Shown here: positions 1 through 64,000 of the stretch, piece by piece
How the letters are laid out: the number at the start of each line of letters is the position of its first letter
Numbering within the stretch: the first letter of the stretch is position 1
Translations under genes and position numbers: made by a program
Notes under the pieces: model-generated
Database searches by the model: none
Told to the model about the DNA's origin: nothing
What the model saw: only the letters and a program-made list of their open reading frames with translations
Virus record (IMG/VR): IMGVR_UViG_3300022468_000286
From: a virus
Lineage: Duplodnaviria > Heunggongvirae > Uroviricota > Caudoviricetes
Strand: one strand, 5' to 3'
Length of the DNA stretch: 64,000 nt

Positions 1-1
1 T

Positions 2-133
2 GTTGCAGAACGTGCTTACCTGTGGATGTACCGTAATCCAAAGGGCACTCAGATTGACCTTGATGGTGAATTTGACGTTACTCACATGATTCGCCGTCCA
101 CAACTGGTGATCAAGGGTACGACTTCTAACTAA
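2..133 (+). CDS. 3' end of an upstream structural gene (probably the major capsid protein), C-terminal 43 aa only
   Basis: Open frame 2 running off the window start and ending at TAA 131-133. It is followed immediately by a strong intrinsic terminator, and sits upstream of the head-tail joining genes. Confidence 0.3.
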   Translation, partial: VAERAYLWMYRNPKGTQIDLDGEFDVTHMIRRPQLVIKGTTSN

Positions 134-145
134 GAGTCCTACGAT

Positions 146-169
146 AGCCCCTTCGGGGGCTTTCTATTT
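146..169 (+). terminator. Rho-independent terminator (agcccc-UUCG-ggggct + T-run)
   Basis: 6-bp GC stem with UUCG tetraloop followed by tttctattt. Confidence 0.6.
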
Positions 170-214
170 AAGCGCCTTATCTTAGGGTATTTAAATAGAA
201 TAAGGAATAGGAAT

Positions 215-640
215 ATGTCACTAACAAATGTGCAAAAAGTTAAACTTGAAGTAGCTGATATTGATCCTGCTTTCCCGATCTTATCGGATACAGATTATAG
301 TTACTTCCTAGAGAAAAATAATAACAACGTAACCCGTTCAGCTATTGACGCTGCTAGGACTATCCTTTTAGTTCTAAGTCAAAGAACTGATGAAACAGTA
401 GATATCTTTTCAGTGCGTGGAAGTAAAGCTGCTGAACAGTATAGATTGTCCCTTCAGATGTTCCTGCGTGACCCTAGTACTAACCCTGTTTTACAGAATT
501 GCACTGGCTGGGTTGGTGGAGTTAGTCGAGAAGATATTATCGAAAAACTTGCTGATGCTGATGGGTATGCAGTGACCGTGCCTAGCACTTCACCTAATCC
601 TTCTGTTATCTATCCTGCTAACATCAATCCGTACTTCTAA
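215..640 (+). CDS. Head-tail connector/adaptor protein (gp6-like, putative)
   Basis: 141 aa. It is the first of four small ORFs lying between the capsid-gene terminator and the major tail gene. The N-terminal pattern KVKLEVADIDPAFPILSDTDYSYFLE resembles head-tail connector proteins. Confidence 0.3.
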   Translation: MSLTNVQKVKLEVADIDPAFPILSDTDYSYFLEKNNNNVTRSAIDAARTILLVLSQRTDETVDIFSVRGSKAAEQYRLSLQMFLRDPSTNPVLQNCTGWVGGVSREDIIEKLADADGYAVTVPSTSPNPSVIYPANINPYF

Positions 641-648
641 GGAGCCTC

Positions 649-1002
649 ATGAACGCTCTACAGATGACCACCAAGGCCATTGCGCGCCACGGGGTAGACC
701 TACCCTACACAAGTATCGTAACGGGCCTCTATGACCCTGAACAGGCCCGTCCTGCAGTCGTTAAGACTACCTACACCCTAAAGATGTACCCAAAGCAGTT
801 CTTTGCAAATCAGTATAACTTTCCTACATTAGTAGGCAAAGAAAATATACTGTTTTACCTCAGTGCCGAAGGTCTAGGATTTATTCCTAAAGTAAATGAT
901 GAAGTCGAATACAAAGGGAAGAAGTATAAAGTCTATGATGTGCAAGAGCATTTTGCAAACGCATCTGTAGCTCTTTACAAACTAACATCTTCAAGAGGTT
1001 AA
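649..1002 (+). CDS. Head-tail joining protein (putative)
   Basis: 117 aa small ORF in the connector gene block, with tight spacing and an RBS. Confidence 0.25.
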   Translation: MNALQMTTKAIARHGVDLPYTSIVTGLYDPEQARPAVVKTTYTLKMYPKQFFANQYNFPTLVGKENILFYLSAEGLGFIPKVNDEVEYKGKKYKVYDVQEHFANASVALYKLTSSRG

Positions 1003-1003
1003 T

Positions 1004-1489
1004 ATGGTTAGTGCAGATACAGATAAACTTCTGAAAGAACTTCAAGAGTTCTATAAAGAGACAGTTCGCCGTATGGAAAATATGGTGAGAGGTTTTTCTT
1101 ATGAGATTGCTGTAACTGCAATTCAGAATACACCTTTAGGGGACTCTGTGCTGTACCGAGAACTCTATATGTCCCGTCAAGCTCCATTACCTCAAGTTGA
1201 AGGTCTTGCTAGGGGCGGTTGGCAGGTCAGTAACGATGGTACTCTTGAATTTCAATCTGCTCTTTACGGACGAGACTCTGGCAGTGCAGCAGCAAGTGCA
1301 GCAAAGATACACCTTATGAACTACAAGCTAGGTGACGTGGTATTGATTGGTAATAAAGGCCCGTACATTATGGAACTTGAAAAGAACCATAGTGAATATA
1401 CCAAAGGCCAAGGGATTATGCAACCAACCATAAGTTCAATAATGGCTGTACAACAAGCGAGTCTTCTACGGCACTACCAACAAGGATAA
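1004..1489 (+). CDS. Head-tail joining / neck protein (putative)
   Basis: 161 aa. Its start lies 2 nt after the stop of the previous gene, inside the connector block. Confidence 0.25.
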   Translation: MVSADTDKLLKELQEFYKETVRRMENMVRGFSYEIAVTAIQNTPLGDSVLYRELYMSRQAPLPQVEGLARGGWQVSNDGTLEFQSALYGRDSGSAAASAAKIHLMNYKLGDVVLIGNKGPYIMELEKNHSEYTKGQGIMQPTISSIMAVQQASLLRHYQQG

Positions 1490-1495
1490 TAGAAG

Positions 1496-1903
1496 ATGGA
1501 AATATTGAATACAAAGAAAGCGACAGAGAGGTTGCTACTAAGCATCACCCCTTCAGTTCCTACTGGATTTGAAGGTGTGGATTTTGACCCCCCTGTTGAT
1601 GCTCTATACCAGAGGTGCCAGTTCAGGATTGACCCTCCAACTGATCCAGTGTTCCCAGCAGGATACCACAGAGAGAACATGCAGATGCAAGTTTTTATCG
1701 CTGGAATCAAGGGACAAGGTACAGGGGAAGTGATTGCAAGAGCAGAACTTCTACGCCAAACATTCTACAAAGGTTTGACTCTCATTGAGGGGACAACCAG
1801 AATCCATATACTTGAAACTGCACAGATTGGCTCAGTATTTACTGCTCAAGATCGGGTGGTTTTACCTGTGCTTATCTCACTAACCGCAGAAGTATATCAG
1901 TGA
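1496..1903 (+). CDS. Tail terminator / tail completion protein (putative)
   Basis: 135 aa, the last small ORF before the major tail gene. Assignment is by position only. Confidence 0.2.
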   Translation: MEILNTKKATERLLLSITPSVPTGFEGVDFDPPVDALYQRCQFRIDPPTDPVFPAGYHRENMQMQVFIAGIKGQGTGEVIARAELLRQTFYKGLTLIEGTTRIHILETAQIGSVFTAQDRVVLPVLISLTAEVYQ

Positions 1904-1924
1904 CAGTGAACCTGATTCACTTTT

Positions 1925-1946
1925 AGCCTTCGGGCTTGTTTTATTT
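1925..1946 (+). terminator. Intrinsic terminator/attenuator (agcc-UUCG-ggct + T-run)
   Basis: Hairpin with UUCG loop followed by tgttttatttg. Confidence 0.45.
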
Positions 1947-1973
1947 GCAAATAAACAAATTAAGGAAATATAA

Positions 1974-3185
1974 ATGCCAATCGCAAAAGGTGTAAGTAAA
2001 AAAGTTGCTTACAAAAAAGAATCTACATGGGGTACACTAGCTGGCACAACTGGTTCGAAGTACCTGCGTCGTGTTACTGCTAACTTTAACCTGACAAAAG
2101 AAACATATGAGTCTGCTGAAATCCGTACAGATTACCAAGTCGCTGATATGCGTCACGGTGTACGGAGTTCGGAAGGTTCTCTGAACGGTGAACTGTCGCC
2201 TAATACTTATTCGGATTTCATGCAATCTGTGCTGGCCCGTAACTTTACAGCCGGTGGAACAGTTGCTGGTGCTTCGATTACGATTGCAGTATCTGGTCAA
2301 TTCTTCACAGTGACTCGTGCTGCAGGTAGCTGGATTACTGACGGTTTCTATGTCGGTAACGTTGTTCGTCTGACCGGCGCCGGTTTTAACGCAGCTAATA
2401 CTGGCAATAACTTGCTGGTTGTAGCTATTACTGCTCTGGCACTGACCGTTCGTGTACTATCTGCAACTCCAATGGTTGCTGAAGGTCCTATTGCTTCTGC
2501 TGGTGCTTCAGTTGTTGGTAAGCAAACATTTGCTCCACTGACTGGTCACACTGATGACTCATACACTATTGAAGAATGGTATAGCGATATCGCTCAATCA
2601 GAAGTATACACTGGTATGAAGGTCGGTACAATGTCTGTGCAGCTTCCAGCTACAGGACTTGTTACTTGTGATTTCAGCTTCATGGGTAAGAACCTTGAGC
2701 AGAAAGGCACTGCACAGTATTTCACGACTCCTACTGCTGCAGGTACTAATGGTATCTTTGCCGCTGTATCTGGCGCTCTTGTGGTGAATGATGCTCCAGT
2801 TGCTTTGATTACCTCTCTGGACTTCAGTGTAGAGCGCGGTCTTGAAGCTGCTAACGTAGTGGGTTCTAACTTTGCTGCTGACGTATTTACTGGTCGTATT
2901 CGTGCTACTGGTAACTTCAGTACTTACTTCCAAGACGGTACATTCCGTGATTACTTCGATACCGAAGCAACGATCAGCCTTGTGGTTGCTCTGTCTACCG
3001 GTTCGGAAAAGAACGCTGATGTTATCTCGTTCACATTCCCTAAAATCAAGGTTGGCTCTGCAACAAAAGCTGACTCAGAAATGGGTATTGTCCAAGAACA
3101 CAGCTTCACGGCTCTGCTGAATAGCGTAGCTGGAACTGGTCTGGTAGAATCTACCATCATGGTGCAAGACACCGCAGTAGTGTAA
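1974..3185 (+). CDS. Major tail (tube) protein
   Basis: 403 aa, Ala/Gly/Thr/Val-rich beta-type protein. It lies immediately upstream of the chaperone pair and tape measure gene (canonical V-G-GT-H order). It is preceded by an RBS and followed by a terminator. Confidence 0.5.
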   Translation: MPIAKGVSKKVAYKKESTWGTLAGTTGSKYLRRVTANFNLTKETYESAEIRTDYQVADMRHGVRSSEGSLNGELSPNTYSDFMQSVLARNFTAGGTVAGASITIAVSGQFFTVTRAAGSWITDGFYVGNVVRLTGAGFNAANTGNNLLVVAITALALTVRVLSATPMVAEGPIASAGASVVGKQTFAPLTGHTDDSYTIEEWYSDIAQSEVYTGMKVGTMSVQLPATGLVTCDFSFMGKNLEQKGTAQYFTTPTAAGTNGIFAAVSGALVVNDAPVALITSLDFSVERGLEAANVVGSNFAADVFTGRIRATGNFSTYFQDGTFRDYFDTEATISLVVALSTGSEKNADVISFTFPKIKVGSATKADSEMGIVQEHSFTALLNSVAGTGLVESTIMVQDTAVV

Positions 3186-3198
3186 ACTATTGAATTAA

Positions 3199-3232
3199 CC
3201 CCCTTGGAGAAATCCTTGGGGGTTTTCTTTTG
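3199..3232 (+). terminator. Putative intrinsic terminator (ccccc...ggggg + T-run)
   Basis: GC stem with gggggttttcttttg after the major tail gene. Confidence 0.4.
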
Positions 3233-3242
3233 TCGATTTAAC

Positions 3243-3273
3243 TTGATTATACAACATCCGTGTGGTATAATTG
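3243..3273 (+). promoter_or_regulatory. Sigma70-like promoter TTGATT-N17-TATAAT
   Basis: ttgattatacaacatccgtgtggtataat directly read upstream of the chaperone gene. Confidence 0.45.
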
Positions 3274-3322
3274 AGACTTAGATGGAATAAAATCCAAATT
3301 ATTAACCTGAGAAAGGAAAACT

Positions 3323-3727
3323 ATGCTAGACCTTAAAGTAACAAATCTTGCAGAATCTGCCGAAGCTGGCTACGAATTTGAACTCCTACTGCCCGAGTCT
3401 ATGGAAAAGACCGGGGGCTTTATTAAAGTGCGTGGCCGTATGTCCGCACCTGTACGTAATCACGCAAAGCGTAAGTACACAGAATACACCCAACGTGAAA
3501 TGCAAGCCAAGCGTAAGGGTAAAGAACTTGAAGCGATGACCATTGATGAAGCTGAAGACGCTGCAGTAGAAAACGCAATCGTGCGTATTATTAGCTGGCG
3601 TGGTATCGGTAAGGATGGCGTTGAGATTCCTTTCAATAAGGAAAATGCTGATACAGTCCTGCGCGAACATACTTGGATTCGTGACGCAGTGATGGAGGAA
3701 TCAGATAATCTGCTGAACTTTCAATGA
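3323..3727 (+). CDS. Tail assembly chaperone (gpG-like)
   Basis: 134 aa acidic protein immediately upstream of the tape measure gene. The downstream frame is open and overlaps the end of this ORF. Confidence 0.5.
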   Translation: MLDLKVTNLAESAEAGYEFELLLPESMEKTGGFIKVRGRMSAPVRNHAKRKYTEYTQREMQAKRKGKELEAMTIDEAEDAAVENAIVRIISWRGIGKDGVEIPFNKENADTVLREHTWIRDAVMEESDNLLNFQ

Positions 3728-4109
3728 TGAAGACCTTGACGATGCATTAGCTTTTGCTCGTCAAGAGTTTGAATTAGCTGAGAGACAGCAAGATGGCAAA
3801 TCCCTTAGAGAGCATTTACAAGCAGTTGTAAAGCAAGGGATTATGCCTAAGGAGTTAGAAAATCTAGTTAAACTACCAGACAGCCTTTCGCATGTTTGGT
3901 ACTGGTTTCTGGATTTACATAATACTCGGTCTTCTGGTTTTGGTGCTTCCCCTATTACTTACTGCGAAATACAAGCGTACTTTAGTTTACTTGAACTCCA
4001 AGTTGAACCTTGGGAAGTAGACTTAATAAAGCGATTTGACAGAATTGCCCTTGAGGTAACTGCCGAACAGCAAGAGAAGACGGAAAAGAAAAATAAAAGA
4101 AGTAAGTAA
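3717..4109 (+). CDS. Tail assembly chaperone extension (gpT-like). Probably expressed as a frameshift fusion with 3323..3727; the stand-alone ATG is at 3843.
   Basis: The +1 frame is open from 3717 (42 codons) with no ATG, GTG or TTG before 3843. It overlaps the last 3 sense codons plus the stop codon of the upstream chaperone ORF. Confidence 0.4.
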   Translation, partial: TFNDEDLDDALAFARQEFELAERQQDGKSLREHLQAVVKQGIMPKELENLVKLPDSLSHVWYWFLDLHNTRSSGFGASPITYCEIQAYFSLLELQVEPWEVDLIKRFDRIALEVTAEQQEKTEKKNKRSK

Positions 4110-4113
4110 TATT

Positions 4114-4135
4114 AGGCCCTTCGGGGCCTATTTTC
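4114..4135 (+). terminator. Intrinsic terminator (aggccc-UUCG-gggcct + T-run)
   Basis: Perfect 6-bp GC stem with UUCG loop followed by attttct. Confidence 0.55.
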
Positions 4136-4186
4136 TATGTGGCTTACTGAATAGGCTATATAGCAAATAATAAAGAAGGAAATGAA

Positions 4187-7100
4187 ATGCTTAATCTAAG
4201 CGAATTAGCTTTTACAGTTCGGACTGAAGCCCTTGTAGATGCGGCTAATAAAGTAGCGGCTCTTGGGGAGTCCGTAGAGAACCTTGCAGGTTCATTCCAG
4301 AAACTAGAAAAGGCATCTTCAGATGCTGAGAAAACACAATCGCGAAATGCTAAGGCTGCAGCACAAGCTGTAGAAGCTCAAGCTAAGCCAAATAAGGCTC
4401 TAAGTGAAGCTGAATCTGCTGCGCTTAAAACAACCTCTGAACGTACTGATGCTGAAACTAAGAAGGTTAAAGCTCTAAAGGCAACGACACAAGCTGTAGA
4501 TGAAAGTACAGAAAGCGCCAAGAAGAGTTTAAGTATCCTTGAGCGCCAACAAACCATTCTAGAATTCCAAGCTAATGGTTACTCTAAAGGGCAATCCTCA
4601 ATTCTTGCATATGCTAAAGCTGCCGGTGTAGCTTCGGATGAAATTCAAGAAATCGGCAGAGTTCTACAAGCACAGAGAACTCTCATGGGAGGTGATCCGT
4701 TTGATAAAAGTCTAGGAAGCCTTCGCTCACTCCAGAACGAATTTAAATCTCTGAAAGAAGTACAACGTCTTTACACTGCAGAAATACCTTTAACTAGAAA
4801 GCAGATGGAAAATCTGGCTCTCGATAAGATTCGCCTTATCGAAGCTATGAAGATCGAGGGCAAGTCGATGACTGACATTAAAAACGCCATCCGTCAACTT
4901 AATGTAGAGTATATCACAACTGCCGGTAGTATTAATAAAATGATTCAAGCTGAGAACGCAATTGATGCTGCTCATAAAGATGCAGCTAAAGCGGCCTCGT
5001 ACCTTGAACGTGAAATGCAACGTGTAAACTTTGCCCTTCAAGAACAGAACAATGAACTGAACAAAGGTACTGCTAATGCTCTTAATCGTTTTGAACAAAA
5101 CCTGAAGCGTAGTGGACTTACCCTTGATCAGCAAAGAGTAAAGATGGATGAATATCGCAAATCTTTACTTGCTCTGGAAAAGACTAAAGGCGGTGGGAAT
5201 ACGGATTATATTAGTCGTGCCCTTGGTCCACAGATTACTGATATTTTCGTTGGTCTTGCTACAGGACAAAGCCCGTTGACAGTTATGCTTCAACAAGGTG
5301 GTCAACTGCGAGATCAGTTTGCTCTTGCTGGTGTTGCTGCTGCTGATATGGGTGCTACCATGCGTACTGCTGCTAGGGAGATGGTAACATCTGTAGCCGC
5401 TGTTGCTGGTGCCTTTAAGGATTTAATTGTAGGCGCCTTCATTGATACAGGCAAGGGTCTTGTGAACATGGTTGTTCAGTTTACAGGGCTGGCTAATGTA
5501 ATTGAAAAGGCAAGATATCAATTAACTCTGTTTGCAATGTCAGACCCATCTTTTGGTAAACCCCTGCTCGCTTTCTTTGCTGCACTTCGTGTGGCTGTGA
5601 TTGGTTTTGCAGCTACTATGGCCGCTACAGGTATTGGGGCGCTTATAGCTATGGCGGTTGCTATCAAGCAAGTTATCTCTGAAAATAATACTCTAGCGCG
5701 CTCTCTAGCTCTGTCTGGTGGAAGTCTAGCATTAACTCATAGTTCTGCTGTGCAGTTTGTAGAGACACTTTCAAGCATGGGAGTTACAACTGGCGTTGCT
5801 ACTGAAGCTCTGGCTGCAATGGCTAAGGCTGGCGGTTTCACAAGAGATGAAATTCTTATGGTAGGCAAGGCCGCTGCCGAGATGTCTACATATGCTGGCG
5901 TTTCGGTAGAAGATACAGTTAAAGCCTTTGATAAGCTCAAAGATAAGCCTGTAGAAGCCCTTATAGATATTGCCAAATCAACTGGTATGGTTTCTATTGA
6001 AACTATTAAGATGGTTGCTGAATTGCAAAAGGCAGGAAAGACGACAGAAGCTGCTGCGCTGGCTATGAAGACATATGCGGACGTTACTAAAACTCAAGTA
6101 CAGCAAATGAAGGATAACTATAATGGTTTTTCTTTGTTCATGATTAACTTGGGCAAGGGAATTAAGAACTTCTTCTCTGAGACTTTCAAAGTTCTTTTCT
6201 TAGCTAGTGATCCAACTAAGGAACTAGAAAAGCAACTTAGGAATACTCAAACACTGATTAACCAGTATAAAGGCGCTGCCACTTATACCCCTGAGGGTGC
6301 CACTGGAAGACAGGTAAAAATACTGGAAGAGCGTGCTAGAATGATCTCCAGCGAAATTAGCTCACAAGTGAGGCTGAATACTGAAAAAGAGAAACAACTT
6401 CAGCAGCAATCAGAAGAGGCCAAAAACTTTGGAATCGTTTCTGATGTTATGAAAGGTGTTAGCGGCGTGCTTGATAAGCAAATCGAGAAGACTCTTTCAC
6501 TGACAGATTACACTAAAAAGTACATCGCAGAGAAAACAAAAGAAGGCAAGTTCTCAAAAGAACAGCTTGCTAATATTGAAAAAGCCGCAAAGATTGAATG
6601 GGAAGGTCTGCAAAAGAAATCAAGCAATAAAGCTGATCCTCAAGAGAAGTATTTCGAGAGCCTAATGCGTAGTCTAACAAATGAAACAATCAAGGCTACA
6701 ACAGAACAGGACAAGTTAACCAAAGCATATACCAAGATGCTTGAATTAGCTGCCGACCCTCGATTCCAGAAACTTTCTGAACAAGAGAAAGCTAAAGCAT
6801 TTGACCTGCTAAACCAAGCTCATAACGCTGAACTAGCAACTGCTGCTACTGAACGTCAGACCGCAGCCGAAGAACTTAGGAATAAAGTTCTAGGTAAGGC
6901 AGAAGGACTTGGGAAGGAATATTACGATACTCTTGCGAAGATTCAACAGTACAATAAAGACGGTGTGTACTCTGATTCAGAAGTTATTCAACTGACTGAA
7001 GCATTATATAGAGCCACTCCTGCCTATAAAGCAAATATCAAAGCTGTTGAAGAGCTTAACGGCCTTCTTTTGAAATACAAAGAAGCAGCTATGGCAAGCT

Positions 7101-10069
7101 CACAAAGCATTGAGCAAGATAATGCTGCACTTGATCTTAGAATGCAAGTTCTAGGGCAAACAGAGTCTCAACAAGTTGCAATAACTCGTGAGTATGATCG
7201 TCAAGCTAAACTGTCTAGAGTTAATCTTGACCTTGAACTTAAGCGTCTTCAGATCGCTAAAGATTTTGCAGATAATCCAGTTAAACGCTGGGAACTTGAA
7301 GAACAAGCTGAACGTGAAGCTGCAGAGAAACGCAAAGTCATTAATCGTGAAGTTGCTGTTGCGTATGCAGAAGACATGCAGAAGGAATTCGACAGAATTC
7401 GTAACGGAATTACTGACAGTATTGTTACTGCTTTGTTTGAAGGCGGTAAAGCTGGCTCTAAGAAATTGCGTGATTTGGTTGTCGGCGCATTACGTCAGAA
7501 AGTCACCATCGTTGTAGATGCAGTGGTTAATACCTTGCTCGGCAATGTCATCGGTAGCCTTCTTGGCGGTGGTGGAGGCGGCATCGGTGGCGCAGTTGGC
7601 GGAGGTGCTGGCGGTCTAATTAATGCTGGCATGCAAGGCTACAGCCTTTACAGCGGTTTAACAAGCGGCACAGGTATTCTTGGTCGTATCGGTGGGATGA
7701 TTGGACTTGGCGCTTCAGCAGGTACTACTACAACAATTGGTGTAGGAACAAGCCTTGCTAACCCCGGAATGGCTGCAGCAATTAACCCACTAGCCGGTGC
7801 AGGCGCGGGCGCTGGGGGTGGGCTAGGTGCACTGGCTACAGCAGCTCCTTACATTCTCGCCATCGTCGCTATTGCTGCAAGTTGGAAGAAACTCTTTGGT
7901 CGTGAGTTGAAAGACTCTGGTATTCAAGGTCAATTTGGTGGTAAAGAAGGTTTCCAAGGTCAAGCTTATAGATTCTATAAGGGCGGTCTGTTCCGTTCCG
8001 ATAAGACTGAACTGAGTCCAATCGACAAAGCACTTCAGAAACAACTTGGTGACGCATTCACTGCAATGAAGACTCAAGTTACGGATTTTGCTAAGGTGCT
8101 GGGTCTTAATGCTGATAAGCTGAAGAACTTCACGTCAGATATTAAGATTAGTCTTCACGGCATGAACGAGAACGACATTTCTTCAAAGATTCAGGAAGCT
8201 CTGGCTACTGTGAATAATGAAATGGCGCAGGAGATTCTGGGTGAATGGGAAGATAAGACAAGAACTGAACGTAGAGTTGTAGCAGGTACAGGCTCGGGAA
8301 GCTCCGGAAGAGGTGCTGACGATTTTGATTCAAATCCAGCACAATTCGAGGATGTAACTGTAACTGATCGCGTCTATAAAGCAAGTAAGTACGCCAAGGA
8401 GGGTGAAAAAGCAATCGACACTCTAACTCGTCTTGCTACATCTCTTTCTGCAGTCAATCAAGTGTTTGACACACTTGGTGTTAAGCTGTACGAAAGTAGT
8501 CTTGCTGGCGGTGATTTAGCTAGTCAATTGGTTGATCTATTTGGTGGTATTGACAAGTTTGTTCAAAGCACGAACTTCTATTACCAAAACTTCTACTCTG
8601 CAACAGAACGTCAAGCTACGGCTCAACGTCAACTAGAAGCAGAATTTAAGAAGAATGGACTGACACTTCCTAAGACTCGTGAAGAGTACCGTAAGCTTGT
8701 GGAATCACAAGACTTGAGTACAGAAAAGGGTCGGAAGATGTATGCACTGCTGATGCAACTTGCACCAGTATTCGCTGAGATTTCTCAGAGTGCAGAAGAC
8801 ATTGCTGCTGCTGCGAAGGATAAACTTCGTGATGCATTGGAAAGTGCTTACAGTGCTTTAGAGAAAGCTGTGAATGCTCAGAAAGAACTTCTGCAGCAAC
8901 AAGCTCAGACTGCTCAAGAGACTGTTAACCGCTTGAAGGGTATTTTTGACATGCTTTCGAAGAATGTCAGAGAACTCTACATGCAAGTGGATAGTACTGC
9001 AAAGATGCTTGCAAGTCAAGGCCGAGCAGTTATTCAGCAAGCTCTATCTTCAGGTGTACTGCCAGATCAGAAACTACTGGAAGATTCTATCGGTGCTGTC
9101 CGTTCAGATATTGAAAGCACTCAATATGCTACTCAGTTTGAACAAGACAAAGCTAGATTAGAACTTGCTGCTGAACTGCAGATTCTACAAGAACAGGCTG
9201 GTGCACAACTAAGCACTGCTGAACTAATTCTGAAGGGTATCAAGGATCAAATCGAATATCTGGATGGTCTATTAAAGACTGCCAGAGAACAGATTGATGC
9301 TGCTCTTGGAATTACCAACGCTGTGATTAGTGTCGAACAAGCTCTCAAAGACCTAGCAGATATTCTTAAGCCCGCTGCTCCAGATACTGGAACTGTAGGT
9401 AAAGGAAATAATGCAGTCGCAGGTAAGCCTGTGTTTGGTCCTACCGGCCCCGGCCCTAGTGGCCCTGCTCCCAAAGAGTTGAAGCCCGGTGAAAAGACGG
9501 CAGACGGCAAGTACGTGGTCGAAGCTTATCTTGGAAGTTACGGTACAGTTGTCCGTAGTGCTACTGACGAAGAACAATCTAGACTTGCAGCCAAAGAGGA
9601 TGCTTACCGTCAAGCTTGGGCCGTTGGTACAGAATCTGGTGATTTGGCTTCGTTCTTTATTATGGCTCGTGACAGTGGTATTTCTCTACTGGAGCTATCT
9701 GCTCTTGCAGGTTATTACTATGAAGATATGTACAAGGCTGCTACCTCTGTGGGTGTTCAGCGATTCGCTACAGGCGGCGCATTCACTAATGGAATTGTAC
9801 AACGTCCTACTAACTTCAATATGGGTCAGATGGGTGAAGCTGGACCTGAAGCTATTCTTCCGTTGACAAACGTAGGAGGTCGCTTAGGTGTTCACGCTGT
9901 AGGTTCTGGATCAGAAACTGAAGAGAGTTCTGTTCTTTCACGTAGAGTTGACAATATGAGTATTGAACTGCAAGCAATTGCTATAAATACTTCTAAGGTC
10001 GCTAGACTGCTGGAACGTGTAACACGCGACGGTGAATCACTCATTGTCAAAGATGCTGCAACAGTTTAA
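4187..10069 (+). CDS. Tail tape measure protein
   Basis: 1960 aa, with long alpha-helical coiled-coil stretches. There are hydrophobic segments around aa 480-510 and a Gly-rich segment (LLGGGGGGIGGAVGGGAGG) around aa 1125-1220. A conserved C-terminal motif (FATGGAFTNG...GEAGPEAILPL) is present. Position after the chaperone pair fits. Confidence 0.9.
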   Translation: MLNLSELAFTVRTEALVDAANKVAALGESVENLAGSFQKLEKASSDAEKTQSRNAKAAAQAVEAQAKPNKALSEAESAALKTTSERTDAETKKVKALKATTQAVDESTESAKKSLSILERQQTILEFQANGYSKGQSSILAYAKAAGVASDEIQEIGRVLQAQRTLMGGDPFDKSLGSLRSLQNEFKSLKEVQRLYTAEIPLTRKQMENLALDKIRLIEAMKIEGKSMTDIKNAIRQLNVEYITTAGSINKMIQAENAIDAAHKDAAKAASYLEREMQRVNFALQEQNNELNKGTANALNRFEQNLKRSGLTLDQQRVKMDEYRKSLLALEKTKGGGNTDYISRALGPQITDIFVGLATGQSPLTVMLQQGGQLRDQFALAGVAAADMGATMRTAAREMVTSVAAVAGAFKDLIVGAFIDTGKGLVNMVVQFTGLANVIEKARYQLTLFAMSDPSFGKPLLAFFAALRVAVIGFAATMAATGIGALIAMAVAIKQVISENNTLARSLALSGGSLALTHSSAVQFVETLSSMGVTTGVATEALAAMAKAGGFTRDEILMVGKAAAEMSTYAGVSVEDTVKAFDKLKDKPVEALIDIAKSTGMVSIETIKMVAELQKAGKTTEAAALAMKTYADVTKTQVQQMKDNYNGFSLFMINLGKGIKNFFSETFKVLFLASDPTKELEKQLRNTQTLINQYKGAATYTPEGATGRQVKILEERARMISSEISSQVRLNTEKEKQLQQQSEEAKNFGIVSDVMKGVSGVLDKQIEKTLSLTDYTKKYIAEKTKEGKFSKEQLANIEKAAKIEWEGLQKKSSNKADPQEKYFESLMRSLTNETIKATTEQDKLTKAYTKMLELAADPRFQKLSEQEKAKAFDLLNQAHNAELATAATERQTAAEELRNKVLGKAEGLGKEYYDTLAKIQQYNKDGVYSDSEVIQLTEALYRATPAYKANIKAVEELNGLLLKYKEAAMASSQSIEQDNAALDLRMQVLGQTESQQVAITREYDRQAKLSRVNLDLELKRLQIAKDFADNPVKRWELEEQAEREAAEKRKVINREVAVAYAEDMQKEFDRIRNGITDSIVTALFEGGKAGSKKLRDLVVGALRQKVTIVVDAVVNTLLGNVIGSLLGGGGGGIGGAVGGGAGGLINAGMQGYSLYSGLTSGTGILGRIGGMIGLGASAGTTTTIGVGTSLANPGMAAAINPLAGAGAGAGGGLGALATAAPYILAIVAIAASWKKLFGRELKDSGIQGQFGGKEGFQGQAYRFYKGGLFRSDKTELSPIDKALQKQLGDAFTAMKTQVTDFAKVLGLNADKLKNFTSDIKISLHGMNENDISSKIQEALATVNNEMAQEILGEWEDKTRTERRVVAGTGSGSSGRGADDFDSNPAQFEDVTVTDRVYKASKYAKEGEKAIDTLTRLATSLSAVNQVFDTLGVKLYESSLAGGDLASQLVDLFGGIDKFVQSTNFYYQNFYSATERQATAQRQLEAEFKKNGLTLPKTREEYRKLVESQDLSTEKGRKMYALLMQLAPVFAEISQSAEDIAAAAKDKLRDALESAYSALEKAVNAQKELLQQQAQTAQETVNRLKGIFDMLSKNVRELYMQVDSTAKMLASQGRAVIQQALSSGVLPDQKLLEDSIGAVRSDIESTQYATQFEQDKARLELAAELQILQEQAGAQLSTAELILKGIKDQIEYLDGLLKTAREQIDAALGITNAVISVEQALKDLADILKPAAPDTGTVGKGNNAVAGKPVFGPTGPGPSGPAPKELKPGEKTADGKYVVEAYLGSYGTVVRSATDEEQSRLAAKEDAYRQAWAVGTESGDLASFFIMARDSGISLLELSALAGYYYEDMYKAATSVGVQRFATGGAFTNGIVQRPTNFNMGQMGEAGPEAILPLTNVGGRLGVHAVGSGSETEESSVLSRRVDNMSIELQAIAINTSKVARLLERVTRDGESLIVKDAATV

Positions 10070-10090
10070 CTATTGTTGATTAATAAAGGA

Positions 10091-10112
10091 GGGGCTTCGG
10101 CCCCTTTCTTTT
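10091..10112 (+). terminator. Intrinsic terminator (ggggc-UUCG-gcccc + T-run)
   Basis: GC stem with UUCG loop followed by tttcttttaaa. Confidence 0.5.
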
Positions 10113-10122
10113 AAAGGAAATT

Positions 10123-11022
10123 ATGAAAGTAATCAAACCAGTCACTTTTACTGCTGCAATGTTAACTAGCACAAATGCTACAGAAACAGTAGCAGCTTGG
10201 AATAGTGCAACCACTTATGCTAAAGATCAGGAAGTTGATTATGCTAACTCTATTTATGTTAGCTTACAACCCTCTAACTTGAATAAACAACCGGACTTGA
10301 CTGCTAATGCTGCATGGTGGATCAGGAAAAGTTCAAATAATAAATACTCGATGTTTGACGAGTTTGTAAACACTCAAACAACAAGAAACAGTTCCTTGCA
10401 AGTAAAGTTTACCCCCGGAACTATTATTAATTCCTTAGCTCTGTTTAACCTAACAGGAGCTACTTCTTTAAATGTCTCAATTACTGACGGTCCAACTGGA
10501 CCTGTTTATTATGACAAGACAGTTAACCTAGACGATACCAGTATCATTGACTGGTACATGTATTTCTTTGAACCTTATGATGTTTTATCAGAGGTTATCC
10601 TAGACGGAATTCCCCCTTACTCTTCTGGTGTTGTGACTCTTACCTTAACTGGTGGTTCTGGTGCTGTCGGTGTAGGTAATTGCGTATTTGGAAATATGTA
10701 CACTATTGGTCTTACTCAGTATGGTGCTTCTGCTGGTATTCGAGATTACTCAGCTAAAGAGGCTAATCAATTCGGTATTACCAGTCTTGTACGTAGAGCT
10801 TTTAGCAAAAGAATGGAATCAACGATGTTTGTGCCTACGGAGAATATCCGTGTTGTTCGCAAGCTCCTTGAAGACCTCCGTGCAACCCCTGCGGTATGGC
10901 TTGGTACAGATTCTACGGATTATGATTCGCTGAATGTGTACGGGTATTATCGAGATTTTAATATTGAAATTACATATCCTTCTTATAGCCTGTGTAGGCT
11001 TGAAATCGAAGGCTTAATCTAA
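10123..11022 (+). CDS. Minor tail / tail tip protein (putative distal tail protein)
   Basis: 299 aa, the first gene after the tape measure. Assignment is by position; no diagnostic motif recognised. Confidence 0.35.
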   Translation: MKVIKPVTFTAAMLTSTNATETVAAWNSATTYAKDQEVDYANSIYVSLQPSNLNKQPDLTANAAWWIRKSSNNKYSMFDEFVNTQTTRNSSLQVKFTPGTIINSLALFNLTGATSLNVSITDGPTGPVYYDKTVNLDDTSIIDWYMYFFEPYDVLSEVILDGIPPYSSGVVTLTLTGGSGAVGVGNCVFGNMYTIGLTQYGASAGIRDYSAKEANQFGITSLVRRAFSKRMESTMFVPTENIRVVRKLLEDLRATPAVWLGTDSTDYDSLNVYGYYRDFNIEITYPSYSLCRLEIEGLI

Positions 11023-11031
11023 AGGATAAAT

Positions 11032-11703
11032 ATGACAGTCATTACTGCATTACCAATACCACCAACACGTTCTGATCCTAGTACTTTTGCAGCTAGGTCA
11101 GATACTTTCCTTACTGCATTACCTACGTTTGCCACAGAGACTAATCTAGTAGCAGCGGAAGTAAACGCCGATGCCGCCTCCGCTGCTGTATCTGCGACTA
11201 ATGCTAACGCAAGTAAATTAGCAGCACAACAAAGCGAAATAGCCGCTGCTGCATCTGTATCTGCTGCCGCAGCAGCCGCTGGCGCTGTTAAGTGGGTATC
11301 TGGCACTACATATGCTGAGGGAGTTGTTGTATGGAGCCCCTTGACATTTTTCAATTATAGGCGTAAAATAGCAGGAGCTGGTACAACTGATCCTTCGCAG
11401 GACAGTACTAACTGGTTCTTGATTGGTGCGCCGCTGGCAATGCCTCAGCAATATGTCAGTACTAGTATTACAGTATCACCGGGAGTACATTACATCCTGA
11501 CTGCGCCTGTAACCATTACTTTCCCTGCTTCACCACAGGAACGTGACGTGATTATGATCACTGACCTTTCGAATTCAGGCGCTTGCTTGGTTAATCCTAA
11601 TGGTAAAAAGATTCGTAATGATAGCACAGTTATGAAGCTTAACGCTAGGTTCATGCAGAAAGCCTTTTACTATACAACAGATGCTGCACAAGGATGGATT
11701 TAA
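11032..11703 (+). CDS. Tail fibre protein, N-terminal anchor domain
   Basis: 223 aa. The N-terminus ITALPIPPTRSDPSTFAARSDTFLTALPTFATETN is typical of conserved phage tail-fibre N-terminal domains. An Ala-rich coiled segment follows. Confidence 0.5.
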   Translation: MTVITALPIPPTRSDPSTFAARSDTFLTALPTFATETNLVAAEVNADAASAAVSATNANASKLAAQQSEIAAAASVSAAAAAAGAVKWVSGTTYAEGVVVWSPLTFFNYRRKIAGAGTTDPSQDSTNWFLIGAPLAMPQQYVSTSITVSPGVHYILTAPVTITFPASPQERDVIMITDLSNSGACLVNPNGKKIRNDSTVMKLNARFMQKAFYYTTDAAQGWI

Positions 11704-11706
11704 TCT

Positions 11707-12897
11707 ATGAGTAATTTTACTACACTATATAACACTGCAGGATTGCCTACTGGTACGATTGTTCGTGGTCGGATCAACGATCCAACTTGGCTACCTATGA
11801 ATGGTGGGCTGTACCTGAAGGCTGACTATCCTGAGTTAGACACTTCGCAGTATTTGACGTTTGGGAATAATACAGTTCAGACTGCTACTGGCACTGTAAT
11901 TATGCAAGGAACTGACCTTCAATCTTTTGCGCACAATGCAGATTATAGTAGGCTTGTCTTTTGCGATACTTCCGGGAGTGCTTGCAGAAGCACAGACGGA
12001 GGATTGACATGGAGTAATTTTACCGTTTCAGGTATTACTCCAATCTCAGGCATCAGTTTTGTAAACGGTCAGTTTGTAGCTTATAACCAAACATCTTTTG
12101 CTACGTCTACCGATTTAACTACATGGTCAGCCAGTGCGGCTTGGTCTTTCCCGTCTGGTCTACAAACCATTCACATTCTAGAATATTTTAATGGTTTGTA
12201 CATTGTTTTCGGCGTGCCGAACACAACAGGCCAGTTTGGAATTTATACGTCCGCAACTTTAACGGGAGGTTCATTTACCGGTAGATGGTCTGGAATTGAT
12301 CTCGGAACAAATTTTGTACCTTTGGCAAATAATAACCTCCGGAGAGGGGTTGTAAACGGATCGTTGTTGCGCGTCGGGCGTGGTGCTGGCACGCAGATGT
12401 TTGTCAGCACAATGGATGGTATTAATTTTAACTCCAGTTCTTTTCCTGTGACGGCGCCTATTGCGCCAAACAATACAAATATCACATCGTCCGGTTTTTC
12501 TACATCTAAAGATGGAGCTTTAATAGCCTACTCACAAGGCGCAGCAGAGTTCGGAGGGGACACTTTAGTCCGAGTATTTATCCCTTATAACCAGTCACGA
12601 CTGGTTAATTTCGGGAACTTGTTTGCGCACTATGCAGTGGGAGCCACTACTGCAGACCGACTACTTGTGAGTGAATCAAAGTATTATCTTCCTAATGTGT
12701 ATTCAGAAGTTTTACCGGCAGGTTCCAGTGCAGGTCATCGTTGCGCTTTTACGCCTACAAGGCTAATTATTGTTCCATCAAACGGGGCAAGCTCAAACAG
12801 TGTCTACTATCTGAACATTGATACAGCAAGATTCAGATTAGAACGTCCGTTTATTGACGGGCACTTCGTAGATGACGCATATATCAAAGCAGCATAA
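11707..12897 (+). CDS. Tail fibre receptor-binding protein with BNR/Asp-box repeats (sialidase-like beta-propeller)
   Basis: 396 aa. There is a perfect Asp-box STDGGLTWSNF plus degenerate copies (STDLTTWS, SKDGALIAYS). Its start is 4 nt after the fibre N-terminal gene. Confidence 0.5.
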   Translation: MSNFTTLYNTAGLPTGTIVRGRINDPTWLPMNGGLYLKADYPELDTSQYLTFGNNTVQTATGTVIMQGTDLQSFAHNADYSRLVFCDTSGSACRSTDGGLTWSNFTVSGITPISGISFVNGQFVAYNQTSFATSTDLTTWSASAAWSFPSGLQTIHILEYFNGLYIVFGVPNTTGQFGIYTSATLTGGSFTGRWSGIDLGTNFVPLANNNLRRGVVNGSLLRVGRGAGTQMFVSTMDGINFNSSSFPVTAPIAPNNTNITSSGFSTSKDGALIAYSQGAAEFGGDTLVRVFIPYNQSRLVNFGNLFAHYAVGATTADRLLVSESKYYLPNVYSEVLPAGSSAGHRCAFTPTRLIIVPSNGASSNSVYYLNIDTARFRLERPFIDGHFVDDAYIKAA

Positions 12898-12907
12898 AGG
12901 ATAAACA

Positions 12908-13354
12908 ATGGCTTATTATGATAATCAAGGATTCTACACTACTCAAGTGCTAGAAGGAAGATTCACAGAGATTGAACCAGTAGGCGCAGCACCAGAAGGT
13001 TTAGGATGGAACTGGACAGGTTACGAATGGAGGCTGCAAAGCCTTCCTACGCCGCCTGTTCCACCCACACCGGCACCTTGGCATTGGTTGATTGATATTG
13101 GCCCCTTCTTTGACCGTTTTGGTGCTGCCAAGATGGCAGTGCTGACGAGTGCTGATGTGGGTGTTCAGGCAATCCTGAAGGACACTCAAATCCGTAAATG
13201 GCTAGACCTGAAGCTCCCAGAGGTAGCTCAATCTATTGCTTATGTCGGAAGTAAAGTACCAGCAGTTACACCAGCATTGCAGCAAAGTATTCTGAATACT
13301 CCAGTGCAAGATGCTGAGAATCTAGCTTTACGTAAACTATATTTTAACCAATAG
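12908..13354 (+). CDS. Tail fibre assembly/chaperone protein (putative)
   Basis: 148 aa, immediately downstream of the fibre genes. It has a Pro-rich central segment. Assignment is by position. Confidence 0.25.
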   Translation: MAYYDNQGFYTTQVLEGRFTEIEPVGAAPEGLGWNWTGYEWRLQSLPTPPVPPTPAPWHWLIDIGPFFDRFGAAKMAVLTSADVGVQAILKDTQIRKWLDLKLPEVAQSIAYVGSKVPAVTPALQQSILNTPVQDAENLALRKLYFNQ

Positions 13355-13362
13355 GAAATAAA

Positions 13363-13896
13363 ATGAAACTAGCCTCATATAAAGGAATTCGTTCTGGTAT
13401 TATGGGGTTAGGTAGTCACTTGATTCGCTGGAGGCTCAACGATGTATACAGTCATTCTGAAATCATCTTTGAGCCCGGCGATGGGGTTGATCACCTAATG
13501 CCTGATGGAACAACAGAACCACAAGAGGGATATTACTGGGCGGTTAGCAGCACTGGACTTGAAAAGATTCCTAGCTGGTCTAATCGTAGAGCAGGGAAAA
13601 CTGGCGGTGTAAGATTCAAGCGTATTAAGTTTGAAGATGCTAAGTGGGATATTCAAGACTTACCTTCTAAGCATTTTGATGCAGTCAAGGTCGCTAAACT
13701 CGCTCGTAGAATTGAAGGTGCTCTTTATGATTGGCAACTGATTCTGGGATTTATTGCTTTCTTTATTCCTAATAAGAAGAGCAGATTCATGTGCAGCGAA
13801 GTCTGTGCTTATCTTCTGGAATACTCTGCTTCTGAAAGATACGATCCTAGTAATCTCCACAGCTTTACAGATACTCTTCTAAGGTGGCTCAAATGA
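13363..13896 (+). CDS. Hypothetical protein (possible permuted papain-fold peptidase, His...Cys)
   Basis: 177 aa with conserved-looking His (YSHSEIIF) and Cys (CSEVCAYLL) residues. Weak. Confidence 0.2.
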   Translation: MKLASYKGIRSGIMGLGSHLIRWRLNDVYSHSEIIFEPGDGVDHLMPDGTTEPQEGYYWAVSSTGLEKIPSWSNRRAGKTGGVRFKRIKFEDAKWDIQDLPSKHFDAVKVAKLARRIEGALYDWQLILGFIAFFIPNKKSRFMCSEVCAYLLEYSASERYDPSNLHSFTDTLLRWLK

Positions 13897-14642
13897 TTTG
13901 GGTTGCCTTATTAGTATTTTTGCTTTTACTTCCGGGGCTGGTAATCTTTACATTAACTACCATTGCCCTTTACGGTAAAAAGCCCTACGAGCTTCTAGAA
14001 CAAAGTACAATCCCTGAAGAGGATAAGATTAAAGCAAAAGAGAGTTTTAATGAAACCAAACGCAGGTGCAGGAAAATTACATTCTATGATTGTACTGCAC
14101 CTTACGTCATGTTATTTGTACTTCCTTTTGTAAAATGGGAAGCAGAAGAGCTACCTAAGTTCTTTCACAAATGGAACAATGAGTTTAGCCTTAATGGAGA
14201 TAGAACCTACTGGTCAGAAGACGGTAAACGCCTTCGTGTACCTTTAGAGGATACTCCAGAAGCTAGAGCATTGTGCTATTACGCTGAAGGGCATCACCCT
14301 AGAAGTTTCTGGGCCAGATACGTGTGGCTTGGCTGGAGGAATAGAGCAAGCCTAGCATCTTACGAAGAAGGCTTTGAAATGACACCAGAACTAAAAGCTT
14401 CGCATGTTTACTGGGGAGATATCAAAGTAGGTGAAAGAGTGAATGGAGAAATCACAGAGGGAGTGCTTATCCGCAGATGCGGAGAGTATTACGAACTCTA
14501 CAGTATCAAGGTACTGAACAATAAAATTGAACGCATACGCTTCGGGTATAAGATTGGTAATGCAGTTAGCGAGAATTCTGAGTTTAAGCGTGCTATGGTG
14601 GTAGGCATCGGATTGTCGTATAAGAGATATAAGAAAGAATAA
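13884..14642 (+). CDS. Membrane-anchored hypothetical protein
   Basis: 252 aa with an N-terminal ~28-aa hydrophobic segment (IWVALLVFLLLLPGLVIFTLTTIALY). Confidence 0.3.
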   Translation: MAQMIWVALLVFLLLLPGLVIFTLTTIALYGKKPYELLEQSTIPEEDKIKAKESFNETKRRCRKITFYDCTAPYVMLFVLPFVKWEAEELPKFFHKWNNEFSLNGDRTYWSEDGKRLRVPLEDTPEARALCYYAEGHHPRSFWARYVWLGWRNRASLASYEEGFEMTPELKASHVYWGDIKVGERVNGEITEGVLIRRCGEYYELYSIKVLNNKIERIRFGYKIGNAVSENSEFKRAMVVGIGLSYKRYKKE

Positions 14643-14647
14643 GTGTA

Positions 14648-15004
14648 ATGCAAAGAAATGATGATGCTACTATTCAAGTAATCGCAGAACGTATTAATTC
14701 CATGCAGAATGACGTTAGCGACCTTAGAGATACCATGAGGGACAGTATGAAAGAAATGTCTGCTGCAGTTACTAAGCTGGTTCAGATGGAAGAGAGACAG
14801 ATTTACATGAATCAGTCTTACGAACGTCTAGCTAATACTCTTGATAAAATGCAAGCCGGTACTGACGTACTGGAAAAACGTATTGATAACCTTGAAAAAG
14901 AACTTCCACTGATGAAGCAAGCCACTAAATGGGTTTATGCTGCTGTGTGGGCTGTGGTTGCTGCTGCTGCAACTTTTGCTGCCAAAACTATTGGTATTTT
15001 ATAA
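14648..15004 (+). CDS. Holin-like / lysis-associated membrane protein (coiled-coil N-terminus, single C-terminal TMD)
   Basis: 118 aa. The C-terminal TMD is WVYAAVWAVVAAAATFAAKTIGIL. It lies immediately upstream of the endolysin. Confidence 0.35.
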   Translation: MQRNDDATIQVIAERINSMQNDVSDLRDTMRDSMKEMSAAVTKLVQMEERQIYMNQSYERLANTLDKMQAGTDVLEKRIDNLEKELPLMKQATKWVYAAVWAVVAAAATFAAKTIGIL

Positions 15005-15017
15005 TAGGAAACCAGCC

Positions 15018-15557
15018 ATGTCAAAGACTAAATATTTTCCGCACTTGGCTGGTTCTCTAGTACTAGCCGCTGCGGCTGCTACAGGAATTCTACACAAGTG
15101 GGAACCTGATAAATCTTCTCCTGAAGCTCACCTTTATGTTTATGAGGATAAGCTTGCTTCAGGAATCCTCACTGTATGTTCAGGATTAACCAATGCTGTA
15201 AGCTCTAAGAGACTCGTGAAGGGTGATAAGTGGACACAGACAGAATGCGACAAGAACGAAGAAATAGCCCTCAGCGCCTTGCAAGAGAAACTTGCGATGT
15301 GCTTTAAGGTTCTTCCTCCGCAATCAGTCTTTGACGCTGCCACATCCCATGCGTGGAACTTCGGAGTGAATAAGACTTGCGGTTCTGCCGCTATGCTGCA
15401 ATGGAATCAGAAGAACTACGTTCTCGGTTGTCAGCTAATCTCTTATCAGTATGACGGTACGACACCTAATTGGAGTTTTTCAGACGGGAAGTTTAGGATT
15501 GGGCTGCATAACCGCCGTAAAGATGAGACTAGACTTTGTTTGAGAGATGTGCAATGA
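15018..15557 (+). CDS. SAR endolysin, GH24 lysozyme (P21 R-like)
   Basis: 179 aa. The N-terminal SAR-type weakly hydrophobic segment is HLAGSLVLAAAAATGI. The catalytic E-x8-D-x5-T motif is present (EAHLYVYEDKLASGILTVCSGLT). There is an RBS agga upstream of ATG 15018, and the ORF-track start at 14937 is an upstream extension. Confidence 0.75.
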   Translation: MSKTKYFPHLAGSLVLAAAAATGILHKWEPDKSSPEAHLYVYEDKLASGILTVCSGLTNAVSSKRLVKGDKWTQTECDKNEEIALSALQEKLAMCFKVLPPQSVFDAATSHAWNFGVNKTCGSAAMLQWNQKNYVLGCQLISYQYDGTTPNWSFSDGKFRIGLHNRRKDETRLCLRDVQ

Positions 15558-16108
15558 ACGCTTTACTATCCTTTTTAGGAAATTGGCAAGTTAAGTTACT
15601 TCTTGTCTTTGTTCTAGTATTCAGTGCTGGCGTTTGGCACAAAGCTCAGGTAAAGATCGCAGTAAATAAAGCAGTAACTCAAGTAGTTTCTGATATTGAA
15701 ATCCAAAGTGCAAGAGAGCGTTTCAAACTCCTTGACAAAGCTAATGAAGAAAGCATAAGGCTTAAACTTCAATTAGAGAAAAACAAACAGGAAAAAGATT
15801 ATGAAATTCAAATTGCTAATACTAAGTACAGTAATCTTCTTGAGTGGGTGCGGAACTTACCAAGTGAAACCAGCAGTGGCAATAGCACCCTCAGTCCCGG
15901 AGATTCAGAAGCTAGAGCAGAAGAAGTTGTCGCGGAACTTCGTAGACGACATGCAAGTGATCTTGCAAGATATAGTTTTGACGCAGAAGAAGTAAAAGTA
16001 CATCTTGTGCAGTGCTACAAAGATTACGATGCTGCCAAGGCATCTATAGATAAATTCCTCAAAGAGAATGCTTCCAAAAGCCCCTATAAGGCTCAGGAAG
16101 GCTTATAA
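15554..16108 (+). CDS. i-spanin (Rz-like)
   Basis: The N-terminal TMD is followed by a coiled-coil periplasmic domain. It overlaps the endolysin stop (caATGa). An alternative start is 15536. Confidence 0.65.
   Translation: MNALLSFLGNWQVKLLLVFVLVFSAGVWHKAQVKIAVNKAVTQVVSDIEIQSARERFKLLDKANEESIRLKLQLEKNKQEKDYEIQIANTKYSNLLEWVRNLPSETSSGNSTLSPGDSEARAEEVVAELRRRHASDLARYSFDAEEVKVHLVQCYKDYDAAKASIDKFLKENASKSPYKAQEGL
15801..15995 (+). CDS. o-spanin (Rz1-like lipoprotein) embedded in the +1 frame of the i-spanin gene
   Basis: 64 aa with a signal peptide and lipobox LSGC. The mature domain is Pro-rich. It is fully embedded in 15554..16108. Confidence 0.75.
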   Translation: MKFKLLILSTVIFLSGCGTYQVKPAVAIAPSVPEIQKLEQKKLSRNFVDDMQVILQDIVLTQKK

Positions 16109-16144
16109 AAATACAACCCAAGGGCAGTAGTGCTTGGACGTAAT

Positions 16145-16190
16145 AAAACCCCTAGAAGGCCGTTAAAAGCTCTCTAGGGGTTTTTTTATT
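16145..16190. terminator. Bidirectional intrinsic terminator between the convergent + and - modules
   Basis: aaaacccctaga...tctaggggttttttt: an inverted repeat flanked by an A-run and a T-run. Confidence 0.6.
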
Positions 16191-16368
16191 TGATATTCAG
16201 AACGATCATCGGAAAAGTCTCTGTATCTTCTCCGCAAAGATTAGAACTGAAAGGTATCCAGTAGCCTTTATCATCTTTAGCTAGGTAACGCAAGCAGTCG
16301 TTCTTTCTGGTGCATTCTTCGTTTGTACAACGGCAGTAATCAAATGGAAGTAAAGGATTTGTTGTCAT
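16186..16368 (-). CDS. Small Cys-rich hypothetical protein
   Basis: 60 aa with CxC and further Cys residues. Confidence 0.3.
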   Translation of the reverse strand: MTTNPLLPFDYCRCTNEECTRKNDCLRYLAKDDKGYWIPFSSNLCGEDTETFPMIVLNIK

Positions 16369-16589
16369 TCTTTATTTCTCCACCAACCATCTCCTAAGTA
16401 TTCCCAATTCTTATGATAGTTAAAACACCATGCCTCATACATATGCATAAAGTGCAGGCAAGTTTCAGAAGTACCTTTAATGATGGTCATTATTAGAAAT
16501 CCAACAAAAACAATTGGACTTGTAACCCAAAATAGAATTTTCTTTAATTTCTGCATATCAAGTCCAAAGGCAACGGAAGTATTTACCAA
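16365..16589 (-). CDS. Small membrane protein
   Basis: 74 aa with one TMD (ILFWVTSPIVFVGFLIMTIIKG). Confidence 0.3.
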   Translation of the reverse strand: MVNTSVAFGLDMQKLKKILFWVTSPIVFVGFLIMTIIKGTSETCLHFMHMYEAWCFNYHKNWEYLGDGWWRNKE

Positions 16590-17031
16590 ACAGTCTCAAG
16601 GAATTCTTGATGCGTTCATTGTGCTTCTCAAGACCTTCGTAGTCAACGGTGATATTCTTCATCATGCTTGCTAGACTTTCTTGGCACTCAGCATCTTTAT
16701 TTTCATCTTTCCAAGAATAAAACTGCTCTTCAGATTCGAAGTGCGATACCTGTGCCATTCCCCAGATCATTTCTGATACTACAAACTCCCAACGCTGGAA
16801 AAAGAACTCATCCAAGTCCCAAGAGTTTTCCTTGGGTTTAGCTGAAGAACTTCTGATATGTTCGGGAACATCCTCATCATCTACTGATGGGGCACCCTTA
16901 ATCTCTTTCTGGTAAGCACACAATACAGGATGAATGATCCGAGCCAGAGTGTAATCTACGCTCCACAGGTCAGTCTTGCTGACTACAATCTGATCCTTTG
17001 TAGGTTCTTCAATGTCAATATTTACTTGCAT
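16558..17031 (-). CDS. Hypothetical acidic protein
   Basis: 157 aa ORF in the minus-strand operon. Confidence 0.3.
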   Translation of the reverse strand: MQVNIDIEEPTKDQIVVSKTDLWSVDYTLARIIHPVLCAYQKEIKGAPSVDDEDVPEHIRSSSAKPKENSWDLDEFFFQRWEFVVSEMIWGMAQVSHFESEEQFYSWKDENKDAECQESLASMMKNITVDYEGLEKHNERIKNSLRLFGKYFRCLWT

Positions 17032-17040
17032 ATTATCCTT

Positions 17041-17349
17041 TCAGTGAACTTGTCCGTTATAGAGGTGATGGTACTCAGGGAAGAACAATGTTTCGTTAGT
17101 TTTCTGAAACATGAAACCAAAGAAGTCATCCTTCAGTAAAGGGTGAGGAAAAGCATGCGTAGCTCCCTTCTGTACGTAGTACTGCATCTTTACCCACTCT
17201 GATCTGCAGGCACTACACGCTGCAGAGTATACAGCAAATAACTCTTCGGATTTAACTTTCTCGCAGATATCTTTCATGGCCTTGTAGCGTTGAAAGGTAT
17301 GTTCAAGAAATAAGTAATAGTCCGCCAGTATAACTACATCGTTAGTCAT
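17041..17349 (-). CDS. Hypothetical protein
   Basis: 102 aa ORF. Confidence 0.3.
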   Translation of the reverse strand: MTNDVVILADYYLFLEHTFQRYKAMKDICEKVKSEELFAVYSAACSACRSEWVKMQYYVQKGATHAFPHPLLKDDFFGFMFQKTNETLFFPEYHHLYNGQVH

Positions 17350-17372
17350 TAGTCTTCTGTTCCTTTAAGTAT

Positions 17373-18014
17373 TTACCCCCACTGCTCCCCCATAGCTTCA
17401 GCAATCCCTCGGTAGGTTTTTGATCGCTCAAGCCATCGGTTTTCTGATGGTGTTAGTCTGTTCTGTCCACTATCAGTTTGGTTGGCCCACCTCTTGTAGA
17501 CTTTACCATTCTTCTGAATCAATCTAGGCTCTATTATAGTCCCCTTTTGAAGAATTGGCAAGCCTTTTGTTAACCACAATCCTGTAGATTTACTTGCATC
17601 ATCCCCGAATTCCCAAGGTTGTATCACCTGATCTGGTTTTCTGATGGCAGTACTTATAAAAGATGGAGAGGGATTCTCGATACATACAGGGTAAGGTAAG
17701 TCTAGCAAGGCTTGAAAGTTCTCCAGAGCTTCTTTCTGAGCTTGCCTTCTTTCAGCACCCACCAAGGTTCCTTCCTTTACCTTCTGATGGTACGGACCAT
17801 CACCTAGAGCCCAAGCTGCACTTACGGTCAGGTACGTACACATAGGGTGTAGTATAGCCAAGTCCCAATCTTCCGTCAAGACTTCCCAGATATCGCACTG
17901 CAGATGATTAGGCCCATCAGATGCTCGAAGGTCGCAAGTATATGTATCATGCCCTTTGTTCTCAAATGCCTGCCTTGTTATTTGACAGGTTGAATATCCT
18001 ATTAGTACTTTCAT
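17373..18014 (-). CDS. Hypothetical protein with weak cytosine-C5 methyltransferase-like motifs
   Basis: 213 aa. The N-terminus MKVLIGYSTCQ, a PC-like HPMCTYL and an ENV-like CIENPS occur in C5-MTase order, but no FxGxG SAM loop is present. Confidence 0.25.
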   Translation of the reverse strand: MKVLIGYSTCQITRQAFENKGHDTYTCDLRASDGPNHLQCDIWEVLTEDWDLAILHPMCTYLTVSAAWALGDGPYHQKVKEGTLVGAERRQAQKEALENFQALLDLPYPVCIENPSPSFISTAIRKPDQVIQPWEFGDDASKSTGLWLTKGLPILQKGTIIEPRLIQKNGKVYKRWANQTDSGQNRLTPSENRWLERSKTYRGIAEAMGEQWG

Positions 18015-18039
18015 ATTTCTCCTTCAGATAGAGAAAAAC

Positions 18040-18068
18040 CTCCGAGGTATTTCCACGGAGGTTTCTTA
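18040..18068 (-). terminator. Intrinsic terminator (cctccg...cggagg)
   Basis: Hairpin plus T-run downstream of the thioredoxin gene on the minus strand. Confidence 0.45.
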
Positions 18069-18070
18069 GG

Positions 18071-18367
18071 TTAGAGCTTAAGCCAGTCTTTAATCTGCTG
18101 TACTGTCATGGTTCCAGTTCTTCGCAGCAGTTCATTTCCATTTTCATCATATAGAATCATGGTTGGAACTCCCTTGACCCCTAGTGCTTGAAGCTGAGTT
18201 CTCTCTAAGGAATCAATATCGACTTTCTCTAGGTCAATACCATAATCATCGAAGTTAATGCTTTCAAGAGATGCTTCCAGTGACTTGCACGGAGAACACC
18301 AGATGGCTCCGTATTTCTTTAAGTATTTCATAATTTCCTTACCAAGTTTGTTTCCAGAAAGGAACAC
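18071..18367 (-). CDS. Thioredoxin
   Basis: 98 aa with the CxxC active site WCSPC. Confidence 0.7.
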   Translation of the reverse strand: MFLSGNKLGKEIMKYLKKYGAIWCSPCKSLEASLESINFDDYGIDLEKVDIDSLERTQLQALGVKGVPTMILYDENGNELLRRTGTMTVQQIKDWLKL

Positions 18368-18980
18368 TAGGTTCCTTTACTGTGTTAAGCATCCAAAGAT
18401 ACAGCAATCTTATTTCATCAATTGATGCATTCCCTTTCAGCATATTAGCCCTATTAGATATAATCTGTATATTACCTTTCAAATACCCTTTAGTTGGATC
18501 AATACGATCAATTGAATAAGTCCAATCGTGGTCGCCATAGATAAACTCTCTATCAAAAACAGGACATTTTTCAGGTAGAACAATATCCTGCAATTCTAGA
18601 TCAAAATCTATCCCGTTCTTTTTAGCCCTTGATTTAGCCCTATTGTATATGCGCTTTTCGATTGATATCTCGACCCACTGCCTTTCCGACTTTTTACATT
18701 CTTTGCATCTGGAGGTGTCATATCCGGTAATGGTAGATTTATGTTTACTGAAGTGTGTTACAGATTTTTCAAAACCACAATTATTACATCTTAGTTTTGT
18801 TTTTTCACCGACAGGTTTCCTTCGTGTCATTTTACCTCGTAACGGGATATCCTCTAACTCAAGAATTTTATACAGCATATAAGTTGTCAAAGGAGGGGAG
18901 ACTAGCTCCCTGATCTTCAGAATATCCTCACCGGCTGTATAAGCTTGAATTATTTCTTTTCTTACCATGTCACTGAACAT
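18339..18980 (-). CDS. HNH homing endonuclease
   Basis: 213 aa with a Zn-finger CNNCG...CKEC and the HNH core YSIDRIDPTKGYLKGNIQIISNRAN. It is adjacent to the RNR gene. Confidence 0.65.
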   Translation of the reverse strand: MFSDMVRKEIIQAYTAGEDILKIRELVSPPLTTYMLYKILELEDIPLRGKMTRRKPVGEKTKLRCNNCGFEKSVTHFSKHKSTITGYDTSRCKECKKSERQWVEISIEKRIYNRAKSRAKKNGIDFDLELQDIVLPEKCPVFDREFIYGDHDWTYSIDRIDPTKGYLKGNIQIISNRANMLKGNASIDEIRLLYLWMLNTVKEPSVPFWKQTW

Positions 18981-20185
18981 GCACCACCAGCACAGGCTTG
19001 ACTCCCCATAGTATCTACCTCAGTGTATACTTGCTTAGAAAGCTGTGTACTGAAGTCAATATCAATATAACTATTCCTGATAGCTTCCCACTTATGTAGA
19101 TTGAAGCAATCCTTCAAGCAGAAGGTCATCTGCATAATATCTCCATTGAAGAAGTTATTAGCAAACTTAGTGGCACGGCGAATCCAATCACGCTTCAGCA
19201 AGTCCTCAGAATTTTCCGGGTCAATCTTCAGTCCGAATCCAAGTGCAGTATCACATGCCATCCAGAGGTTGTTATTGAACGCATGCAGACCCTCAACTAC
19301 AAGTCCTGATGCAAACATACTTGCCGCACCATATCTCTGTAGAATCTGCTCTGCTGTAAGAACTTCCGTAAATGGAGCTTGAGCATATGCACGATCACCC
19401 ATAGAACTCAACAGAGAAACACCAGCAAACCACTGGCGATTATCGAACAGATATTGTTCAACCTCATCCCAGTCATCTACAGTAATGGTGTTACTGATGT
19501 TGTGCCGGAGGTTTTTATCAACACCCAGATCAACATTTGTACCAGCCTCTACCCAGAATTGTTGTGCCTTCTTGACATACTCAAGTTGCTTAACACCAAG
19601 CAGTTGATCCTTGTAAACAGAACCTTCCTTGCTTGTAATAGGGAAGCTCACAACAACGTCAGTTCCATTTGAACTCCATACAGATTTCTCAACCATCTTC
19701 GGGTTCTTCTCTGCAATAATCTTTGCTACTTCGTCATGCTCATTCATCTGTACATTTCGGAAGTACAGAGGTGAATGCTCACCGTGAATACCAGAAGCCG
19801 TGCCCAGAATAACCGAAGCGTTACCAGAAGGTTTAGCACAAGTAGTACGCGCTGCTGGATTAATTCCAATCAGTGCAGCAATCTCTCGATTAACTTCCTT
19901 GACTAGGTTAGCACCTTCAATCATGTTTTCTTCATTAAAGAGAATGTCAGGGCTATTCATCCATCCAGTAATCGACACACCAATCAATGCTTCACGTTCT
20001 GTAATTCTGCGGGTTGCATCTGTTAGATACTTGAAGTTTGTATATCCAGCTTGCAGAGTACCAAGAATAGCACTAGCGCGGCACATACGCAGGAATGTAG
20101 GAACATCCACACACATCCCGCCATTGCCCTCCGTAAGATTGCAAAATTGAAATCCACTCTCACCGTCTTCTGCTGTTGGCAACAT
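18962..20185 (-). CDS. Ribonucleotide reductase large subunit, 3' exon (C-terminal half)
   Basis: It contains the catalytic-site region FCNLTEG and a C-terminal Cys tail QACAGGACSVTW. The true exon start lies downstream of the listed ATG. Confidence 0.65.
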   Translation of the reverse strand: MLPTAEDGESGFQFCNLTEGNGGMCVDVPTFLRMCRASAILGTLQAGYTNFKYLTDATRRITEREALIGVSITGWMNSPDILFNEENMIEGANLVKEVNREIAALIGINPAARTTCAKPSGNASVILGTASGIHGEHSPLYFRNVQMNEHDEVAKIIAEKNPKMVEKSVWSSNGTDVVVSFPITSKEGSVYKDQLLGVKQLEYVKKAQQFWVEAGTNVDLGVDKNLRHNISNTITVDDWDEVEQYLFDNRQWFAGVSLLSSMGDRAYAQAPFTEVLTAEQILQRYGAASMFASGLVVEGLHAFNNNLWMACDTALGFGLKIDPENSEDLLKRDWIRRATKFANNFFNGDIMQMTFCLKDCFNLHKWEAIRNSYIDIDFSTQLSKQVYTEVDTMGSQACAGGACSVTW

Positions 20186-20995
20186 GCCAATTTCAACACC
20201 TTTATTTGTTACTCTGCTTTCGCAGGGTCAAGTCATTTCTGCTTGACTCTATATATCACTATATAGAACAGACTATATCATCACCCATTTCTGGGGTTTA
20301 TCGTCCGAGCTTATAACTAAAACTTGGCAGGGTGTATTCACCAATAAGAGCATCGAATTTCTCAACATCCCTAGCACGAAGCCTGAGATACCAATAATTG
20401 TTTTGACGGTTAATATTGAATTCAAGACCAAGCTTTTCTTTAATAGCTTGTTTCAGTAATAGATTATCTCCATAACTGAATCCCTTAGTATTCAATGTAA
20501 TGTTTGGTTTAGCATCTGGGGAGCGTTGATCTTGCACCCTACTACCATCTGCCATAAAAATAATTGCTAATGCTTCTGCATCCATAAGGGTAAGCATATG
20601 CGGGTCAATTACTTTCTTACCGTCAATATAAATTCGATTTCTAATTGTTGTTAATTTTGGATGATTTTTAGAACGTAGTGTAATCTGTGGCTTTCTGTTA
20701 AAACCATCGTCAGTTAATTTACGGTCTGAAATTGAACATCCAATCCCTGCCTCTACCAGAGTATCACGTACTTTTTCAACGTAATCGCTATTCTCTTTTT
20801 TCATATTCATGGTAAATGAAGCGTTGGTAGAATTCGCAACTAAGTATAAACCACCATCAAAGGTAGAAAAATAGTATAGTCGCTTAGTTAGTTCTTTACT
20901 CATAGTCGTTGCACCTTCCATATCGGATTGGCACAGGATTATCTCACTGAGACTTCCCCTGTTTTTAGATAAATTATTCATAAGACCTTACGATC
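20186..20995 (-). mobile_element. Group I-type intron with embedded LAGLIDADG HEG interrupting the RNR gene (boundaries approximate)
   Basis: The RNR reading frame is broken by stops on both sides of a free-standing 227-aa HEG ORF with its own RBS. An in-frame intein is excluded. Confidence 0.5.
20298..20981 (-). CDS. LAGLIDADG homing endonuclease (two motifs)
   Basis: The motifs are YYFSTFDGGLYLV and AIIFMADGS, about 100 aa apart. Confidence 0.6.
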   Translation of the reverse strand: MNNLSKNRGSLSEIILCQSDMEGATTMSKELTKRLYYFSTFDGGLYLVANSTNASFTMNMKKENSDYVEKVRDTLVEAGIGCSISDRKLTDDGFNRKPQITLRSKNHPKLTTIRNRIYIDGKKVIDPHMLTLMDAEALAIIFMADGSRVQDQRSPDAKPNITLNTKGFSYGDNLLLKQAIKEKLGLEFNINRQNNYWYLRLRARDVEKFDALIGEYTLPSFSYKLGR

Positions 20996-22006
20996 TTAGG
21001 CCGCTAGTTTTAACGGATTATAGCAGAACTCTTTATTATCAGTAAAGATAAAGCCGGGCTCACCGAAATCCTTCACAGATTTCATAATGTCTCGCCATTC
21101 ATCTCGCGTCAGTTCGTCACGGATAAGCATCACAGAGTTATTGCTGCGACCACGTTGAGGGTTCTTGGCAAACCAGTTACCAGTTTTTGCCTTCAGCATA
21201 TCCTGATCATCTTTATCGAACAGACAGATGGTAGCACTGCGACGTACACCACCAGACAAAACAGCGTCAGACATATGCATAACAAAATCATATGCAACGA
21301 TTGTAGGAATCTTGACTGCTACCTTACTATTTACCACGAGGTCTTGTAAAAGCTTTTCACACTTCACAAGGGATTCACGCAGACCATCAGGGCCGGGAGC
21401 CTTGAAACCTCCAGAAATCATCGCACCTTTTGGTCGAATCAAGCTATAATCAAAGTGAACCTGCACGCCTTGATATTCTGGGAAAGTAGCACCTTCAGTC
21501 AAATAGCTTGAAATAAGTACACCATAAGCATCAGCCCAACCCTCGATAGTGTCAGGTACGGTAAATACCTTTACTCGTTTTTCACTACGTTTCTGAATAC
21601 TTGGGATTTTATTTACATGATGTTTTTGAACTGAGAATCCTACACCGCAACCGCACAGCAGTAGGTACATTGCTTCTTGAAAGAAGGCTGGACGATCACA
21701 ATGCGAAACCGAACAATTATACATTCTAGCATTATGCTTGAATAGTTGTTCACCGCCGAATTGCAAAGCACGTTGTGCACCAAGTACAAGCTTTTCCTTA
21801 TAGGCTTCTTCTGCGTAATCAATAGCTGCAGCCAGAGCAGGAGTCATTTTATCTTTATACTTTTCCCGGTGCATGTTCATCACACGCTGTACAGATTCTA
21901 CCCATGATTCATAACGCTTATCTTCTTCAACCCACCGTGAATAGCCCATATAGAACTTAGATTGAGCCATCATGTCTTTTGTATTTTGTTCAGCTTTAAT
22001 TGTCAT
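20996..22006 (-). CDS. Ribonucleotide reductase large subunit, 5' exon (N-terminal half, no ATP cone)
   Basis: 336 aa ending ...GEPGFIFTDNKEFCYNP, just before the conserved catalytic NxCxE region. A stop follows, then the HEG. Confidence 0.6.
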   Translation of the reverse strand: MTIKAEQNTKDMMAQSKFYMGYSRWVEEDKRYESWVESVQRVMNMHREKYKDKMTPALAAAIDYAEEAYKEKLVLGAQRALQFGGEQLFKHNARMYNCSVSHCDRPAFFQEAMYLLLCGCGVGFSVQKHHVNKIPSIQKRSEKRVKVFTVPDTIEGWADAYGVLISSYLTEGATFPEYQGVQVHFDYSLIRPKGAMISGGFKAPGPDGLRESLVKCEKLLQDLVVNSKVAVKIPTIVAYDFVMHMSDAVLSGGVRRSATICLFDKDDQDMLKAKTGNWFAKNPQRGRSNNSVMLIRDELTRDEWRDIMKSVKDFGEPGFIFTDNKEFCYNPLKLAA

Positions 22007-22016
22007 ATTTTCCTTA

Positions 22017-22349
22017 TTATTCTACTGCCCCGCGAAGACGATACAAGTCCGTCAAGAGCTTTGATCCTGTGGCCTTATCCTTAGCTGCTTGTGTAGCATA
22101 CCCAGAATTTAGCCACTCTTTATCTGTCCGTTCATTACCTACGTACCTGTCACAAGTAACAATCTCTTCGAAACGATTTCGATGCTGAATGTTTTCTTGC
22201 TTTTCGATATTCTGCCGTGTTTCCATACCCAGTTCATGCAGCATTTGTTTAAACTGCTCTGGATTATTATCAATCCAGTCATAAGTGATAGTTGGCCGAA
22301 CCTTGGCAATCTCCGAAATGCTTACAAAGCAAAGTGCTGCAATACGCAT
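22017..22349 (-). CDS. Hypothetical protein
   Basis: 110 aa ORF. Confidence 0.3.
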   Translation of the reverse strand: MRIAALCFVSISEIAKVRPTITYDWIDNNPEQFKQMLHELGMETRQNIEKQENIQHRNRFEEIVTCDRYVGNERTDKEWLNSGYATQAAKDKATGSKLLTDLYRLRGAVE

Positions 22350-22428
22350 TGCTTACCTCCTGTATATGTGAGAGGAAAGACGTAGAACTCAATTGTACCA
22401 TGTCTTTCCTATAAAATCTAGTTAATTA

Positions 22429-23316
22429 TCAGTGCTTCGCATTATTAGGGATTAGCTGGCGGTACTGAATCCAATCTCTGAAATTACCAGACCAATAAAC
22501 ACCTTCTTTGTCACGATGTGTTACACCTTCAGGCCAGTAATATTTATCATCAAAGCACATAGCTTGGTGCTCAACAGGGGATGCATGTACAGGCTCTGAT
22601 TCAATCAATCGACTAAACACAGTTTCTGCTTTCTCCAGAGAAGTATCAGCTTTACGGAAAGAAGCCTGAGCGCAGCAACTTGCAGAGATTTTCAGGGCTT
22701 GCTTAATGGGAATTTGATTATGATTTTCATCGTAGTAAATCCGGCTGCCATCAATTTTAGACAAACCTGTCCCCACATAAGGTATATGCCATTCTCCGCG
22801 TTTGAGAGATAAAGGAATCGAAGCTTCTTCAGCGACTTTCATAGCATAAGCCAGAGCAGCAATCGTAGGGTCAGCATCCTTATGATCTCTCAGCCAATAC
22901 CAATTAGCCTTCTCTGTGGTTGTCATAACGGTACGCATGTGCTGGAAAGGCTCTGTAATGCGATTTACGACCTGCTTGTGTACCTTCATATCATCCATAA
23001 CTCTAGCGATGCTCACAGCCTGCCTAGCGGCTTCTAGCCATAGTGCTTTGACTGCTTCCTTGGCATTCTCATCTAGTTCCTTCTCAGCTTGCATTCCCGG
23101 CTGATTCATTCCCCAGTGAACGGGCATTGCTGGGTCTTTCTCAATCAAGTCCAACATAGCTTTGACTGGAATAGCTCTGGAGCTTGCCGCGTTACGTGAA
23201 AACTGTCGATGAGTCATAAACTCTCCATGAATGATTCTAGGGTAAATCAATTCATAAGTCGTAATTCTAACTCCCCGAGGGTTAATACTGTCTGCAATAA
23301 TCTTTGCTGAAATCAT
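22429..23316 (-). CDS. thyX: Flavin-dependent thymidylate synthase ThyX
   Basis: The ThyX RHRx7-8S signature is present (THRQFSRNAASSRAIP). 295 aa. Confidence 0.8.
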   Translation of the reverse strand: MISAKIIADSINPRGVRITTYELIYPRIIHGEFMTHRQFSRNAASSRAIPVKAMLDLIEKDPAMPVHWGMNQPGMQAEKELDENAKEAVKALWLEAARQAVSIARVMDDMKVHKQVVNRITEPFQHMRTVMTTTEKANWYWLRDHKDADPTIAALAYAMKVAEEASIPLSLKRGEWHIPYVGTGLSKIDGSRIYYDENHNQIPIKQALKISASCCAQASFRKADTSLEKAETVFSRLIESEPVHASPVEHQAMCFDDKYYWPEGVTHRDKEGVYWSGNFRDWIQYRQLIPNNAKH

Positions 23317-23663
23317 TCGTTCTCCTTCTGAATTTCACTTTCAAGCACAATAAAGGAATCAAAGGGTTCATTGAGATTCTTTACATGGTAGCGTTGGTAC
23401 CCAATAACTTCTACAATTTTCACTTGTTTACCTTCGAATCCAAACTCATCACCTTTCTTATATTTAGGTGCATCTATGTCAAGAGCCTCCCAGACAGTGG
23501 CAAATTTTTCGACTGCCTTAACTTGTTTGTCCTTAAACTGAAACTCATCGCCTTTGGCATGGATATTAATTACTTTATCTTTCTTGTTTTGCTTGTTTTG
23601 CATTATTTTCCCTTTCTTCTTCGATCCGAAGCTGGAGTTTAAACAAAAGACTGGAGATTGCAC
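23313..23663 (-). CDS. Hypothetical protein
   Basis: 116 aa. An internal Met (MQNKQ) may be the true start. Confidence 0.25.
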   Translation of the reverse strand: MQSPVFCLNSSFGSKKKGKIMQNKQNKKDKVINIHAKGDEFQFKDKQVKAVEKFATVWEALDIDAPKYKKGDEFGFEGKQVKIVEVIGYQRYHVKNLNEPFDSFIVLESEIQKENE

Positions 23664-24153
23664 AAGCTAGATGGTAGCAATCAGTGCCGCCTTCGCCGTT
23701 ATCAATAAAATCTCCACGCTGATCAGCCCAAAGGTGTCTCTGAGCAGCAGAGAAATATCTTGACTGAGGATTATCAACCAAACGCCAGTTCTCTTGATCA
23801 ATAGGCTCGTTGTACTTTATTGCCCCTTTGGTAAGGACCATCACAACCTCTTCTAGAGCGTCTGCGGGGACTAGGTTATACATAGGCTTACCTGCATCGT
23901 ATTTGCGGCCTTGTAGAGGCTTCTCAGCCTTATCTGTGGGCGTATTAACCTGAGTGATTTCCTCTTTCTGTTCTGACTCTACTTCGCTAAAATAACCTCT
24001 ATAGTAGTTTGTGCAGTTATCAAGTCCTTTATCACAACCTTCACGATCCCCGTTAAAGACGCAAAGATTGCAAGGTTCTTGCCCTTCCTCCGCAACCATC
24101 ATTATGTACTTCTTACCAAGAATCTCATACTGTTCCTGATCCGCTATTTTCAT
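23575..24153 (-). CDS. dNTP pyrophosphohydrolase-like protein (DUF550/MazG-fold type) with N-terminal Cys-rich domain
   Basis: The motif KYDAGKPMYNLVPADALEEVVMVLTKGAIKYNEPIDQENW matches the phage dATP/dGTP pyrophosphohydrolase family pattern. Confidence 0.45.
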   Translation of the reverse strand: MKIADQEQYEILGKKYIMMVAEEGQEPCNLCVFNGDREGCDKGLDNCTNYYRGYFSEVESEQKEEITQVNTPTDKAEKPLQGRKYDAGKPMYNLVPADALEEVVMVLTKGAIKYNEPIDQENWRLVDNPQSRYFSAAQRHLWADQRGDFIDNGEGGTDCYHLACAISSLLFKLQLRIEEERENNAKQAKQER

Positions 24154-24687
24154 TTAACCCCCTTTTGCTTGCTTTAGTATATTGATTGTCAGTAAAGTTT
24201 CCGCCTTAACTTTATCATCTGACCATGACACTAAATCGTTCAACGAAATTTTACCATGCATAAATGCCCAAAGGGTTGCATTTCCAAATTGCTTATGGAG
24301 CCATACATGATCTGCCAGTTTTAAGACTGCTAAGTTGTCTGGAGAATTATTCAGAACATCACAATCTCTGTGATGCACATGATGTCCTTTAGGTATTGAC
24401 TCTAGTTGAAGAATTTCACACGCTACTGCGATATGTAGTTTAATCTTCTTCTTTGAGAGTAATAAGCTCGTTTGCGGACTGAAAATCTGATAACCATCAC
24501 AATCAAAATTTCTATTCTTGTTGTTTGGATTCTTGGTCCCTAGATATGCATTACTTTTAAAGATCGCACTGCACGTAACAGAACAGAAGAAACCAAGGGT
24601 GCGTTTCTCTTTTCTCCGCGAGGGCTTGAGGTAGAAACTTCTACTACACTGCGCGCAGGTCGTATTATTTTCAATATGCTTTTCCAT
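24154..24687 (-). CDS. HNH homing endonuclease
   Basis: There is an N-terminal Zn-finger CAQCSRSF...CSVTC. The HNH core is HHVHHRDCDVLNNSPDNLAVLKLADHVWLH. Confidence 0.6.
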   Translation of the reverse strand: MEKHIENNTTCAQCSRSFYLKPSRRKEKRTLGFFCSVTCSAIFKSNAYLGTKNPNNKNRNFDCDGYQIFSPQTSLLLSKKKIKLHIAVACEILQLESIPKGHHVHHRDCDVLNNSPDNLAVLKLADHVWLHKQFGNATLWAFMHGKISLNDLVSWSDDKVKAETLLTINILKQAKGG

Positions 24688-25063
24688 TTACCTGTAACCT
24701 GTTCTCAATCTTATGATCTTCACGTTTGGCATTGTATTGTCGTTTTTCTTGAATAGCTCCTTCGAGGTCAAGATTCAAAGCCCCGCATAAATCGAGAATA
24801 CGAATAACTGCATCAGCAAGTTCAACTTCAATCATTGGACGATGTGGAAGTTTATCGTCTGGTAGATTCTTACGTGCCCCCTCCATAGCTTCGGATACTT
24901 CGCTATGGATCAGGCAAAGCTTCTCTGCTACGATTGCTTTACCGAGTCGTGTCCCAGTCAGTGCTTCATTGGCTAGGTTAAGCCCTGAATTCAAATCTGT
25001 CCACCACCCCGCTACGGCATTACCGTCGTGAACTTCTTTTTGCAAGTCTTTAATACTCCGCAT
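24671..25063 (-). CDS. MazG-like nucleotide pyrophosphohydrolase
   Basis: It has EKLCLIHSEVSEAMEG and MIEVELADAVIRILDL: an EExxE-type all-alpha NTP-PPase. Confidence 0.6.
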   Translation of the reverse strand: MRSIKDLQKEVHDGNAVAGWWTDLNSGLNLANEALTGTRLGKAIVAEKLCLIHSEVSEAMEGARKNLPDDKLPHRPMIEVELADAVIRILDLCGALNLDLEGAIQEKRQYNAKREDHKIENRLQVNGKAY

Positions 25064-25313
25064 AGTACTTTCCTTTCTTCTTAATACGTAAAATAGTCAT
25101 AACCAAGATGGTCACAATGCACACTAAGCACGCCAATATAATTCCGAAGACTGGTCCGGCATTTGCTAGTAGTGTCATGAATAGCCAAGCAATCAAGGCG
25201 ACGAAAACACAACCTAGAAACAAACCGGCTAAGAATCCTAAAAAGGTATAGTTCATCACATCCTTGGCAGCTTGCCAGTAGTCATACTTAAATTTAATCA
25301 TAGTGAACCTCAC
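25050..25313 (-). CDS. Small membrane protein (2 TMD)
   Basis: 87 aa with two hydrophobic helices. Confidence 0.3.
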   Translation of the reverse strand: MRFTMIKFKYDYWQAAKDVMNYTFLGFLAGLFLGCVFVALIAWLFMTLLANAGPVFGIILACLVCIVTILVMTILRIKKKGKYYAEY

Positions 25314-25438
25314 AATCTTTAATCAAAACAAAATTAAAGCACCTGTACTGATCAAGTTCTCTGCACCAGTACCTGTCAGAGTCAACACGTTCTACGTACA
25401 GAACCTCTCCGATGTGCTTATTGTACCACACTCTGCTG

Positions 25439-25648
25439 TCACTGCAACGAAGAATTTTTATTTTCATACCATTCCTCTGGTGTTACAACTACAAACTCCC
25501 TAGCAACATACTTAATTTCTGTACAATACTTATTGAGTTGTTGCGCTTTTCTTACTGCATCCCCAAACCTTGTGTAGTATTGGCTGGTGCGAAAACCTGT
25601 GTCAGTGCAGACTACACAGCTTACTTTGTCAAACATATAATTCTCCAA
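25439..25648 (-). CDS. Small hypothetical protein
   Basis: 69 aa ORF. Confidence 0.25.
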   Translation of the reverse strand: MENYMFDKVSCVVCTDTGFRTSQYYTRFGDAVRKAQQLNKYCTEIKYVAREFVVVTPEEWYENKNSSLQ

Positions 25649-25658
25649 TAAGAAAAAC

Positions 25659-25682
25659 CCTCAGCTTGCACCGAGGGTTTGG
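25659..25682 (-). terminator. Intrinsic terminator (ccctc...gaggg)
   Basis: aaaccctcggtgcaagctgagggttttt on the minus strand, downstream of gene 25689..26627. Confidence 0.45.
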
Positions 25683-25688
25683 GATCAA

Positions 25689-26627
25689 TTAAGCCTTCGG
25701 TGCGGAAAGCAAATTAGAACGTTTAGTTTTAGAAGTCTGGTTAGACTTGTCACGCTGAACTGTTTCGCATTCTGTACAACGTATCTCATTATATACACCA
25801 GAAGGAGTATACACCTTGCGTCCCGTGGATTCAAACTCATGATGACCGCATGAACGGCAGCGAACAATATCATCATCGTAGTAAAGAGCAGCATTGAAGC
25901 CTGAAACAAGTCCACGACTACGAAGAGCAAGGAATACTTCTACAAGAAGATCAACGTCTTGTTCGCAGTATTCTCGCATTTCTTCCATTGCTTCTTCCTT
26001 ACCTGCCTGCACATCTACCCACAGCTTAATACCGCTGTGACTAACCTTGCGACCGATATTCAGGTACGCGCCGAGAGCGTCCAGTCTATTGCTTGGGAAT
26101 CGAAACTTGCGCTTGGCAATCTCAAGAGTATCAACAACTTGTACTGTAGGTAGTGGAGGAAGGCCATTAGCCATGCATCGCAGTTCCAGCATCTTGATAT
26201 CGAAATTCTTTGCATTGTGTGCTACTACAACATCAGCGTTGGCAAACAAATCCCAGAGCATTGCACAGACAAGGTAGTCTTGATCATTGCGGATTTCAGA
26301 TTTATTATACAGTACAGTGGACTGATTTGCACCCAGCCAACGGTATCCTGCCATAAGAATCTTTCCACCTTCTTTTTCTACAGCATCTTGATTAATGAAT
26401 TGTTTATGCCTGCCAAAGCAGTAAACCAAAGCAGCACTTGTTTCAAGATCGAAGAAGAGTACTTTTGGGCCTGTGGTGGCTGCTGTATTAATAACTGCAG
26501 AGTGTCGCTTCAGAAATTCATTAACGCCACTCTTGCTCAGTCCTAGATGCGTAGCGATACTGCGACCGGAATAGCCGTCCTTGGCTTGTGCAAGGATTTC
26601 CTCTTGTAGTTCTTGGGAATATTTCAT
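25689..26627 (-). CDS. DEDD-type 3'-5' exonuclease with N-terminal HTH and C-terminal Zn-ribbon
   Basis: The exo motifs are FFDLETS, VVAHNAKNFD and YCEQDV. The HTH is GRSIATHLGLSKSGVNEFL. The C-terminus carries CRSCGHH...RCTECE. Confidence 0.55.
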   Translation of the reverse strand: MKYSQELQEEILAQAKDGYSGRSIATHLGLSKSGVNEFLKRHSAVINTAATTGPKVLFFDLETSAALVYCFGRHKQFINQDAVEKEGGKILMAGYRWLGANQSTVLYNKSEIRNDQDYLVCAMLWDLFANADVVVAHNAKNFDIKMLELRCMANGLPPLPTVQVVDTLEIAKRKFRFPSNRLDALGAYLNIGRKVSHSGIKLWVDVQAGKEEAMEEMREYCEQDVDLLVEVFLALRSRGLVSGFNAALYYDDDIVRCRSCGHHEFESTGRKVYTPSGVYNEIRCTECETVQRDKSNQTSKTKRSNLLSAPKA

Positions 26628-27139
26628 TGATTGTCCTTTACTTTCTGTATTACATTCTTGATTATATCAAAACTGAACTTTCGTGTCAATAGTGCTTTCT
26701 GGAATAACGTCTTTCGCTCTTTGGCATTTGAACCTTCAGTTTGATTTAATTCCTGTAGCACCGCTTTCTTCTGCCCTTCAGATAGACCGTTAAACCAAGT
26801 ATTAACTTTCTTCAACCACATATCGTGTCTGAATCTAGTATCGGGAGGTTTCTCTAAGAAGTTTGCAATCTGTCTTAGAGTCTGTGAAAGAGTATAAGGA
26901 CTCCACCATCTCATATATCTGATCCAAGCTCTTTCAATAACACCTAGAAAAGAATTAGCTTGCCTACTTGCTACTCCACGGACAAACATTTCATCGTCAT
27001 GAGCATGCTCTAAGATGTGTTGTTTGTCTTGGATTTCCATGCCAGTAATGATACAGGTATTGTTCTGCTCCTTCGTCAGTAATGCTCGGATGCGGGCCTT
27101 ATCTGCTGCGTTGTACAAGTCTTCAGTTTTACTTGGCAT
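26624..27139 (-). CDS. Endonuclease VII-like (His-Me finger) junction-resolving nuclease
   Basis: The motif CIITGMEIQDKQHILEHAHDDEMFVRGVASRQANSFLG resembles the T4 gp49 core. Confidence 0.45.
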   Translation of the reverse strand: MPSKTEDLYNAADKARIRALLTKEQNNTCIITGMEIQDKQHILEHAHDDEMFVRGVASRQANSFLGVIERAWIRYMRWWSPYTLSQTLRQIANFLEKPPDTRFRHDMWLKKVNTWFNGLSEGQKKAVLQELNQTEGSNAKERKTLFQKALLTRKFSFDIIKNVIQKVKDNQ

Positions 27140-27419
27140 ACAGCTTAGTGACTATCTCACGGTAGGCTGGAGTCTTAAAAAACTCCTTTAGAAATTCTTC
27201 ACTCTCTTTACGTTTCTTCTCTACATCATGCTCATACGCATAAAGGTCTGGGCCTTCAAAGTAATAAGTCATTTCAAAACCAAAACCTTCATAAGTTTCA
27301 TGAGAGAAATTTCCAGTGAACTGACCGGAACTTTCAGAGATCAATTTCGAATGTTTGCGGTCAAAATCTAAAGCATCTTGCACTTTACTGCGCAGTTCAG
27401 CAGTCTTGATAATATTCAT
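27129..27419 (-). CDS. Hypothetical protein
   Basis: 96 aa. Confidence 0.3.
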   Translation of the reverse strand: MNIIKTAELRSKVQDALDFDRKHSKLISESSGQFTGNFSHETYEGFGFEMTYYFEGPDLYAYEHDVEKKRKESEEFLKEFFKTPAYREIVTKLYAK

Positions 27420-28393
27420 AGTTTTACTCCGTACTTATCTAGCATTTCTTTAAAGTCCAGTTTGTCATTCTCATGACTCATCATTCTGGCGCACTTGTAA
27501 TATAAACCAAGAAGAAATTCATGATCTACAAATCTCTTTTCACCAAAACAATCTACATAACTGACTCCATTGCCATACCAGTTCTTGTATTGTCGAATAA
27601 CAATCTCAATGGCTTCTTTTTCATTCTGCGCTGGCTGCAAGAGTTTATACGCTCCCTTTTCGCCAAACTTAGTTCTGGAAAGCTCTGAAGGTTTATAGTC
27701 ATCTGTTGGATCGCCATTCAGCCACTGGAAAGCAAACCAAAGGAATCCAGAGCCTGCAATTTTCTTACCTGTATCGACCAATGAGCCAAAAGAAGGCATG
27801 ACCTCTAGGGTAGGTACCTCCTGTGTGAAATCGTACAGCGTAAGGCCCGTATAAGCCCTAGAGTCCTTATCCTGAGAGGCTAGGATAACGTCATACCCTT
27901 TCTCTAAGTATTCGTACCCCTTGATGATCAGATCGTCGTCAGCTTCTCTATTATTTGCAAGCAAAGAAGGGTGGTTCTTGTATAGGTACATCTTCGCTTC
28001 TTTTAGATTCAAAGGTCGGATATTGTCTACACGATTACCTTTATACTTGGAAGGTAAGGGTAGAGCATCTCTAAAATTCAGTTTTCCACTCAGACAGACA
28101 AGATACTCATCAGCAAATAACAAATCATTGATTTTCTGAATCTGATTTTTCATGATACTGCAGGTATTTGCTATAGGCTCAGGCTCTTGAATATCTTCAA
28201 ACTTATAGATCACAGGATCAAATTCTTTCCCTGCTTTAGTGATAGCTGCTTTACATTCTGTTCGGTTCTTGAATATTTTTGCTTTACCTGAAGGCTCATG
28301 AATGACCTTTACCTTACGTTCTTCTGTAGCTGCTGATGTACGATAGCTTAGTGTATCGCCATCATATATGATTATTGTTTTCTTTGCTGTCAT
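27416..28393 (-). CDS. Flap endonuclease / 5'-3' exonuclease (RNase H family, T4 RNase H / T5 D15-like)
   Basis: It has IIIYDGDTLSYR, EADDDLI and GDPTDDYKP, the FEN signature motifs. Confidence 0.75.
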   Translation of the reverse strand: MTAKKTIIIYDGDTLSYRTSAATEERKVKVIHEPSGKAKIFKNRTECKAAITKAGKEFDPVIYKFEDIQEPEPIANTCSIMKNQIQKINDLLFADEYLVCLSGKLNFRDALPLPSKYKGNRVDNIRPLNLKEAKMYLYKNHPSLLANNREADDDLIIKGYEYLEKGYDVILASQDKDSRAYTGLTLYDFTQEVPTLEVMPSFGSLVDTGKKIAGSGFLWFAFQWLNGDPTDDYKPSELSRTKFGEKGAYKLLQPAQNEKEAIEIVIRQYKNWYGNGVSYVDCFGEKRFVDHEFLLGLYYKCARMMSHENDKLDFKEMLDKYGVKL

Positions 28394-28399
28394 AGTATC

Positions 28400-28435
28400 C
28401 TTTATGCAAAAACCCCAAGGATTTCTCCATTGGGG
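28400..28435. terminator. Bidirectional intrinsic terminator (ccccaagg...ccattgggg)
   Basis: Hairpin flanked by A-runs and T-runs between genes. Confidence 0.4.
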
Positions 28436-28455
28436 TTTCTTTAGAGCTTGAAGAG

Positions 28456-28710
28456 TTATTCGCTTCGGACTTGCTCTGCTAGTTCAATAAAAGCTTCGGA
28501 CTTTTCGATAATCTCGTCAGTCTTAGCTTCAGCCATTGCCTTTGCAAGCTTGGCAAGCATAGTTGCATCGTATCCTGCGGACTTTGCTTCATCCTTGAGT
28601 TCCTTGATATTCTCCATGATGCTTTCGATTTCTGTGAACTCTCGCTGCATTGCACGGACGATTTCGGCTTTAGTCTTTGTTGGCTTACCTTGTGTATTTT
28701 GTGTAGTCAT
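28456..28710 (-). CDS. Small acidic helical protein
   Basis: 84 aa, Glu/Ala/Lys-rich. Confidence 0.3.
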   Translation of the reverse strand: MTTQNTQGKPTKTKAEIVRAMQREFTEIESIMENIKELKDEAKSAGYDATMLAKLAKAMAEAKTDEIIEKSEAFIELAEQVRSE

Positions 28711-28718
28711 ATTACTCC

Positions 28719-28928
28719 TTAATTACCGCTGCGAATTCCGCTGCGAACACCTTCACGGACAATGCCGACACCGATCAGTGACAGCCATGCAACCGAAAGC
28801 CAACTCCAGAAGTTCAGCGCAATCTGCAAACCGAACAAAGCATTGAGACTCAAGATTGTCAGCAGTGGACCAATACCAATCATCACAAGGATGAAAATCA
28901 AAGAAAGAACAAACATCAAATTACTCAT
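28719..28928 (-). CDS. Small membrane protein (2 TMD)
   Basis: 69 aa hydrophobic. Confidence 0.3.
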   Translation of the reverse strand: MSNLMFVLSLIFILVMIGIGPLLTILSLNALFGLQIALNFWSWLSVAWLSLIGVGIVREGVRSGIRSGN

Positions 28929-29113
28929 ACAACTCCTTTATTAAGATATTCAGCGTGCTTTTCTGCTTCAGTACGAAGGAAGTGCAGCTTAACATCCGTA
29001 TACTCTTGATTGTCAAAAACCTTCCAGTAATGATTACTGAACTTGACCGTGTAGCGTGTTTCCTTCATATTATTCCTTTCGCTTAGGCTTGTTAGCCTTG
29101 TTCCACTCAGCAT
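28925..29113 (-). CDS. Small hypothetical protein
   Basis: 62 aa. Confidence 0.25.
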   Translation of the reverse strand: MLSGTRLTSLSERNNMKETRYTVKFSNHYWKVFDNQEYTDVKLHFLRTEAEKHAEYLNKGVV

Positions 29114-29208
29114 TCTTGCGAAGACGCTCTGCAGCAGCCTTCTTTAGATTTTCATTACGTTCCTTTGCTTCAGCACGCATGGCTTCCAGCATTTCATTTT
29201 CGTTCATG
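29071..29208 (-). CDS. Small basic coiled protein (45 aa, not in ORF track)
   Basis: ATG with a strong RBS aaaggagg, encoding MNENEMLEAMRAEAKERNENLKKAAAERLRKNAEWNKANKPKRKE. Confidence 0.25.
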
Positions 29209-29239
29209 TATTCCTCCTTTATTTTCTAGAACCCTTATT

Positions 29240-29315
29240 TGGCGCGTCTGGAGGGATTCGAACCCCCGACAAGTGATGTAGAAGATCACGGCTCTATCCA
29301 CTGAGCTACAGACGC
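29240..29315 (-). tRNA. tRNA-Arg (anticodon UCU)
   Basis: 76-nt cloverleaf read by hand. It has the acceptor stem GCGTCTG/CAGACGC, D-stem GCTC/GAGC, anticodon loop CU-UCU-AC, T-loop GGTTCGAATCC, discriminator G and an encoded CCA. Confidence 0.8.
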
Positions 29316-29407
29316 ATCAATTAAAGGCTCTAGAATGAATTTTCACTAAGGGAAGCACCACTGGTACTTCCTTTAGATTTTCCTAGTCTTCCTGAGCCTC
29401 TGGTGGC

Positions 29408-30022
29408 TTAGAAGGGTGCGTCGTCTTCTTCGAATTCATCCTTGGGCTTTGCAGCAGGCTTTGCAGCTTTGCCCTTAGCCTTCGCAGGAACCTCGACGTT
29501 GTTACCTTCACCGTCATCAGCATTGTCATCATCAAATTCACTGCCGGGTTCGTAAGACGCTGTACGCTCATATTCAACCAGATCAGTGACCAGAATATTC
29601 TGCAGACGAGCATTGCTGCCGTAGTCATTATCATACCGATCAATACTGATTGTACCGTAAGAGCCATTACCTACCAGAGTAGTAGTGGTGATTTCATTCC
29701 GACCCTTATCTGTCTGCAGGTAAACCTTTGGACGATAGAGATCAGGGATAGGATTACCGTTGGCAAGCTTTTCGTTCTTACGTAGAGTAATCACGTAGAG
29801 GTTCTTTTCAGTACCCTCTGGTGGCTTGCACTTGTACTCTTTCTCAAACTCTGAACGCTTCACCTTGCGTGCTGGCTGCTTGGTAAAGATTTCAGCAAAA
29901 GCGTCTGCAGTGTCTTCATCAACAACCACACCAGCCTTGTATTCCTTACCCTTTTCCTTGTCGTAGCAAGGAATAGCCTTGTCAACGCACACATAAACGA
30001 GCATCCCTGTAAGTTTCTTCAT
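29408..30022 (-). CDS. ssb: Single-stranded DNA-binding protein
   Basis: 204 aa with an OB-fold-like N-terminal half. The C-terminal acidic tail ends DEFEEDDAPF, like the SSB DDDIPF tip. Confidence 0.6.
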   Translation of the reverse strand: MKKLTGMLVYVCVDKAIPCYDKEKGKEYKAGVVVDEDTADAFAEIFTKQPARKVKRSEFEKEYKCKPPEGTEKNLYVITLRKNEKLANGNPIPDLYRPKVYLQTDKGRNEITTTTLVGNGSYGTISIDRYDNDYGSNARLQNILVTDLVEYERTASYEPGSEFDDDNADDGEGNNVEVPAKAKGKAAKPAAKPKDEFEEDDAPF

Positions 30023-30083
30023 ATAGTACCTTTCTTTGTTATCTTAAATGTTGCATTTAGTGATTTTGCACAGGTTCACTAAC

Positions 30084-30437
30084 CTATTCTTCTTCAAGAG
30101 AAAGTCCATTCTCTCGAAAGAATTCAATATCTTCCTTGATGCGCTTTGAATTTGCGTCAGATACGATCCGAGCAGACTCGGTGCGCTTACCATCCACGTA
30201 GCGATGGCACATATCACCTTCAAGCAGAACTAGAGTAGGTTTCATTTGATAAGCCCTCGAAAATTCAACATTTTCCCACGAGAGGGCATAGGTTGTTTCG
30301 GGATTGTAATAATCTCCATCTGATACAGAGGATATAAACATACCTGTTGTCACGGCCTCTCTGATAAGCTCTTTCATAAACTCCGGGTCTTCTTTTGCAA
30401 GATCACGCAGTGCTTCTTTCAGTTCCTGTCTGTTCAT
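30084..30437 (-). CDS. Hypothetical protein
   Basis: 117 aa. Confidence 0.3.
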   Translation of the reverse strand: MNRQELKEALRDLAKEDPEFMKELIREAVTTGMFISSVSDGDYYNPETTYALSWENVEFSRAYQMKPTLVLLEGDMCHRYVDGKRTESARIVSDANSKRIKEDIEFFRENGLSLEEE

Positions 30438-30447
30438 ACTAACCCTT

Positions 30448-31395
30448 TCAGTTTTTAAAAGGAAGAATTTTACCTTCAGATAAAGCAGTATTAAACTTCG
30501 TCACGAAGCTTTCATGATAAAGGTCTTGGACCTTATCGTAGTTTTCCCAAGCATACTGCCGGAACGGACCAGAGGTAATGCTGGTGCAGACCTTTTGCAG
30601 AGCAATATCAAAAGCTCGCTTAGGGTCAGTGCCAAATGGAATTATAGCACGTTCTAGAGCAAGAACAAAGCTTTCTTCCAGAACTCCACATAACTTTACA
30701 ATTTCTGGAAGCTCTTTAAACTTCTGCATGTCACACAGAACTTGTTCGCCATCTTTAATGTAATACATGTAGGCTGGCTTGTCAAGCATTTTCACTGCTT
30801 CATGAATCGTATCATGATCGTACTTGTAAGGTACGCTGTCAGTAAAGAATTCTTTCTTGTCTGTATTAAGCTTCGGAAGGTTATTAGTGTACGTTAGTTT
30901 CTGACGCTTTGCAAGCATTAGTTGCAGTTCTGGACTTTCAGTAAATTCCCAGAATGCATCATTCTCGTTAGATTCAAAGTAAAGAATGTCGCTCCTAGTC
31001 TTTAAGAAATGCGGACAGTCTTTCTTAAACTTATGGCTGACCTTCATTAAGTATAGGATAATGACTGGCGCCATCATGGCATTCCCAAAAGATGTTGCAA
31101 TAAGGTTAGGAGAATTTTCTTTACAGTACTCATAAATCTCTTTATTACTCTCCGTAAGGCCACCTTCACCGTCAATATAAGACGCCTCGACAATCAAGGT
31201 TTCACTTTTACGTTGAACCTTGACAATACCTTTGTTCTTCTTAAATGACAACTCTTTGATTTTCCAATCCTTAGAGATAAGGAGCTTAACGCCATTCGTA
31301 AATTCTTCGGCAGTGCAAAACACATCCAAATCCCCCGATGTGCGGTACGGGAAACACGACCAGTAATTTGCTGCTACACTTCCAACTATTAGCAT
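30448..31395 (-). CDS. Pol-beta superfamily nucleotidyltransferase (function unknown)
   Basis: The N-terminal hG[GS]x9-13Dh[DE]h pattern is IVGSVAANYWSCFPYRTSGDLDVF. A candidate third acidic residue lies in VEASYIDGEG. Confidence 0.4.
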   Translation of the reverse strand: MLIVGSVAANYWSCFPYRTSGDLDVFCTAEEFTNGVKLLISKDWKIKELSFKKNKGIVKVQRKSETLIVEASYIDGEGGLTESNKEIYEYCKENSPNLIATSFGNAMMAPVIILYLMKVSHKFKKDCPHFLKTRSDILYFESNENDAFWEFTESPELQLMLAKRQKLTYTNNLPKLNTDKKEFFTDSVPYKYDHDTIHEAVKMLDKPAYMYYIKDGEQVLCDMQKFKELPEIVKLCGVLEESFVLALERAIIPFGTDPKRAFDIALQKVCTSITSGPFRQYAWENYDKVQDLYHESFVTKFNTALSEGKILPFKN

Positions 31396-31423
31396 TATAA
31401 CCCCTTTTCTCTATCAGATCAAA

Positions 31424-31621
31424 TCAACAACCACTATCTTCCCAAGAAGACTGATATTCTTCCTCTGCTTCACTTGGGAGCCAACTGTACAAAGTATTGG
31501 CATCGCTATCAGTTTGCACCTCTTGAAAACTTACACCTTCTGCTAGTGCCCAACTTTGGAACTTGTCAAAATCTTTTTTCAGAATAACTACAGCCTGATG
31601 CTCAGTACTAAAATCAATCAT
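31424..31621 (-). CDS. Small acidic protein
   Basis: 65 aa. Confidence 0.25.
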   Translation of the reverse strand: MIDFSTEHQAVVILKKDFDKFQSWALAEGVSFQEVQTDSDANTLYSWLPSEAEEEYQSSWEDSGC

Positions 31622-31633
31622 ATTATACTCCTT

Positions 31634-31834
31634 TTAAGAACAACTATCAGTACTTGTGTACCACTCGCCTGCACTCTTGCCTAACCAGCTATCATCTTCT
31701 AGAAGCAGCATGCCCATTCCATCAATGTGCAGTTCAAGCTTATGCTCCAGTGCAAAATTCACCAGTGCAATTTCTGCATTATCATAGTCTCTGCGCAGTT
31801 TATCAAACTCTACTTGGATTTCATCTTCTGTCAT
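31634..31834 (-). CDS. Small acidic protein
   Basis: 66 aa. Confidence 0.25.
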   Translation of the reverse strand: MTEDEIQVEFDKLRRDYDNAEIALVNFALEHKLELHIDGMGMLLLEDDSWLGKSAGEWYTSTDSCS

Positions 31835-31843
31835 ATTACTCCT

Positions 31844-32884
31844 TTAGAAATTGTAAGGGCTCTCGCAATCACGAATACGTGCAATGGTGCGACGACTCGT
31901 ATTGTACTTCAGAGCAAGAGAAGTCAACGATGCTCCATCATCAAGCTCACGCCGGATTGCAGGCACAGCGTCCATGATACCGTTTGCAACAGCAGATTGT
32001 ACCACAGGCGTTTCATCTTCAGTGTTATCTTCAGAAAAAACATTAGTATAGCCATCAGGCAGGGCCTGCACAGGAAGTCCACGAGAGCCTTCATTAGTCT
32101 CTAGTTCGCCTACCACTTCATACCGACTGCAACGACCCTTACTGTTATTATAATCCGAAGGGATACTAACAATATCTGCAGGATTGACCTTCACCACAAC
32201 GATACGCTCACCGCCAAAGCTGCTCAGGTATTCATAGCTGCAGAAGTGCAGACCAGTGCTGCAAGTCTGGTTACGATTATCGTTCACAAGATTCCGTGGC
32301 ATAGAAACAACAGTAACACCATTCTCGACAGTGACAAGGACTTCCTTTGTAGCACCCATTGGAGTTCCAAGCAAAGCCTTATCAGCCTCTGTAAGGAGGT
32401 TAGCAGGCTTATTCAGCACACTGCGGCTATGAACATCATAGTAGTCTTCGTTGACGCGCTTATAGGCCAAGAAGCAGCCATCTGGAGTGATAGGCAAGGA
32501 GCAAGCTTCACCAAAGCTTAGAGCTTCGTCAATGGCATGGCTTGCAGGGTTCTGCATCAGATTCTGCAGAAACTTAACCATAGGTTGAATATCCAGTTCC
32601 AGTCGCAGCATTTCAAAGATGCGGGTGCTGATCAAGCCAGTAACCTTTCGGCCACGGTAGGTGATCTCTCCGTCAGTGATTTGCACATCCTGCCCTGCAC
32701 CCTTCAGTGTACTGAGGATGTTCTGCTTTACTTCTAGTGCAGCAAGAACCTGATCTTCATCATTAGTCTTGATTGCATTCAAGACCGAAGGGAAAATCTT
32801 ACTGTCTCGGGTTACGGTATAGGTCTTGGACTTGAGGAATACCGTAATACTGGTAGCTCCAAGAATGTAATTAATTGAAATCAA
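31844..32884 (-). CDS. rIIB: rIIB-like protein
   Basis: 346 aa immediately downstream of rIIA. The central motif FLQNLMQNPASHAIDEALSFGEACSLPITPDGCFLAYKRV resembles the conserved rIIB core. The C-terminus has an HTH-like segment (SLTSLALKYNTSRRTIARI). Confidence 0.55.
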   Translation of the reverse strand: MISINYILGATSITVFLKSKTYTVTRDSKIFPSVLNAIKTNDEDQVLAALEVKQNILSTLKGAGQDVQITDGEITYRGRKVTGLISTRIFEMLRLELDIQPMVKFLQNLMQNPASHAIDEALSFGEACSLPITPDGCFLAYKRVNEDYYDVHSRSVLNKPANLLTEADKALLGTPMGATKEVLVTVENGVTVVSMPRNLVNDNRNQTCSTGLHFCSYEYLSSFGGERIVVVKVNPADIVSIPSDYNNSKGRCSRYEVVGELETNEGSRGLPVQALPDGYTNVFSEDNTEDETPVVQSAVANGIMDAVPAIRRELDDGASLTSLALKYNTSRRTIARIRDCESPYNF

Positions 32885-32895
32885 TTTACTCTCCT

Positions 32896-34971
32896 TTAAA
32901 TGTTAATTGCAGTGGCGTTAGTGAGGTGCTTATTGTACAACGTTTCTACGTAAGATGCAACAGCTTCACGGTCTTCTGTTGTGACTCCACGGAGCTTTTT
33001 AAGCAAAGGGTACTTGCTCAGGAGTTTACCCTCAATCTCTGTAATCTTGCTTACGAACTTACGTTCCTTCAGTTTAAAATCTTCCATCATATTAAGAGCC
33101 TCAGCCTCCTTGATAAGAACACTTGACGGCCCCTTCTGAGAACCTTCAAGAATCTTACCATAGAAAGTTCCAATGTCCGTGTTCGTATCCTTCAAGATTT
33201 CAGCGAACATAGAGTTAACATGTGAGAACACATGCTTGTACCTGTACTTAGAAAGTTCCTTGCGGTTTTCTACAGTATTCAACTCCTTCTTACGCTTCTG
33301 AATATACTCAGAAATCGAAAGAACGCCAGAAGGAATCTTATCCTTTTGAGACAGACGAACACCAATAAGCTTTGGCCTAGAGAAAATATTTCGAAATGCA
33401 GTCAATGCCGAAACATCATAAGAATTTACAATTGCTAGTCGATCAATCAGAATGTACACGTACTCATCTTTAATATCAGAAATCTCGTCTGTGCATTTAT
33501 CCCAGCTAGATGGATCGTAGTAGCCATTATACTCATAATACCGAGGAACCTTATACCCTTTGCGAGACTCTGGAATAGCAGAAGAAGTTGGAATCTCCAC
33601 TTCACTCAAAAGCTTAATAGGGCAATCGCCATACGCAGCCTTAATATCCTTCAGCATTTCATCAGACTTGTGCTCATCCTTGTCAAAATAAATAATAGGA
33701 ATGATCGAACCATGCTGTGACTTGCTTCGTACCAAATCCATACGGATAACAGAACGCTTAGGAGCATCATGCACCAGAATATAAGGCGTAGTCTCAGGAT
33801 TGACGGTATGTGAGCCAATGTACACATCCCAAGGCTTACTCCGAGTACCCACACGCAGTTCCTTGATCTCATACTTCAGTTGCCCTTTAGAGTCCCGTGG
33901 GAGCTTATCAGTCCTAAAGACAAAAGAGCTACTACGCACAGCCATCTTGAACATATTACTTGGTGCAAGAGCTTTAAGGATACTGTGAGAATTAATCTTC
34001 TTTACAGCTTCCCATTCAGTGCTGGCATCCTTGATCTCAGACTCTACGTGAGTCTTAAGATAGCTCATCACAGCTTCAAACTTCTTACGGATGTTCTCTA
34101 CTGTCGTAGGTGTGTACTCTACACCTTCGCGTGATGCAGTTACACCAATGTCCCCGATATTAAACTTAAGGACCAATCCGTAAGTAGATAGGTTTTTAAG
34201 TTGGTGCGCGTCAGCAGTACTCAAGGCATCAGACATTGCTGCATTATCCAAAGGATAGCCTACATTACCTTGCAGGATAATACTGTCAGTTCCGTAGGCT
34301 GCTCTCTTATTCAAAGAGAAATCTTCAGTGTCAAATGCATAGTCATTGCCGGGCCAGATAATCTGACCATTGATAACGTTAGGCTTTACTTTGAAATACT
34401 TCAATTGAGTAATTACTTCGTGGCGAACCTTCAAGAAATCTTGATTCTTAATGCCAAGCTTAATCTCAACACCATTAGGTTCATTGGTTTCCGAAGAAGC
34501 CATCAACTTGTAGTCAGGAACGCCAGAGGCAGTGATGAACATACCATAGATGCTTTTAATGCCATTGAATACGGAAGTAACGGTAAACTGATCCGTATAG
34601 CTGAATGGAGTCTTTGCACCAAGACCGAATGCACCAATGCTGTCATTGGAATTATCCTTAGTGCTTTCAAAGTAAACGGTAAAGACAGTCTTCACAGCTT
34701 CTGGAGATAGGCCAATGCCGTAGTCCTGCACAGCAAACCAAGGTTCAAAGTTATCAGGAAGATGAATCAAGAAAGGAGTATCTTGCTTGCTTACTGCTAC
34801 GTGAGCATCATAAGCATTGCAGGACAGTTCACGGACAATACTACCGATCTTGTTCTGGTACAGCGTGTCAGACAGAACCTTGAAAGCCTTGCCGTTCATA
34901 GCAATGCTGAAAGAGTTACTGCTAGAGCCACCGCTTGTAAGGACTTCGGTAGTGTTTGTATCGAGCTTCAA
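32896..34971 (-). CDS. rIIA: rIIA protein (GHKL/HATPase-like N-terminal domain)
   Basis: 691 aa. The N-terminal motifs are KAFKVLSDTLYQNKIGSIVRELSCNAYDAH and GAFGLGAKTPFSYTDQFTVTS. Confidence 0.75.
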   Translation of the reverse strand: MKLDTNTTEVLTSGGSSSNSFSIAMNGKAFKVLSDTLYQNKIGSIVRELSCNAYDAHVAVSKQDTPFLIHLPDNFEPWFAVQDYGIGLSPEAVKTVFTVYFESTKDNSNDSIGAFGLGAKTPFSYTDQFTVTSVFNGIKSIYGMFITASGVPDYKLMASSETNEPNGVEIKLGIKNQDFLKVRHEVITQLKYFKVKPNVINGQIIWPGNDYAFDTEDFSLNKRAAYGTDSIILQGNVGYPLDNAAMSDALSTADAHQLKNLSTYGLVLKFNIGDIGVTASREGVEYTPTTVENIRKKFEAVMSYLKTHVESEIKDASTEWEAVKKINSHSILKALAPSNMFKMAVRSSSFVFRTDKLPRDSKGQLKYEIKELRVGTRSKPWDVYIGSHTVNPETTPYILVHDAPKRSVIRMDLVRSKSQHGSIIPIIYFDKDEHKSDEMLKDIKAAYGDCPIKLLSEVEIPTSSAIPESRKGYKVPRYYEYNGYYDPSSWDKCTDEISDIKDEYVYILIDRLAIVNSYDVSALTAFRNIFSRPKLIGVRLSQKDKIPSGVLSISEYIQKRKKELNTVENRKELSKYRYKHVFSHVNSMFAEILKDTNTDIGTFYGKILEGSQKGPSSVLIKEAEALNMMEDFKLKERKFVSKITEIEGKLLSKYPLLKKLRGVTTEDREAVASYVETLYNKHLTNATAINI

Positions 34972-34993
34972 GATATTTCCTTTCGTTGATTTG

Positions 34994-35317
34994 TTAGATT
35001 AGATTGTATAGGTCTGGATTGAAGTTGTCAAGGATTAGGGCGTGAGAACCTTTGGTGATTTTTGTAGTCTTTTGAAGTGTTTTCTCAATCTCTTTTGGAG
35101 ACTTGTCAACCCAAACATACTTATCACCTGCATGAATATACTTTTGAAGTTTTGCTTGACCTGCATACGTGGTCTTCCCGTCAAGTATATAGCCCTTGAT
35201 GCCGTCTGGCAAGACTTCACGAACGTGATAAATATCAAAATAAGCAGTTCTTCCTTGCGCTTTAGCGTATGCAATGTAGTCATTCACCTTGATTTCTCGG
35301 TTAAGCTTATCTTTCAT
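34994..35317 (-). CDS. Hypothetical protein
   Basis: 107 aa. Confidence 0.3.
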   Translation of the reverse strand: MKDKLNREIKVNDYIAYAKAQGRTAYFDIYHVREVLPDGIKGYILDGKTTYAGQAKLQKYIHAGDKYVWVDKSPKEIEKTLQKTTKITKGSHALILDNFNPDLYNLI

Positions 35318-35318
35318 A

Positions 35319-35651
35319 TCAATCCTTGTATTTTTCTACTACATTATCTTGCCAGCCACATGCCTCGGGCTGGGGTGCTGCTGCGAGCATGGCGGTCCAC
35401 GCATCTTGAGCATCAAGATCGTCAAAATCTTTAATGACGTTGTAAGTGGCAGCACTCAACATACCTTGTGTCGGCTCAACTGGCACCAGCTTCCATCCGC
35501 TGGGCACTGCCGGGCCCTGTGCTGAGGGCTCGACAACGCGAGCGTGAAGGCGGCGCAGTTCTGCTGCCGCTTGTTTATGACACGCTCTTGTGTGGTAAGC
35601 GTCAAGTTCGTCAGCAAGCCTGATCGCTTCGGGTTGTGTAGTATTCTGCAT
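35319..35651 (-). CDS. Hypothetical protein in a GC-rich island
   Basis: 110 aa. The local GC content is clearly higher than surrounding DNA. Confidence 0.3.
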   Translation of the reverse strand: MQNTTQPEAIRLADELDAYHTRACHKQAAAELRRLHARVVEPSAQGPAVPSGWKLVPVEPTQGMLSAATYNVIKDFDDLDAQDAWTAMLAAAPQPEACGWQDNVVEKYKD

Positions 35652-35699
35652 AACTCTCCTTCAATGAATGTTAGATAGCTTATTGTAACTCTTATCAAA

Positions 35700-35879
35700 T
35701 CAATGTCCAGAGATTTTCATGCAGAACTCGTCTTTTTCTTCATCATGCCTTACATGAATCTCCGGGTTGTCTGCCTCTGCACACAAGGTTGAATTCAGTG
35801 GTCTTACAAAAGTACAATGCATATCGCCGTACTCTTGTAATTCCTTGTACAACTCAACAATCAACTCAGAGAGTAGCAT
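35700..35879 (-). CDS. Small hypothetical protein (59 aa, not in ORF track)
   Basis: Minus-strand ATG ORF encoding MLLSELIVELYKELQEYGDMHCTF... Confidence 0.15.
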   Translation of the reverse strand: MLLSELIVELYKELQEYGDMHCTFVRPLNSTLCAEADNPEIHVRHDEEKDEFCMKISGH

Positions 35880-35881
35880 GT

Positions 35882-36097
35882 TTAGGCTCGCTTGTAAATA
35901 CTATTCTGAGTCTCAAACTCCAGAACTTCGCCAGCCTCATCCAGCACAGACGAAACAACCTTAGATGTGGTAGCAGTACGGCCATTCGTTACATTCTTGG
36001 AGTCCGGATGATCCACTGGGATAACATCCGCGTATGTATCTTTAGTGCCGGGCCAAGTGAACAGTTGAGCCTTGGTAAATTTAACGATCTTCTTCAT
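35882..36097 (-). CDS. Small hypothetical protein
   Basis: 71 aa. Confidence 0.25.
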   Translation of the reverse strand: MKKIVKFTKAQLFTWPGTKDTYADVIPVDHPDSKNVTNGRTATTSKVVSSVLDEAGEVLEFETQNSIYKRA

Positions 36098-36228
36098 GAT
36101 TACTCCTTTTCAAAGATGATTTTCAAACGATTGTCAACAGGACTGTAGTGCCGACGAAGCCGATCATACACTTCTTTTGATATGATGTTCCAATGATTAG
36201 TTGGACGGAACCAGTAAGTTAGTTTCAT

Positions 36229-36516
36229 TTATTCCTCGTACACGTCGTCGTATACAATTCGGTAGCTTGGCTCTTTAATACTGTAAGAGGTTGGGTACAC
36301 CCTAACGTTACCTGTGTGACTAGAATCCCCAGCGGTACACGCCACGGGACCACCTTCACTCAACCACCAGATTTGCTGATTCGCATTTACCCAGCCATCA
36401 CGGACCTTGTACAGAACTCCGTTACTCTCTTTTCGCTTTTGAAGGTACTCTTCCAAAGACTTAATATCGTCCGTGGAGAGTTGTTCAATTTTACTAATAA
36501 CTTCAGTCAGGGACAT
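36229..36516 (-). CDS. Hypothetical protein
   Basis: 95 aa. Confidence 0.3.
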   Translation of the reverse strand: MSLTEVISKIEQLSTDDIKSLEEYLQKRKESNGVLYKVRDGWVNANQQIWWLSEGGPVACTAGDSSHTGNVRVYPTSYSIKEPSYRIVYDDVYEE

Positions 36517-36531
36517 TGTAACTCCTTTCTA

Positions 36532-36618
36532 TGGTGCAACAGGTGAGATTCGAACTCACGGTGGGATTTCTCCACTGGCTTATGAGGCCAGAGCCTGCAA
36601 CCGCACGGCGTCTGTTGC
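36532..36618 (-). tRNA. Type II (long variable arm) tRNA with anticodon CAU and discriminator A
   Basis: 87 nt read by hand. It has the acceptor GCAACAG/CTGTTGC, a 3-bp D-stem, anticodon stem CTGGC/GCCAG with loop CU-CAU-AA, a ~15-nt variable arm, T-arm GTGAG-TTCGAAT-CTCAC and an encoded ACCA. Position 8 is A. Confidence 0.6.
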
Positions 36619-36659
36619 ATGTGTGTATTGTATGACAGCACCTAAGCACTGTCAAGACA

Positions 36660-38801
36660 TTAGTGAACCTCTCTCCACGTCTTACCTACCTTGCCTTCAC
36701 CCACTAGAGGGACCTTGATCTTGAGTGCAGTTCCAGCAGTCGCAATAGACTTCTCAATCAACTTTGCAACCTCTTCTCCGATGCTTTCTTCGCATTCGTA
36801 TTCTAGCTCGTCGTGAAAGTATCCAATGCGACGAACGACACAGCCTTTGTAGAGGTAGTAAGGTCTGCGCTTCTCATCCCAGAGTATACCGCCCAGCCAA
36901 CGATCCATATAGCAGCCTGCGTAGTCCATGATGATACCACCACAACTTTGAAAGATAGTGTTCAGCAAAGCAGATTTCTTACGGGTCAGCAAAATTCTAC
37001 CATCAATTGCAGGAAGGTACTTTTTCTGTCCTTTGGAATTCCAGTAAGCTTCTAGGTTTTCCTTAAGCTCTTTAGTTCCGGGGTTAGCCTCCCAGAATGC
37101 ATCCAGAGCCTTTTTGCCGTACTTTTCTGCAATGCCAAGGGTAGAGGCTACCTTTGGTGCTGCAGCCCCGTACATAATGGCGTAGTACCCGTTCTTGCTC
37201 TTGCTGCGATATGGCTTCCACTTAGGATTATCTTTGTCGAAGTCCGGAGACTTATACAGAGCCGCCACTTCTGCATGAATATCTCCGTAGAAAGCAAAAG
37301 TATTCTTTGAGTGAACATCGCCTTTAAGAAGTTCTTCTGCAGTGGCACCATTATCGTACTTATAGCAGTAATGTCCTTGGACTCGACCTTCAAGAGCAGC
37401 AGCATCGCCAGCAGCGATTACAAATCCATCTTCAGAAGTCCACAATGAACGAAACTCATATCCGAGCAATACTTTAGGGTCAGCTTTAGGGACATTGACT
37501 ACTACTTGGTGTTTCTGTCTGTGAGTAGAAGCAATACCTGTACGGCCTGCTCCAATACGACCATCATAAGCTAGACGTTCATTCCCAAGCCATCCTTCTA
37601 ATACTGAAAGCCTGTTACGCATAGAAAGCCATTTAACCACCTGACGAACAATCTCACCTTCCATTGCTTCTAGGTTCACGCACAGCTTGCCAGCCTCTTG
37701 AATCTTAGGTGATGTAGGAGTTAGCTGCCTAGTAACAGGGTCACGAACGGGCTTACCTGAAGAGTCCTTCTTATAATTCCATAAAGTAGGCTCCCATCCA
37801 GATTCAAGAAACCAATCTTTCATCTGCTCTTGATTTCCCATTTCCATAGGAAGTTCAATATCTAGTATTTGGTTAGCCTTGATTGCATATTTCTTGCCAT
37901 AGAATTCCCACATTTCATTGACCTGCTTGCCGTTGTGTTTTTCTACGAACTTCAGCCATTGAGCAGAGTAATCCCCATTAGCCTTAAATGGCTTGGCGGG
38001 CATCTTATAGTCTTTCTCTTCTGTTTTCTTGAGCTTTCTCGGAGGAAGTTTAGGCTCTACCTCAGCACGAATATCTTCCATCATTTGTTTGATCTTAATA
38101 ACAAGGTCGTTTCCTGCCTTAACATCAAACTTCCATCCTGAAAGGTCTTGGCAACTCATAAGGAAAAAGCTTTTCTGCCCTGCACGGAAACTAGGAATCC
38201 AACCATCCCAAGAGCCATAAATATCAATCCATTCTAAGATCAGGTACTTGAAAGTCTTGTCTGCAATCAAAGTATCTTGCTCGCAGTAATCATCCATGAT
38301 TGGAGTATATTGCTGGAACTCCGCTCCGTCCCCTGCATCTTTTTCAATAATGCCTGCCTCAATACATTCTGCACGGAAATCCATCTTTGGAAATCCAAGG
38401 ACACCACCAAAATAATCAATAGAGTGCCGCATACGATCAGGATTAAGAAACATCGAGAGATAAAACGTATCCACGAAGTTAACCTCAATATCCTCGATAG
38501 TATCAGGGCCTACAGTAAAATCCAAATCAAGGATAAACTTCATTGCAAAAATATCATACCCTAAACCATTATGAAAAATAACATTAGGCTTATCGTAACC
38601 CTCCAGCCACGATAGAAACTTCTGGCGCGCTTTAGGATCATTGAAGGGCTTCAGCTTCAACTTCTCTCCAGTGTCCAAATCCTTGAGGCAAAGCACCCAA
38701 ATCTTCGTAGCTGCAAAGACGAATCCGTTAGCTTCAATGTCCAATGAAAATCCGTTGTACTTCATATTTCTCCTTCCAAATAACAAACGGCAGTCTACCA
38801 T
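36660..38801 (-). CDS. DNA polymerase, family A (with 3'-5' exonuclease domain)
   Basis: Exo I is LDIEANG. Motif B is RSKSKNGYYAIMYG and motif C is FHDELEYE. 713 aa. Confidence 0.85.
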   Translation of the reverse strand: MVDCRLLFGRRNMKYNGFSLDIEANGFVFAATKIWVLCLKDLDTGEKLKLKPFNDPKARQKFLSWLEGYDKPNVIFHNGLGYDIFAMKFILDLDFTVGPDTIEDIEVNFVDTFYLSMFLNPDRMRHSIDYFGGVLGFPKMDFRAECIEAGIIEKDAGDGAEFQQYTPIMDDYCEQDTLIADKTFKYLILEWIDIYGSWDGWIPSFRAGQKSFFLMSCQDLSGWKFDVKAGNDLVIKIKQMMEDIRAEVEPKLPPRKLKKTEEKDYKMPAKPFKANGDYSAQWLKFVEKHNGKQVNEMWEFYGKKYAIKANQILDIELPMEMGNQEQMKDWFLESGWEPTLWNYKKDSSGKPVRDPVTRQLTPTSPKIQEAGKLCVNLEAMEGEIVRQVVKWLSMRNRLSVLEGWLGNERLAYDGRIGAGRTGIASTHRQKHQVVVNVPKADPKVLLGYEFRSLWTSEDGFVIAAGDAAALEGRVQGHYCYKYDNGATAEELLKGDVHSKNTFAFYGDIHAEVAALYKSPDFDKDNPKWKPYRSKSKNGYYAIMYGAAAPKVASTLGIAEKYGKKALDAFWEANPGTKELKENLEAYWNSKGQKKYLPAIDGRILLTRKKSALLNTIFQSCGGIIMDYAGCYMDRWLGGILWDEKRRPYYLYKGCVVRRIGYFHDELEYECEESIGEEVAKLIEKSIATAGTALKIKVPLVGEGKVGKTWREVH

Positions 38802-38825
38802 AAGATAGCTGCCGTTGTCAATGCT

Positions 38826-39398
38826 TTAAGTTTTAAAACTCATCAGTGCATCATACGCTCTAGAATCTAGTTGAGACTTGTATTGTTCAGCAAGAAGCCT
38901 CAATTTCGCAAGTTTAGCTTTAGTGTAAATCTTAAGACAATCTTCCAGTGTGCCGATATGTAGATGGCCTGATTTTCTTTTCCCATTTACAACAGTCGAA
39001 AGCTGTGCCACATATTTACCGTTAGATTTCTTAAAATATACCCCGTGCGGAAGATTTCCGTTTGTCGTTCGGCAGTCTGAAATCAGAGTATTAATTTCGT
39101 TAGGTAGAAAACAGCAAGACATTTCTGAGTATAGCTTACCACAACCCAGTAGGTCTTTATCTAACTGCCAGTTTGGAACAAAGTTTTTCAAATACCATTT
39201 TCTGAAATTTGAATGCAGCAGCCAATCATTTCTGACATGACATCCTTCATAACTTGGCTTCTTTTCTTGATATAACTTGCTATAACATCTTCGAATCATG
39301 CTGTGCCAAACAGCATAAGAGTCTAAGCTTGAACTTAGATCATTAATGCCTTTACCAAAAATCATTAAAATTCTCCTACACCATTGTCTCGCAACCAT
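38826..39398 (-). CDS. Free-standing homing endonuclease (HNH-like N-terminus + AP2 DNA-binding domain)
   Basis: The AP2 domain is GVYFKKSNGKYVAQLSTVVNGKRKSGHLHIGTLEDCLKIY. It is inserted between the polymerase and primase-helicase genes. Confidence 0.5.
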   Translation of the reverse strand: MVARQWCRRILMIFGKGINDLSSSLDSYAVWHSMIRRCYSKLYQEKKPSYEGCHVRNDWLLHSNFRKWYLKNFVPNWQLDKDLLGCGKLYSEMSCCFLPNEINTLISDCRTTNGNLPHGVYFKKSNGKYVAQLSTVVNGKRKSGHLHIGTLEDCLKIYTKAKLAKLRLLAEQYKSQLDSRAYDALMSFKT

Positions 39399-41110
39399 GT
39401 GTCTAGGTTGAACAGTCTTGCCTTTTCATTATCATAGTACAGTGCCCCTGCTGGTCCTGTCAAGCCATATAAACGATTTTTAGTAACAAAAATCTCTGTG
39501 GTGTTTCGCTTGATCGGGTCTTCAGCCATCTTGTCACGCTTTAGCAGAATATTTGCAGAAGCAGATTTAATAATTGTACTCGAACCCATAATGTTCATTT
39601 CACTATCTGCACCTGATTTCCCAGCTTCAACCTTTCGCATATGATTAACAAATACTAGCGTACAACCGTGAGACTTAATAATACCTTTAGCCCATTTAAG
39701 GAAAAGTGCCTGCTCTTCATTTGAAAGACCGTCCAACACATCCTGCAGAACATCGAGAATAATCACCTTACACCCACAGGCTACAACCAGTTCTTCAATT
39801 GTATCTTGAATCTCTTCAACAGAGCCGTCCCGATTATCTAGTAAATAGAAACGTGGTTCCCCGTCCTCCTTTTTGAACAACTCTTCAGCTTTCTTTTTGA
39901 CATAATCACTGCTGAGGTATTTAATACGCTCTTCGGTAGAACCAATAAGTGCCAATTTCCGTTGCAGATATTGGCTCAACATTGCCTCTCCGTATTGTCC
40001 TGCATCAAGTTCCATAGATACAATCCCCAACATATGTGGGGAATTAAAAACCCAGTATTCCAACATAAAGTTTACAAGAGTTGTCTTACCAAGCCCGGTA
40101 TCAGCAGCTACGTTGATGATTGCACCCACAGGAAGCCCGCCGACAAACTTATTATTCAATTCTTCCATTTCAGGTGGGAATGGGATTTTAGGAACCTCGG
40201 CCTGTTCAAGAATGCGAGCATAAAGATCGCTAGAAGGCAGAACCCCAACAGGTACTCTCTTTTCAGCGTTGAAGAAGTCCGAAATAAATTCCTTACTCTT
40301 GCCAGCCTTCAGGTACTCATTAGCGTCTTTAAAGCGCATCTTCATGATCTTGACCTTACCCTTTGGCAAGGACGGAATCAAGGCTTCAATGGCTTCCTGA
40401 CCGGCTTTATCAGCATCATAGCAAAGGATGATATTGTCAAAGCTATCTAGGAACTTGTACTGAGCTTTGATCTGCTTCTTACTCTGAGCGCCAGTAGTGG
40501 GACTGACTACTGCAGTTTCAAAATCCCAGCCCTTAAAAGTGTTATACTCCTTGAGCATCTGGTAGGCAGATAGTTGATCAACTTCCCCTTCAGTAATCAC
40601 TACATATTTACCGCCTCGATTAAATCGAAACTGTCCGAACAGTTCACAATCAGCACCTGTCCTGCCAATGGATCGGAAATTCTTAGGAACTTCTCGGATT
40701 TTATAGCCTACCAGTTGACCTTCTTGAGTGCATGGGTAATACTGTTCTAGGACTTCACCTGTCTCTTCATCAAACGAATGCCGCACACCAAAGTAAGCAA
40801 GCGTCGCATCAGTAAGGCTCCGGAAATTATTAGCTTTGGTGCTTGTCTCGGATTTAATCTCTGCGGCTTCCTCAGTAGTCAAGGCTGGCTTAGTACTCTT
40901 TTGAACTTCTACTTCTGTATCTTGTTTCATTGCTTCCCTTCGTTTCTTTCTTTGAGAACCTGACTTACTTTCTGCAAGTATCTCTTTGTATTCATCACTC
41001 AAGGTAGCAGCTTGGCAAACAAAACAGTATGTACTGCCGTCACTATAAACTGCCTTCCCATCACTGCTGCCGCATTTGCTACATTCTTCGTGCTTAATAA
41101 ATCCAGCCAA
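39365..41110 (-). CDS. Bifunctional primase-helicase (T7 gp4-like: Zn-ribbon + TOPRIM + DnaB-family helicase)
   Basis: The Zn-ribbon is CSKCGSS...CFVCQA, the TOPRIM is YDADKAG, the Walker A is AADTGLGKTT and the Walker B is VIILDVLQD. Confidence 0.85.
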   Translation of the reverse strand: MAGFIKHEECSKCGSSDGKAVYSDGSTYCFVCQAATLSDEYKEILAESKSGSQRKKRREAMKQDTEVEVQKSTKPALTTEEAAEIKSETSTKANNFRSLTDATLAYFGVRHSFDEETGEVLEQYYPCTQEGQLVGYKIREVPKNFRSIGRTGADCELFGQFRFNRGGKYVVITEGEVDQLSAYQMLKEYNTFKGWDFETAVVSPTTGAQSKKQIKAQYKFLDSFDNIILCYDADKAGQEAIEALIPSLPKGKVKIMKMRFKDANEYLKAGKSKEFISDFFNAEKRVPVGVLPSSDLYARILEQAEVPKIPFPPEMEELNNKFVGGLPVGAIINVAADTGLGKTTLVNFMLEYWVFNSPHMLGIVSMELDAGQYGEAMLSQYLQRKLALIGSTEERIKYLSSDYVKKKAEELFKKEDGEPRFYLLDNRDGSVEEIQDTIEELVVACGCKVIILDVLQDVLDGLSNEEQALFLKWAKGIIKSHGCTLVFVNHMRKVEAGKSGADSEMNIMGSSTIIKSASANILLKRDKMAEDPIKRNTTEIFVTKNRLYGLTGPAGALYYDNEKARLFNLDTWLRDNGVGEF

Positions 41111-41296
41111 AATTACCTCACTATTATTAGTCGTACCTTTGCATTAAATCCTTATTCTTTTGGTCTAACTCCTTCAGAAGTTTATCAAGCTTTTTATGGC
41201 CCTTATCTTCTTTGTCGAAGTACAAAGCATAGGATTCACTACCCTTCATCAGTAGTATATCACGATAAGGTACGAATTTGCAACCCTCAGTGTAAG

Positions 41297-41812
41297 TCAT
41301 CCTAGTGTATACCCAAGAGGTTTCATCTTAGTCATGATACGTTCAGCATAGTCTTGGCGGTGAGAGTGATCAATGTTTGTCACCTTAATAACCTTTGTTG
41401 CCTTGGACTCATAGTACTCTACTGTTCCAACAGAATTTTTAGATTCAGTATCGTAATAAACCTGTGAAATACTCAGAGGAAAGCCACTGAGTAACTTATT
41501 CAGGTTATTTACTACAATAATCTGAACCTTTACATGTTTATATTGATACTCGTACACATTCAAAAGGTTGGGATTACCTTGATACTCTGCAGGCAGAGTC
41601 ATATTCTGTGAGTTATACAAATCAAACATATTGTTGAACTGAAACAGCTTACCCTTATAGTCTGTAAAAATATCAATATCCTTGGCAGGCATATTGTGAT
41701 CCCAATCTCTAGGTGCTCCACCAGCAGCAAAAGCAGTGAATCCAGCTTCGTTGATTTTAGATATAAAATACTCTGCTACTTCTTTTTGTTTTTTAATCAA
41801 AACTTCTTTCAT
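41297..41812 (-). CDS. Minimal nucleotidyltransferase with CCA-adding/poly(A) polymerase head-domain signature
   Basis: The motif is GGAPRDWDHNMPAKDIDIFT (GGxxRD...DxD). It is only 171 aa. Confidence 0.5.
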   Translation of the reverse strand: MKEVLIKKQKEVAEYFISKINEAGFTAFAAGGAPRDWDHNMPAKDIDIFTDYKGKLFQFNNMFDLYNSQNMTLPAEYQGNPNLLNVYEYQYKHVKVQIIVVNNLNKLLSGFPLSISQVYYDTESKNSVGTVEYYESKATKVIKVTNIDHSHRQDYAERIMTKMKPLGYTLG

Positions 41813-42024
41813 TATTTCCTCTCAAAGTTAAGCCATTCTGGCGTATCTACAAATAACACATCAAAGTCATCACTCTTATGTCCTGCCTCATGAGCTTCAT
41901 ACCTGTAGTACCACATGCCATCAGGCCACACCAGAATATCTTCTAGATCAAATGTTTTATTATCAATACTTTGCTTCATGCCACTCCTTTGGTGTAAAGG
42001 TACAAGTATAGCAGAAAAGAACAC
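41812..42024 (-). CDS. Small hypothetical protein
   Basis: 70 aa. Confidence 0.25.
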   Translation of the reverse strand: MFFSAILVPLHQRSGMKQSIDNKTFDLEDILVWPDGMWYYRYEAHEAGHKSDDFDVLFVDTPEWLNFERK

Positions 42025-42052
42025 AAGTGCAAGACTTATGTTCCTTCTTAAA

Positions 42053-43123
42053 TCACTCCAGATTGCTCATAAAGAATTCGCGGGCTTTCTTAGAGATCGC
42101 TCCGTTTACATCCTTTGGCTCAATACCTGATGCGATCATGGTAGAAAGCTCTTCCTTGAGGATATCACCTACAACCCAGCGCAGGTAGTCGCCAGTGCTT
42201 CGAACACTGTGTTCTAGGCCCATCTCTGTAAGCTTATCAAGCCCTTGCTTCAGACGGTTTTCAGTACAAGCGTAATCCACGAACTCTTGAACACTCTTAA
42301 CCTTTTCCTCGTCCACTGGAGCAATAGTCTTTACCTTACTAGCACTGTGCTTCTCACCTTTAACCTTGAAGCGAAGATCGCACAGGGTAGTATATAGTTC
42401 CTGTGAAATATCTGGATTATCATCAAGGTTTACTTCGGGCGATACAGACCAAAAAATACCTTCACCAATAAGCTCTCGGGCTTCATCTGGGCCAAGTAGT
42501 TGTCGTGCTACTGGGCAGTCCTTCTCTACACTTTCAGTCAGTGCAACCAGTTGATTTTGCACCAGTGTTGGAGTATCGAAATCAATCTCTACACTATACG
42601 TAGGAAAGTTATGCGAGAAATAAATATTATCAGGACGGCCCCTCTCATCAAAGAAAGATTCCCAACTGCGAGTGGAATGCCATTCCTTCCCTTCTGCATC
42701 TTCACTGAAGCGAATAGCAAAGACTACAAACATCTTTGGAAGATAGGACAGGCCAACACCCTTTTGGATATTACCACCGCACCATTCACCGTAGATTTGA
42801 ACGCACTCTCCGTCCTTGAGGATACCTCCAGAAAGGTCAATAGCTACATTATCCCAGTATTCCTTGTTACCGTATACCCAAGCAGCAAAGCCAGCGTTGT
42901 CGCTCTCAGGAGTGATGATACGTTCACGGCTTTGGCACCACCATTCACCTTTTTGGTTAATTACAACGGCAGCATTAGTGCCGTGCAGCTTTACAGTACC
43001 CTGCAGGCGAACTTTAGGTACAGGCACATTGTGGTACTTAGCTGTAGATTGCACTTGCTTAATAGCATCGCGGAACTGCCCGGTGCTTGGAAACTTAATG
43101 AAGGTATTCTTTTGAACTTGCAT
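42053..43123 (-). CDS. RNA ligase (Rnl2-like)
   Basis: Motif I is VKLHGTNAAV (T4 Rnl2 has KIHGTN). The size of 356 aa is compatible, and later motifs are EWCGGNIQ and ...KVKGEKHSASK. Confidence 0.55.
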   Translation of the reverse strand: MQVQKNTFIKFPSTGQFRDAIKQVQSTAKYHNVPVPKVRLQGTVKLHGTNAAVVINQKGEWWCQSRERIITPESDNAGFAAWVYGNKEYWDNVAIDLSGGILKDGECVQIYGEWCGGNIQKGVGLSYLPKMFVVFAIRFSEDAEGKEWHSTRSWESFFDERGRPDNIYFSHNFPTYSVEIDFDTPTLVQNQLVALTESVEKDCPVARQLLGPDEARELIGEGIFWSVSPEVNLDDNPDISQELYTTLCDLRFKVKGEKHSASKVKTIAPVDEEKVKSVQEFVDYACTENRLKQGLDKLTEMGLEHSVRSTGDYLRWVVGDILKEELSTMIASGIEPKDVNGAISKKAREFFMSNLE

Positions 43124-43125
43124 AT

Positions 43126-43395
43126 TTACTCCTCTACCTCAACCAACTTCATGTTGAGCTTCTTGAATCGAAAGTCTTTTGCCTTGACTGTATTTGTTGA
43201 GAAAACAGTAGATGGTGCATTTAACCAACAACCATAAACTCCATGTTCATCTTTAGGGGAATAGTTTACGACAAACAATATCCATCCAGCATAGTACCCG
43301 TGAGGGTCTGCAACACACTCATAAATCTCTCCAGCTTTCAGGTTCCCCGGCGCTACGTGAATTTTTTGCTCATCCTTAAGTCGTTCAATTTGCAT
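43126..43395 (-). CDS. Hypothetical protein
   Basis: 89 aa. Confidence 0.3.
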   Translation of the reverse strand: MQIERLKDEQKIHVAPGNLKAGEIYECVADPHGYYAGWILFVVNYSPKDEHGVYGCWLNAPSTVFSTNTVKAKDFRFKKLNMKLVEVEE

Positions 43396-43415
43396 ATTTT
43401 TCTCCTTTAGTAAGA

Positions 43416-43877
43416 TTACAACACCCAGCAGGTTTTCTTTACTTGATTCTGTGGGTCACAGTCATTGATGATGGCTTCGATTATATCCCAATCTCCACCA
43501 CCAAGTCCAGCACCAATCTTAGGGAAATGAACTTCTAGGTCAGTTGCCTTTGCCTGACGGAAAACTTCCGTGAAGGCTTTGGCAATGGCTGCATAGTTAA
43601 CATGCCTCCGATCCGTACCGAAATACTCTTGAGTAATTGCATTAGCAATAAAAAGGTTCTTGGAAAAGTCAATACAAAATTCAGGATTAAACCAAACAAC
43701 GCTTCCAAGCGGAAGAGTTTCTTCTTCATAAACCCGGCGATATTCAAGGAAGCATTCAAAGTACTTATTCTTGATTGCAAGTGCTACACCTGAACCCATG
43801 ACACCCTGAGCATTGCAGCCATGCACGATGATGCCAACTTTTACGTCAAGAAGATTGCCGCGTTTATATTCAATCAT
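43416..43877 (-). CDS. Macro-domain protein (ADP-ribose / Appr-1''-p binding or processing)
   Basis: The motifs are GIIVHGCNAQGVMGSGVALAIK and KIGAGLGGGDW. Confidence 0.65.
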   Translation of the reverse strand: MIEYKRGNLLDVKVGIIVHGCNAQGVMGSGVALAIKNKYFECFLEYRRVYEEETLPLGSVVWFNPEFCIDFSKNLFIANAITQEYFGTDRRHVNYAAIAKAFTEVFRQAKATDLEVHFPKIGAGLGGGDWDIIEAIINDCDPQNQVKKTCWVL

Positions 43878-43885
43878 TATTACTC

Positions 43886-44044
43886 CTAATCAAAAACACA
43901 AAGACACAGAGGAATTCCCCAGAGTATGAACAAGGCTATCAATGCTCCAACCCAAAAAGCACTGCCTAGTGCTGCAGAGATTGTACCACCTACGGACACA
44001 AAAAGTACATGCATCCAGAACCAGAATTGAAATTCTCCCTTCAT
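43886..44044 (-). CDS. Small membrane protein (52 aa)
   Basis: ATG at 44044 with RBS aaggag 2 nt after the ligase stop. It encodes MKGEFQFWFWMHVLFVSVGGTISAALGSAFWVGALIALFILWGIPLCLCVFD. Confidence 0.35.
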   Translation of the reverse strand: MKGEFQFWFWMHVLFVSVGGTISAALGSAFWVGALIALFILWGIPLCLCVFD

Positions 44045-44045
44045 A

Positions 44046-44939
44046 CTACTCCTTAAAATCCATAAAATCACGAATGCCTTTGAACACAGGGAATCGAGGA
44101 ACATCATATCCACCAAGGTCAAAGAACTTAACAGTAGCGAACTTTCCGATGAGTGTATCACGGATTGCCCAAAGAGCATCACGAGTCTCATCATCAAACC
44201 CGCTACCACAGCCGAATTCTACACCAGTTTTAGTCTTCAGGTACAATACCCCTAGTGTGTCCAATGGAATCATTCCTGCTTGAGCAGTACTTCGTGAAGT
44301 CCTTCCAAGTTCATTGATCTTCGCTTCGTTTGCATTGTGATACTTACAATCAAATCCGACGATTTCAAATTCCTCGTCCTTGAAAAGCTTCAACTTCAGC
44401 AGCAGACCTTCCTTCAAGGAGCTTCGACCGAACTTATATTTTCCGTCAGGCTTCTTGGTCATTGCCCCTTCATACCCTTGCTTAACATACTGCTTGCGAA
44501 GGGCCTCCAGAGCCTCTGCAGAGTGTACAAGAACTTGAGGTAGTACCGAGGTATTGCTAGGCAAGATACGCGATTCTAGAGCCTTTAGACGATCCTCAAA
44601 GCCTCCTTCAGAAACGATATCAAACGCATAGAAACTGAAATCCTGTACCTTGTCATGTGACATTACAAAACTTGCAGTTTCACGGAAGACATTCTCTGCG
44701 GTAGGGCTACCTACAATGAATTCCCCGTCTACGTTTTCAAGAGCTTGTGCATTTCGCTTGGCCCATTCCTGAATGCTTTTATTAGGGATAGGCTTCAGAC
44801 TGCGTGACAATGCTACACCATTCCGAATAACAGCACGGATACCATCAAGCTTAGGGCTGACGTATACAGGGTACTTGATATCAGCCAGAACATCTACCTG
44901 AGAAGCCAGCATTGGCTTGAATTCTTTGATCTTCGTCAT
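44046..44939 (-). CDS. ATP-dependent DNA ligase
   Basis: Motif I is SPKLDGIRAV (KxDG). 297 aa. Confidence 0.8.
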   Translation of the reverse strand: MTKIKEFKPMLASQVDVLADIKYPVYVSPKLDGIRAVIRNGVALSRSLKPIPNKSIQEWAKRNAQALENVDGEFIVGSPTAENVFRETASFVMSHDKVQDFSFYAFDIVSEGGFEDRLKALESRILPSNTSVLPQVLVHSAEALEALRKQYVKQGYEGAMTKKPDGKYKFGRSSLKEGLLLKLKLFKDEEFEIVGFDCKYHNANEAKINELGRTSRSTAQAGMIPLDTLGVLYLKTKTGVEFGCGSGFDDETRDALWAIRDTLIGKFATVKFFDLGGYDVPRFPVFKGIRDFMDFKE

Positions 44940-45093
44940 ATTACTCCTTAAGCGTCTGGATTACTCAAGACATAAAGCAACGCATTAATACTCTGGATAA
45001 TCAAATGCTGTGCATTCGGTGATAAGTCCTGCCACTTACGGGTATCTCCATATTTTTCGGCAATCTTTTGCCAGTAGATTTCAACGTCTGACA

Positions 45094-45381
45094 TTATGCG
45101 TCGATGCTTTCATTTTGAATTGCTGAGTTCAAAGCATCAACAAAAGCAGAAGCCTTGTCAAAATCCAGATCAGATTCCACTACGGTAATCATGCGGCCCT
45201 TGCTATCAGAGGCAACCACATCAACCAGTCGTGGACTAGACAGGCTGCGACGTAGATTATATTCAGAGACAATCTTAGGGTCAACCTTCTTCACTTTTGT
45301 TTGCTCCTTTTCGACCTTAGCGTCATACATGAAGTCATTACGAATGCTGTGGATTTCTTGAGTGTTTTGATAAGCTTGCAT
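45094..45381 (-). CDS. Hypothetical protein
   Basis: 95 aa. Confidence 0.3.
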   Translation of the reverse strand: MQAYQNTQEIHSIRNDFMYDAKVEKEQTKVKKVDPKIVSEYNLRRSLSSPRLVDVVASDSKGRMITVVESDLDFDKASAFVDALNSAIQNESIDA

Positions 45382-45545
45382 GTGATACCCCCTTTTTTTT
45401 TAGTAATTAATCTTCGAAAACTTCTTCGGACAGGCGACCTTTCAGAGATCGCTGAGGTTGGAGATAGTCCAGTACCTCGTCTACATCCTTGTCTGAATTA
45501 TAGTAGAAAAAATCCTGACTGTCTTCTTTATTTTTGACTTCTTTT

Positions 45546-45881
45546 TTACTTTTTGTTTGCTTCTTTTGACTCATTTGCTCTTTCTGCCTCCCGCATAGTT
45601 TCCTGTAGTTCTTTCTTGAAAGTAATACTTGGCCTGAATTTTACATTGTAACTCTTAGGAAAGTCTACCGTCTTCTTGAGTTGAAAATTATAAGCGGATT
45701 TTGGATTGATGACCTTCAAGGAAAAGAAACCAACACCGGGAAGGTTCACATCTTGCCCTTGCATGATTTCGTCAATGATTGTAGCACGAAGAACACGAAG
45801 CATATCATCGTATTCATACGCATGATACTCTGGGTTGTTCGCGTGCATTGTCCTTGCAAGCTCTCTCTGGGATTTATGCAA
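45546..45881 (-). CDS. HU/IHF-like DNA-binding protein
   Basis: The HU-fold pattern is present (DVNLPGVGFFSLKVINPKSAYNFQLKKTVDFPKSYNVKFRPSITFKKEL), followed by a Lys-rich tail. Confidence 0.55.
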   Translation of the reverse strand: MHKSQRELARTMHANNPEYHAYEYDDMLRVLRATIIDEIMQGQDVNLPGVGFFSLKVINPKSAYNFQLKKTVDFPKSYNVKFRPSITFKKELQETMREAERANESKEANKK

Positions 45882-46448
45882 TTAACGCTCCTTGTGATGA
45901 TCAGTAATGACAAGTTCTTGCCTTGCCATATAATTTGCAATATCGAATTCACTATAAAACCGATGTGAACCGAACTGATTGTAACTGTTGTCAATCCCTA
46001 CGTCAAGCATCTTCCCTGTAGGACTCTTCAGGTTTCCGTGACAGTGCCCATGCAGATGCCAAGAGCCATACCCTTGCTTGTGCCACGCCATAATAGGGAA
46101 GTGAAACAGAACAACAGGATGATCGCCAATCTTGATTTCCTTATACTGCCACCAGTTGTTAATCAGTCCATCCTTTTTAAGCCAATCATATGCAGCCGTG
46201 CTGTCGTGATTACCCTTAATCAGATTAATATTACCATTCAGCCTAGAAACGAACTTCGCAATATCCTCGTACTTACTTGCAAAGGACAGATCACCGAGAT
46301 GCCAAACTTCATCCTGTTCGGCAACATCACGATTCCAGACATTCACCAACCATTCGTCATGGTCTTCTACTGTTGTTTGCCAGCCTCGATTTGTAAATTC
46401 TACAATACGCTTATGGCGGTGGTGTAAATCACTTGTAAAAATCTTCAT
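45882..46448 (-). CDS. Calcineurin-like metallophosphoesterase
   Basis: The motifs are SDLHHRH, GDLS and GNHD. Confidence 0.6.
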   Translation of the reverse strand: MKIFTSDLHHRHKRIVEFTNRGWQTTVEDHDEWLVNVWNRDVAEQDEVWHLGDLSFASKYEDIAKFVSRLNGNINLIKGNHDSTAAYDWLKKDGLINNWWQYKEIKIGDHPVVLFHFPIMAWHKQGYGSWHLHGHCHGNLKSPTGKMLDVGIDNSYNQFGSHRFYSEFDIANYMARQELVITDHHKER

Positions 46449-47309
46449 TTAAACTCCTTTCAACTGTTCAAGAACTGACCTGCGATTAACTTCAGAAAGC
46501 TCTTTCCAGAAACTCAAATCATACACATTAGTAATAAATGCAGGAACATCTTGCCACATTTTAGGCAAGGATTCTGCAAACTTCTGAGGGTTATTGTACA
46601 TGACTTCAGAGTTCTTTGCACTCAAACGCATCAACTTCTTCTTACCTACGTAGTAAGGAGTTTTGATCTTTGCTGGACTAAGACGATCAGGATCATCCTT
46701 TAGATTGTACACCATGAAACCTTCACCTGTATTAACCTCAGCGATTGCAAGGATACCTTTGAGAGTGCCTACGTACATATCCTCTGCTTTGCCGTAAGGG
46801 CCGAATGTACCGTCTACGCTGCGCCGACCAAGATAATGCGCCCCTACAGGCTCATCAACAATATGCGGATCGTCCTTATGAACAATCTCATAAAGCAATG
46901 TGCAGTCAGGAGCCAACCAGTTCAAGTCCGGCAGAAGTTCCTTAGCATATCCAACAAAATCACTCTTAGTGCTTCCTGTGGTGCTTACGATCAGTTCGCC
47001 TTCATGCTTACTGACGCATGCCATGAATCCGTTGTACTTCTTGTAAGCAATCACTGGAGTGTCCAGAGGAACATCCTTCCACCAGCCGTTTTCCAAGTAG
47101 TTAAAGCTCTTACGTGGTGCTGCAACTACAAGCTTGCCGGTGCGATTATCATAAGTCTGTCCACGGCATTCCAGAAGGCGTTCGTCAGTATCCCAGAGGT
47201 AATCAAACATTACACGACGAGCGTACTTGAACGTATCCAAGTGTCCGTTGGTGCTTACGGTCGCCAGCTTGTTAGCAACCAACTCTTGCATTTGTTCGTA
47301 TGTATTCAT
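46449..47309 (-). CDS. Covalent nucleotidyltransferase, RNA-ligase-like (Rnl1-type candidate)
   Basis: Motif I is AYKKYNGFMACV, motif IV EGFMVYN and motif V KIKTPYYVGKKK. 286 aa. Confidence 0.45.
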   Translation of the reverse strand: MNTYEQMQELVANKLATVSTNGHLDTFKYARRVMFDYLWDTDERLLECRGQTYDNRTGKLVVAAPRKSFNYLENGWWKDVPLDTPVIAYKKYNGFMACVSKHEGELIVSTTGSTKSDFVGYAKELLPDLNWLAPDCTLLYEIVHKDDPHIVDEPVGAHYLGRRSVDGTFGPYGKAEDMYVGTLKGILAIAEVNTGEGFMVYNLKDDPDRLSPAKIKTPYYVGKKKLMRLSAKNSEVMYNNPQKFAESLPKMWQDVPAFITNVYDLSFWKELSEVNRRSVLEQLKGV

Positions 47310-47659
47310 TATTTACTCCACTTCTTCGTTTTGTAGTCCCACCCGATTTCCTTGTAGAACTCCCATAAGTTTGGAAGTTCAATCAACGTAGTGTACTCCG
47401 GAGGCGGCTCTTTGCCTAGACTTTTCTTAAAAATTTCTATTGTCTGATAGAAATCATCCACATGCTGGAAATGATACATGAGTTCATAATCGTTCAGTTC
47501 TTTACCTCCCTTCCAGTTTCTTTGTTTTGTACTATGAAAGAAAGCACCAGAGCTTACACGGGAGCGATAACATATAGGATACTTCCCGTCATCCAGATCA
47601 AAAACAAATCTCCGATTGCTACGAGGATTGCGCCTAATTTCAGTAATAATTACTCGCAT
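47309..47659 (-). CDS. Hypothetical protein
   Basis: 116 aa. Confidence 0.3.
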   Translation of the reverse strand: MRVIITEIRRNPRSNRRFVFDLDDGKYPICYRSRVSSGAFFHSTKQRNWKGGKELNDYELMYHFQHVDDFYQTIEIFKKSLGKEPPPEYTTLIELPNLWEFYKEIGWDYKTKKWSK

Positions 47660-47730
47660 AGATTCCTTTCAAAAACAAAAACCCCCAATACAGATAATGT
47701 ACTGGAGGTTTCGTTGCCTGTCAAGGCTTT

Positions 47731-49155
47731 TTACACACTGGCGTTAGCACGTACTTGATCAAAGGTCATAGAGTTCAGCACCTGACCGTTGAGGTAACGG
47801 CAGATGAGAGCCCCGTCAGAGGTATCTTCACGAGTCAGAAGGTTATCCGTCACGTACTCACCGTCATTGCCCCGGAAGAGCCACACAAGGCCCTTCTTGG
47901 ATACCTTGCCCTTATCGGTAACTGGGTCTTTGAACACGTCACGCCAATCAACAGAAGCAAAGAATCCTTCGTCTGAATCAAGCTTTTCGTTATTACCGAC
48001 AGCACTGCACTTCATGGCGTACTTCTGGTCATCCCGTGTAACAGCTTGCAGCAATGCACCGCCTTGGCCGAAGGCGAGCATATCAGCAGAGTACCCGTAA
48101 ATGTCCACAGCAGTACGCAGGATGGTTTCAATGGTGAGCTTAGTAATACCGTCGCCCCAGATCATGCGAACGTTATTCAGAACCTTGTAGCCCTTATCGT
48201 TCGTCACATATCCGAAGTATTGTTCAAGGATTCGCAAGCATGTAGGTACGACCAAAGCAGGATCGCCGCTATCAGGACGGACAACAAGAGTAGCACAGCT
48301 TGCCTTGATTTCCTCTGCAAGTTCACCCCACATATGGCATGCCTTGTAGATATCATACGAATCAGATACGCATGCAAAGATAGCACCGGGCTTGGCAAAT
48401 TTCTTAATCATATTGCGGTAAGCATCCTTTTCACCGTCACGACCCCAAGAGGTAATCGTGCTGTGTTCGCTCGCGCCGATACTGAAAATAACAGGCTCGG
48501 TAGCGTCGTAATACTTAGCAGCAAACAGTTGACCAGTCATAGTGTCAGAGCCCATGAAATTTACGGCATGCGACAGAGAGCCAAGACCAGCAGTTTCAAA
48601 GCTAGAAGCACCACGAGCGCCAAAGTCATGCAGCTTGAAATCCAGACCAGAAACATCTCCGGACTTTTCAAGGTAGCTTTTGATTACCTTCTTGATTTCC
48701 CGAGAGTTAGTAGCGACAGTAGAAGTGTACCATGCAGCGCGAAGGAGAGCAGTTTCAATCCAAGTAGTTGCGAATGGAAATTCAGGGTCAGTATTGACAA
48801 CCACAGCAAGAACATTCTTTGTCTTGACAACAGAGCCATCTGGTACTGCAAATACAGCCACAGGCCAATAACCGTTGTACTTCTTGAACATCTTACGGAT
48901 TTGTTCTTCAGGGAATACACTACCGAAAGCAGGCCAAGTCTTCACTGCAAAGTCAATATCTTCTTCAGTGAAGGGCTTAGACAGATATTCACGGATGAAA
49001 GGCTGGACAAGTCCTGCGACCACTTCATCATAAATCCCACCGCGAGATTCAATGTAAGAGTAAACGTATTGCACATCTTCAGGGTATTGGGCAAACATGC
49101 CTACCTTGTAAGAGTCCGTGTTGAGAAGAATGGATTGTGTGTTGAAATTAGTCAT
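47731..49155 (-). CDS. nadV: Nicotinamide phosphoribosyltransferase (NAMPT/NadV)
   Basis: 474 aa type II PRTase with NAMPT-family organisation and DFGARGASS. Confidence 0.8.
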   Translation of the reverse strand: MTNFNTQSILLNTDSYKVGMFAQYPEDVQYVYSYIESRGGIYDEVVAGLVQPFIREYLSKPFTEEDIDFAVKTWPAFGSVFPEEQIRKMFKKYNGYWPVAVFAVPDGSVVKTKNVLAVVVNTDPEFPFATTWIETALLRAAWYTSTVATNSREIKKVIKSYLEKSGDVSGLDFKLHDFGARGASSFETAGLGSLSHAVNFMGSDTMTGQLFAAKYYDATEPVIFSIGASEHSTITSWGRDGEKDAYRNMIKKFAKPGAIFACVSDSYDIYKACHMWGELAEEIKASCATLVVRPDSGDPALVVPTCLRILEQYFGYVTNDKGYKVLNNVRMIWGDGITKLTIETILRTAVDIYGYSADMLAFGQGGALLQAVTRDDQKYAMKCSAVGNNEKLDSDEGFFASVDWRDVFKDPVTDKGKVSKKGLVWLFRGNDGEYVTDNLLTREDTSDGALICRYLNGQVLNSMTFDQVRANASV

Positions 49156-49165
49156 AGTAAGCTCC

Positions 49166-50194
49166 TTACTTTGGGTTGATAATGAAAGAGTTATAAAAAG
49201 CAGGCAAGGGTTTTGTCTGCGTCATCACCTGAATTATATCAGAATGATCGTCATGCAGTCTATAAGTATTTACTGCATCTGAGATAGGAACCCACTTGCA
49301 CTCTGCTGCGTCGTCAGCACCATTTGCTCTTGGCAACTTACCGTCAGCATCTGGTGCGATCTTGAAGTGTACCACAAAAGTGCTGCGAGGAATACCTGAG
49401 CCGCGTGTAGGGCTATCAAAAAGTTTAGTATTTACGATTGAACCTACCAGAACTTTCTCAGGAACACGAAGATTGGTTTCCTCGAAAGCCTCGCGGATGG
49501 CGCATTCTGTAAAAGTTTCAGTATTATTCTTGAATCCTCCCGGAAGAGCCCAAGTATTACGCCCCGGTGCGTACTTCCGACGAATCAGTAGAATATGTCC
49601 ATTGCATTCAATCAGAGCGTCTGAGCAGACAAAGTTCAAAGTCTCCGGATATGGGTAGTCCTTGAAACGATGATTTTCATTAATGAAATACTTGAAGTCC
49701 TCTACAACATCCTCTGGAAGTGCAAGTCCACTGTGTTCTTTTTGATTAACGAACATGCTCCATCGAATAGTAGTTGCATTGATATTACTTGAGCTTTCGA
49801 TATTATGAAAGCCATATTGCGGGAACCACTTCAGATAATCATTACCCTCTTTATCAAACCCAAAGAGAATCCTCTTGCCGAATGATTTATGCATATTGAC
49901 GATCTCTTGTACATCAAGAATCCACTGAGTATCACTGTACTTATAGTCATTCACAGGGATTACCTGAGCGTCTTCAAAATCCAGACCATTCTTATCTAGA
50001 AAAGCCTGAATCAGTTCCTTGCGCTCGGAGTAAGTCCAAGGGTTTTTGATTGTTCGTGCTACGTTAGCACTACCTACGACGATTAGAAGCTTGTCGCAGA
50101 GCTTCTTAGCCTTCAGGATAATCTCCTTGTGTCCTTCGTGCAGAGGTTGGAATCGACCAATAATGATTCCGAGAGTCTTTGTTTTTTCTTGCAT
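49166..50194 (-). CDS. Bifunctional NMN adenylyltransferase / Nudix hydrolase (NadM-Nudix type)
   Basis: The N-terminal GIIIGRFQPLHEGH nucleotidyltransferase motif is present. The Nudix box is LPGGFKNNTETFTECAIREAFEETNL. Confidence 0.8.
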   Translation of the reverse strand: MQEKTKTLGIIIGRFQPLHEGHKEIILKAKKLCDKLLIVVGSANVARTIKNPWTYSERKELIQAFLDKNGLDFEDAQVIPVNDYKYSDTQWILDVQEIVNMHKSFGKRILFGFDKEGNDYLKWFPQYGFHNIESSSNINATTIRWSMFVNQKEHSGLALPEDVVEDFKYFINENHRFKDYPYPETLNFVCSDALIECNGHILLIRRKYAPGRNTWALPGGFKNNTETFTECAIREAFEETNLRVPEKVLVGSIVNTKLFDSPTRGSGIPRSTFVVHFKIAPDADGKLPRANGADDAAECKWVPISDAVNTYRLHDDHSDIIQVMTQTKPLPAFYNSFIINPK

Positions 50195-50222
50195 ATAAGC
50201 TCCTTAGTATGCGGTTGTTGTC

Positions 50223-50609
50223 TTAGATTTCCTGAACTGCTGCTGACTTGAAGCCTGCCTTGATTTGCAGGACAATAAATATCCTCTCAGAATTCAATCC
50301 AGCAAGACGGGCAGCTTCGGACTTCGCAGAGCTTTCTGTATCGTGCGACAGTGGATTTTGAGATACGCTGAATTTACCAATTGAATCAATACTCCCCACA
50401 ATATACTTACGATCTGCTACCATTTTAGTGTAATCTTTCATTTCATTCTCCTTTTCATCTGTGATTTTTATGAACCTGTGCTTTGAATGCCAAACCCAGA
50501 ATTCACCGTTCCATATATGATATTTATCATCTGTACTTTCTACCGCGAAATAAATCTGGCCGAGAGATAGGAAAATTGAACCAGTTGAATCAACGCATTG
50601 TACTCTCAT
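50223..50609 (-). CDS. Hypothetical protein
   Basis: 128 aa. Confidence 0.3.
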   Translation of the reverse strand: MRVQCVDSTGSIFLSLGQIYFAVESTDDKYHIWNGEFWVWHSKHRFIKITDEKENEMKDYTKMVADRKYIVGSIDSIGKFSVSQNPLSHDTESSAKSEAARLAGLNSERIFIVLQIKAGFKSAAVQEI

Positions 50610-50617
50610 AGTCTACC

Positions 50618-51070
50618 TCAAAGTTTAACCGAAAACCTGTTACGCTGGCGCTGAAGTACAGCATCGGGAACATCATGTACTGACATTGTATCATTACGAT
50701 TCTCAATAATCAAGGACACAAAGTTAGCATTGTATTCTTTTGCAATATCTTGACACACCTTCACTTCCGCTTCGGTAGTGCTGGTGTTAGACACTACGAC
50801 ATTCATACCGTATTTCAGGGCCAAGCCTGTCGTGGCTTGGCACCAAGAATGCGCCTGATGCAGCTTTGATCGGTCAAACGTATAAACTCCGTCATTCATG
50901 AAGTACATATCTGTTTCAATATGCCAAGCACCAATAGCATCGGCAAAAGCCTTAGCAAAGGTACTCTTACCTGCTCCGCTAACGCCGCGAACAAGATAAA
51001 GAGTAGATTTAGTTTTATCAAGCATTGATTTTCTCCTTTTGACTGATCTTGTTGGCAGTAATGACATCAA
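50618..51070 (-). CDS. Polynucleotide 5'-kinase-like P-loop kinase (T4 Pnk kinase-domain-like)
   Basis: The Walker A is GVSGAGKST. The DMYF, VVVSNTST and HDVPDAVLQRQRNRF motifs occur in the same order as the T4 Pnk kinase domain. It is kinase-only, 150 aa. Confidence 0.5.
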   Translation of the reverse strand: MMSLLPTRSVKRRKSMLDKTKSTLYLVRGVSGAGKSTFAKAFADAIGAWHIETDMYFMNDGVYTFDRSKLHQAHSWCQATTGLALKYGMNVVVSNTSTTEAEVKVCQDIAKEYNANFVSLIIENRNDTMSVHDVPDAVLQRQRNRFSVKL

Positions 51071-51332
51071 TAGCTGGCGGTTTCCCGCACTTCCACGTCA
51101 ATGTTTCATCAATTGCATCTTCATCAGGGTTTCCGATAGGTTTCAGTACGCTGTCTTTAATAGATTCATATCGTTCACCTTTTGGGTTATACAGGGCGCC
51201 ATCGTAGTTCCAGAAATGCCCGCGTTGACCTAGATCAAGTGTAGTAATGAAAACAATCTTCCCATAATGTTCAGAACCATACTGACTCGGACGGGTCGTA
51301 ATGATTGCCAACTCGTTACCCTTGCAATTCAT
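51018..51332 (-). CDS. Hypothetical protein (104 aa from MNCKG start)
   Basis: ATG at 51332 with RBS aaaggag. The ORF-track N-extension overlaps the deaminase gene. Confidence 0.3.
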   Translation of the reverse strand: MNCKGNELAIITTRPSQYGSEHYGKIVFITTLDLGQRGHFWNYDGALYNPKGERYESIKDSVLKPIGNPDEDAIDETLTWKCGKPPAIDVITANKISQKEKINA

Positions 51333-51333
51333 A

Positions 51334-51783
51334 CTAATCTCCTTTAAAAATTTCCACAAGTATACCAGCTTCACGAAGCAAGTCAAGACCTTTTGTATCA
51401 CGGTAAGGCTCTTTGTATATCAACCTAGTGATACCAGCATTTATCATCATAGCAGAGCATGGAACGCAGGGCGACAGTGTAACATACATTGCAGACCCAA
51501 GGCAAGAGACTCCTTCACGAGCAGCTTTCATTATACAGTTCAATTCAGCATGAATAACTTCTGGTTTTGTAATAAGTTCTGGAGGGTTCCAGTGTCCCCA
51601 CTTAAAAATCTGATCTTCGCACTCGTTAGAAAGCCCTATAGGCGTTCCATTGAATCCAGCTAGGCATACCCCTTGGCTAGTCACCAAACAGGCCCCTACG
51701 GTGGCTCTACGGGCCTTGCTGAGCTTTGCGTGCAGCATTGCTACACCCATGTATGTACTATCAAGTTCTTTTTGATTAGCCAC
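51334..51783 (-). CDS. dCMP deaminase
   Basis: The zinc motifs are HAELNCIMKAA and SPCVPCSAMMINAGI. Confidence 0.8.
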   Translation of the reverse strand: MANQKELDSTYMGVAMLHAKLSKARRATVGACLVTSQGVCLAGFNGTPIGLSNECEDQIFKWGHWNPPELITKPEVIHAELNCIMKAAREGVSCLGSAMYVTLSPCVPCSAMMINAGITRLIYKEPYRDTKGLDLLREAGILVEIFKGD

Positions 51784-52217
51784 TAAGATTTCTCCAAAGA
51801 TTCAAAAACTTTAAATTTCCTATCCAGTAGCCACAGCAAGCCATCATCCCCGTAATTATAATCATCAGGGATTCTCCAGCAGTGAGCTTTTCTATGCACC
51901 TCATCCAGCAAATCATGATTGGTATTTGCAAGATGCTTGCGGACACTGTATTCATTATCTTCGTTCATGAAGATTATATGGTCAGCCCACCATATCAAAT
52001 TCTCAGAGATAGGAATCAGTGCAAGCTTGAGATTGCTACCGCAAGAGCGAGCGTTATATCCGCGCTTAATAGCCTCTGCTGCAGCCGTAGGACTACGCAG
52101 AAGACCAACAGTGCATACGAAAAGAAGACGCTTGGCTGGACCTTGCGAATGATTATTATAAGGGCAACCATTAGCGAATAGCTTCTCTGTTTTTGTGATA
52201 TACGGCTCTACTGACAC
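51783..52217 (-). CDS. Low-molecular-weight protein tyrosine phosphatase / ArsC-fold phosphatase-like
   Basis: The CX5R(S/T) P-loop is LLFVCTVGLLRSPTAAAEA. 144 aa. Confidence 0.5.
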   Translation of the reverse strand: MSVEPYITKTEKLFANGCPYNNHSQGPAKRLLFVCTVGLLRSPTAAAEAIKRGYNARSCGSNLKLALIPISENLIWWADHIIFMNEDNEYSVRKHLANTNHDLLDEVHRKAHCWRIPDDYNYGDDGLLWLLDRKFKVFESLEKS

Positions 52218-52435
52218 GGAATACCTCCACCATTTTCATTAAGGATTTGCTGAACAGTTGTTTGCCGGGCTACATTGTGAAGATATCCAGCAATGCAGCG
52301 CTGCTCCACTGGTACTTGATATGTGTGCTGCATTGGCTCTTTATTTTGTGGAAAGAGGATTGTAGCTGCGATAGCAACAATCACTATAGCTATCAGCATT
52401 TCAATAAATCCAAATCCTTTTTGTAGGAATTTCAT
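52208..52435 (-). CDS. Type IV pilin / pseudopilin-like protein
   Basis: The class III signal is MKFLQKG|FGFIEMLIAIVIVAIAA, with Glu at +5 and a hydrophobic helix. The C-terminal Cys pair is RCIAGY...IPCQ. 75 aa. Confidence 0.6.
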   Translation of the reverse strand: MKFLQKGFGFIEMLIAIVIVAIAATILFPQNKEPMQHTYQVPVEQRCIAGYLHNVARQTTVQQILNENGGGIPCQ

Positions 52436-52496
52436 ATAACCTCCAAGAATAAACCCTGAGTATACCAGAAGTGTACTCAGGGTTAAGGCTTTAAGA

Positions 52497-53297
52497 TTAC
52501 TTGTTGATATTACCCAGAGCAGTCAGATTGCTAGGGATAATGATCGTCTGTACCTTGCCAGCCTTAACAGCTTCTGCAATCAGCAGTTGAGACTGAGCCT
52601 GCATGTAAGCAATACTTTGACCTGCATTCTCAGACAGAGCCTTTTGGCGCTTTGCTTCGGCTTCAGCAATTGCAATTTCGTTTTGCTTAATCTTCAGTTC
52701 ATTCTGAGACTTCACAAGGTCAGTAGCAGCCTTGAGAATATCAGCATTAGGCTGAATATTCCGAACCTGCACCGCAGACAGAATCAAGGAAGTATCAAGC
52801 TTTTCTTCACGAAGTTGCGCTTGAACTAGATCACGAATCTCAGCTTCAATCTTCACTCGGCTATCAGCGACTTCCAAGGACTTGTAGCCACGGACGGACT
52901 TGTAAACAGCGTTATTGACCAAGGTATTCATGTAATTATACATCAGGTAAACATCCCCGTCAGTTCCCTTCATGTGAAAACTCTTGGCTTTATTCTTGTA
53001 AAGCTCTGCAACAGCAGTAGGAGACACGCTATACACGATGCTTACATCAAAATCCGCCAGAGCAGAGTTATCAGCCGTCAAGGGCTTTGCATCATTAAGA
53101 GGGACAGTCAAATCTCGAATTGGGAATTGCAGAACATCCCCAAACAGAACTTGATGGTATCCAGTGTTGAGTTCATTACCCTCGATAGTACCGCCAGTGG
53201 TAACACGCACACCGATTTCGCCGTCAGTAATCCGTGTGCAACCAGTGCTAAATGCAGCAGCAACAACCAGAGCAGCAATCATAAAAAACTTCTTCAT
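52497..53297 (-). CDS. SPFH/band-7 (stomatin/HflK/C-like) lipoprotein
   Basis: The start MKKFFMIAALVVAAAFSTGC has an RBS aaaggag. The SPFH core and a C-terminal coiled-coil (EAEAKRQKALSE...) follow. The ORF-track start at 53360 is an extension. Confidence 0.55.
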   Translation of the reverse strand: MKKFFMIAALVVAAAFSTGCTRITDGEIGVRVTTGGTIEGNELNTGYHQVLFGDVLQFPIRDLTVPLNDAKPLTADNSALADFDVSIVYSVSPTAVAELYKNKAKSFHMKGTDGDVYLMYNYMNTLVNNAVYKSVRGYKSLEVADSRVKIEAEIRDLVQAQLREEKLDTSLILSAVQVRNIQPNADILKAATDLVKSQNELKIKQNEIAIAEAEAKRQKALSENAGQSIAYMQAQSQLLIAEAVKAGKVQTIIIPSNLTALGNINK

Positions 53298-53307
53298 ATA
53301 AACTCCT

Positions 53308-53505
53308 TTAAAGAAAAATAACAATACACATTGTAGCAAGTGCAGCAAGGATTGCAACACCTACATATAGAAACAAAGCTTTTACTGGAACTTGTGGAAG
53401 GTATTTCTTCACTCCATAGTAAATAAAAACCATTAGTACATATACTAGAGTGAAACTCAGAAGTACTTTAATCAAAGGAAGCATAGTATTATGCGTTGGT
53501 GTCAA
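53308..53505 (-). CDS. Small 2-TMD membrane protein (NfeD-like partner candidate)
   Basis: 65 aa hydrophobic, immediately upstream of the SPFH gene. Confidence 0.35.
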   Translation of the reverse strand: MTPTHNTMLPLIKVLLSFTLVYVLMVFIYYGVKKYLPQVPVKALFLYVGVAILAALATMCIVIFL

Positions 53506-53881
53506 CCAGAATCACACCGCTTTGCATAAAAGCATTTGTCATGTCAGGTGAAGACATAACACAGTGCTTCATGCTGTGCTGGAGTTCAGCCATCTTCTTG
53601 AGCTTGACCTTGAACTTTTCGGCTGACTTGTATAGCGTCGTGGCCCCCTGATGATTGCCGTAACTCTTATACAGGCGCGCAATACCCTGAGCCTCAGCAA
53701 TCATTTTTTCCAGAGCCCTGATAAGTTCCGAATTAAGCTTTCGCTGCAGTTGAACTTCTGCTTCAGTCAGAAGGGCAAAGCGGTGATCAGTGCGAGGCTG
53801 CTTCATAGGGAGAATGACTTGTGAATGTCGCACGGTGAACACCGGATCATGGACGGGTTGTGTTTGGTCTTGGTCTTGCAT
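53489..53881 (-). CDS. Hypothetical protein (start MQDQDQ)
   Basis: RBS GGAG lies 5 nt before ATG 53881. Confidence 0.3.
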   Translation of the reverse strand: MQDQDQTQPVHDPVFTVRHSQVILPMKQPRTDHRFALLTEAEVQLQRKLNSELIRALEKMIAEAQGIARLYKSYGNHQGATTLYKSAEKFKVKLKKMAELQHSMKHCVMSSPDMTNAFMQSGVILVDTNA

Positions 53882-53882
53882 G

Positions 53883-54050
53883 TTAACTCCTTTTTGGTTG
53901 AAATAAAGCACAGGTATTTGTTTGCTTAAGTTGTTTCGATAGAGCGTATTGTACGCCTTTTTGGAAGGCTGTCAACACTTGTTCTTTGTGTGGTGTATTT
54001 GCAACACTATCCAAGATAGCTTGCTTTTCTTTATGTGTAAATTTAATCAT
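53883..54050 (-). CDS. Small hypothetical protein (55 aa, not in ORF track)
   Basis: ATG with RBS gagg, encoding MIKFTHKEKQAILDSVANTPHKEQVLTAFQKGVQYALSKQ... Confidence 0.25.
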   Translation of the reverse strand: MIKFTHKEKQAILDSVANTPHKEQVLTAFQKGVQYALSKQLKQTNTCALFQPKRS

Positions 54051-54057
54051 ATAGACC

Positions 54058-54630
54058 TCAATAGTTCATAGCATCTGCAAGATTCACAAAGAAGTGAATA
54101 CCAGATTCACACTGTCTTTGATTAAAAGAAAAACCATCCTCTGGCGCTACAGAAGTACCAGTAATGTACTGAAATGTATAGTCAAAGCCAGATATAGTTT
54201 TATTCACTTCTTTGTAAAGTTCAGTCTCAAACGCACCGGGACCTGTACCGTCATACATGTGAAATCTTTGACCAACAAGAAACTGTTTATGCACAATAGC
54301 TTCTGATGCACGCATCTTCCGATAATCAATGGAGTCCCGATAATTATTTGAGGCGTAAACAACTGCCCCCTTGGGGATCAGTAAAGCAACAATACAGCGT
54401 TCCATATGTGCGATAGAATTTGTGCGCTTCCAAACTTTAATATCGTTAGTAAGTTTGAAAAAATCCTTCCTATGTGCCTTAACAGAATTCTGCTTGATGT
54501 ATGCCACACATTCTTGCAATGAAAGACATTGAGTTCGGATGATGTTTTTAGACATATTACTCCTTTGACTTGTTAATTGACTTAGCCTTGATTTTAGCTT
54601 GTTCTGTAGCTTCGTCAAGTACTTCTTCAA
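54058..54630 (-). CDS. Hypothetical protein
   Basis: 190 aa. Confidence 0.3.
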   Translation of the reverse strand: MKKYLTKLQNKLKSRLSQLTSQRSNMSKNIIRTQCLSLQECVAYIKQNSVKAHRKDFFKLTNDIKVWKRTNSIAHMERCIVALLIPKGAVVYASNNYRDSIDYRKMRASEAIVHKQFLVGQRFHMYDGTGPGAFETELYKEVNKTISGFDYTFQYITGTSVAPEDGFSFNQRQCESGIHFFVNLADAMNY

Positions 54631-54958
54631 GTTTAATTTCTACAATCTTTCCAAGTTTCTTTGCAGAATCAGAGGTCACAGCCATCTGTCCGACATAAGC
54701 ACCAGCCATCATCCAACCTGTTTTAGAGGTAGGGACAATCGCTGACAGTATTGTAGCCAGAATCAGGACAGGGACTACTCGAAATAGCCACTTCTTCACC
54801 ACAGCGTGGGCATTTGCGTCAGTTCGAGAGTCAAAAGTCACAACAGTAGCAGCAAGAAGAAGTGCAGAAAGAATTGAACTGATAGTAATAAACCCATTCA
54901 ATACAGCATGAATACCCGAGAGAGTCGAGATAAGCCAAACAATCAATGCTAATTCCAT
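54557..54958 (-). CDS. Membrane protein (multi-TMD)
   Basis: 133 aa hydrophobic. Its leader is aacaaacaaaggag. Confidence 0.35.
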   Translation of the reverse strand: MELALIVWLISTLSGIHAVLNGFITISSILSALLLAATVVTFDSRTDANAHAVVKKWLFRVVPVLILATILSAIVPTSKTGWMMAGAYVGQMAVTSDSAKKLGKIVEIKLEEVLDEATEQAKIKAKSINKSKE

Positions 54959-54982
54959 TATAACTCCTTTGTTTGTTCTCTG

Positions 54983-55399
54983 TTACTTCTTGAAAATATT
55001 TTCGGAACCTACTTCGCGGATTTCTTGGATTTGACTTTTCACATGATATTCTCCTAGATTCCCAAAATAAACCTTGTTCTCTGTCTCTTTTTTCACAACC
55101 CTAAGAACACCTTCAGGGAAGCCGGAACTATAGATTACTACAGTTTTGCCTTCAAGTGTAGGGGTAAACGGACGAACTACTGCACCTTCAATCTTAGGCT
55201 CAGAGAAGAATAGTGTACGAGGGAAAGAGGCATATCGCTTCCCATCTTTTGTGAAAGTATCCTGCCCGCGAGTTACGCCAAACGTAACTCGAACAGGGAA
55301 ATCACAGTCCATCTTGTTAGCAACATCCGTTACAAGACCCTTGCCGTAAATAACATCCCAGACCACATCACCGACTTGAAATTCGCTTGCTTTTTCCAT
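54983..55399 (-). CDS. Hypothetical protein
   Basis: 138 aa. Confidence 0.3.
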   Translation of the reverse strand: MEKASEFQVGDVVWDVIYGKGLVTDVANKMDCDFPVRVTFGVTRGQDTFTKDGKRYASFPRTLFFSEPKIEGAVVRPFTPTLEGKTVVIYSSGFPEGVLRVVKKETENKVYFGNLGEYHVKSQIQEIREVGSENIFKK

Positions 55400-55423
55400 G
55401 ATAACTCCTTTGTTTTTTTAAAT

Positions 55424-55621
55424 TTAGAAACTGTAACTGTAACGGTATACTGTTTCTTTACAATGCTGCTCAGGGCACTTGACGGATAGGAAATCGCCGT
55501 CACGATGATCTGTGTTGTATTTATACTCTTCAAACGAAAGAGTAAATACACAACCACATGACTTGCAGGTTTCAGTATACACTTTTGCAAGCTTAGGTGC
55601 CCCGGCTCGGATAATTCGCAT
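55424..55621 (-). CDS. Small Zn-ribbon protein
   Basis: 65 aa with CKSCGC...KCPEQHC. It is the first gene after promoter 55631..55682. Confidence 0.35.
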   Translation of the reverse strand: MRIIRAGAPKLAKVYTETCKSCGCVFTLSFEEYKYNTDHRDGDFLSVKCPEQHCKETVYRYSYSF

Positions 55622-55630
55622 AACTTCTCC

Positions 55631-55682
55631 TTCGTTTGTTTGTTGATGGGTGAATTGTACCTATTCTTCTGAAGAAGTCAAG
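55631..55682 (-). promoter_or_regulatory. Sigma70-type promoter TTGACT-N17-TACAAT with conserved leader (minus strand)
   Basis: The minus-strand read is ttgact-tcttcagaagaataggg-TACAAT-tcacccatcaacaaacaaacgaaggag. Confidence 0.55.
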
Positions 55683-55700
55683 ACTTCCTTCCTACAATTC

Positions 55701-56069
55701 CTACACTTCTTTGGTGAAGGTACAGTCTGCATCATACCATTTCTTGGTCCCATTCTTGAAGTGAACAACTGTCTCATATCCCTCTTGCATCCAACGACTG
55801 GGCCACTTTCGGTTAGATTTTACACCAAGGATTTCACCATAGACCATAGGGACTTTATCGCCGCTGCTATATGCACTGTACCAACGATCACCGCAGCACG
55901 GGCAGTCCCTCATAGACTGGCACCCGTCGAAATAAATACCAATCTCTTCCGCTATTTCGTCTGCCACCCTTGCGCTGTCGGCTTCGATTACAACGTGATG
56001 TGTAATGCCAGCATCTTCGTCAAAGATGAAAGAGCCGCCGGAATTATTTTGTGAATAACGATAGAACAT
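55701..56069 (-). CDS. Hypothetical Cys-containing protein
   Basis: 122 aa. Confidence 0.3.
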   Translation of the reverse strand: MFYRYSQNNSGGSFIFDEDAGITHHVVIEADSARVADEIAEEIGIYFDGCQSMRDCPCCGDRWYSAYSSGDKVPMVYGEILGVKSNRKWPSRWMQEGYETVVHFKNGTKKWYDADCTFTKEV

Positions 56070-56088
56070 ATTTTCTCCTTATTGTTTA

Positions 56089-56472
56089 TTAAGACTTGAT
56101 TTTATTATTTTTCTTGATCTCTTGGATCATCCAGTCCAACCAAGCCTGACGAGTACGTTGAAGCTTACGTTGGTTTTCCTTATTCTTCCAGAAATTCGTA
56201 TCACCATCCCACTTGTCAACACCGCGAACGTAAACATTCACCCAAGTCTTCAATGAGAATTGCGAGGTAAGAAGTTCATTAATCCAATTTTTAAGCGCAA
56301 ACTTAACCATCCTAAATTCCCAATCTGAATAGATGTTTGAAATGTTATCGCAGATGTGGGGAGAGACAGTCCGCTCGTGATCTTCAGGGAGGCGCTTTTT
56401 GACTTCCTTCAGGATTCGGATTGCTTCGATTGCCAGACTCTTATACTTGAATTTCATGGTATGCTCCTTCAC
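56089..56472 (-). CDS. Hypothetical protein
   Basis: 127 aa. Confidence 0.3.
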   Translation of the reverse strand: MKEHTMKFKYKSLAIEAIRILKEVKKRLPEDHERTVSPHICDNISNIYSDWEFRMVKFALKNWINELLTSQFSLKTWVNVYVRGVDKWDGDTNFWKNKENQRKLQRTRQAWLDWMIQEIKKNNKIKS

Positions 56473-56657
56473 TTTGTAACGACGATTTCAGCTTGAATGC
56501 AGGTAGCTTTTACTTGTGTACCGTTCTTAAACGGCAGATTGTTCAGGACATGCTCGCACGTCTGTTGTGTCTTGAAGTGCCCTACTACCGTTGTAGTACC
56601 AATACTGCCGTACCCGTAGCTGACCGAAATCAGCATCCACACCATGACTGTATTCAT
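56469..56657 (-). CDS. Small hydrophobic/secreted protein
   Basis: 62 aa. Confidence 0.25.
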   Translation of the reverse strand: MNTVMVWMLISVSYGYGSIGTTTVVGHFKTQQTCEHVLNNLPFKNGTQVKATCIQAEIVVTK

Positions 56658-56860
56658 TTAACTACCCTTCTCTGAAAGTTATTGCAATAATCCTTCAAAA
56701 CACCGAAGAATACACCATTTTGCTTGTCACTCCAATTCTTCGTACAAGTCATCCAAGGGTATCCATGAATGACACCACTCTGAGAGTGCTTGCAGTCTTC
56801 GCACTTACGTCCATTGGATAAGTCCTTGGTACCACAGCCTGAAAGGATTTCTCTTTTCAT
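56654..56860 (-). CDS. Small Cys-rich protein
   Basis: 68 aa. Confidence 0.25.
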   Translation of the reverse strand: MKREILSGCGTKDLSNGRKCEDCKHSQSGVIHGYPWMTCTKNWSDKQNGVFFGVLKDYCNNFQRRVVK

Positions 56861-57064
56861 TTATTCTCCCGTTAGTTTTTTCATCGGTTCAGCGAAGTGC
56901 TGAAAGACGGATTCTACAAAATTACATTCAAATTCGTCAAGCTCTCGAATTTTATAGTCAAAGTCCCGAGTCTCTTGCTGCCGAGGTTCACTGTACCACA
57001 GTTGCCAGTTATCAGAAGACGATCTTACAAGGTAATGCCGAGAATTCTTCAGATAGACCTTCAT
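56861..57064 (-). CDS. Small hypothetical protein (first gene of promoter-proximal operon)
   Basis: 67 aa with RBS aaaggag. Confidence 0.3.
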   Translation of the reverse strand: MKVYLKNSRHYLVRSSSDNWQLWYSEPRQQETRDFDYKIRELDEFECNFVESVFQHFAEPMKKLTGE

Positions 57065-57070
57065 GGTTTA

Positions 57071-57120
57071 CTCCTTTGTTTGTTGATGGGTGAATTGTAG
57101 CGCATGCATCGTGCATGTCA
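57071..57120 (-). promoter_or_regulatory. Consensus sigma70 promoter TTGACA-N16-TACAAT with conserved leader (minus strand)
   Basis: The minus-strand read is TTGACA-tgcacgatgcatgcgc-TACAAT-tcacccatcaacaaacaaaggag. It is near-identical to 55631..55682. Confidence 0.6.
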
Positions 57121-57324
57121 AGACGTTCGCATCGCCCTTGGTGCTACCAGTACTGTACTAAAGTATTCTATTGGAACTACTTATGTAGTTATATTTATCA
57201 ATGTAGTTTGTATAGAAAGACCAATGAAGTATTATTTAGTGTACTACTGTAGAATTCTAAGGATTGCCTTCGGATTGTACTGCTCTTGAAAATTCTTGTC
57301 AAGCTTTATTTTTGTGCCAAAGAC

Positions 57325-57352
57325 TTGCGCTGTGCCTTCGTTGTGCTACAAT
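57325..57352 (+). promoter_or_regulatory. Candidate + strand promoter TTGCGC-N16-TACAAT
   Basis: ttgcgctgtgccttcgttgtgctacaat. The -10 context gctacaattca is shared with the minus-strand promoters. Confidence 0.35.
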
Positions 57353-57553
57353 TCAGCATTGACTTCACTTCAGGAGCATCTTATGCAATCACAAAACGAA
57401 AATTCTAGCACAGAACTTGACCTGCACCGAGCGGTAGACACCTTGTCTAAGCTCTGGCTTTTTCACGTATGACACCAGAGTATCAGGAAATGTCAGACTA
57501 CGTAGACACTAAGCTTAAGAACAAGATGTGGCTGCAAGGGCAAGAAGGGTCGA

Positions 57554-57730
57554 ATGATGCTTAAGAGAACCAAAAGCCCATACACACACGAAGTGAAGTA
57601 CTGGACGCATTCCAAGATTTCAGGTAAGGTACACTCTTCGTTCAAGACTACCGCTGATGCCGTGAAGTGGCATGTAGAGCAGATGCAAAGAAGTGGTCTA
57701 TGCTTTGATATCGAAGTAAAGAAAATTTAA
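57554..57730 (+). CDS. Small hypothetical protein (58 aa, not in ORF track)
   Basis: ORF MMLKRTKSPYTHEVKYWTHSKISGK... Confidence 0.2.
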   Translation: MMLKRTKSPYTHEVKYWTHSKISGKVHSSFKTTADAVKWHVEQMQRSGLCFDIEVKKI

Positions 57731-57733
57731 ACT

Positions 57734-57907
57734 ATGAATACATTTACAGAAATTCAGGTCAAGAAACTTCTAGAATCCAGACACAAGACGGAAGACGGTA
57801 AGCCGATAGATCAGGTTTGGTTCACCAGAAAAGAAGTTCTAAAAATCCTTGACAACGCTCAAAAAGAATTGCAAAATACCACATCAAACAACATAAGGAG
57901 TAAATCA
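57734..57907 (+). CDS. Small hypothetical protein (57 aa)
   Basis: ORF MNTFTEIQVKKLLESRHKTEDGKPIDQVWF... Confidence 0.2.
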
Positions 57908-58080
57908 TGAGTTTTATTATTTTGATTATTTTGCTGGTGCTTTACTTTGTGCCAAGCATCGTAGGCTACAGCCGTAACCACAAGCAGACTACACCAATCC
58001 TGCTGCTGAACATCTTCCTCGGATGGACTGCACTGGGATGGGTTGCAGCACTGGTGTGGGCCAGCATGAAGCAAGACTAA
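57907..58080 (+). CDS. Superinfection immunity (Imm-like) small membrane protein
   Basis: 57 aa, MSFIILIILLVLYFVPSIVGYSRNHKQTTPILLLNIFLGWTALGWVAALVWA. This matches the LGWT..GW..AL.WA Imm_superinfect pattern. Confidence 0.45.
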   Translation: MSFIILIILLVLYFVPSIVGYSRNHKQTTPILLLNIFLGWTALGWVAALVWASMKQD

Positions 58081-58354
58081 ACACACTACAAGGAAAAATA
58101 AGTGAAGAATTTTGAAATGGAAGTAGGCGGTCGTGTAGCTATGGCAAACCAGCATGGTCAAACAAAGAAGCCTTACCGGCAAGAGAAGCAGAAAGAAAAG
58201 CGCAAGCCTGACTACACTGGTGCGCGCCAGCAGAAGCGAGGTGAATAATAATGAAGAAGCCTAAGATCGTTGTTGTATTTAAGGTGAAGGTAAACTATAA
58301 GTCCGGTATTTCAGAAATTCATCCATCGTAAACAAAGCAACCAAGGAGTAACTT

Positions 58355-58729
58355 ATGAAGAAATTAATCCCTGCAGTACAGAATTTTGCACCAGAAGTCG
58401 GCGATACTATCGTGACTGCTGAACGTGGAGAATATATTTGTGTACCTCTGGATGATCTGGAGTACACCAACTCACCCTCTGCTGCATTCAAAGGTACAAA
58501 TGAGTATGGCTTCTCTCGTTGGAAGTCAAACGGTGTACCTGCCTCAGAAATGGTCTATGACGATCATATAATGCAGGCATACCAAGTAGTGAAGATTATC
58601 AAGAAGAAGAATAACAAATCTCAAAATCCTGTGAGTATTCCTGAAAATAATCTAGAATTCCGTGTACGTGTCCTCGAAAAGGAAAACGAAATTCTTACAC
58701 GTCTTTTGATGAAGGAGGGTAAGCTGTGA
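58355..58729 (+). CDS. Hypothetical protein
   Basis: 124 aa. Confidence 0.3.
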   Translation: MKKLIPAVQNFAPEVGDTIVTAERGEYICVPLDDLEYTNSPSAAFKGTNEYGFSRWKSNGVPASEMVYDDHIMQAYQVVKIIKKKNNKSQNPVSIPENNLEFRVRVLEKENEILTRLLMKEGKL

Positions 58730-58995
58730 GTATGTTTTTGATTGTTTATTTGATCAGTGTTATTCTGATGTTGACTTTTTACTGGATTGATTGCAAGAAC
58801 ACAAAGTACCGAGATATTACATACGGTGATCTTTTGATTTGTTTTGTATCTAGCTTCTTGCCAGTAGTAAATACTTTCTTTGTGGCGCTATGCCTGTGGA
58901 TGTTTATTTATGGTGCAGAGTTCTGGTCCAAGACTGCTATCAAGGGCAAACAGCCCCCTGAGAAGAAACTTTATTTTGATAATGAAGGGTACTGA
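58726..58995 (+). CDS. Small 2-TMD membrane protein (paralogue A)
   Basis: 89 aa containing YWIDCKNTKYRDITYGDLL...FLPVVNTFFVAL. Confidence 0.4.
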   Translation: MSMFLIVYLISVILMLTFYWIDCKNTKYRDITYGDLLICFVSSFLPVVNTFFVALCLWMFIYGAEFWSKTAIKGKQPPEKKLYFDNEGY

Positions 58996-58996
58996 T

Positions 58997-59254
58997 ATGA
59001 GTTTACTGATTATTTCTTTTGTGGTTTATTTCTTGTCTTGTCTTATTATGGCTTCTGGGTTGTACTGGTTCAACCTCCGAGATAACATGCGTGATACCAG
59101 TCTTGGCGGTTTTACTGCGTTTGCGGTATTGGCTTTTACTCCCGTGCTTAATACTCTAATGGTGCTACTAGTTCTTTTCTTGCTATTCGAGCAGTACGTA
59201 TATGAGCCTTACATCCAGCCTGCGATGAAGTGGAAACCATTTGCTAAGGATTAA
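58997..59254 (+). CDS. Small 2-TMD membrane protein (paralogue B)
   Basis: 86 aa containing YWFNLRDNMRDTSLGGF...FTPVLNTLMVLL, the same pattern as 58726..58995. ORF-track 58880 is an N-extension. Confidence 0.4.
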   Translation: MSLLIISFVVYFLSCLIMASGLYWFNLRDNMRDTSLGGFTAFAVLAFTPVLNTLMVLLVLFLLFEQYVYEPYIQPAMKWKPFAKD

Positions 59255-59275
59255 ACTTCCTGCTACAATGCAGGC

Positions 59276-59809
59276 ATGAAAAATCTTAAACAAAAAGCTA
59301 AAGTATTTCTGGGAATCTGTCTAGTGGCACTAACACTGTCGCTGGACAACCCAGAAAATACTCTAAAGACTCGAAGCACTTCTGGATTTGTTGCAAATAT
59401 CCAACACATTGAAACAGAAAAGAAGTGCATCAAGGAAGCTCTTTACTATGAAGCTCGTGGTGAAGGTGAGCAAGGCATGCGTGCCGTACTTGCAGTCATT
59501 CATAACCGTACAAAGGCAAAGGGATTCCCTGAAACTTATTGCAAAGTAATCCACCAGCCTTTACAATTCAGCTATCGCAACGGAACACAGCCCGGCATTC
59601 ACATTGAAATAAAGCCCATTAAAGCCTCTGATAAAGTGGCGTATGACTTAGTATCAATAATTGCTGAAGATGCCGTAAACGGGCGATTAGAGCCCTTGCT
59701 AGGGCCAGATGTATTGTGGTATCATACGAAGGATGTTAAGCCGAGGTGGTCTAGGTTCATGAAGAAAGTGAAGACTATATCTAAGCATCATTTCTTTAGT
59801 AAGGAGTAA
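59276..59809 (+). CDS. Secreted SleB-type cell wall hydrolase (Hydrolase_2 family)
   Basis: A signal peptide is present. The motif is ALYYEARGEGEQGMRAVLAVIHNR. Confidence 0.55.
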   Translation: MKNLKQKAKVFLGICLVALTLSLDNPENTLKTRSTSGFVANIQHIETEKKCIKEALYYEARGEGEQGMRAVLAVIHNRTKAKGFPETYCKVIHQPLQFSYRNGTQPGIHIEIKPIKASDKVAYDLVSIIAEDAVNGRLEPLLGPDVLWYHTKDVKPRWSRFMKKVKTISKHHFFSKE

Positions 59810-59810
59810 T

Positions 59811-60005
59811 ATGAAAGAAGAAACACCAGCGACAACTTGCCAGCATCCGCTGATAACAAGCACTTACTCTGCTGGTGTGCATTGCTATAAGTGCAAAGAA
59901 CCACTTGTTAGCTTTTTCATGCCAATTTCTAGAAAAACACCTGCTGGAGCGGTGATTTATGCAATAATGCGAGACATAGACAAAGGAGAGCCACATCTTT
60001 ATTAA
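59811..60005 (+). CDS. Small Cys-rich protein
   Basis: 64 aa with CQHP...CYKCKEP. Confidence 0.25.
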   Translation: MKEETPATTCQHPLITSTYSAGVHCYKCKEPLVSFFMPISRKTPAGAVIYAIMRDIDKGEPHLY

Positions 60006-60176
60006 GAACACTGAAGCAGTCTGATCCGGCAGATGCTGGAGGCGCTAAAACAGCAGGGTGCTACCCACCATCATCTCAAGCAGCAATCACAGCAGCAAAT
60101 AAACGCCTGAACCCTTGACAGGCTCTGTAGGAAGCTTATAATTCCTTCATCAACAGCAACAACGCAGGAGTTTTAT

Positions 60177-60434
60177 ATGTGGACTAATCATTTCAGGAAC
60201 ACTGGTGAATTCATCGAAAAGGACCATGAGCACTCTTTCACTTACCGCAAGACTGATGATTTCTGGGCAGTCTCTAATGGATTGATTCATGAGATTGATG
60301 TTTATGATGGTATTCGCTTTGGTGTTGTGAAAAAGACTGTAGCGTATGTCTGCACTGACGAGGATGACAACGGCAAACCTGTACTCAACAAGTGGCAGAT
60401 CAAGAAGCACAATATTTATCCTAAAAAGCACTAA
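60177..60434 (+). CDS. Hypothetical protein
   Basis: 85 aa. Confidence 0.3.
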   Translation: MWTNHFRNTGEFIEKDHEHSFTYRKTDDFWAVSNGLIHEIDVYDGIRFGVVKKTVAYVCTDEDDNGKPVLNKWQIKKHNIYPKKH

Positions 60435-60439
60435 AAGTC

Positions 60440-60700
60440 TTGAACAGATTCCTAGAGACTGTACAATCCCTCTATCAACAGCAAAACAGGAATTTTATGA
60501 AGATCACTTGGACACGCTCTTGGCAGAATGAATCATGGGAATATCTCTCTAGCAATGGTGCTAGGGTTTATCGCTATGAAAAGAAGCCTTTCTGCCAAGA
60601 GTGGGGAGTTCAGCTTCCTACATGGAAGACCGGCGACGGTGGTTTTCGTTCGATGAAAGAGGCAAAGGAGTTTGTTCGGAAACTAGCGGAAGAATCCTAA
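60440..60700 (+). CDS. Hypothetical protein
   Basis: 86 aa. Confidence 0.3.
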   Translation: MNRFLETVQSLYQQQNRNFMKITWTRSWQNESWEYLSSNGARVYRYEKKPFCQEWGVQLPTWKTGDGGFRSMKEAKEFVRKLAEES

Positions 60701-60765
60701 AAATCCTAGACAAATTTCCAGAATCTTCTATAATTCAGCAATCATATCTAGACCAAAGGAATATT

Positions 60766-61236
60766 GTGAAAACTGTGAAGCTTGTAACTTGCATTCGCGG
60801 CATTGACTCTGTAAACGCAGATAAAAATGACTGCACAGTTCGTGCGTGGGCTAATCATTTCAATGTCTCTTACCAAGAGGCATATGAATTCTTGAAGTAT
60901 AATGGCAGGAAGGATGGCAAAGGAATGTCTGCAGATGACCTTGAAAGGCTCTATAGGAGCAACGGAGTTCCTTTGTATGCTGTTGGTACTACTCAGCAAG
61001 CTAACCGTCTGCATTACATTCTGCGCCGTCCTAGAATGAAGGGTTGTACACTGGAAAATCTCCTGAAGCGTAAGGAGTTCCAGACGGGCTTGCATTCCGT
61101 TCTGGTGAAGAATCATATCATTGCCATAAAGGATGGAAAGTGCATTGACAAGGTGAATTACTTGCGTGCAGGCACTCGCGTTACTGGGATTTTTACAACT
61201 GCACAAATCCAAGAAGTCTTGACTATATTTTCCTGA
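60766..61236 (+). CDS. Hypothetical protein (probable GTG start)
   Basis: ORF-track 60601..61236 overlaps the previous gene. A GTG at 60766 follows an aaagga RBS. Confidence 0.25.
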   Translation: MKTVKLVTCIRGIDSVNADKNDCTVRAWANHFNVSYQEAYEFLKYNGRKDGKGMSADDLERLYRSNGVPLYAVGTTQQANRLHYILRRPRMKGCTLENLLKRKEFQTGLHSVLVKNHIIAIKDGKCIDKVNYLRAGTRVTGIFTTAQIQEVLTIFS

Positions 61237-61273
61237 GTAGTATAATTCCCTCATTAACAAACGGAGAAATTTT

Positions 61274-61534
61274 ATGCAAAATGCCAAGAGTATTTCGAAA
61301 TTTGAACAACTCGTTAAGCTAGAGTGGACTGCTTCCCGTGCCCTGAACAGCATCAAGGCTTGGGCTGATGCTGATACAAAGAAGGAACTTCAGCAAGCAG
61401 AGTACATTCTGAACTGCGTTCGTGCTGCTGGGCAATTCATGCTGGATGAAAGCATTCCAGAAGAGGATAAGAGGCAGATTATGCAAGACTTGGCTGAAAA
61501 TCTCTATGGAAATGTTTTTGGGACTTTTCTGTAG
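61274..61534 (+). CDS. Hypothetical protein
   Basis: 86 aa. Confidence 0.3.
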   Translation: MQNAKSISKFEQLVKLEWTASRALNSIKAWADADTKKELQQAEYILNCVRAAGQFMLDESIPEEDKRQIMQDLAENLYGNVFGTFL

Positions 61535-61736
61535 GAATTTCGGAATTATTTCAGGAAAAATCCCAAAACATTTACAAACGCAGGTACAATACTCAAAATG
61601 ATTACGATGAGCAAGAAGAATAAAATGCAAGTACCTGCGCTAAAGCCTAGAAATCCCACTAAGGTAAAGCGCAGTACAATCAAGCATAAGAATTCCCGCA
61701 GAGAACAAGAGATCAACCCTCCAAAGGAGATTACTG

Positions 61737-62303
61737 ATGAATGAATGCGAAGATTATAGCAAGCCCCCTTTTGAAGTAGGCGATGAGGCTGCAGAAAGGG
61801 CCACTTGCCGCACTTATACTGTAGAGGCAAAGGAATTTGTTGACGAGCAGTGGCTTATTAAGGTTGGTGGTGAATCTAAGTACTGGGCTTATGCCAACGC
61901 CTTTATGAAAACCATCAAAGTATCTGTTGGGGATGTGATCATCACAAACACTGGGCATAAACTCACCTGCACGGCAAAGACGGAATCAAACATTGCTGGG
62001 TATCATGACGAAACAGCAAAGTACACTCAATGGGATAAATGCGGTAATTACGTAACAGGCGGGCAAGTTGGAAGCATCAAAGAAGTACATAGCCATACGG
62101 AGATTACAGATACAGCAGAACCAGAAGAAAAGAAATACACCTTGAAACAACTTATGGCTGCACTGGAAAGTAAGTTTCCGAATAACGGCTGGGGTAGTAC
62201 AATTGCTCACGATAGTCTTCAAAAAGCCCTAGACACATTGGCTGACCCAGAGTACAATGAATATCTTCGGTTGAAGGCAAAGTTCGATACAAAGAAAGGC
62301 TAA
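61737..62303 (+). CDS. Hypothetical protein
   Basis: 188 aa. Confidence 0.3.
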   Translation: MNECEDYSKPPFEVGDEAAERATCRTYTVEAKEFVDEQWLIKVGGESKYWAYANAFMKTIKVSVGDVIITNTGHKLTCTAKTESNIAGYHDETAKYTQWDKCGNYVTGGQVGSIKEVHSHTEITDTAEPEEKKYTLKQLMAALESKFPNNGWGSTIAHDSLQKALDTLADPEYNEYLRLKAKFDTKKG

Positions 62304-62304
62304 T

Positions 62305-62511
62305 ATGATGCTCAAGTTCAGTGCTCCACAGGCACTTGATATTCACATGCAGTGTACAATGAAGGAACTACAAAACCTTCGTAGCTGTATCGGTAAGATG
62401 AATCGTTTTGATCTTTTCAGAGCAGGCTGTACTATAGAAGAGGTACAGAGTCTTTCGGATTTTCACAATGACCTTACGCTTATCCTGTCACGAACGCAGA
62501 CTGAAGGTTAG
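62305..62511 (+). CDS. Small hypothetical protein
   Basis: 68 aa. Confidence 0.25.
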   Translation: MMLKFSAPQALDIHMQCTMKELQNLRSCIGKMNRFDLFRAGCTIEEVQSLSDFHNDLTLILSRTQTEG

Positions 62512-62626
62512 CCTAGAAATCCGCGTCAGGGCCTGCTGGAATTAAAAAGCCGTGTCGGGTCTTGACCCAAAAATCCACTTTGGGTATTGCTAGATAAGAA
62601 TGCTAAGGATAGGCTGCGACCGGGCA

Positions 62627-62760
62627 GTCACGAATTGAACGTATGAGTCGTGACTGACTAGTATGAGTCACGAATTGAACGTATGAGTCGTGACTGACTA
62701 GTATGAGTCACGAATTGAACGTATGAGTCGTGACTGACTAGTATGAGTCACGAATTGAGT
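62627..62760. repeat. Tandem direct repeat, 40-bp unit x 3.35 (iteron-like) with internal inverted repeats
   Basis: The unit gtcacgaattgaacgtatgagtcgtgactgactagtatga is repeated perfectly. It contains the palindrome arms GTCACGA/TCGTGAC. Confidence 0.9.
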
Positions 62761-63112
62761 GCAGAAGTTATAACCTGGCCGTATTAGTAATATCGGGAAC
62801 GATTCAGTCATAGATTATACCTTGGAGTTTGATTTTAATCTATCTAAGTCACAAAGCAGGCGATAAGGTATTTTCTTAAACGCATGAGTTATGGTGTAGA
62901 CTCTGCAGTCACGGAATTACTGTAGAGTAGTTTCTTAAACGCTATGGTAATAATTTATACTGGCATGTTTTCTGCTTTACAGTAAATCTGGAGTGTTGTT
63001 TTATTGTCAATCCCCAGCAAGGCCGTTTTTAGCCCTTTTGAGCGATTCTAGGTGCTACCCTTCACCCATGCACCTAGAAAAGTTTTCCCGCGATTGTGCG
63101 GCTTTTCACAGC

Positions 63113-63121
63113 TTATCCACA
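63113..63121 (+). promoter_or_regulatory. DnaA box (TTATCCACA), copy 1
   Basis: Exact 9-mer consensus. Confidence 0.4.
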
Positions 63122-63146
63122 ACAGTTTTCATAGGGGAAATACAAC

Positions 63147-63155
63147 TTATCCACA
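63147..63155 (+). promoter_or_regulatory. DnaA box (TTATCCACA), copy 2, same orientation 34 bp downstream
   Basis: Exact 9-mer consensus. Confidence 0.4.
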
Positions 63156-63468
63156 ACCCTGATTCTGGTGCTTAAAATTTAAGCATAGACAAAGCTGGCA
63201 TGGCTTTTGCTACGCGTGCGCATGTTATGTAATAGGAAAGCAGAGCAATGGAGGGGAAAATACTGTATGCAAACACATTAGGGTTTCTCCCTAGCATTAT
63301 TTTCGTTTGTGGTATCAGAACAACACTTTTATCTATAGAATTCATTCCATCGCAAGCAAAAGGGTTCCTTCTACCGATACTAGAAGGACGCAAGGGAACA
63401 AGATGGTCAACTGCCCAGCAAGCGATAAAAGTGTGATAGAATCAAGGCTTAGAAACTAGGAAACGAAA

Positions 63469-63612
63469 ATGTCCGAAAATACCAAACTGATCATCAAGGC
63501 TGCCAAGGGTTGGAAATCGTGGGGTCGGTACGCTGCAGAGCGTTTTGCAATCCGCAATAATCTCGACCTGCGTCTTGTACGTCTGGCGCGTCAATTAGAA
63601 GCATCGAATTAA
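63469..63612 (+). CDS. Small hypothetical protein (47 aa)
   Basis: ORF MSENTKLIIKAAKGWKSWGRYAAERFAIRNNLDLRLVRLARQLEASN. Confidence 0.2.
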   Translation: MSENTKLIIKAAKGWKSWGRYAAERFAIRNNLDLRLVRLARQLEASN

Positions 63613-63636
63613 TTCACACAAAAGGAGGATATACTA

Positions 63637-63720
63637 TGGCAGATAATCGTAAGCAATCAAAGCCTATCCAATCACGGGACCGTAAAGCCGCACGGGAAAA
63701 CAAACGTTTTGCAGGCTAAA
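63637..63720 (+). CDS. Micro-ORF (27 aa) with consensus RBS
   Basis: aaaggagg lies 7 nt before the ATG. It encodes MADNRKQSKPIQSRDRKAARENKRFAG. Confidence 0.25.
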
Positions 63721-63768
63721 TCTGAGTTATAATCAACCTTTCTTTTCTTTCTTCTTTTAGGATATATC

Positions 63769-63990
63769 ATGCAATACGGTAAGACAATTCTGGTTTCTTC
63801 TATCGGTGAATTCAAGGGTATTAAGCCCGGACAATGGGTCCAGATTGAAACGGGATCGCGTGGGCAATATCTCGGGACTACTGATAACGGCGCGGCGGTA
63901 ATTCGCTGGCAAAACCAGAATTTTGCGCGCCGTGATGCTGTCAATAATAAGCACCTGCGACGCTTTGCTAAAACCTACGGTAGCAAATAA
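63769..63990 (+). CDS. Hypothetical protein
   Basis: 73 aa. Confidence 0.3.
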   Translation: MQYGKTILVSSIGEFKGIKPGQWVQIETGSRGQYLGTTDNGAAVIRWQNQNFARRDAVNNKHLRRFAKTYGSK

Positions 63991-64000
63991 TCCGCAGTAA

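Follow-up and report, generated by a model that had tools for sequence, protein, structure and literature searches.

A phage-encoded protein of 75 residues, hereafter the mini-pilin, combines the N-terminus of a type IV pilin with a compact Cys-closed domain, and its gene stands last in a conserved three-gene envelope cassette, behind genes for a small protein with two transmembrane segments (2-TM) and for an SPFH lipoprotein. We tentatively favour, at a probability of roughly 45%, the reading that the mini-pilin is processed by the host prepilin peptidase and, probably in concert with the SPFH cassette, engages type IV filament machinery so as to block receptors or take over the envelope. The window referred to below is the whole stretch of 64,000 nucleotides that was analysed.

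The mini-pilin carries a conserved class III signal

The mini-pilin is read from the minus strand as MKFLQKG followed by FGFIEMLIAIVIVAIAATILFPQNKEPMQHTYQVPVEQRCIAGYLHNVARQTTVQQILNENGGGIPCQ, with the predicted cleavage between the two; a slash in the motifs below marks such a position. The gene has the following elements.

52208-52435, minus strand: mini-pilin coding sequence of 75 residues, stop included (ORF list; PF07963 and TIGR02532 above cut-offs; homologues P0001, P0002 and over 50 members of the family)
52440-52444, minus strand: Shine-Dalgarno sequence GGAGG, 4 nt 5' of the ATG, read from the sequence
52415-52435, minus strand: class III leader MKFLQKG, whose last residue is Gly-1, read from the sequence, with predicted prepilin-peptidase cleavage after Gly-1
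52349-52414, minus strand: alpha1N-like hydrophobic segment FGFIEMLIAIVIVAIAATILFP with Phe+1, Glu+5 and Pro22 (translation; AF2 helix 10-27; profile match to T4a pilins and GspG)
52214-52297, minus strand: Cys47-Cys74 loop CIAGYLHNVARQTTVQQILNENGGGIPC, the family-defining periplasmic mini-domain (translation; invariant residues; predicted strands)

The N-terminus consists of a basic seven-residue leader, a Gly-1/Phe+1 junction, Glu+5 and a hydrophobic helix that ends at Pro22, and both general models of the signal score above their cut-offs (Pfam N_methyl PF07963, 29.2 bits against 21.2; NCBIfam TIGR02532, 27.9 bits against 16.3), bearing out the sequence-only reading, which had described a prepilin-type signal at this gene. 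The sequence marks of class III proteins, namely a basic leader, Gly-1, a hydrophobic residue at +1, Glu+5, about 20 hydrophobic residues and a score above the HMM cut-off, are found in the mini-pilin. When all possible starts in the six frames were scanned with a regular expression, the signal appeared in the mini-pilin ORF alone within the window, and 30 shuffles gave no prepilin-signal ORF. The ribosome site GGAGG is strong and the same N-terminus is retained in homologues, so that the start codon giving the leader is well supported; a start elsewhere that removes the leader, which had been named as a possible objection, was rejected on these grounds.

Comparison with a relative whose flanks are 92-95% identical showed that the last 120 nt of the gene are coding in character, five of six differences being synonymous, and that identity drops to 63% over the first 36 codons, although Gly-1, Glu+5 and Pro22 are kept. 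The C-terminal loop is 100% conserved between the mini-pilin and P0002, while the N-terminus is mosaic. Against the L015 relative, identity stands at 41% for the mini-pilin but at 82% for SPFH and 80% for NAMPT; the mini-pilin is thus diverging much faster than its neighbours, a pattern typical of host-interface proteins.

Profile A2, built from the C-terminal part alone with the N-terminus excluded, retrieved 56 proteins of 66-91 aa, 55 of which were aligned. Of these 55, 46 (84%) carry a canonical class III signal, with leaders of 3-8 residues ending in Gly and a G/[F]TLIE junction; Phe+1 is present in 41 and Pro22 in 36 of the 46. The window mini-pilin is off the alpha1N consensus at Gly+2, where 44 of the 46 have Thr, and at Phe+3. 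Because so many members found through a C-terminal profile keep the signal, we consider it to be under selection, and this conservation rules out a chance transmembrane segment. Its conservation in a large viral family retrieved without the N-terminus also speaks in favour of reliance on the prepilin peptidase of the host. No PilD-like motif (GxGD[VF]K) was found in the window; a phage-encoded prepilin peptidase within it was rejected for this reason, and a host enzyme would be needed.

In pilins, Gly-1 is the key cleavage residue, and Glu5 and Pro22 matter for filament assembly; retention of the latter two implicates the assembly machinery, beyond the peptidase alone. This bears on a proposal in which abundant mini-prepilin would merely occupy PilD/GspO, itself unassembled, and so cut off the supply of mature subunits to T4P, T2SS and competence systems. 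Such titration agrees with the conserved cleavage site, the minimal size and the strong ribosome site, and would affect all type IV filament systems at once, but it leaves Pro22, the Cys-loop, the SPFH linkage and the anchor-swapped relatives described below unexplained, and on general reasoning existing pili and mature pilin pools would outlast a short lytic cycle. We regard it as quite unlikely.

The C-terminal domain departs from the pilin fold

An AF2 model based on the 55-sequence alignment (pLDDT 79) comprises an 18-residue helix (residues 10-27), a linker and a hairpin domain of about 30 residues, whose three short strands (44-48, 51-55 and 61-63; pLDDT 82-89) make up a beta-hairpin-like mini-domain bracketed by Cys47 and Cys74; the pTM of this monomer model is low, at 0.37. 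The periplasmic part amounts to about 45 residues and has no coiled coil in the model. Its C-terminal loop of about 30 residues follows the pattern C-x2-G-Y...Q-I-L-x3-G-G-G-I-P-C, and C47, G50, Q63, G69, G71 and C74 are invariant in the 55-member alignment. The two cysteines had been suggested to form a D-region disulfide: the pair is indeed present in all 55 members, and we infer a disulfide, while structure and profile comparison detected no homology of the loop to pilin D-regions. Foldseek comparison of the model with the PDB gave nothing significant (best E 0.9) and comparison with BFVD gave only the homologue in the Acidovorax phage ACP17 and other uncharacterised phage proteins; for the loop itself, neither Foldseek against the PDB nor the family profile matched a solved structure or sequence relative. 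As modelled, this part of the protein is a small, Cys-closed periplasmic module of a new kind.

Over alpha1N, the family profile finds matches among the solved structures of T4a major pilins, geopilins and GspG (E 3e-9 to 6e-4), with the alignment to T4a pilins and GspG confined to profile positions 1-47. Accordingly, the mini-pilin shares with T4a major pilins and T2SS pseudopilins (PilA/PilE, GspG) the basic leader, Gly-1/Phe+1, Glu+5, an alpha1N of about 21 residues and Pro22. Unlike them, it lacks alpha1C and the 4-5-stranded sheet, having only the Cys-closed hairpin, and its gene belongs to a lytic phage and is not part of a pilus or T2SS operon. The comparison with minor pilins that had been proposed from the sequence thus revealed, in the AF2 model, a hairpin domain without PDB match in place of the canonical alpha-beta roll, an alpha1 of about 53 residues with its C-terminal half packed against an antiparallel sheet of 4-5 strands. 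The name of minor pilin or pseudopilin could not be upheld either, since family-specific models (GspH/I/G, PilV, ComGC-GF and others) reach only 12-22 bits where the cut-offs are 44-158, and their matches are confined to the N-terminal ~18-35 residues. The best minor-pilin model is ComGE with 22 bits (cut-off 49), and GspH, GspI and PilV score 17.8 (80), 13.2 (44) and 14 (52); Pfam gives nothing besides N_methyl, and the locus in the window is not a T2SS, T4P or competence operon with other minor subunits. Flp/Tad (type IVc) pilins have the motif G/xxxxEY, but in the mini-pilin Met rather than Tyr follows Glu5, the family consensus is FTLIELM and no Flp match was obtained at E<=1.

Geobacter-type truncated pilins (PilA-N, geopilin domain 1; 61-90 aa) are comparable in size, with best solved-structure sequence matches to 9egp, 7tgg and 2m7g, and show that type IV machinery accepts even very short pilins. 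Geopilins are, however, essentially one long helix without cysteines, whereas the mini-pilin helix is predicted to end near residue 27 and to be followed by a Cys-closed beta domain; with an alignment that covers profile positions 3-36 only, the mini-pilin falls outside the geopilins. A virus-encoded precedent exists in the archaeal virus SNJ2 of Natrinema, whose pilins PilA1 and PilA2 have a class III signal and rely entirely on PilB/PilC-type machinery of the host (PMC12426801); it is the only case of phage-encoded pilins or pseudopilins that we found in the literature. Like the mini-pilin, the SNJ2 pilins are virus-encoded class III signal proteins, but SNJ2 is a temperate archaeal virus and its pilins are full-size and host-derived; they make up the dominant filaments of the cell surface, to the advantage of the lysogen. 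Mini-pilin carriers are instead bacterial phages, of large lytic types where the context is informative, and pattern-limited scans of cellular genomes met the domain only once, in a probable prophage.

These precedents raise the question of a structural pilin, with which the host would assemble filaments or decorate its pili, leading to adhesion, aggregation or the supply or change of receptors, as in SNJ2. The complete T4a-type alpha1N with Glu5 and Pro22, the capacity of even very short pilins to build filaments (one of the best PDB matches being Geobacter PilA-N) and the documented hijacking of host machinery by archaeal viral pilins would all suit such a role. We nevertheless judge it unlikely, as the mini-pilin has neither an alpha1C helix nor a globular domain for the filament surface, no minor-pilin set accompanies it, its anchor-swapped relatives cannot polymerise, and the genes lie in lytic phages amid early and metabolic genes, which leaves little time for a benefit.

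A large viral family with exchangeable anchors

A first word-indexed protein search returned only two near-identical metagenomic homologues, and the family surfaced only when profiles were built from weak tblastn matches in ACP17 and BUCT-ZZ01, the latter a culturable source of a relative (UTS52068.1). An exhaustive search gave 437 family clusters at E<=1e-10, along with 'fusion' proteins of 146-234 aa that mostly look like over-extended gene calls. All family contexts read were phage-like, including T4-like early/nucleotide-metabolism regions and a 359-kb jumbo contig. Among 185,579 species genomes, a limited scan with a degenerate DNA pattern produced one match, in a single MAG and probably a prophage, and a scan with alignment A1 produced no confirmed relative. 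These scans of cellular genomes are pattern-limited, so that restriction to viruses is a strong tendency and not proof; with this reading of the distribution, the family is large, almost purely viral and unstudied.

The window itself contains genes for a tape measure protein, rIIA, DNA polymerase, primase-helicase, ligases and NAD salvage, in agreement with the earlier view that the gene is phage-borne, and the carrier is a lytic phage. Its nearest phages infect Limnohabitans and Curvibacter; megablast of the 50-55 kb region against 50,697 phage records found no match.

About 16% of the aligned members (9/55) carry the same Cys-loop on a non-pilin anchor. Six have a plain transmembrane anchor (P0003, P0008, P0013, P0018, P0043 and P0054, with ACP17 included), P0021 has a degenerate prepilin site (RGN/ITLIE), and P0046 and P0048 are lipoprotein-anchored, as is a third lipobox form, P0049, outside the alignment. 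One locus, L023, encodes a tandem pair of Cys-loop proteins, one of each anchor kind. The anchor-swapped members indicate that the Cys-loop is evidently able to work without incorporation into a filament.

The mini-pilin gene closes an SPFH cassette

The gene is surrounded by those of the SPFH lipoprotein and the 2-TM protein, a phosphatase-like ORF, dCMP deaminase, a kinase, NadR/NAMPT and small ORFs. The two other cassette genes are as follows.

53308-53484, minus strand: small 2-TM membrane protein of 58 aa, the first cassette gene (translation; equivalents elsewhere)
52497-53297, minus strand: SPFH/Band-7 lipoprotein of 266 aa with lipobox FSTG/C (PF01145, 5e-18; phrog_200 'lipoprotein', 6e-36)

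An SPFH gene lies directly 5' of the mini-pilin in L006, L008, L009, L016/17, L018, L024 and other loci. Of 37 distinct family members, 19 have it <=700 nt upstream, with stop and start frequently overlapping, and it is missing from this position in about half of the family; such SPFH genes are rare in phages (43 of 50,697 records). The 2-TM protein precedes the SPFH lipoprotein in the cassettes read, including that of the window, with equivalents of 55-60 aa in L006, L009, L015, L016/17, L022, L024 and Acinetobacter phages, where the 2-TM and SPFH pair occurs without any pilin. The SPFH lipoprotein has a C-terminal coiled coil and no Cys besides that of the lipobox, the 2-TM protein has no Pfam match, and PADLOC matched none of the cassette proteins. 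Sigma-70-like sites at 53975-53948 and 53357-53330 on the minus strand lead us to predict that expression is early. The cassette had been absent from the sequence-only reading.

Pairing of an SPFH/Band-7 protein with one or more small membrane partners is likewise seen in bacterial SPFH-NfeD operons and with phage phrog_200 lipoproteins. The window SPFH protein is a lipoprotein, unlike the N-terminally TM-anchored SPFH of SPFH-NfeD operons, and no NfeD domain (PF01957) was found in the cassette, where N_methyl is the only match of the mini-pilin; an NfeD-like partner by homology is thereby ruled out. The function of phage SPFH lipoproteins has been described as unclear (PMC13239085), and a literature search combining SPFH, prepilin and phage found no description of a class III-signal partner of SPFH.

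The cassette and the exchangeable anchors together raise an alternative in which the periplasmic Cys-loop is the functional unit on any anchor and the class III signal is one insertion route among others. The loop would then be a partner or regulator of the SPFH lipoprotein scaffold in an NfeD-like role, with a target other than the pilus, such as membrane integrity, a porin or receptor, or the blocking of DNA entry. The invariance of the loop, identical between the window and P0002 where the N-terminus is mosaic, is in keeping with this, as are the six plain TM anchors, the lipobox forms (P0046, P0048, P0049), the L023 tandem, the tight and often translationally coupled SPFH linkage and the pilin-free 2-TM and SPFH pair of Acinetobacter phages. 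A plain anchor, however, needs no Gly-1, no charged Glu5 within the helix and no Pro22, yet 84% of members keep them, even where the segment has been replaced; moreover, SPFH is not a neighbour in roughly half of the family and there is no NfeD similarity. We therefore hold this alternative to be possible but less likely than engagement of the type IV machinery.

A small protein oriented N-in, C-out that adjoins a lipoprotein with a C-terminal coiled coil also invites, by topological analogy, a spanin-like or antiholin-like pair acting at lysis, to which the cysteines in the periplasmic part would be suited. The periplasmic part of the mini-pilin falls far short of the length needed to cross the periplasm, the only Cys of the lipoprotein, a 266-aa SPFH protein, is that of the lipobox, and the neighbours are nucleotide and NAD genes and small ORFs, with no endolysin or holin nearby. 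Of the features of two-component spanins (Rz/Rz1), no long coiled coil, small o-spanin or adjacent endolysin/holin was found; a spanin or antiholin identity was discarded for want of a lysis context, and a lysis role of any kind appears highly improbable.

Relation to known phage proteins

Several phage proteins, D3112 Tip/gp05, DMS3 Aqs1, Pf4 PfsE and QDWS gp21, block T4P for superinfection exclusion (review PMC11436027; see also PMC8764522). The outcome proposed for the mini-pilin is the same, namely that functional T4P are lost and pilus-dependent phages kept out. PfsE acts on the platform protein PilC. A 2024 review of phage T4P inhibitors gives the ATPase PilB or expression as targets and does not include a pilin-mimic mechanism, and by its descriptions the known blockers are set apart from the mini-pilin, none being pilin-like or having a class III signal (PMC11436027).

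Small prepilin-like ORFs are also present in virulent phages (PAK_P3 gp139, PhiW-14 gp120, the 'PilE-like' Acibel004 gp97 and USV40915 of Xanthomonas phage BUDD); these have a KG/FTLIE junction and 44-107 aa, lie among small early-type genes and are uncharacterised. The tail of BUDD USV40915 is Cys-bounded, similar to that of the mini-pilin, whereas PAK_P3 gp139 and PhiW-14 gp120 have no Cys-loop and no SPFH neighbour and form separate families that share only the signal.

Proposed mode of action

In our preferred reading, engagement of the host's type IV machinery, the mini-pilin would be made as a bitopic inner-membrane protein with its class III signal. A host prepilin peptidase of the PilD/GspO type, whose presence in the host, like that of T4P, we assume, would remove the seven-residue leader and methylate Phe+1. 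The mature product of 68 residues would present a T4a-pilin-like alpha1N (Glu5, Pro22), a short Pro-rich linker and a disulfide-closed beta-hairpin of about 30 residues facing the periplasm. It may then enter the assembly platform of host T4P, T2SS or competence systems as a pseudo-subunit, which is the most likely mode of action because features for docking (Glu5, Pro22) are conserved besides those for cleavage; having no normal globular domain, it would interfere with the dynamics of the filament or bring them to a stop. For the phage, the gain could lie in loss or masking of a surface receptor, resulting in superinfection exclusion and less wasteful adsorption of progeny, or alternatively in the shutting down of secretion or DNA uptake. 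The mini-pilin probably acts together with the SPFH scaffold.

The earlier suggestion that the protein could poison or cap pili or the T2SS is plausible, but must be widened to accommodate the non-pilin anchors and the SPFH cassette. A bolder version, which we consider doubtful, would make the 2-TM protein, SPFH lipoprotein and mini-pilin an unrecognised, widespread module of envelope takeover: the decoy subunit would dock through alpha1N, its hairpin would recruit or position a cage of SPFH lipoproteins, and the machine would be jammed or sealed, with pilin mimicry leading to superinfection exclusion or secretion shut-off and the mosaic alpha1N setting host specificity.

Type IV filament systems, which comprise pili, T2SS and competence pseudopili, play major parts as receptors for phages, in virulence and in DNA uptake. 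If the proposal holds, decoy-like mini-pilins in at least several hundred viral clusters would represent a different and apparently common anti-filament strategy, and would offer a first functional handle on phage SPFH lipoproteins. Should the Cys-closed domain bind a conserved pilus or secretion component, it could serve as a probe or an anti-virulence lead; should its function be unrelated to pili, the family would still indicate that phages use class III signals as a general means of delivering small effectors to the envelope.

Elements adjoining the mini-pilin gene

Two further elements flank the gene within the window.

52452-52484, minus strand: stable hairpin that follows the SPFH stop and precedes the ribosome site of the mini-pilin (RNA fold)
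51783-52217, minus strand: downstream ORF of 144 aa, with 10 nt of overlap at the mini-pilin stop (ORF list; CX5RS motif)

The hairpin has a folding energy of -27.2 kcal/mol (z -5.07; 0/200 shuffles as stable), and in the minimum-energy fold the SPFH stop region and the Shine-Dalgarno sequence come together in an outer stem. The hairpin is a candidate terminator, attenuator or coupling device. The downstream ORF, whose membership of the mini-pilin module is uncertain, has an LMW-phosphatase-like CX5RS motif (VCTVGLLRSP) and a weak LMWPc match of 15.6 bits, below the cut-off; it is kept with the same overlap in L002, and an HNH gene takes its place in L015.

A class III signal on a 75-residue phage protein

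The ORF that a sequence-only reading had called a type IV pilin or pseudopilin stands as drawn, with the minus strand as the only addition. Its N-terminus contains all the elements of a class III signal, namely a short basic leader ending in Gly, Phe+1, Glu+5 and a hydrophobic stretch of 22 residues, the last of which is Pro22. This signal was confirmed by two curated models, with scores of 29.2 bits for Pfam PF07963 (cut-off 21.2) and 27.9 bits for NCBIfam TIGR02532 (cut-off 16.3). A class III motif scan over all start codons in six frames of the 64-kb window returned this ORF as its sole match, and the same scan of 30 shuffles returned none. No PilD-like motif was found in the 64-kb window.

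Features of the mini-pilin locus
52208-52435, minus strand: mini-pilin ORF, 75 residues, MKFLQKGFGFIEMLIAIVIVAIAATILFPQNKEPMQHTYQVPVEQRCIAGYLHNVARQTTVQQILNENGGGIPCQ
52440-52444, minus strand: ribosome site GGAGG, 4 nt before the ATG
52452-52484, minus strand: stable hairpin between the SPFH stop codon and the mini-pilin ribosome site; -27.2 kcal/mol, z -5.07
52497-53297, minus strand: SPFH/Band-7 lipoprotein; lipobox FSTG/C; PF01145 at 5e-18; phrog_200
53308-53484, minus strand: 58-aa protein with two transmembrane helices, upstream of the SPFH gene
51783-52217, minus strand: 144-aa ORF overlapping the mini-pilin stop codon by 10 nt

The 144-aa ORF carries a low-molecular-weight phosphatase/ArsC-type P-loop (LLFVCTVGLLRSPTAA, CX5RS), although its Pfam LMWPc score of 15.6 bits is under the cut-off. 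Its 10-nt overlap is kept in L002, a close relative of the window; an HNH gene takes its place in the syntenic locus L015.

A conserved mini-domain distinct from known pilins

The AlphaFold2 model, built with a 55-sequence alignment (mean pLDDT 79), predicts that a helix spanning residues 10-27 leads through a linker containing Pro into a small sheet that two cysteines close; its short strands are at 44-48, 51-55 and 61-63, and pLDDT is 82-89 in this part. Against solved pilins (geopilin domain 1, PilA, PilE, GspG), the family profile matched only in the hydrophobic N-terminal helix, alpha1N (E 3e-9 to 6e-4), and the C-terminal domain resembled no PDB entry either by fold (best E 0.9) or by sequence. 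Similarly, a BFVD structure search matched only uncharacterised phage proteins, the homologue from Acidovorax phage ACP17 coming first.

The protein shares the signal and alpha1N with T4a-type pilins but lacks the pilin globular fold, and it scores far under the cut-off of every specific pilin and pseudopilin model, which places it in no minor-pilin family. The earlier minor-pilin label is not supported, and 'mini-pilin' is the better name. The Cys-bounded part is an invariant, novel, periplasmic mini-domain.

A family carried almost exclusively by phages

A direct search with the mini-pilin yielded just two homologues, both metagenomic, at 99% and 79% identity. Weak C-terminal tblastn matches led to proteins of 81 aa in ACP17 and 83 aa in Synechococcus phage BUCT-ZZ01, and IMG/VR contributed four further relatives. 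A profile of the C-terminal part only, which excluded the signal and the greater part of the helix, retrieved 56 proteins of 66-91 aa, and when 1.84 billion representatives were searched exhaustively with HMMER, 437 clusters passed E<=1e-10. Cys47, Gly50, Gln63, Gly69, Gly71 and Cys74 are invariant in the 55-member alignment, in which 46 of 55 members have the leader-Gly/FTLIE arrangement with leaders of 3-8 residues. These 46 canonical members keep Phe+1 (41), Thr+2 (44) and Pro22 (36). In two mini-pilins from the exhaustive search (P0061, P0063), a SecA-like SEC-C zinc-binding motif (…CxCGSGxKxKKCC…) immediately precedes the predicted cleavage site; if the gene calls are right, this would make for an unusually long, structured, cytoplasmic leader.

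Carriage of the family is near-exclusive to phages. All readable contexts are phage-like in appearance, including T4-like regions (RNase H, DNA ligase, 'Phage_DsbA', NAMPT), a 190-kb contig and a 359-kb jumbo contig. Scans of one genome per species for 185,579 bacterial and archaeal species yielded no tblastn-confirmed relative. A degenerate DNA pattern matched once in these genomes; the match, in a Sideroxyarcus MAG, has a Vsr-like endonuclease beside it and probably lies in a prophage. Since these scans are pattern-limited, absence from cells is a strong tendency only.

A phage ORF with a prepilin signal is not new per se, since automatic pipelines already label such ORFs as prepilin-type cleavage/methylation proteins (the JGI name of family member P0001 is 'prepilin-type N-terminal cleavage/methylation domain-containing protein') and PAK_P3-like phages, PhiW-14, Acibel004 and BUDD likewise encode small prepilin-like ORFs. 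In the well-studied virulent phages PAK_P3 and PhiW-14, gp139 (L026, 1201-1380) and gp120 (L027, 1201-1335) are annotated as hypothetical proteins of 44-59 aa and consist of hardly more than a leader and alpha1N (MKKEKG/FTLTEAMIV… and MKYLKG/FTLIELMIV…); they are independent 'alpha1N-only' pilin mimics. Our literature search found no account of the Cys-loop-defined family, its size or its viral restriction, nor a tested function for any bacteriophage pilin-like protein. It turned up characterised viral pilins only in SNJ2, a temperate archaeal virus (PMC12426801). Those T4P-blocking phage proteins that a 2024 review lists (PMC11436027) act on PilB or on expression, and none of them is pilin-like.

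An SPFH cassette linked to the mini-pilin

The SPFH gene lies directly upstream of the mini-pilin gene, in a conserved cassette that the sequence-only reading had missed. The order 2-TM protein, SPFH lipoprotein, mini-pilin recurs in L006, L008 and L009, with overlapping stop and start codons, and in L015, L016/L017, L022 and L024; L018 has the SPFH and mini-pilin pair behind a different-looking small ORF. Flanking genes in these loci are otherwise unrelated to those of the window. Among the loci examined we counted 41 distinct members, for 37 of which 1 kb or more of upstream sequence was available, and 19 of these 37 have a same-strand SPFH gene within 700 nt, whereas only 43 of 50,697 phage records contain an SPFH gene of this kind. 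A linkage this strong goes far beyond chance and points to a functional module. Our search found no account of this cassette and no paper combining SPFH, prepilin and phage; what phage SPFH lipoproteins do is described as unclear (PMC13239085).

The module is not obligatory. Roughly half of the members lack an SPFH neighbour, the two genes are ~12 kb apart in BUCT-ZZ01, and Acinetobacter phages carry the 2-TM and SPFH pair without a mini-pilin. In four unrelated types of the latter (Bphi-R2919, AbTZA1, AM24 and XC38, L011-L014; myo-, sipho- and podovirus), an ~85-aa 2-TM protein precedes SPFH with stop/start overlap and no mini-pilin follows, a broader, uncharacterised two-gene module. An ~450-aa ORF just upstream of the cassette in two otherwise different contigs (L006 3514-4842, L009 3607-5010) is, by eye, possibly TROVE/Ro-like.

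Whereas the SPFH and mini-pilin genes overlap in L006, L008 and L009, a hairpin-bearing gap separates them in the window. In the minimum-energy RNA fold an outer stem joins the SPFH stop region to GGAGG, and the hairpin could couple or attenuate mini-pilin translation.

Anchor exchange and a possible decoy subunit

The alpha1N segment evolves fast and as a mosaic. Between the window and L015, identity is 82% for SPFH and 80% for NAMPT but only 41% for the mini-pilin. Against the much closer L002, DNA identity is 92-93% in the flanks and 95% over the last 120 nt of the gene (5 of 6 differences synonymous), but only 63% over the sharply bounded leader, alpha1N and linker (~36 codons; L002 102-212, window 52325-52435), a drop from which this segment reads as mosaic or replaced. 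Gly-1, Glu+5 and Pro22 are preserved despite it.

PilD-type peptidases depend chiefly on Gly-1 for cleavage, and Glu5 and Pro22 serve docking and packing within type IV filaments. The family conserves the class III signal together with Glu5 and Pro22. Our preferred reading, at a probability of about 0.45, is that a host peptidase matures the mini-pilin, which would then enter a T4P, T2SS or competence assembly platform as a decoy subunit unable to build a normal filament surface, possibly alongside the SPFH scaffold. Pili or secretion would probably be lost or blocked in the infected cell, and the phage might gain superinfection exclusion, fewer progeny lost on infected cells, or a shut-down of secretion or DNA uptake.

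The Cys-loop sits on a non-class-III N-terminus in 9 of 55 members. Six (ACP17, P0008, P0013, P0018, P0043 and P0054) have a plain hydrophobic anchor, Gly-1 and Glu5 being gone in ACP17; P0021 has a degenerate site (RGN/ITLIE); and P0046 and P0048, as well as P0049 from outside the alignment, have a lipoprotein signal. Such anchor-swapped relatives speak for the main rival, in which the Cys-loop is the effector and SPFH-scaffold partner and the pilin signal merely one of several usable anchors; however, selection has kept Gly-1, Glu5 and Pro22, which counts against this rival, and we regard it as rather unlikely. A structural filament is improbable, peptidase titration slightly more so, and a lysis-related role very improbable. 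One phage contig (L023) encodes tandem Cys-loop paralogues, the first (5001-5222) with a class III-like signal, KERG/LTLME, and the second (5213-5470) with a plain hydrophobic anchor.

Phage setting

The window belongs to a large lytic phage encoding a 1960-aa tape measure, rIIA, a family-A DNA polymerase, a primase-helicase, RNA and DNA ligases, a class II ribonucleotide reductase, dCMP deaminase, NAMPT, a NadR-like NMN adenylyltransferase/Nudix protein and two tRNAs. At the DNA level, none of 50,697 phage records is a close relative. The nearest primase-helicases, from Limnohabitans phage DC31 (63%), Curvibacter phage P26059A (47%) and then PAK_P1-like Pseudomonas phages, suggest that the host is probably a freshwater proteobacterium. 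The mini-pilin gene is separate from the tail genes, in a minus-strand block that contains genes for replication and nucleotide metabolism along with small ORFs.

Other features of the window
57907-58080, plus strand: T4 superinfection immunity homologue, 57 aa; PF14373 Imm_superinfect, 66.5 bits
18962-22006, minus strand: class II (B12-dependent) ribonucleotide reductase in two ORFs (20996-22006 and 18962-20185)
20298-20981, between the reductase ORFs: LAGLIDADG homing endonuclease gene; PF03161 at 6.5e-21
47731-50194, minus strand: NAD salvage pair, NAMPT (474 aa) and NadR-like cytidylyltransferase/Nudix protein (342 aa)

With the immunity homologue ~5.5 kb from the cassette, the phage already has one classical exclusion function. 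The reductase split is probably due to an intron or a free-standing endonuclease insertion. The NAD salvage pair is syntenic with L015, and its NAMPT is ~50% identical to those of RsoM2USA, ACP17, RSP15 and Mx1.

What the first reader, a model, noticed from the sequence alone, without database searches (positions are those of the whole stretch)
55631..57352. Family of near-identical consensus promoters with shared -10/+1/leader block (GCTACAATTCACCCATCAACAAACAAAGGAG)
Two minus-strand promoters (TTGACA-N16-TACAAT at 57071..57120 and TTGACT-N17-TACAAT at 55631..55682) share an identical 29-nt block covering the -10 element, the start region TCACCC and an A/C-rich leader ending in the RBS. A + strand promoter at 57325..57352 shares gctacaattca. 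A degenerate copy, gctacccttcacccatg, lies at 63054..63070 next to the DnaA boxes. Conservation beyond the -10 hexamer suggests a regulatory target, such as a phage or host factor binding site or a translational control element, rather than simply strong sigma70 promoters.
Basis: seen in the sequence. Interest (0 to 1): 0.5.

Follow-up and report, generated by a model that had tools for sequence, protein, structure and literature searches.

The report
Phage early promoter–leader cassette family
A phage carries a small family of strong host-type early promoters that also share their start site and a short A/C-rich mRNA leader; this is a real and conserved feature, but an ordinary kind of phage expression signal and not evidence of a new regulator.

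Summary
Promoters at 57121-57071(-) and 55681-55627(-) share 25 identical nt (TACAATTCACCCATCAACAAACAAA), not 29, and both spacers are 16 nt. The + strand promoter at 57325 and the "degenerate copy" at 63054 are not members. The core YCNNNYATYAACARM occurs 5 times against 0.22 expected, each time directly after a -10 and facing a called small gene. The block breaks down into a -10, a C-rich discriminator, a YA(+1)TC start, a G-free A/C-rich leader with ACA motifs, and the phage's general AAAGGAG ribosome-binding site. Orthologous promoters in metagenomic relatives keep these parts while the spacer sequence diverges, so the block is under selection. The same promoter-leader heads different first genes in different relatives. 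Two small genes next to such leaders are present or absent between relatives, bounded by leader-like repeats. I found no dyad symmetry, hairpin, Rfam match or candidate binding protein. Best reading: sigma70-type early promoter plus translation-enhancing leader cassettes. They behave like T4-type PeSLs but lack the defining stem-loop. The window comes from a Felix O1-related phage.

The parts
57062..57121 (-). P1 promoter-leader unit. -35 TTGACA 57121-57116; 16-nt spacer; -10 TACAAT 57099-57094; discriminator TCACCC 57093-57088; predicted +1 A at 57087; leader AUCAACAAACAAA; SD GGAG 57074-57071; ATG 57064. It drives the 67-aa ORFan 56861-57064.
   Evidence: 27.0 bits. The gene was called independently in L005. 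The leader is unpaired in the MFE fold. Orthologues are in L278 and L280.
55619..55681 (-). P2 promoter-leader unit. -35 TTGACT 55681-55676; 16-nt spacer; -10 TACAAT 55659-55654; TCACCC; predicted +1 A at 55647; leader AUCAACAAACAAACGAA; GGAG 55630-55627; ATG 55621. It drives the 65-aa ORFan 55424-55621.
   Evidence: 27.0 bits. The orthologue in L007 has a diverged spacer and a conserved block. The orthologous gene in L008 has the same architecture.
60115..60179 (+). P3 unit. TTGACA-N16-TATAAT (60137-60142); TCCTTC; +1 A at 60149; leader AUCAACAGCAACAACGCA; GGAG 60167-60170; ATG 60177 (85-aa gene 60177-60434).
   Evidence: 12/12 match; D1; 23.9 bits.
60440..60499 (+). P5 unit. TTGAAC-N16-TACAAT (60462-60467); CCCTCT; +1 A at 60474; leader AUCAACAGCAAAACA; GGA; ATG 60497 (67-aa gene 60497-60700).
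   Evidence: D1; 22.3 bits.
61219..61276 (+). P4 unit. TTGACT-N16-TATAAT (61241-61246); TCCCTC; +1 A at 61253; leader AUUAACAAAC; GGAG 61263-61266; ATG 61274 (86-aa gene 61274-61534). The -35 overlaps the 3' end of the upstream gene.
   Evidence: D1; 22.5 bits.
57849..57909 (+). Weaker relative of the family. TTGACA-N17-CAAAAT-ACCA-CATCAAACAACATAAGGAG-N6-ATG, driving the 57-aa Imm_superinfect gene 57907-58080. The orthologous promoter in L134 lacks that gene.
54964..54977 (-). Promoter-less copy of the leader/RBS module AACAAACAAAGGAG, upstream of gene 54557-54958.
55405..55418 (-). Promoter-less leader/RBS module AAAAAACAAAGGAG upstream of gene 54983-55399. It forms the right-hand boundary of the 65-aa gene indel relative to L007.
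57325..57352 (+). Rightward promoter of the divergent pair (TTGCGC-N16-TACAAT-TCAGCATTGACTTCACTTCAGGAG).
   Evidence: A possible orthologue with a T-rich leader is in L135.
57274..57302 (-). Leftward promoter of the divergent pair (TTGACA-N17-TACAAT-CCGAAGGCAATCC), in tandem with P1. It has a different conserved downstream block and a 17-nt spacer.
63054..63070 (+). It has no -35 and a defective -10, and is not statistically distinguishable from chance.
   Evidence: my own estimate of E about 0.14.

Best explanation
The window is part of a lytic myovirus distantly related to Felix O1-type phages. Around its divergent early control region (55.6-61.3 kb) it carries a family of host sigma70-type early promoters, each fused to a 21-28 nt leader in front of a small ORFan gene. 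The shared block is a stack of elements read by the host machinery, not a separate operator.

The elements are:
(1) a -10 TAYAAT after an invariant 16-nt spacer and a tcTTGAC -35;
(2) a 6-nt C-rich discriminator whose ends are fixed (TC...C) and whose middle varies. It has C at the second position after the -10, the position where sigma region 1.2 binds worst, as in rRNA P1 promoters. This is expected to give short-lived open complexes on an otherwise near-consensus promoter;
(3) a C/T(-1) A(+1) T C start, as in T7 A1 and lambda PL;
(4) an initial transcribed sequence with no G until the SD, so it has no Y-G initiation-pause steps and should favour fast promoter escape;
(5) one or two ACA motifs in an unstructured A/C-rich stretch just 5' of the SD, which is a known translation-enhancer design;
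(6) the phage's general AAAGGAG-N5-7-ATG ribosome-binding site.

The result would be very high, immediate expression of small host-takeover or immunity genes, without any phage factor.

Because the module is repeated, it also serves as a portable joint. The same promoter-leader heads different first genes in different relatives, and small genes are gained or lost between leader-like repeats.

Shown here: the family, its positions, its conservation pattern, the unstructured leaders and the indels. Inferred: the start sites, the kinetic consequences, the enhancer activity, the early timing, and recombination at the repeats as the cause of the indels.
For: Phage identity. DNA polymerase is 64% identical to Pseudomonas phage vB_PsaM_M1, which is filed under Ounavirinae. 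The layout is typical of a phage.

Family. The core occurs 5 times against 0.22 expected, always right after a -10. The PWM separates the 5 members (22-27 bits) from the next-best site (16.5 bits). The repeat finder recovers the two sub-families without any prior. All five have 16-nt spacers, while the strong promoters without the block have 17. Each faces a gene called independently in a metagenome copy of the same phage.

Selection. The L007 orthologue of P2 matches 10/16 in the spacer but 23/25 from the -10 through the leader. L008, L278, L279, L280, L010, L011 and L134 keep TTGAC, the 16-17-nt spacing, YATC, the CAAACAA(A/C) leader and GGAG, with free spacer sequence. The proteins downstream of P1 and P2 are unrelated and the spacers are unrelated, so the identity is confined to the functional block.

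Leader. The first 13-20 nt are unpaired and z is at or above 0 for most members. AAAGGAG is the phage-wide RBS.

Literature. ACA/ACAA motifs enhance translation (PMC3879156). Y-G steps near +6 slow promoter escape (PMC5961368). -5C gives short-lived open complexes as at rRNA promoters, and strong consensus promoters can benefit from escape-favouring discriminators (PMC10911233).

Modularity. The 65-aa gene is absent from L007, and its boundaries are ACAAA(C)GAAGGAG and ACAAAGGAG. In L008 it lies on the other side of the DUF7296 gene. The Imm_superinfect gene is absent from L134 behind the orthologous promoter. The conserved head promoter-leader precedes four different first genes in the relatives.

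An unrelated 364-kb phage contig has an analogous multi-copy family.
Against: No transcription start site, timing or expression data exist for this phage, so promoter activity and the +1 positions are predictions. The host is unknown, and all kinetic arguments are borrowed from E. coli RNA polymerase.

The exact 25-nt identity of P1 and P2 is more than generic RNAP or ribosome preferences require. Window P2 also resembles window P1 more than its own L007 orthologue in the discriminator (TCACCC vs TCCTCC). This suggests gene conversion or an additional sequence-specific constraint that I could not identify.

The cross-phage recurrence of the block is only modestly supported. In viral contigs a composition-matched scrambled block was just as often preceded by a good -35 (4/54 vs 7/120, p=0.77). 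The real block was, however, more abundant (over 120 vs 54 loci) and more often followed by SD plus start (14/120 vs 1/54, p=0.025).

CA steps, which the leader contains, were mildly unfavourable for escape in two of three promoter contexts in PMC5961368.
Confidence: 0.72

Rival explanations
1. The block is a DNA operator. A phage-encoded or host protein binds TCACCCATCAACAAAC on the DNA, overlapping the start site, and switches the whole early set off (or on) together.
For: The block overlaps -6 to +13, a typical repressor position. It is conserved in orthologues beyond what hexamers explain. Some relatives encode a conserved HTH-like protein right next to the equivalent head promoter.
Against: The block has no dyad or direct-repeat operator structure (read directly from the sequences). 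The middle of the discriminator varies freely among members (TCACCC, TCCTTC, TCCCTC, CCCTCT). The HTH-like protein has no counterpart in the 64-kb window. None of the nine small early proteins scanned has a DNA-binding Pfam domain. Similar blocks occur in unrelated phages.
Confidence: 0.07
2. The block acts at the RNA level as a shared regulatory target. A translational repressor (RegA-like), an endoribonuclease (RegB- or MazF-like, ACA- or GGAG-directed), or a G/U-rich sRNA (GcvB-like) recognises the common 5' leader AUCAACAAACAAAGGAG and co-regulates the early mRNAs.
For: All members place the same single-stranded A/C-rich sequence at the extreme 5' end, next to the SD. C/A-rich and ACA enhancers are the natural targets of GcvB (PMC3879156). 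T4 early mRNAs are inactivated through their GGAG SDs by RegB (PMC1702504).
Against: RegB specificity lies 3' of GGAG (GGAGRAYARAA) with no requirement 5' of it. The sequences after GGAG here are inconsistent (UAAACCA, AAGUUAU, UUUUAUA, AAAUUUU). No complementary sequence exists elsewhere in the window. No Rfam RNA was found in 50-64 kb. No candidate protein was identified.
Confidence: 0.1
3. The similarity is only historical: a recent duplication or gene conversion of one promoter, with no function for the extra bases.
For: The discriminators of P1 and P2 are identical to each other and differ from the L007 orthologue of P2. This is the pattern expected from within-genome conversion. P3 and P5 likewise form a closer pair (D1).
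Against: Identity stops abruptly at the spacer on one side and the SD on the other, and the flanking sequences and proteins are unrelated. The block is retained in relatives whose adjacent proteins are only about 57-76% identical, while the spacer sequence turns over. This indicates purifying selection.
Confidence: 0.06
4. The main selected role of the repeated module is recombinational. Like T4-type PeSLs, the repeats are hot spots at which promoter+ORFan cassettes are excised, inserted and exchanged between co-infecting phages.
For: Two ORFan indels are bounded by leader-like repeats. One cassette is relocated in L008. One conserved promoter-leader sits in front of four different first genes in relatives. 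PeSL crossovers were mapped between the -10 and the SD/ATG (PMC2839356).
Against: The homologous stretches are short: 6-14 nt at the indel borders and 25 nt at most. The PeSL stem-loop and AT-rich tract are absent. Only two indels were seen, and indels at gene boundaries are expected in any case. This role is compatible with the best explanation and does not replace it.
Confidence: 0.05

Closest known systems
PeSL cassettes (promoter-early stem-loop) of T4-type phages RB49/phi1, PST and nt-1 (Arbiol et al. 2010, PMC2839356; Comeau et al. 2014, PMC4122927)
   Same: Repeated, near-consensus sigma70 early promoters that extend through an SD to the start codon. They sit in front of small ORFans in a plastic early region. 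They are associated with ORFan indels between close relatives, with junctions between the -10 and the SD/ATG.
   Different: There is no stable stem-loop or terminator component (z between -1.0 and +0.6) and no AT-rich tract upstream of the -35. The conserved part here is downstream of the -10 (discriminator, start, leader), not a hairpin. The phage is not T4-like. Mini-circles were not tested.
Classical strong early promoters of coliphages (T7 A1, lambda PL, T5 N25), where the transcribed region contributes to strength (Kammerer et al. 1986, as cited in PMC10911233; ITS studies PMC5961368 and PMC12464699)
   Same: Consensus-like hexamers. The start is in a CAUC/AU context: T7 A1 starts AUCGAG and lambda PL starts AUCAGC (from my own knowledge). 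The sequence from +1 to +20 matters for escape and output.
   Different: Here the downstream sequence is shared almost verbatim among several promoters of one genome and runs straight into the RBS (leaders of only 21-28 nt). The spacer is 16 nt, not 17.
rRNA P1-type kinetically tuned promoters (Haugen et al. 2006, as summarised in PMC10911233)
   Same: Near-consensus hexamers, a 16-bp spacer (from my own knowledge of rrnB P1), C at the second position after the -10, and a C-rich discriminator.
   Different: The discriminator is 6 nt, not 8. No UP element is evident. No evidence exists for NTP or ppGpp/DksA sensing here. This is a resemblance only.
ACA / C/A-rich translational enhancers of enterobacterial mRNAs (yifK, dppA, gltI; PMC3879156)
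   Same: One or two ACA motifs in a single-stranded A/C-rich stretch immediately 5' of the SD.
   Different: In the phage the enhancer-like stretch begins at the very 5' end of the mRNA and is repeated across a promoter family. No sRNA partner is known.

Membership tests
Sigma70 (housekeeping) bacterial promoter | -35 hexamer close to TTGACA | tested here: met
   TTGACA, TTGACT, TTGACA, TTGACT and TTGAAC in P1-P5. TTGAC is invariant in 13 of 14 aligned units.
Sigma70 (housekeeping) bacterial promoter | -10 hexamer TAnnnT close to TATAAT, 16-18 bp downstream of the -35 | tested here: met
   TACAAT or TATAAT with a 16-nt spacer in all five members.
Sigma70 (housekeeping) bacterial promoter | Oriented towards and close to a gene; not scattered at random | tested here: met
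   All five lie 21-28 nt (from predicted +1) upstream of independently called genes. 7 of the 11 strict consensus promoters in the window lie in 53.9-61.3 kb.
Sigma70 (housekeeping) bacterial promoter | Transcription starts about 7 nt downstream of the -10 in vivo or in vitro | not testable with these tools
   No transcript data are available. +1 is inferred from spacing and the conserved Y(-1)A(+1).
PeSL (T4-type promoter-early stem-loop cassette) | Strong sigma70-like early promoter ending in the SD and start codon of the downstream gene | tested here: met
   Definition from PMC2839356.
PeSL (T4-type promoter-early stem-loop cassette) | Stable stem-loop (terminator/attenuator) within or next to the promoter | tested here: not met
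   Folds of -60 to +6 for five window promoters and L007 give z from -1.0 to +0.6, with only 5-6 bp spacer palindromes. No terminator-like site is adjacent.
PeSL (T4-type promoter-early stem-loop cassette) | AT-rich tract upstream of the -35 | tested here: not met
   The upstream 20-30 nt are about 35-56% G+C in a 42% G+C genome, e.g. ggtagcaccaagggcgatgcgaacgtc before P1 (sequences).
PeSL (T4-type promoter-early stem-loop cassette) | Located before ORFans in a variable region and associated with indels between related phages | tested here: met
   The driven genes have no Pfam or PHROG function except Imm_superinfect. Two indels and one relocation were seen.
PeSL (T4-type promoter-early stem-loop cassette) | Occurs in T4-type myoviruses; forms mini-circles by recombination | tested here: not met
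   The nearest cultured relative is filed under Ounavirinae (Felix O1-like). Mini-circle formation is not testable here.
ACA / C/A-rich translational enhancer | ACA motif(s) near and upstream of the SD in single-stranded RNA | tested here: met
   CAACAAACAAAGGAG (P1, P2), CAACAGCAACAACGCAGGAG (P3), UUAACAAACGGAG (P4) and CAACAGCAAAACAGGA (P5). They are unpaired in the predicted folds.
ACA / C/A-rich translational enhancer | Mutating ACA lowers translation | not testable with these tools
   This requires reporter fusions.
rRNA P1-like (short-lived open complex) promoter | Sub-optimal 16-bp spacer with near-consensus hexamers; C at the second position after the -10; C/G-rich discriminator | tested here: met
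   The spacer is 16 nt in all five. The second base after the -10 is C in all five. The discriminators are TCACCC, TCACCC, TCCTTC, TCCCTC and CCCTCT.
rRNA P1-like (short-lived open complex) promoter | Short open-complex half-life; sensitivity to initiating NTP and ppGpp/DksA | not testable with these tools
   A biochemical property. T4 early promoters showed no discriminator-linked DksA effect (PMC6024815), so caution is needed.
RegB-type early-mRNA inactivation site | [quoted passage not shown] | tested here: not met
   The sequences after GGAG are UAAACCA, AAGUUAU, UUUUAUA and AAAUUUU. The conserved block lies 5' of GGAG, where RegB needs no information (PMC1702504).

The most novel reading that the evidence does not exclude
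The promoter-leader module is a conserved, portable 'expression plug' of a Felix O1-related phage group. It acts both as the head of early transcription and as a recombination joint for swapping ORFan cargo, a stem-loop-free analogue of PeSLs outside the T4 group. The exact 5'-terminal leader sequence (AUC[A/G][A/C]AAACAA) would additionally be recognised by a still unidentified phage or host RNA-binding factor or sRNA that co-regulates all early messages.
Probability: 0.15. Interest if true: 0.5.

Novelty: new member of a known kind. Interest (0 to 1): 0.3.

Why it matters
The finding gives a clean, testable definition of the early promoter class of an uncultured phage group related to Felix O1-type viruses. 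That definition helps delimit early genes, some of which may act in host takeover or superinfection immunity, in metagenomic relatives.

It also adds a case outside the T4 group in which repeated promoter-leader modules sit at the borders of ORFan gain and loss. In addition, it provides a compact natural promoter, 5'UTR and RBS design (about 85 bp) that could be useful as an expression part.

It does not reveal a new regulatory principle.

Tried and rejected
1. Nucleotide searches of the region against 50,697 phage records, near and distant modes, gave no match.

2. Phage M1, the closest cultured relative, was fetched whole. It has essentially no TTGAC...TAYAAT promoters and no copy of the block, so it is uninformative for this region.

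3. An exact 19-mer scan of viral contigs gave one chance hit inside a coding region of a 55% G+C contig. The search for related loci with DUF7296 gave an unrelated 58% G+C phage.

4. An Rfam scan of 50-64 kb at E up to 1 gave only a spurious miRNA hit.

5. The hairpin/PeSL test was not significant. The 208-nt leader from the upstream tandem promoter is not significantly structured (z = -1.0).

6. The RegB-type site was rejected on the published consensus.

7. The block does not appear as a host chromosomal promoter type. 0 of 26 matches in 185,579 species genomes have a good -35.

8. The claim of a 'universal phage design' was weakened by the scrambled control.

9. Alignment of the 63-kb 'degenerate copy' with relatives was uninformative.

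10. A search for a counterpart of the relatives' HTH-like protein in the window found none.

11. The test for concerted evolution between P1 and P2 could not be completed.
Full report
**Context.** The 64-kb window has the layout of a tailed-phage genome. Structural genes lie on the + strand (1-16 kb). A long minus-strand block of replication and nucleotide-metabolism genes follows, with two tRNAs (16-57 kb). A strand switch occurs near 57.1-57.35 kb, followed by small + strand genes. There is no nucleotide-level relative among 50,697 phage records. The DNA polymerase is 64% identical to that of Pseudomonas phage vB_PsaM_M1, an 89-kb phage filed under Ounavirinae (Felix O1-like). The same phage occurs in a JGI metagenome, whose independent gene calls I used.

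**Checking the observation.** The two minus-strand promoters exist. P1 is TTGACA (57121-57116), N16, TACAAT (57099-57094). P2 is TTGACT (55681-55676), N16, TACAAT (55659-55654). They share 25 identical nt, TACAATTCACCCATCAACAAACAAA. P2 then has a 4-nt insertion before GGAG. The repeat finder reports the pair as 28 nt at 96% identity.

The terminal AAAGGAG is the generic Shine-Dalgarno context of dozens of genes in this phage, so it is not family-specific. AACAAACAAAGGAG also recurs before two promoter-less genes.

The + strand promoter at 57325-57352 shares only GCTACAATTCA and fails the family PWM. The 'degenerate copy' at 63054 has no -35 and a defective -10, and is compatible with chance.

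**The real family.**
- P3: 60115, TATAAT-TCCTTCATCAACAGCAACAACGCAGGAG.
- P5: 60440, TACAAT-CCCTCTATCAACAGCAAAACAGGA.
- P4: 61219, TATAAT-TCCCTCATTAACAAACGGAG.

A weaker member lies at 57849: CAAAAT-ACCA-CATCAAACAACATAAGGAG.

The pattern TAYAATYCNNNYATYAACA occurs 5 times against 0.00 expected. The block alone, YCNNNYATYAACARM, occurs 5 times against 0.22 expected, each time immediately after a -10. A PWM of the 19 nt after the -10 gives 22-27 bits for the five members. The next-best site scores 16.5 bits and has no -10.

All five have 16-nt spacers. The strong promoters without the block (57274-, 35003-, 36627-, 26661-) have 17. Each member lies 21-28 nt (from the predicted +1) upstream of an independently called small gene. 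These genes have no known function.

**Anatomy.** An alignment of 14 units from the window and its relatives shows the following:
- tcTTGAC is nearly invariant.
- The spacer is free in sequence, 16 nt long in 12 of the 14 units and 17 nt in the 57849 promoter and its L134 orthologue.
- The -10 is nAnAnT.
- The discriminator is C-rich, with fixed ends and a variable middle.
- YATC lies at the predicted start.
- The A/C-rich stretch CAAACAA(A/C) contains no G.
- GGAG and the start codon follow.

The predicted 5' leaders are unstructured. There are no significant hairpins around the promoters and no Rfam family matches.

**Relatives.** DUF7296, the cell-wall hydrolase and the 67-aa P1 gene product were used to find diverged relatives and their contigs.

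- L007 (neighbouring proteins 60-97% identical by tblastn; DUF7296 76%) has the P2 orthologue. Its spacer matches 10/16, while the -10 through the leader matches 23/25 (TCCTCC in place of TCACCC).
- In L008 the orthologue of the 65-aa gene is preceded by TTGACA-N16-TACAGT-ctagt-CATCAAATCAACCTAACCAACCAAAGGAG.
- L278 and L280 carry P1 orthologues: TTGAC(T/A)-N16-TA(C/A)AGT-N5-TATCGCAAACAACTT(T)AGGAG. The same unit is in L279, L010 and L011, but in front of different first genes.
- L134 has the orthologue of the 57849 promoter: GACAAT-ACAC-CCATCGCAACACACAAGGAG.

The block is therefore maintained by selection across a phage group, while the spacer sequence and the cargo genes turn over. The products of the P1 and P2 genes are unrelated, so the block is not a by-product of gene duplication.

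**Modularity.** The 65-aa gene behind P2 is absent from L007. The L007 sequence equals the window's left flank through CATCAACAAACAAA joined to the right flank from CAAAGGAGTTATCATG. The indel is therefore bounded by two copies of the leader/RBS repeat. In L008 the same gene lies on the other side of DUF7296. The Imm_superinfect gene (57907-58080; Pfam E = 2e-18) is absent from L134 behind the orthologous promoter. The window's right junction (ACACACTACAAGGAAAAATAAGTG) again looks like a leader.

**Mechanism.** Every conserved sub-block corresponds to something RNA polymerase or the ribosome reads.
- The second base after the -10 is C in all members. At that position G stabilises and C destabilises open complexes, and C is typical of rRNA promoters. 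Strong consensus promoters can gain from escape-favouring discriminators (PMC10911233).
- The initial transcribed sequence has no G before about +14, so it lacks the Y-G steps that most strongly slow escape (PMC5961368).
- ACA/ACAA motifs just 5' of an SD enhance translation up to 100-fold (PMC3879156).

I therefore read the block as an integrated promoter-leader design for maximal immediate expression. The start sites, kinetics and enhancer activity are inferred and were not shown here.

**Alternatives considered.**
- A DNA operator is unsupported. There is no dyad, the discriminator middle is variable, and the HTH-like protein found beside the head promoter in some relatives is absent from the window.
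- A RegB-like target is rejected, because RegB reads 3' of GGAG and those sequences are inconsistent here.
- An sRNA or translational-repressor target cannot be excluded but has no support.
- Pure recent duplication is contradicted by the sharp limits of identity and by conservation in relatives. The identical TCACCC in P1 and P2, against TCCTCC in the L007 orthologue, does hint at some gene conversion.

**Beyond this phage group.** A degenerate scan of viral contigs and a stricter scan of metagenomes found complete units (good -35, the block, an A/C-rich leader, SD, ATG) in several apparently unrelated contigs of 37-59% G+C. In the metagenome scan, 10 of 60 matches had a good -35, against about 0.8 expected. 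A 364-kb phage contig has its own multi-copy analogue. In 185,579 bacterial and archaeal species genomes, none of the 26 matches had a good -35.

A composition-matched scrambled control tempers this. It had the same fraction of good -35 sites (4/54 vs 7/120, p = 0.77). It was, however, less abundant (54 vs more than 120 loci), was rarely followed by SD plus start (1/54 vs 14/120, p = 0.025), and never formed a complete unit (0 vs 5). Convergent use of this design in other phages is plausible but only modestly supported.

**Comparison with known systems.** The closest concept is the PeSL of T4-type phages (PMC2839356, PMC4122927). PeSLs are repeated strong early promoters, running through to the SD/ATG, in front of ORFans and associated with indels. 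[quoted passage not shown] It is not a PeSL. It is best filed as another early promoter family of the known sigma70 kind, with a conserved downstream region.

**Verdict.** The feature is real, conserved and biologically sensible, but ordinary in kind. Interest is 0.3.

Noticed in passing
window 57122-57273 (esp. 57148-57249): The 150-nt AT-rich gap between the tandem minus-strand promoters (57302-57274 and P1) contains a nested imperfect palindrome (22-nt arms 73% complementary; 15-nt arms 80%) and two direct ATGTAGTT repeats. As RNA it is not significantly structured (z = -1.0). It could be a regulatory or origin-like DNA element.
   Followed up: partly
window 57274-57302 (-); L135 about 1133 (-); L137 about 7435 (-): The leftward promoter of the divergent pair has its own, different conserved post -10 block (TACAAT-CCGAAGGCAATCC). 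Recognisable orthologues are present in two relatives (TACAAT-CCTTTAGGCAATC in L135). This suggests a second promoter class with downstream conservation.
   Followed up: partly
window 53948-53975 (-): A consensus promoter (TTGACA-N16-TACAAT) lies inside the 55-aa ORF 53883-54050. Its downstream sequence ACGCTC-TATCGAAACAACTTAAG closely resembles the head promoter-leader of relatives (L278: ACGTTC-TATCGCAAACAACTTAGGAG). In L007 the hexamers are kept but the block is altered. It may be an internal promoter or a relic.
   Followed up: partly
window 62512-63247: This is an ORF-poor stretch of about 730 bp. I did not analyse it further.
   Followed up: no
L010 4382-5201; L278 70-855; L279 8720-9535: One subgroup of relatives encodes a highly conserved 111-aa HTH-like protein and a 106-aa protein between the divergent promoters and the conserved head promoter. 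Neither has a counterpart in the window. They are preceded by a conserved tttatgctat(c/g)atagca motif.
   Followed up: partly
L015 and L039 (IMGVR_UViG_3300043418_000114, 364 kb) and L118: A jumbo-phage contig carries its own multi-copy early promoter family: TTGACA-N17 (spacer conserved, aatgggtttgggta)-TATAAT-(T/A)CAYYCA(T/A)-A/C-rich-GGAG-ATG. This strikingly parallels the window's family although no close relationship is evident.
   Followed up: partly
window 57907-58080 (+): A 57-aa Imm_superinfect (PF14373) membrane protein is encoded as the first gene behind the 57849 promoter. The gene is missing at the same place in relative L134. It is a candidate superinfection-exclusion moron.
   Followed up: yes
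window 36627-36655 (-) and 36532-36618 (-): A consensus promoter (TTGACA-N17-TACAAT) sits directly upstream of tRNA-Met(cat), so the phage tRNA appears to have its own strong promoter.
   Followed up: no

Follow-up and report, generated by a model that had tools for sequence, protein, structure and literature searches.

A conserved gene-free control locus with a phased repeat array, DnaA boxes and putative sigma-54 promoters in a lytic siphovirus lineage

DnaA-assisted theta origins of the iteron type, such as RK2 oriV, pSC101, P1 oriR and lambda ori consist of direct repeats spaced about two helical turns apart, with adjoining DnaA boxes, AT-rich repeats and nearby promoters, and are present in one copy per genome. 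The phage locus described here resembles them in each of these respects, the AT-rich repeats being clear in its relative DC31. It differs from them in the lack of an adjoining Rep/O-type initiator gene, none being found among the neighbouring proteins, in an array that has 8-17 units instead of 3-7 and decays gradually to AT-rich DNA, in promoters of the sigma-54 type, and in a T7-like replisome that has no known need for DnaA. Replication of T7 begins at promoters. At the T7 primary origin the tandem promoters phi1.1A/B lead into an AT-rich region, and T4 oriF and oriG combine a middle promoter with an unwinding element. The phage locus likewise has tandem promoters running into an easily opened region, is located in a block of early/middle genes, and belongs to a phage that encodes, as T7 does, a gp4-like primase-helicase and a family-A polymerase (PolA). 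Whereas the T7 and T4 origins rely on a phage RNA polymerase or on MotA-dependent sigma-70 promoters, the matches here are to host sigma-54 sites, and unlike those origins the locus has DnaA boxes and a phased array attached. Enhancer-dependent sigma-54 promoters, among them those of small RNAs (glmY/glmZ with GlrR, Vibrio qrr with LuxO), share with the locus the correctly spaced -24 GG and -12 GC elements, the consensus at flanking positions, repeated upstream sites and a short segment ending in a terminator-like hairpin. Unlike them, the locus has no activator gene or recognisable activator site, its upstream sites form a long 20-bp array that almost touches the promoter, an invariant alternating CGCGTGCGC tract occupies the start site, and the carrier is a lytic phage; an Rfam search gave no similarity to GlmY/Z or Qrr. 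Close consensus DnaA boxes in non-coding DNA, some of them over promoters, are also found at datA, DARS and the dnaA promoter, from which the locus differs in being phage-borne and linked to an iteron-like array and sigma-54 promoters.

The window, a 64-kb stretch of phage DNA that was analysed as a whole, contains the locus as a gap between genes at 62512-63468. This gap is a single-copy conserved control locus in a lineage of lytic siphoviruses of ~76-86 kb, and within its ~950 bp of gene-free DNA replication and/or a switch in gene expression is probably triggered. Judged from its sequence, the locus joins a phased repeat array, host DnaA sites and two promoters of the rare sigma-54 type; the window has two exact DnaA boxes and two clean sigma-54 matches, all of them within the locus. 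The cultured relatives of the lineage have freshwater Comamonadaceae as hosts, Limnohabitans sp. DCL3 in the case of DC31 and Curvibacter sp. IMCC26059 in that of P26059A. They are lytic with clear plaques (PMC12195039). No DNA match to the region, close or distant, was found among deposited phages, and the nearest relative of the PolA, in Pseudomonas phage M1, comes with few shared replication genes and no synteny at the locus. In IMG/VR neither the 188-aa protein nor the repeat unit, the leader or the DnaA-box pair found a match, a scan with the aligned 73-aa family turned up a single distant locus, and a scan of one JGI metagenome returned solely the L009 contig. The original prediction described the region as having no convincing ORF. 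ORFs of 60-73 aa are present, and gene calling on contig L003 picked up one of them (63248-63436); the coding reading is nonetheless rejected, because this ORF has lost its start and carries a 95-nt indel in L009, an 80%-identical relative in which no gene was called within the gap. An HU-like protein mentioned in the same prediction was not found in the window, nor were an HU/IHF homologue or IHF sites. A k-mer census of the window yielded no recurrent phage promoter word; AACAACACTTT, considered as such a word, occurs once in the window and is ruled out.

Immediately upstream of the gap is a gene for a 68-aa protein (62305-62511, + strand), which is a weak candidate for the array-binding factor. 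Homologues are present in all lineages with a GTCACGA-type array, namely L004, L006, L009 and L014 (36% identity), and none was found in the fetched parts of L010, L011, P26059A and DC31. The family is tiny, with four matches, all unannotated, in a HMMER search against 1.8 billion representatives. The AF2 model of the protein has three helices (pLDDT 77), a fold search gave no informative match, and no RHH, HTH or other DNA-binding fold was recognised in it; among the neighbouring small proteins no DNA-binding domain (Rep, winged-helix or other) was detected. The gap itself begins with a conserved leader (62512-62625, + strand) that is 92% identical to L004, L006 and L009. Its motif CCCAAAAATCCACTTTGGGTATTGC (62566-62590) is present in three copies in DC31 and in a related form in L014 and P26059A.

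The leader is followed by the repeat array. The array and two perfect DnaA boxes had been reported in the original prediction, and both are real according to TRF and an exact-match count over 64 kb. TRF identifies a perfect 40-bp tandem repeat of 3.3 copies (62626-62758, 100% matches). The perfect repeat was thus correctly recognised; the basic unit, however, is 20 bp and not 40 bp, since the segment consists of 6.6 units of 20 bp in which AGTCACGA and AGTCGTGAC alternate. The palindrome GTCACGA-N14-TCGTGAC is present as described and is formed by the alternating orientation of GTCACGA, a word with 17 occurrences in the window, where 4.6 are expected; the array holds 7 of the 17. This palindromic layout is peculiar to the window phage; its relatives carry direct GTC[A/G]CGA+N13 repeats. 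The GTCAC half-sites (62847 and 62906) and the duplicated TTCTTAAACGC (62873 and 62932) noticed further downstream are also there. A register listing and lag-20 autocorrelation delimit the full 20-bp-phased array as ~17 units (62626-62960), which begin with (A/G)GT(C/T/A)A-type sequences and grade from GC-richer consensus units into AT-rich degenerate ones. Outside the perfect copies, an equally strong phase was obtained in 3 of 2000 shuffles, and for L009, L014 and DC31 in 0 of 2000. Counted at 20 bp, the array has ~17 units in the window, 14 in L009, ~5 in L014 and 8 in DC31. It shares only 62% identity with L009 yet keeps the same 20-bp register, so the array evolves fast with its phase maintained. 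With this register, 5-17 units in four lineages and the gradation into AT-rich DNA, the array is iteron-like. A search of bacterial genomes for phased GTCRCGA arrays returned at least 120 tandem repeats, all unrelated and for the most part high-GC noise, and none of them came with sigma-54 sites or DnaA boxes.

The window was scanned for sigma-54 promoters with the pattern TGGCAYG-N4-YTGCW at zero mismatches, and only 62961 and 63196 matched. P1 (TGGCATGTTTTCTGCT, 62961-62976, + strand) is identical in L009. P2 (TGGCATGGCTTTTGCT, core 63196-63211, + strand) runs into the alternating pyrimidine-purine tract ACGCGTGCGC, which is situated at its predicted start site, the two together spanning 63196-63221. 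Both promoters agree with TGGCAC-N5-TTGCW, with the -24 GG and the -12 GC exactly 10 bp apart, and the predicted starts are ~62988 for P1 and ~63222 for P2. P2 has a perfect consensus in L009 (TGGCACGGGTTTTGCT), L014 (TGGCACGGTATTTGCT) and DC31 (TGGCACAGATTTTGCT), followed in each by CGCGTGCGC. P1 and P2 are well supported as predicted sigma-54 promoters. A Sigma54_activat domain was found neither among the scanned window ORFs of at least 150 aa nor among the genes listed for related loci; P1 and P2 may depend on a host-encoded activator. The segment after P1 (62988-63107, + strand), a possible small transcript, is 91% identical to L009 and ends with a weak terminator-like CCGCGATTGTGCGG plus CTTTTC (63088-63107). 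Its fold has a z of -3.7 in the window and of -1.1 in L009, where the main hairpin is not kept, and searches of the segment and the gap with gathering and E-value thresholds gave no Rfam family, only chance matches.

The two exact DnaA boxes, both TTATCCACA, are located at 63113-63121 and 63147-63155 on the + strand, in the same orientation and 34 bp apart as originally described, 150-190 bp from the array end. No other exact copy exists in the 64 kb (0.7 expected). Each box is embedded in a 16-nt direct repeat, ACA[G/A]CTTATCCACAAC, and box 2 overlaps the -35 of a sigma-70-like promoter, TCCACA-17-TAAAAT (63150-63178). L009 has TTATGCACA and TTATACACA at the same positions, the only change being at the N of TTATNCACA, and the flanks diverge. 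Clusters of 2-5 boxes recur in the non-alignable relatives L010, L016, P26059A and DC31; L014 and L011 are without boxes. Conservation in L009 and recurrence in these four relatives confirm that the boxes are real, and on this comparative evidence they are under selection. The position of boxes over sigma-70-like promoters, in the window and in L016, would fit plain transcriptional control. Adjoining the boxes is an AT-rich palindrome, GCTTAAAATTTAAGC (63170-63184), of which L009 keeps GCTTAAATTTTAAGC; an analogous CTTATATAAG palindrome lies between convergent DnaA boxes in L010, P26059A and DC31. The 18-mer TTGACTCTTATATAAGAC, flanked by those boxes, was found in 29 IMG/VR contigs, and 27 of the 29 have TTATNCACA boxes nearby, often at recurring offsets.

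To the right of P2, a terminator scan identified the hairpin TTAGGGTTTCTCCCTAG with a T-rich tail (63278-63309, + strand), which is terminator-like and lies in a core, CACTGTAT...CATTAGGGTTT, kept in L009, L011, L014, P26059A and several IMG/VR contigs. The L014 counterpart of this hairpin is a strong terminator (z = -3.4), and in P26059A the hairpin is degraded though the sequence is kept. A putative small-RNA gene here would have a conserved promoter and a conserved hairpin, with little covariation in its consensus fold. The most conserved block, TTCGTTTGTGG...GAACAACACTTT...TAGAAT (63306-63360, + strand), is 94% identical to L009 and includes a sigma-70-type -10, TAGAAT (63336-63341), with a non-canonical upstream element; the -10 reads TAGAAT in L009, TACAAT in L014, CATAAT in L011 and TATAAT in P26059A. 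Another hairpin, TCCTTCTA-CCGATAC-TAGAAGGA (63366-63388, + strand), is absent from L009 and has an equivalent in L014, TTACCCC-GCCGATAC-TGGGGTAA, in which the stem is wholly replaced and the loop kept, so that the change appears compensatory in this one lineage pair. A LexA-box reading of CTGTAT-N7-CAT was discarded, since all five lineages have CAT in place of the essential CAG half-site. At the right end, the extended -10 promoter TGATAGAAT, followed by CAAGGCTTAG (63434-63442, + strand), serves the 47-aa / 73-aa / DUF7227 operon, whose first ATG is at 63469. It is conserved in relatives, with TGGTAGAAT in L014, TGATAGAAT in L015, TATAAT+AAGGCTTAG in L016 and TGTATAAT+CAAGGCTT in DC31 as equivalents. 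The genes upstream of the locus are driven by strong consensus sigma-70 promoters at 60115, 60707 and 61219.

Metagenomic contigs and Limnohabitans phage DC31 have these modules too, arranged in the same order. The complete 76-kb genome of DC31 contains 5 exact DnaA boxes against 0.9 expected and 2 strict sigma-54 matches against 0.1 expected, and every one of them is in the syntenic gap at 19.8-20.8 kb of the DC31 record, where the array is followed by 4 AT-rich TTATATAAGC repeats, then by the 5 DnaA boxes, which converge on an AT-rich palindrome, and then by a sigma-54 promoter. Curvibacter phage P26059A has kept only the DnaA boxes and the core block. The AGTCA array is absent in P26059A, L010 and L011, and the sigma-54 motifs are absent in P26059A and L010. 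No module is universal, a distribution for which a modular regulatory region accounts more easily.

The reading to which we lean, with some reserve, is that the locus is a replication origin, assisted by DnaA and activated by transcription, and at the same time the promoter region from which the downstream operon is expressed. A phage-encoded sequence-specific protein would coat the 20-bp-phased AGTCA array, nucleating on the left consensus units and spreading into the AT-richer degenerate units, and host DnaA would bind the two consensus boxes seen beside the AT-rich palindrome. Host RNA polymerase with sigma-54 would start at the well-supported promoters P1 (~62988) and P2 (~63222), and the short transcripts, or the opening itself, could then admit the phage primase-helicase and family-A polymerase. 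By analogy, such an entry point at promoters would work as at the T7 and T4 origins. The hairpin/terminator would separate the sigma-54 part from the sigma-70 promoters of the operon at 63336 and 63434, an arrangement supported by conservation. An origin had also been proposed in the original prediction, and part of what is expected of one is found. The 20-bp array agrees with the description of iterons as at least three direct repeats of ~17-22 bp, or about two helical turns, and DnaA boxes adjoin it, in DC31 directly after the array and the AT-rich repeats. No initiator gene was found next to it, GC skew does not point to it, and the window copy is without a marked AT-rich unwinding element. 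The AT content of the window copy has its maximum at 77% over 30 bp, below the 99.5th percentile of the window, and the AT-rich palindrome measures 15 bp. The GC-skew minimum, expected at the origin, is elsewhere, at the strand switch at ~57.1 kb, 5 kb from the locus; that of DC31 is 14 kb from the locus, also at the strand switch. Because skew follows gene orientation and is confounded by transcription, a minimum elsewhere, which the original prediction named as a refutation, is weak counter-evidence. An origin at the skew minimum was considered and rejected: the divergent gap at 57065-57733 has consensus promoters and is without repeats or DnaA boxes.

The presence of sigma-54 and sigma-70 promoters together with terminator-like hairpins, which the original prediction had overlooked, makes transcription control nearly as likely as an origin. 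The locus would then be purely a switch between the early and the next operon, with no replication role: the sigma-54 promoters would be strictly activator-dependent, an early phage protein would use the phased array as its enhancer or operator, and DnaA would be a co-regulator sensing the host state; together they would time or gate the short RNAs and the 47-aa/73-aa/DUF7227 operon. The array does abut a sigma-54 promoter, which is P1 in the window and in L009 and the sole promoter in the compact L014, and in L011 the sigma-54 sites are preceded by another set of repeats; an array of 8-17 phased units that comes to within 15-40 bp of the -24 element is, however, an atypical geometry for an enhancer, and neither the window nor the fetched relatives yielded a gene for an enhancer-binding protein. 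DnaA boxes overlapping promoter -35 regions, in the window and in L016, are as a switch would have them, but simple promoter control would not usually involve 4-5 perfect boxes grouped about an AT-rich palindrome, as in DC31 and L010. A switch is also favoured by the strong consensus sigma-70 promoters of the upstream genes, by the right end with its conserved sigma-70 promoters and terminator, and by the occurrence of the sigma-54 promoter and tract upstream of varied genes in other phages. P26059A, without a sigma-54 motif at the equivalent position, has a sigma-70-like -35 hexamer there (read by eye) and keeps the downstream core, a pattern suggesting that transcript or promoter output is what matters. 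For the short transcripts themselves RNA structure argues weakly, with no Rfam family.

A decoy is improbable. Many replicating phage copies would titrate host DnaA and/or sigma-54 holoenzyme and so shut off host initiation or the sigma-54 regulon (e.g. stress or RNA-repair responses), and the 5 perfect boxes of DC31 and the tandem sigma-54 clusters of several IMG/VR contigs, hard to explain as ordinary promoters, are consistent with this. The window, however, offers just 2 boxes and the same number of sigma-54 sites, relatives keep the elements in this order and orientation and linked to promoters downstream, and there is little apparent reason for a lytic phage that encodes a replisome to titrate DnaA. 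It is very unlikely that the locus is a packaging signal or a terminal-repeat boundary (pac/cos or DTR edge), an alternative raised originally for which we obtained no support. T7-like phages have repeat arrays next to their genome ends, and the contigs of relatives that enter from the left (L004-L007) all stop inside the array; but such breaks are usual for short-read assemblers at tandem repeats, L003, L009, L014, DC31 and P26059A read straight across the locus, and the terminase and portal genes are 8-16 kb away. To our knowledge DnaA boxes and sigma-54 promoters have no packaging role. The least probable reading of those considered is a centromere-like partition site bound by a small adaptor protein; the resemblance lies in the tandem 20-/40-bp repeats, the inverted repeats inside them and the small gene alongside (F sopC has 43-bp repeats and pSK41 parC 20-bp repeats). 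Against it, no ParA/ParM-type or ParB/ParR-type gene is nearby, the 68-aa protein lacks an RHH or HTH match, and the cultured relatives are lytic with clear plaques (PMC12195039).

The sigma-54 promoter with its tract extends beyond this lineage. The module was found in at least 34 diverse IMG/VR contigs, of 32-70% GC and 5 kb to 333 kb, where it is single, paired or clustered, with 10 copies scored in L161, 10 in L170, 7 in L143 and 6 in L148. The flanking consensus was examined at positions that the search pattern had left free: in 31 non-redundant loci a pyrimidine precedes TGGCA in 28, a G follows TGGCAY in 24 and the next flanking position is a purine in 23. One of the most AT-rich 40-mers of the contig falls within 160 nt downstream of the module in 11/31 loci and upstream in 4/31, and at several loci short direct-repeat arrays come after the AT-rich stretch. 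Gene contexts are varied with no common neighbour, so the module is first of all a promoter. The (A)CGCG(CG)TGCGCG tract is Z-DNA-prone and spans the predicted start site. An idea that came from L145, where the module is beside a Ro60/TROVE-like gene, was that the GC tract forms the 5' strand of a terminal RNA stem; it was dropped, with 3/31 downstream versus 1/31 in the control. The module appears to be undescribed so far. We regard it as a doubtful proposition that promoter and (A)CGCG(CG)TGCGCG tract make up an undescribed cis-module by which many unrelated phages recruit host sigma-54 RNA polymerase. As part of the same proposition, firing could occur without a classical enhancer-binding activator, a supercoil-driven B-Z junction that mimics the -12 fork junction being one conceivable way; the output could serve to prime or open an origin of replication, or the module could be a sigma-54 sponge; and in this phage group it would be wired to the DnaA-box cluster and the iteron-like array.

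Sigma-54 normally cannot open DNA without an ATPase activator, and its use by lytic phages is essentially undocumented, the literature searched having given no precedent. The locus provides a precise and testable candidate origin or regulatory site in two cultured systems, P26059A and DC31, and phages related to these two are abundant in freshwater and wastewater. If functional, it would be a new route by which a phage couples its programme to host physiology, through DnaA status and sigma-54 signalling, and it might expose activator-independent initiation by sigma-54.

Siphovirus tail genes occupy the + strand over 1-16 kb of the window, a minus-strand block (16.5-57 kb) carries a family-A DNA polymerase, a T7-gp4-like primase-helicase, ligases, NAD-salvage genes and two tRNAs, and small genes form a + strand block from 57.7 kb onward. 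Within the minus-strand block, a LAGLIDADG homing endonuclease (20298-20981, minus strand) adjoins an ORF (20996-22006, minus strand) that contains only fragments of ribonucleotide reductase domains, which suggests that the reductase gene is split or interrupted by an intron or intein at 20298-22006. A dATP/dGTP diphosphohydrolase N-terminal domain is encoded at 23575-24153 (minus strand); such MazZ/DatZ-like proteins occur in purine-modifying phages. Two RNA ligase-type genes, a macro-domain protein, NAMPT and a NadR-like NMNAT/Nudix protein (42053-50194, minus strand) likely constitute an RNA-repair and NAD-salvage, or counter-defence, set. Among public contigs with matching proteins, the longest measures 86,463 bp. 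Judged by the tail tube and DUF7227 proteins, the nearest cultured relatives are two lytic siphoviruses that infect freshwater Comamonadaceae: Limnohabitans phage DC31 (tail tube 57% identical) and Curvibacter phage P26059A (tail tube 49%, DUF7227 protein 58%). The papers on them mention neither origin, termini nor this gap (PMC5964084, PMC12195039).

The gap is bounded on the left by the stop codon of a 68-aa gene, at 62511, and on the right by the ATG, at 63469, with which a 47-aa gene starts. That it holds no convincing ORF was confirmed: its ORFs show no conservation. In L009, a relative of 80% identity whose assembly spans the entire gap and has no gene call there, the 62-aa ORF accepted by the gene caller on the identical contig L003 lacks a start codon and is interrupted by a 95-nt indel. 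Four closely related contigs, in which the product of the 188-aa gene (61737-62303) upstream of the 68-aa gene is 75-82% identical, stop 100-200 bp past the 68-aa gene within an array of direct GTC(A/G)CGA+N13 repeats, where the tandem repeat broke the assembly. In contigs L010, L011 and L016 and in P26059A and DC31, the same 73-aa/DUF7227 operon is preceded by a syntenic gap of 0.6-1.2 kb; contig L014 has a compact form of the locus. Additional non-coding gaps of 0.8-3 kb occur downstream of the operon in L009 (6919-8033), L011 (11844-13038), P26059A (L017:12794-13810) and DC31 (record 1-2973 and 16848-17667); those of DC31 contain no exact DnaA boxes.

The gap opens on the left with some 115 bp of leader sequence, conserved at 92%, that carries CCCAAAAATCCACTTTGGGTATTGC, a motif present three times in DC31. 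The leader is followed by the repeats, for which the original prediction of a perfect 40-bp array was confirmed: TRF reported a 40-bp unit in 3.3 copies of 100% identity (62626-62758). The true period is 20 bp. GTCACGA occurs 17 times in the window against 4.6 expected, with seven copies in the array in alternating orientation. The full array (62626-62960) comprises about 17 units in a 20-bp register, starting AGTCAC, AGTCGT, AGTTAT, AGTAAT and so on. The phasing beyond the perfect repeats is significant (3 of 2000 shuffles), as it is in L009, L014 and DC31 (0 of 2000), and every lineage shows a gradient from GC-richer consensus units to AT-rich ones. The array is the fastest-evolving part, with 62% identity to L009 as compared with 81-95% for the flanking genes. 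The repeat type is lineage-specific; L016 begins in a different 27-bp tandem repeat (L016:1-60, AGAGCAGCACCAGCAGCGAAGCGAAGC twice) upstream of its DnaA boxes. The 68-aa gene was found wherever a GTCACGA-type array was seen (the L014 homologue is 36% identical), and no homologue was detected in the fetched parts of lineages lacking that array, nor in DC31, whose AGTCA array has different unit sequences. Its product belongs to a tiny family, is predicted to adopt a three-helix fold with no informative structural match, and is a candidate array binder only as a lead. The HU-like protein previously proposed could not be found in the window by HU/IHF signatures or by tblastn with approximate E. coli HupA and IhfA queries.

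The two predicted DnaA boxes are borne out. The exact sequence TTATCCACA occurs in the entire 64 kb only at 63113 and 63147 (0.7 expected), both on the + strand, 34 bp apart and within a 16-nt direct repeat; box 2 shares bases with the -35 element of a sigma-70-like promoter, and an AT-rich palindrome follows. In L009 the boxes are TTATGCACA and TTATACACA: their flanks have diverged, and only the degenerate position of TTATNCACA differs. In L016 the boxes cover the operon promoter's -35 element, and the L011 and L014 gaps contain none. DC31 has only five exact boxes in its 76 kb; three of them point one way and two the opposite way, so that they converge on CTTATATAAG. This convergent-box module is shared by DC31 (record 20233-20350), L010 (9195-9320) and P26059A (L017:8026-8072), and 29 IMG/VR contigs (L174-L200, L142, L162) contain its 18-mer, TTGACTCTTATATAAGAC. 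Of these contigs, 27 have TTATNCACA boxes nearby, often at recurring offsets: in many cases a box on the 18-mer's own strand precedes it by about 11 nt and/or an opposite-strand box lies about 20 nt past the start of the 18-mer. TTGACTCTTATATAAGAC with its boxes is thus a widespread DnaA-linked phage module.

Only two sites of the window match the sigma-54 pattern TGGCAYG-N4-YTGCW without mismatch, and both lie on the + strand of the gap: promoters P1 (62961-62976), followed by a 120-nt segment that is 91% conserved and ends in a weak terminator-like hairpin, and P2 (63196-63211), followed by ACGCGTGCGC. Both sites recur in L009. L011, whose gap cannot be aligned, also has two, L014 carries a single one immediately after its array, and DC31 has two, one facing back to its AT-rich repeats and array; the full consensus is present in L009, L014 and DC31. 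Right of P2 lies a core, CACTGTAT...CATTAGGGTTTCTCCCTAG plus a T-run, whose hairpin is a strong terminator in L014. The most conserved block of the gap (94%) has a -10 that differs by lineage (TAGAAT, TACAAT, CATAAT, TATAAT), and in the hairpin to its right the stem is wholly replaced in L014 with the loop retained. An extended -10 promoter, TGATAGAAT plus CAAGGCTT, at the right end of the gap is conserved in L014, L015, L016 and DC31. Further right, a strongly basic 27-aa ORF with an RBS (63636-63719; MADNRKQSKPIQSRDRKAARENKRFAG) is conserved in L014 (MSDNRKQNKPVQSRDRKQARENKRSY) and may therefore be a genuine micro-protein.

The promoter plus CGCGTGCGC pattern was found in 34 IMG/VR contigs, against about one expected by our own estimate, with GC of 32-70% and sizes from 5 kb to 333 kb. 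The sigma-54 consensus has Y preceding TGGCA and G following TGGCAY. In 31 non-redundant loci, the positions left free in the search pattern agree with it: Y precedes TGGCA in 28 and G follows TGGCAY in 24. Perfect consensus sites form tandem clusters in L161 (6250-6760, minus strand; 10 copies scored), L170 (4880-5400; 10), L143 (2050-2320; 7) and L148 (150-600; 6), where sites such as TGGCACGGACCTTGCW recur at 18-60 bp intervals and ACGCGCGTGCGC comes after the pattern-matched copy; ordinary promoters are not organised in this way. No gene neighbour is common to all module loci, so the module would be read by conserved host machinery; no sigma-54 activator gene was found among the scanned window ORFs of at least 150 aa or in the gene lists of related loci. 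In L145, a 445-aa, putatively Ro60/TROVE-vWA-like ORF lies some 1.1-2.4 kb beyond the module on its downstream side, an arrangement that recalls the bacterial rsr-Y RNA-rtcBA operons, which are sigma-54-dependent. In a 333-kb contig and its relatives (L144:2545-2800, L154, L160:1494-1700), the module precedes about 50 bp of roughly 95% AT and then ATATTGAG(G/A)CAAA-type repeats, an arrangement that looks origin-like.

What, then, is the function of the locus? A DnaA-assisted origin with attached promoters is our leading, still tentative, reading. As in iteron-type origins of this kind, phased direct repeats give way gradually to AT-rich DNA, consensus DnaA boxes cluster around an AT-rich palindrome, promoters are present and, in the DC31 copy, there are AT-rich repeats; all these elements fall at one site per genome. 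A promoter-opened entry point would be required by the phage's T7-like replisome. In 11 of the 31 loci the sigma-54 module is followed by one of the contig's most AT-rich stretches, and several of these then carry short repeat arrays. This anatomy supports the predicted origin in part, but no initiator gene was found, the window's own copy has no marked unwinding element, and the skew extremes lie at the strand switch rather than at the locus. That switch is a divergent promoter gap (57065-57733) containing the GC-skew minimum and, in both orientations, sigma-70 promoters close to consensus (57302; 57121 on the minus strand), with neither repeats nor DnaA boxes; the strongest + strand consensus promoters (60115, 60707, 61219) lie downstream of it.

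These absences and the displaced skew, together with the gain and loss of modules between lineages and the overlap of DnaA boxes with promoters, make a pure transcription switch nearly as likely as an origin. A decoy for DnaA and sigma-54 is improbable, a packaging site distinctly more so, and a centromere the least credible of all; a small share of the probability was given to none of these readings. The locus is an iteron/DnaA-box control region, a known kind, here with a phage sigma-54 promoter module attached. A literature search found no publication on such a module, which is apparently widespread among phages and undescribed.
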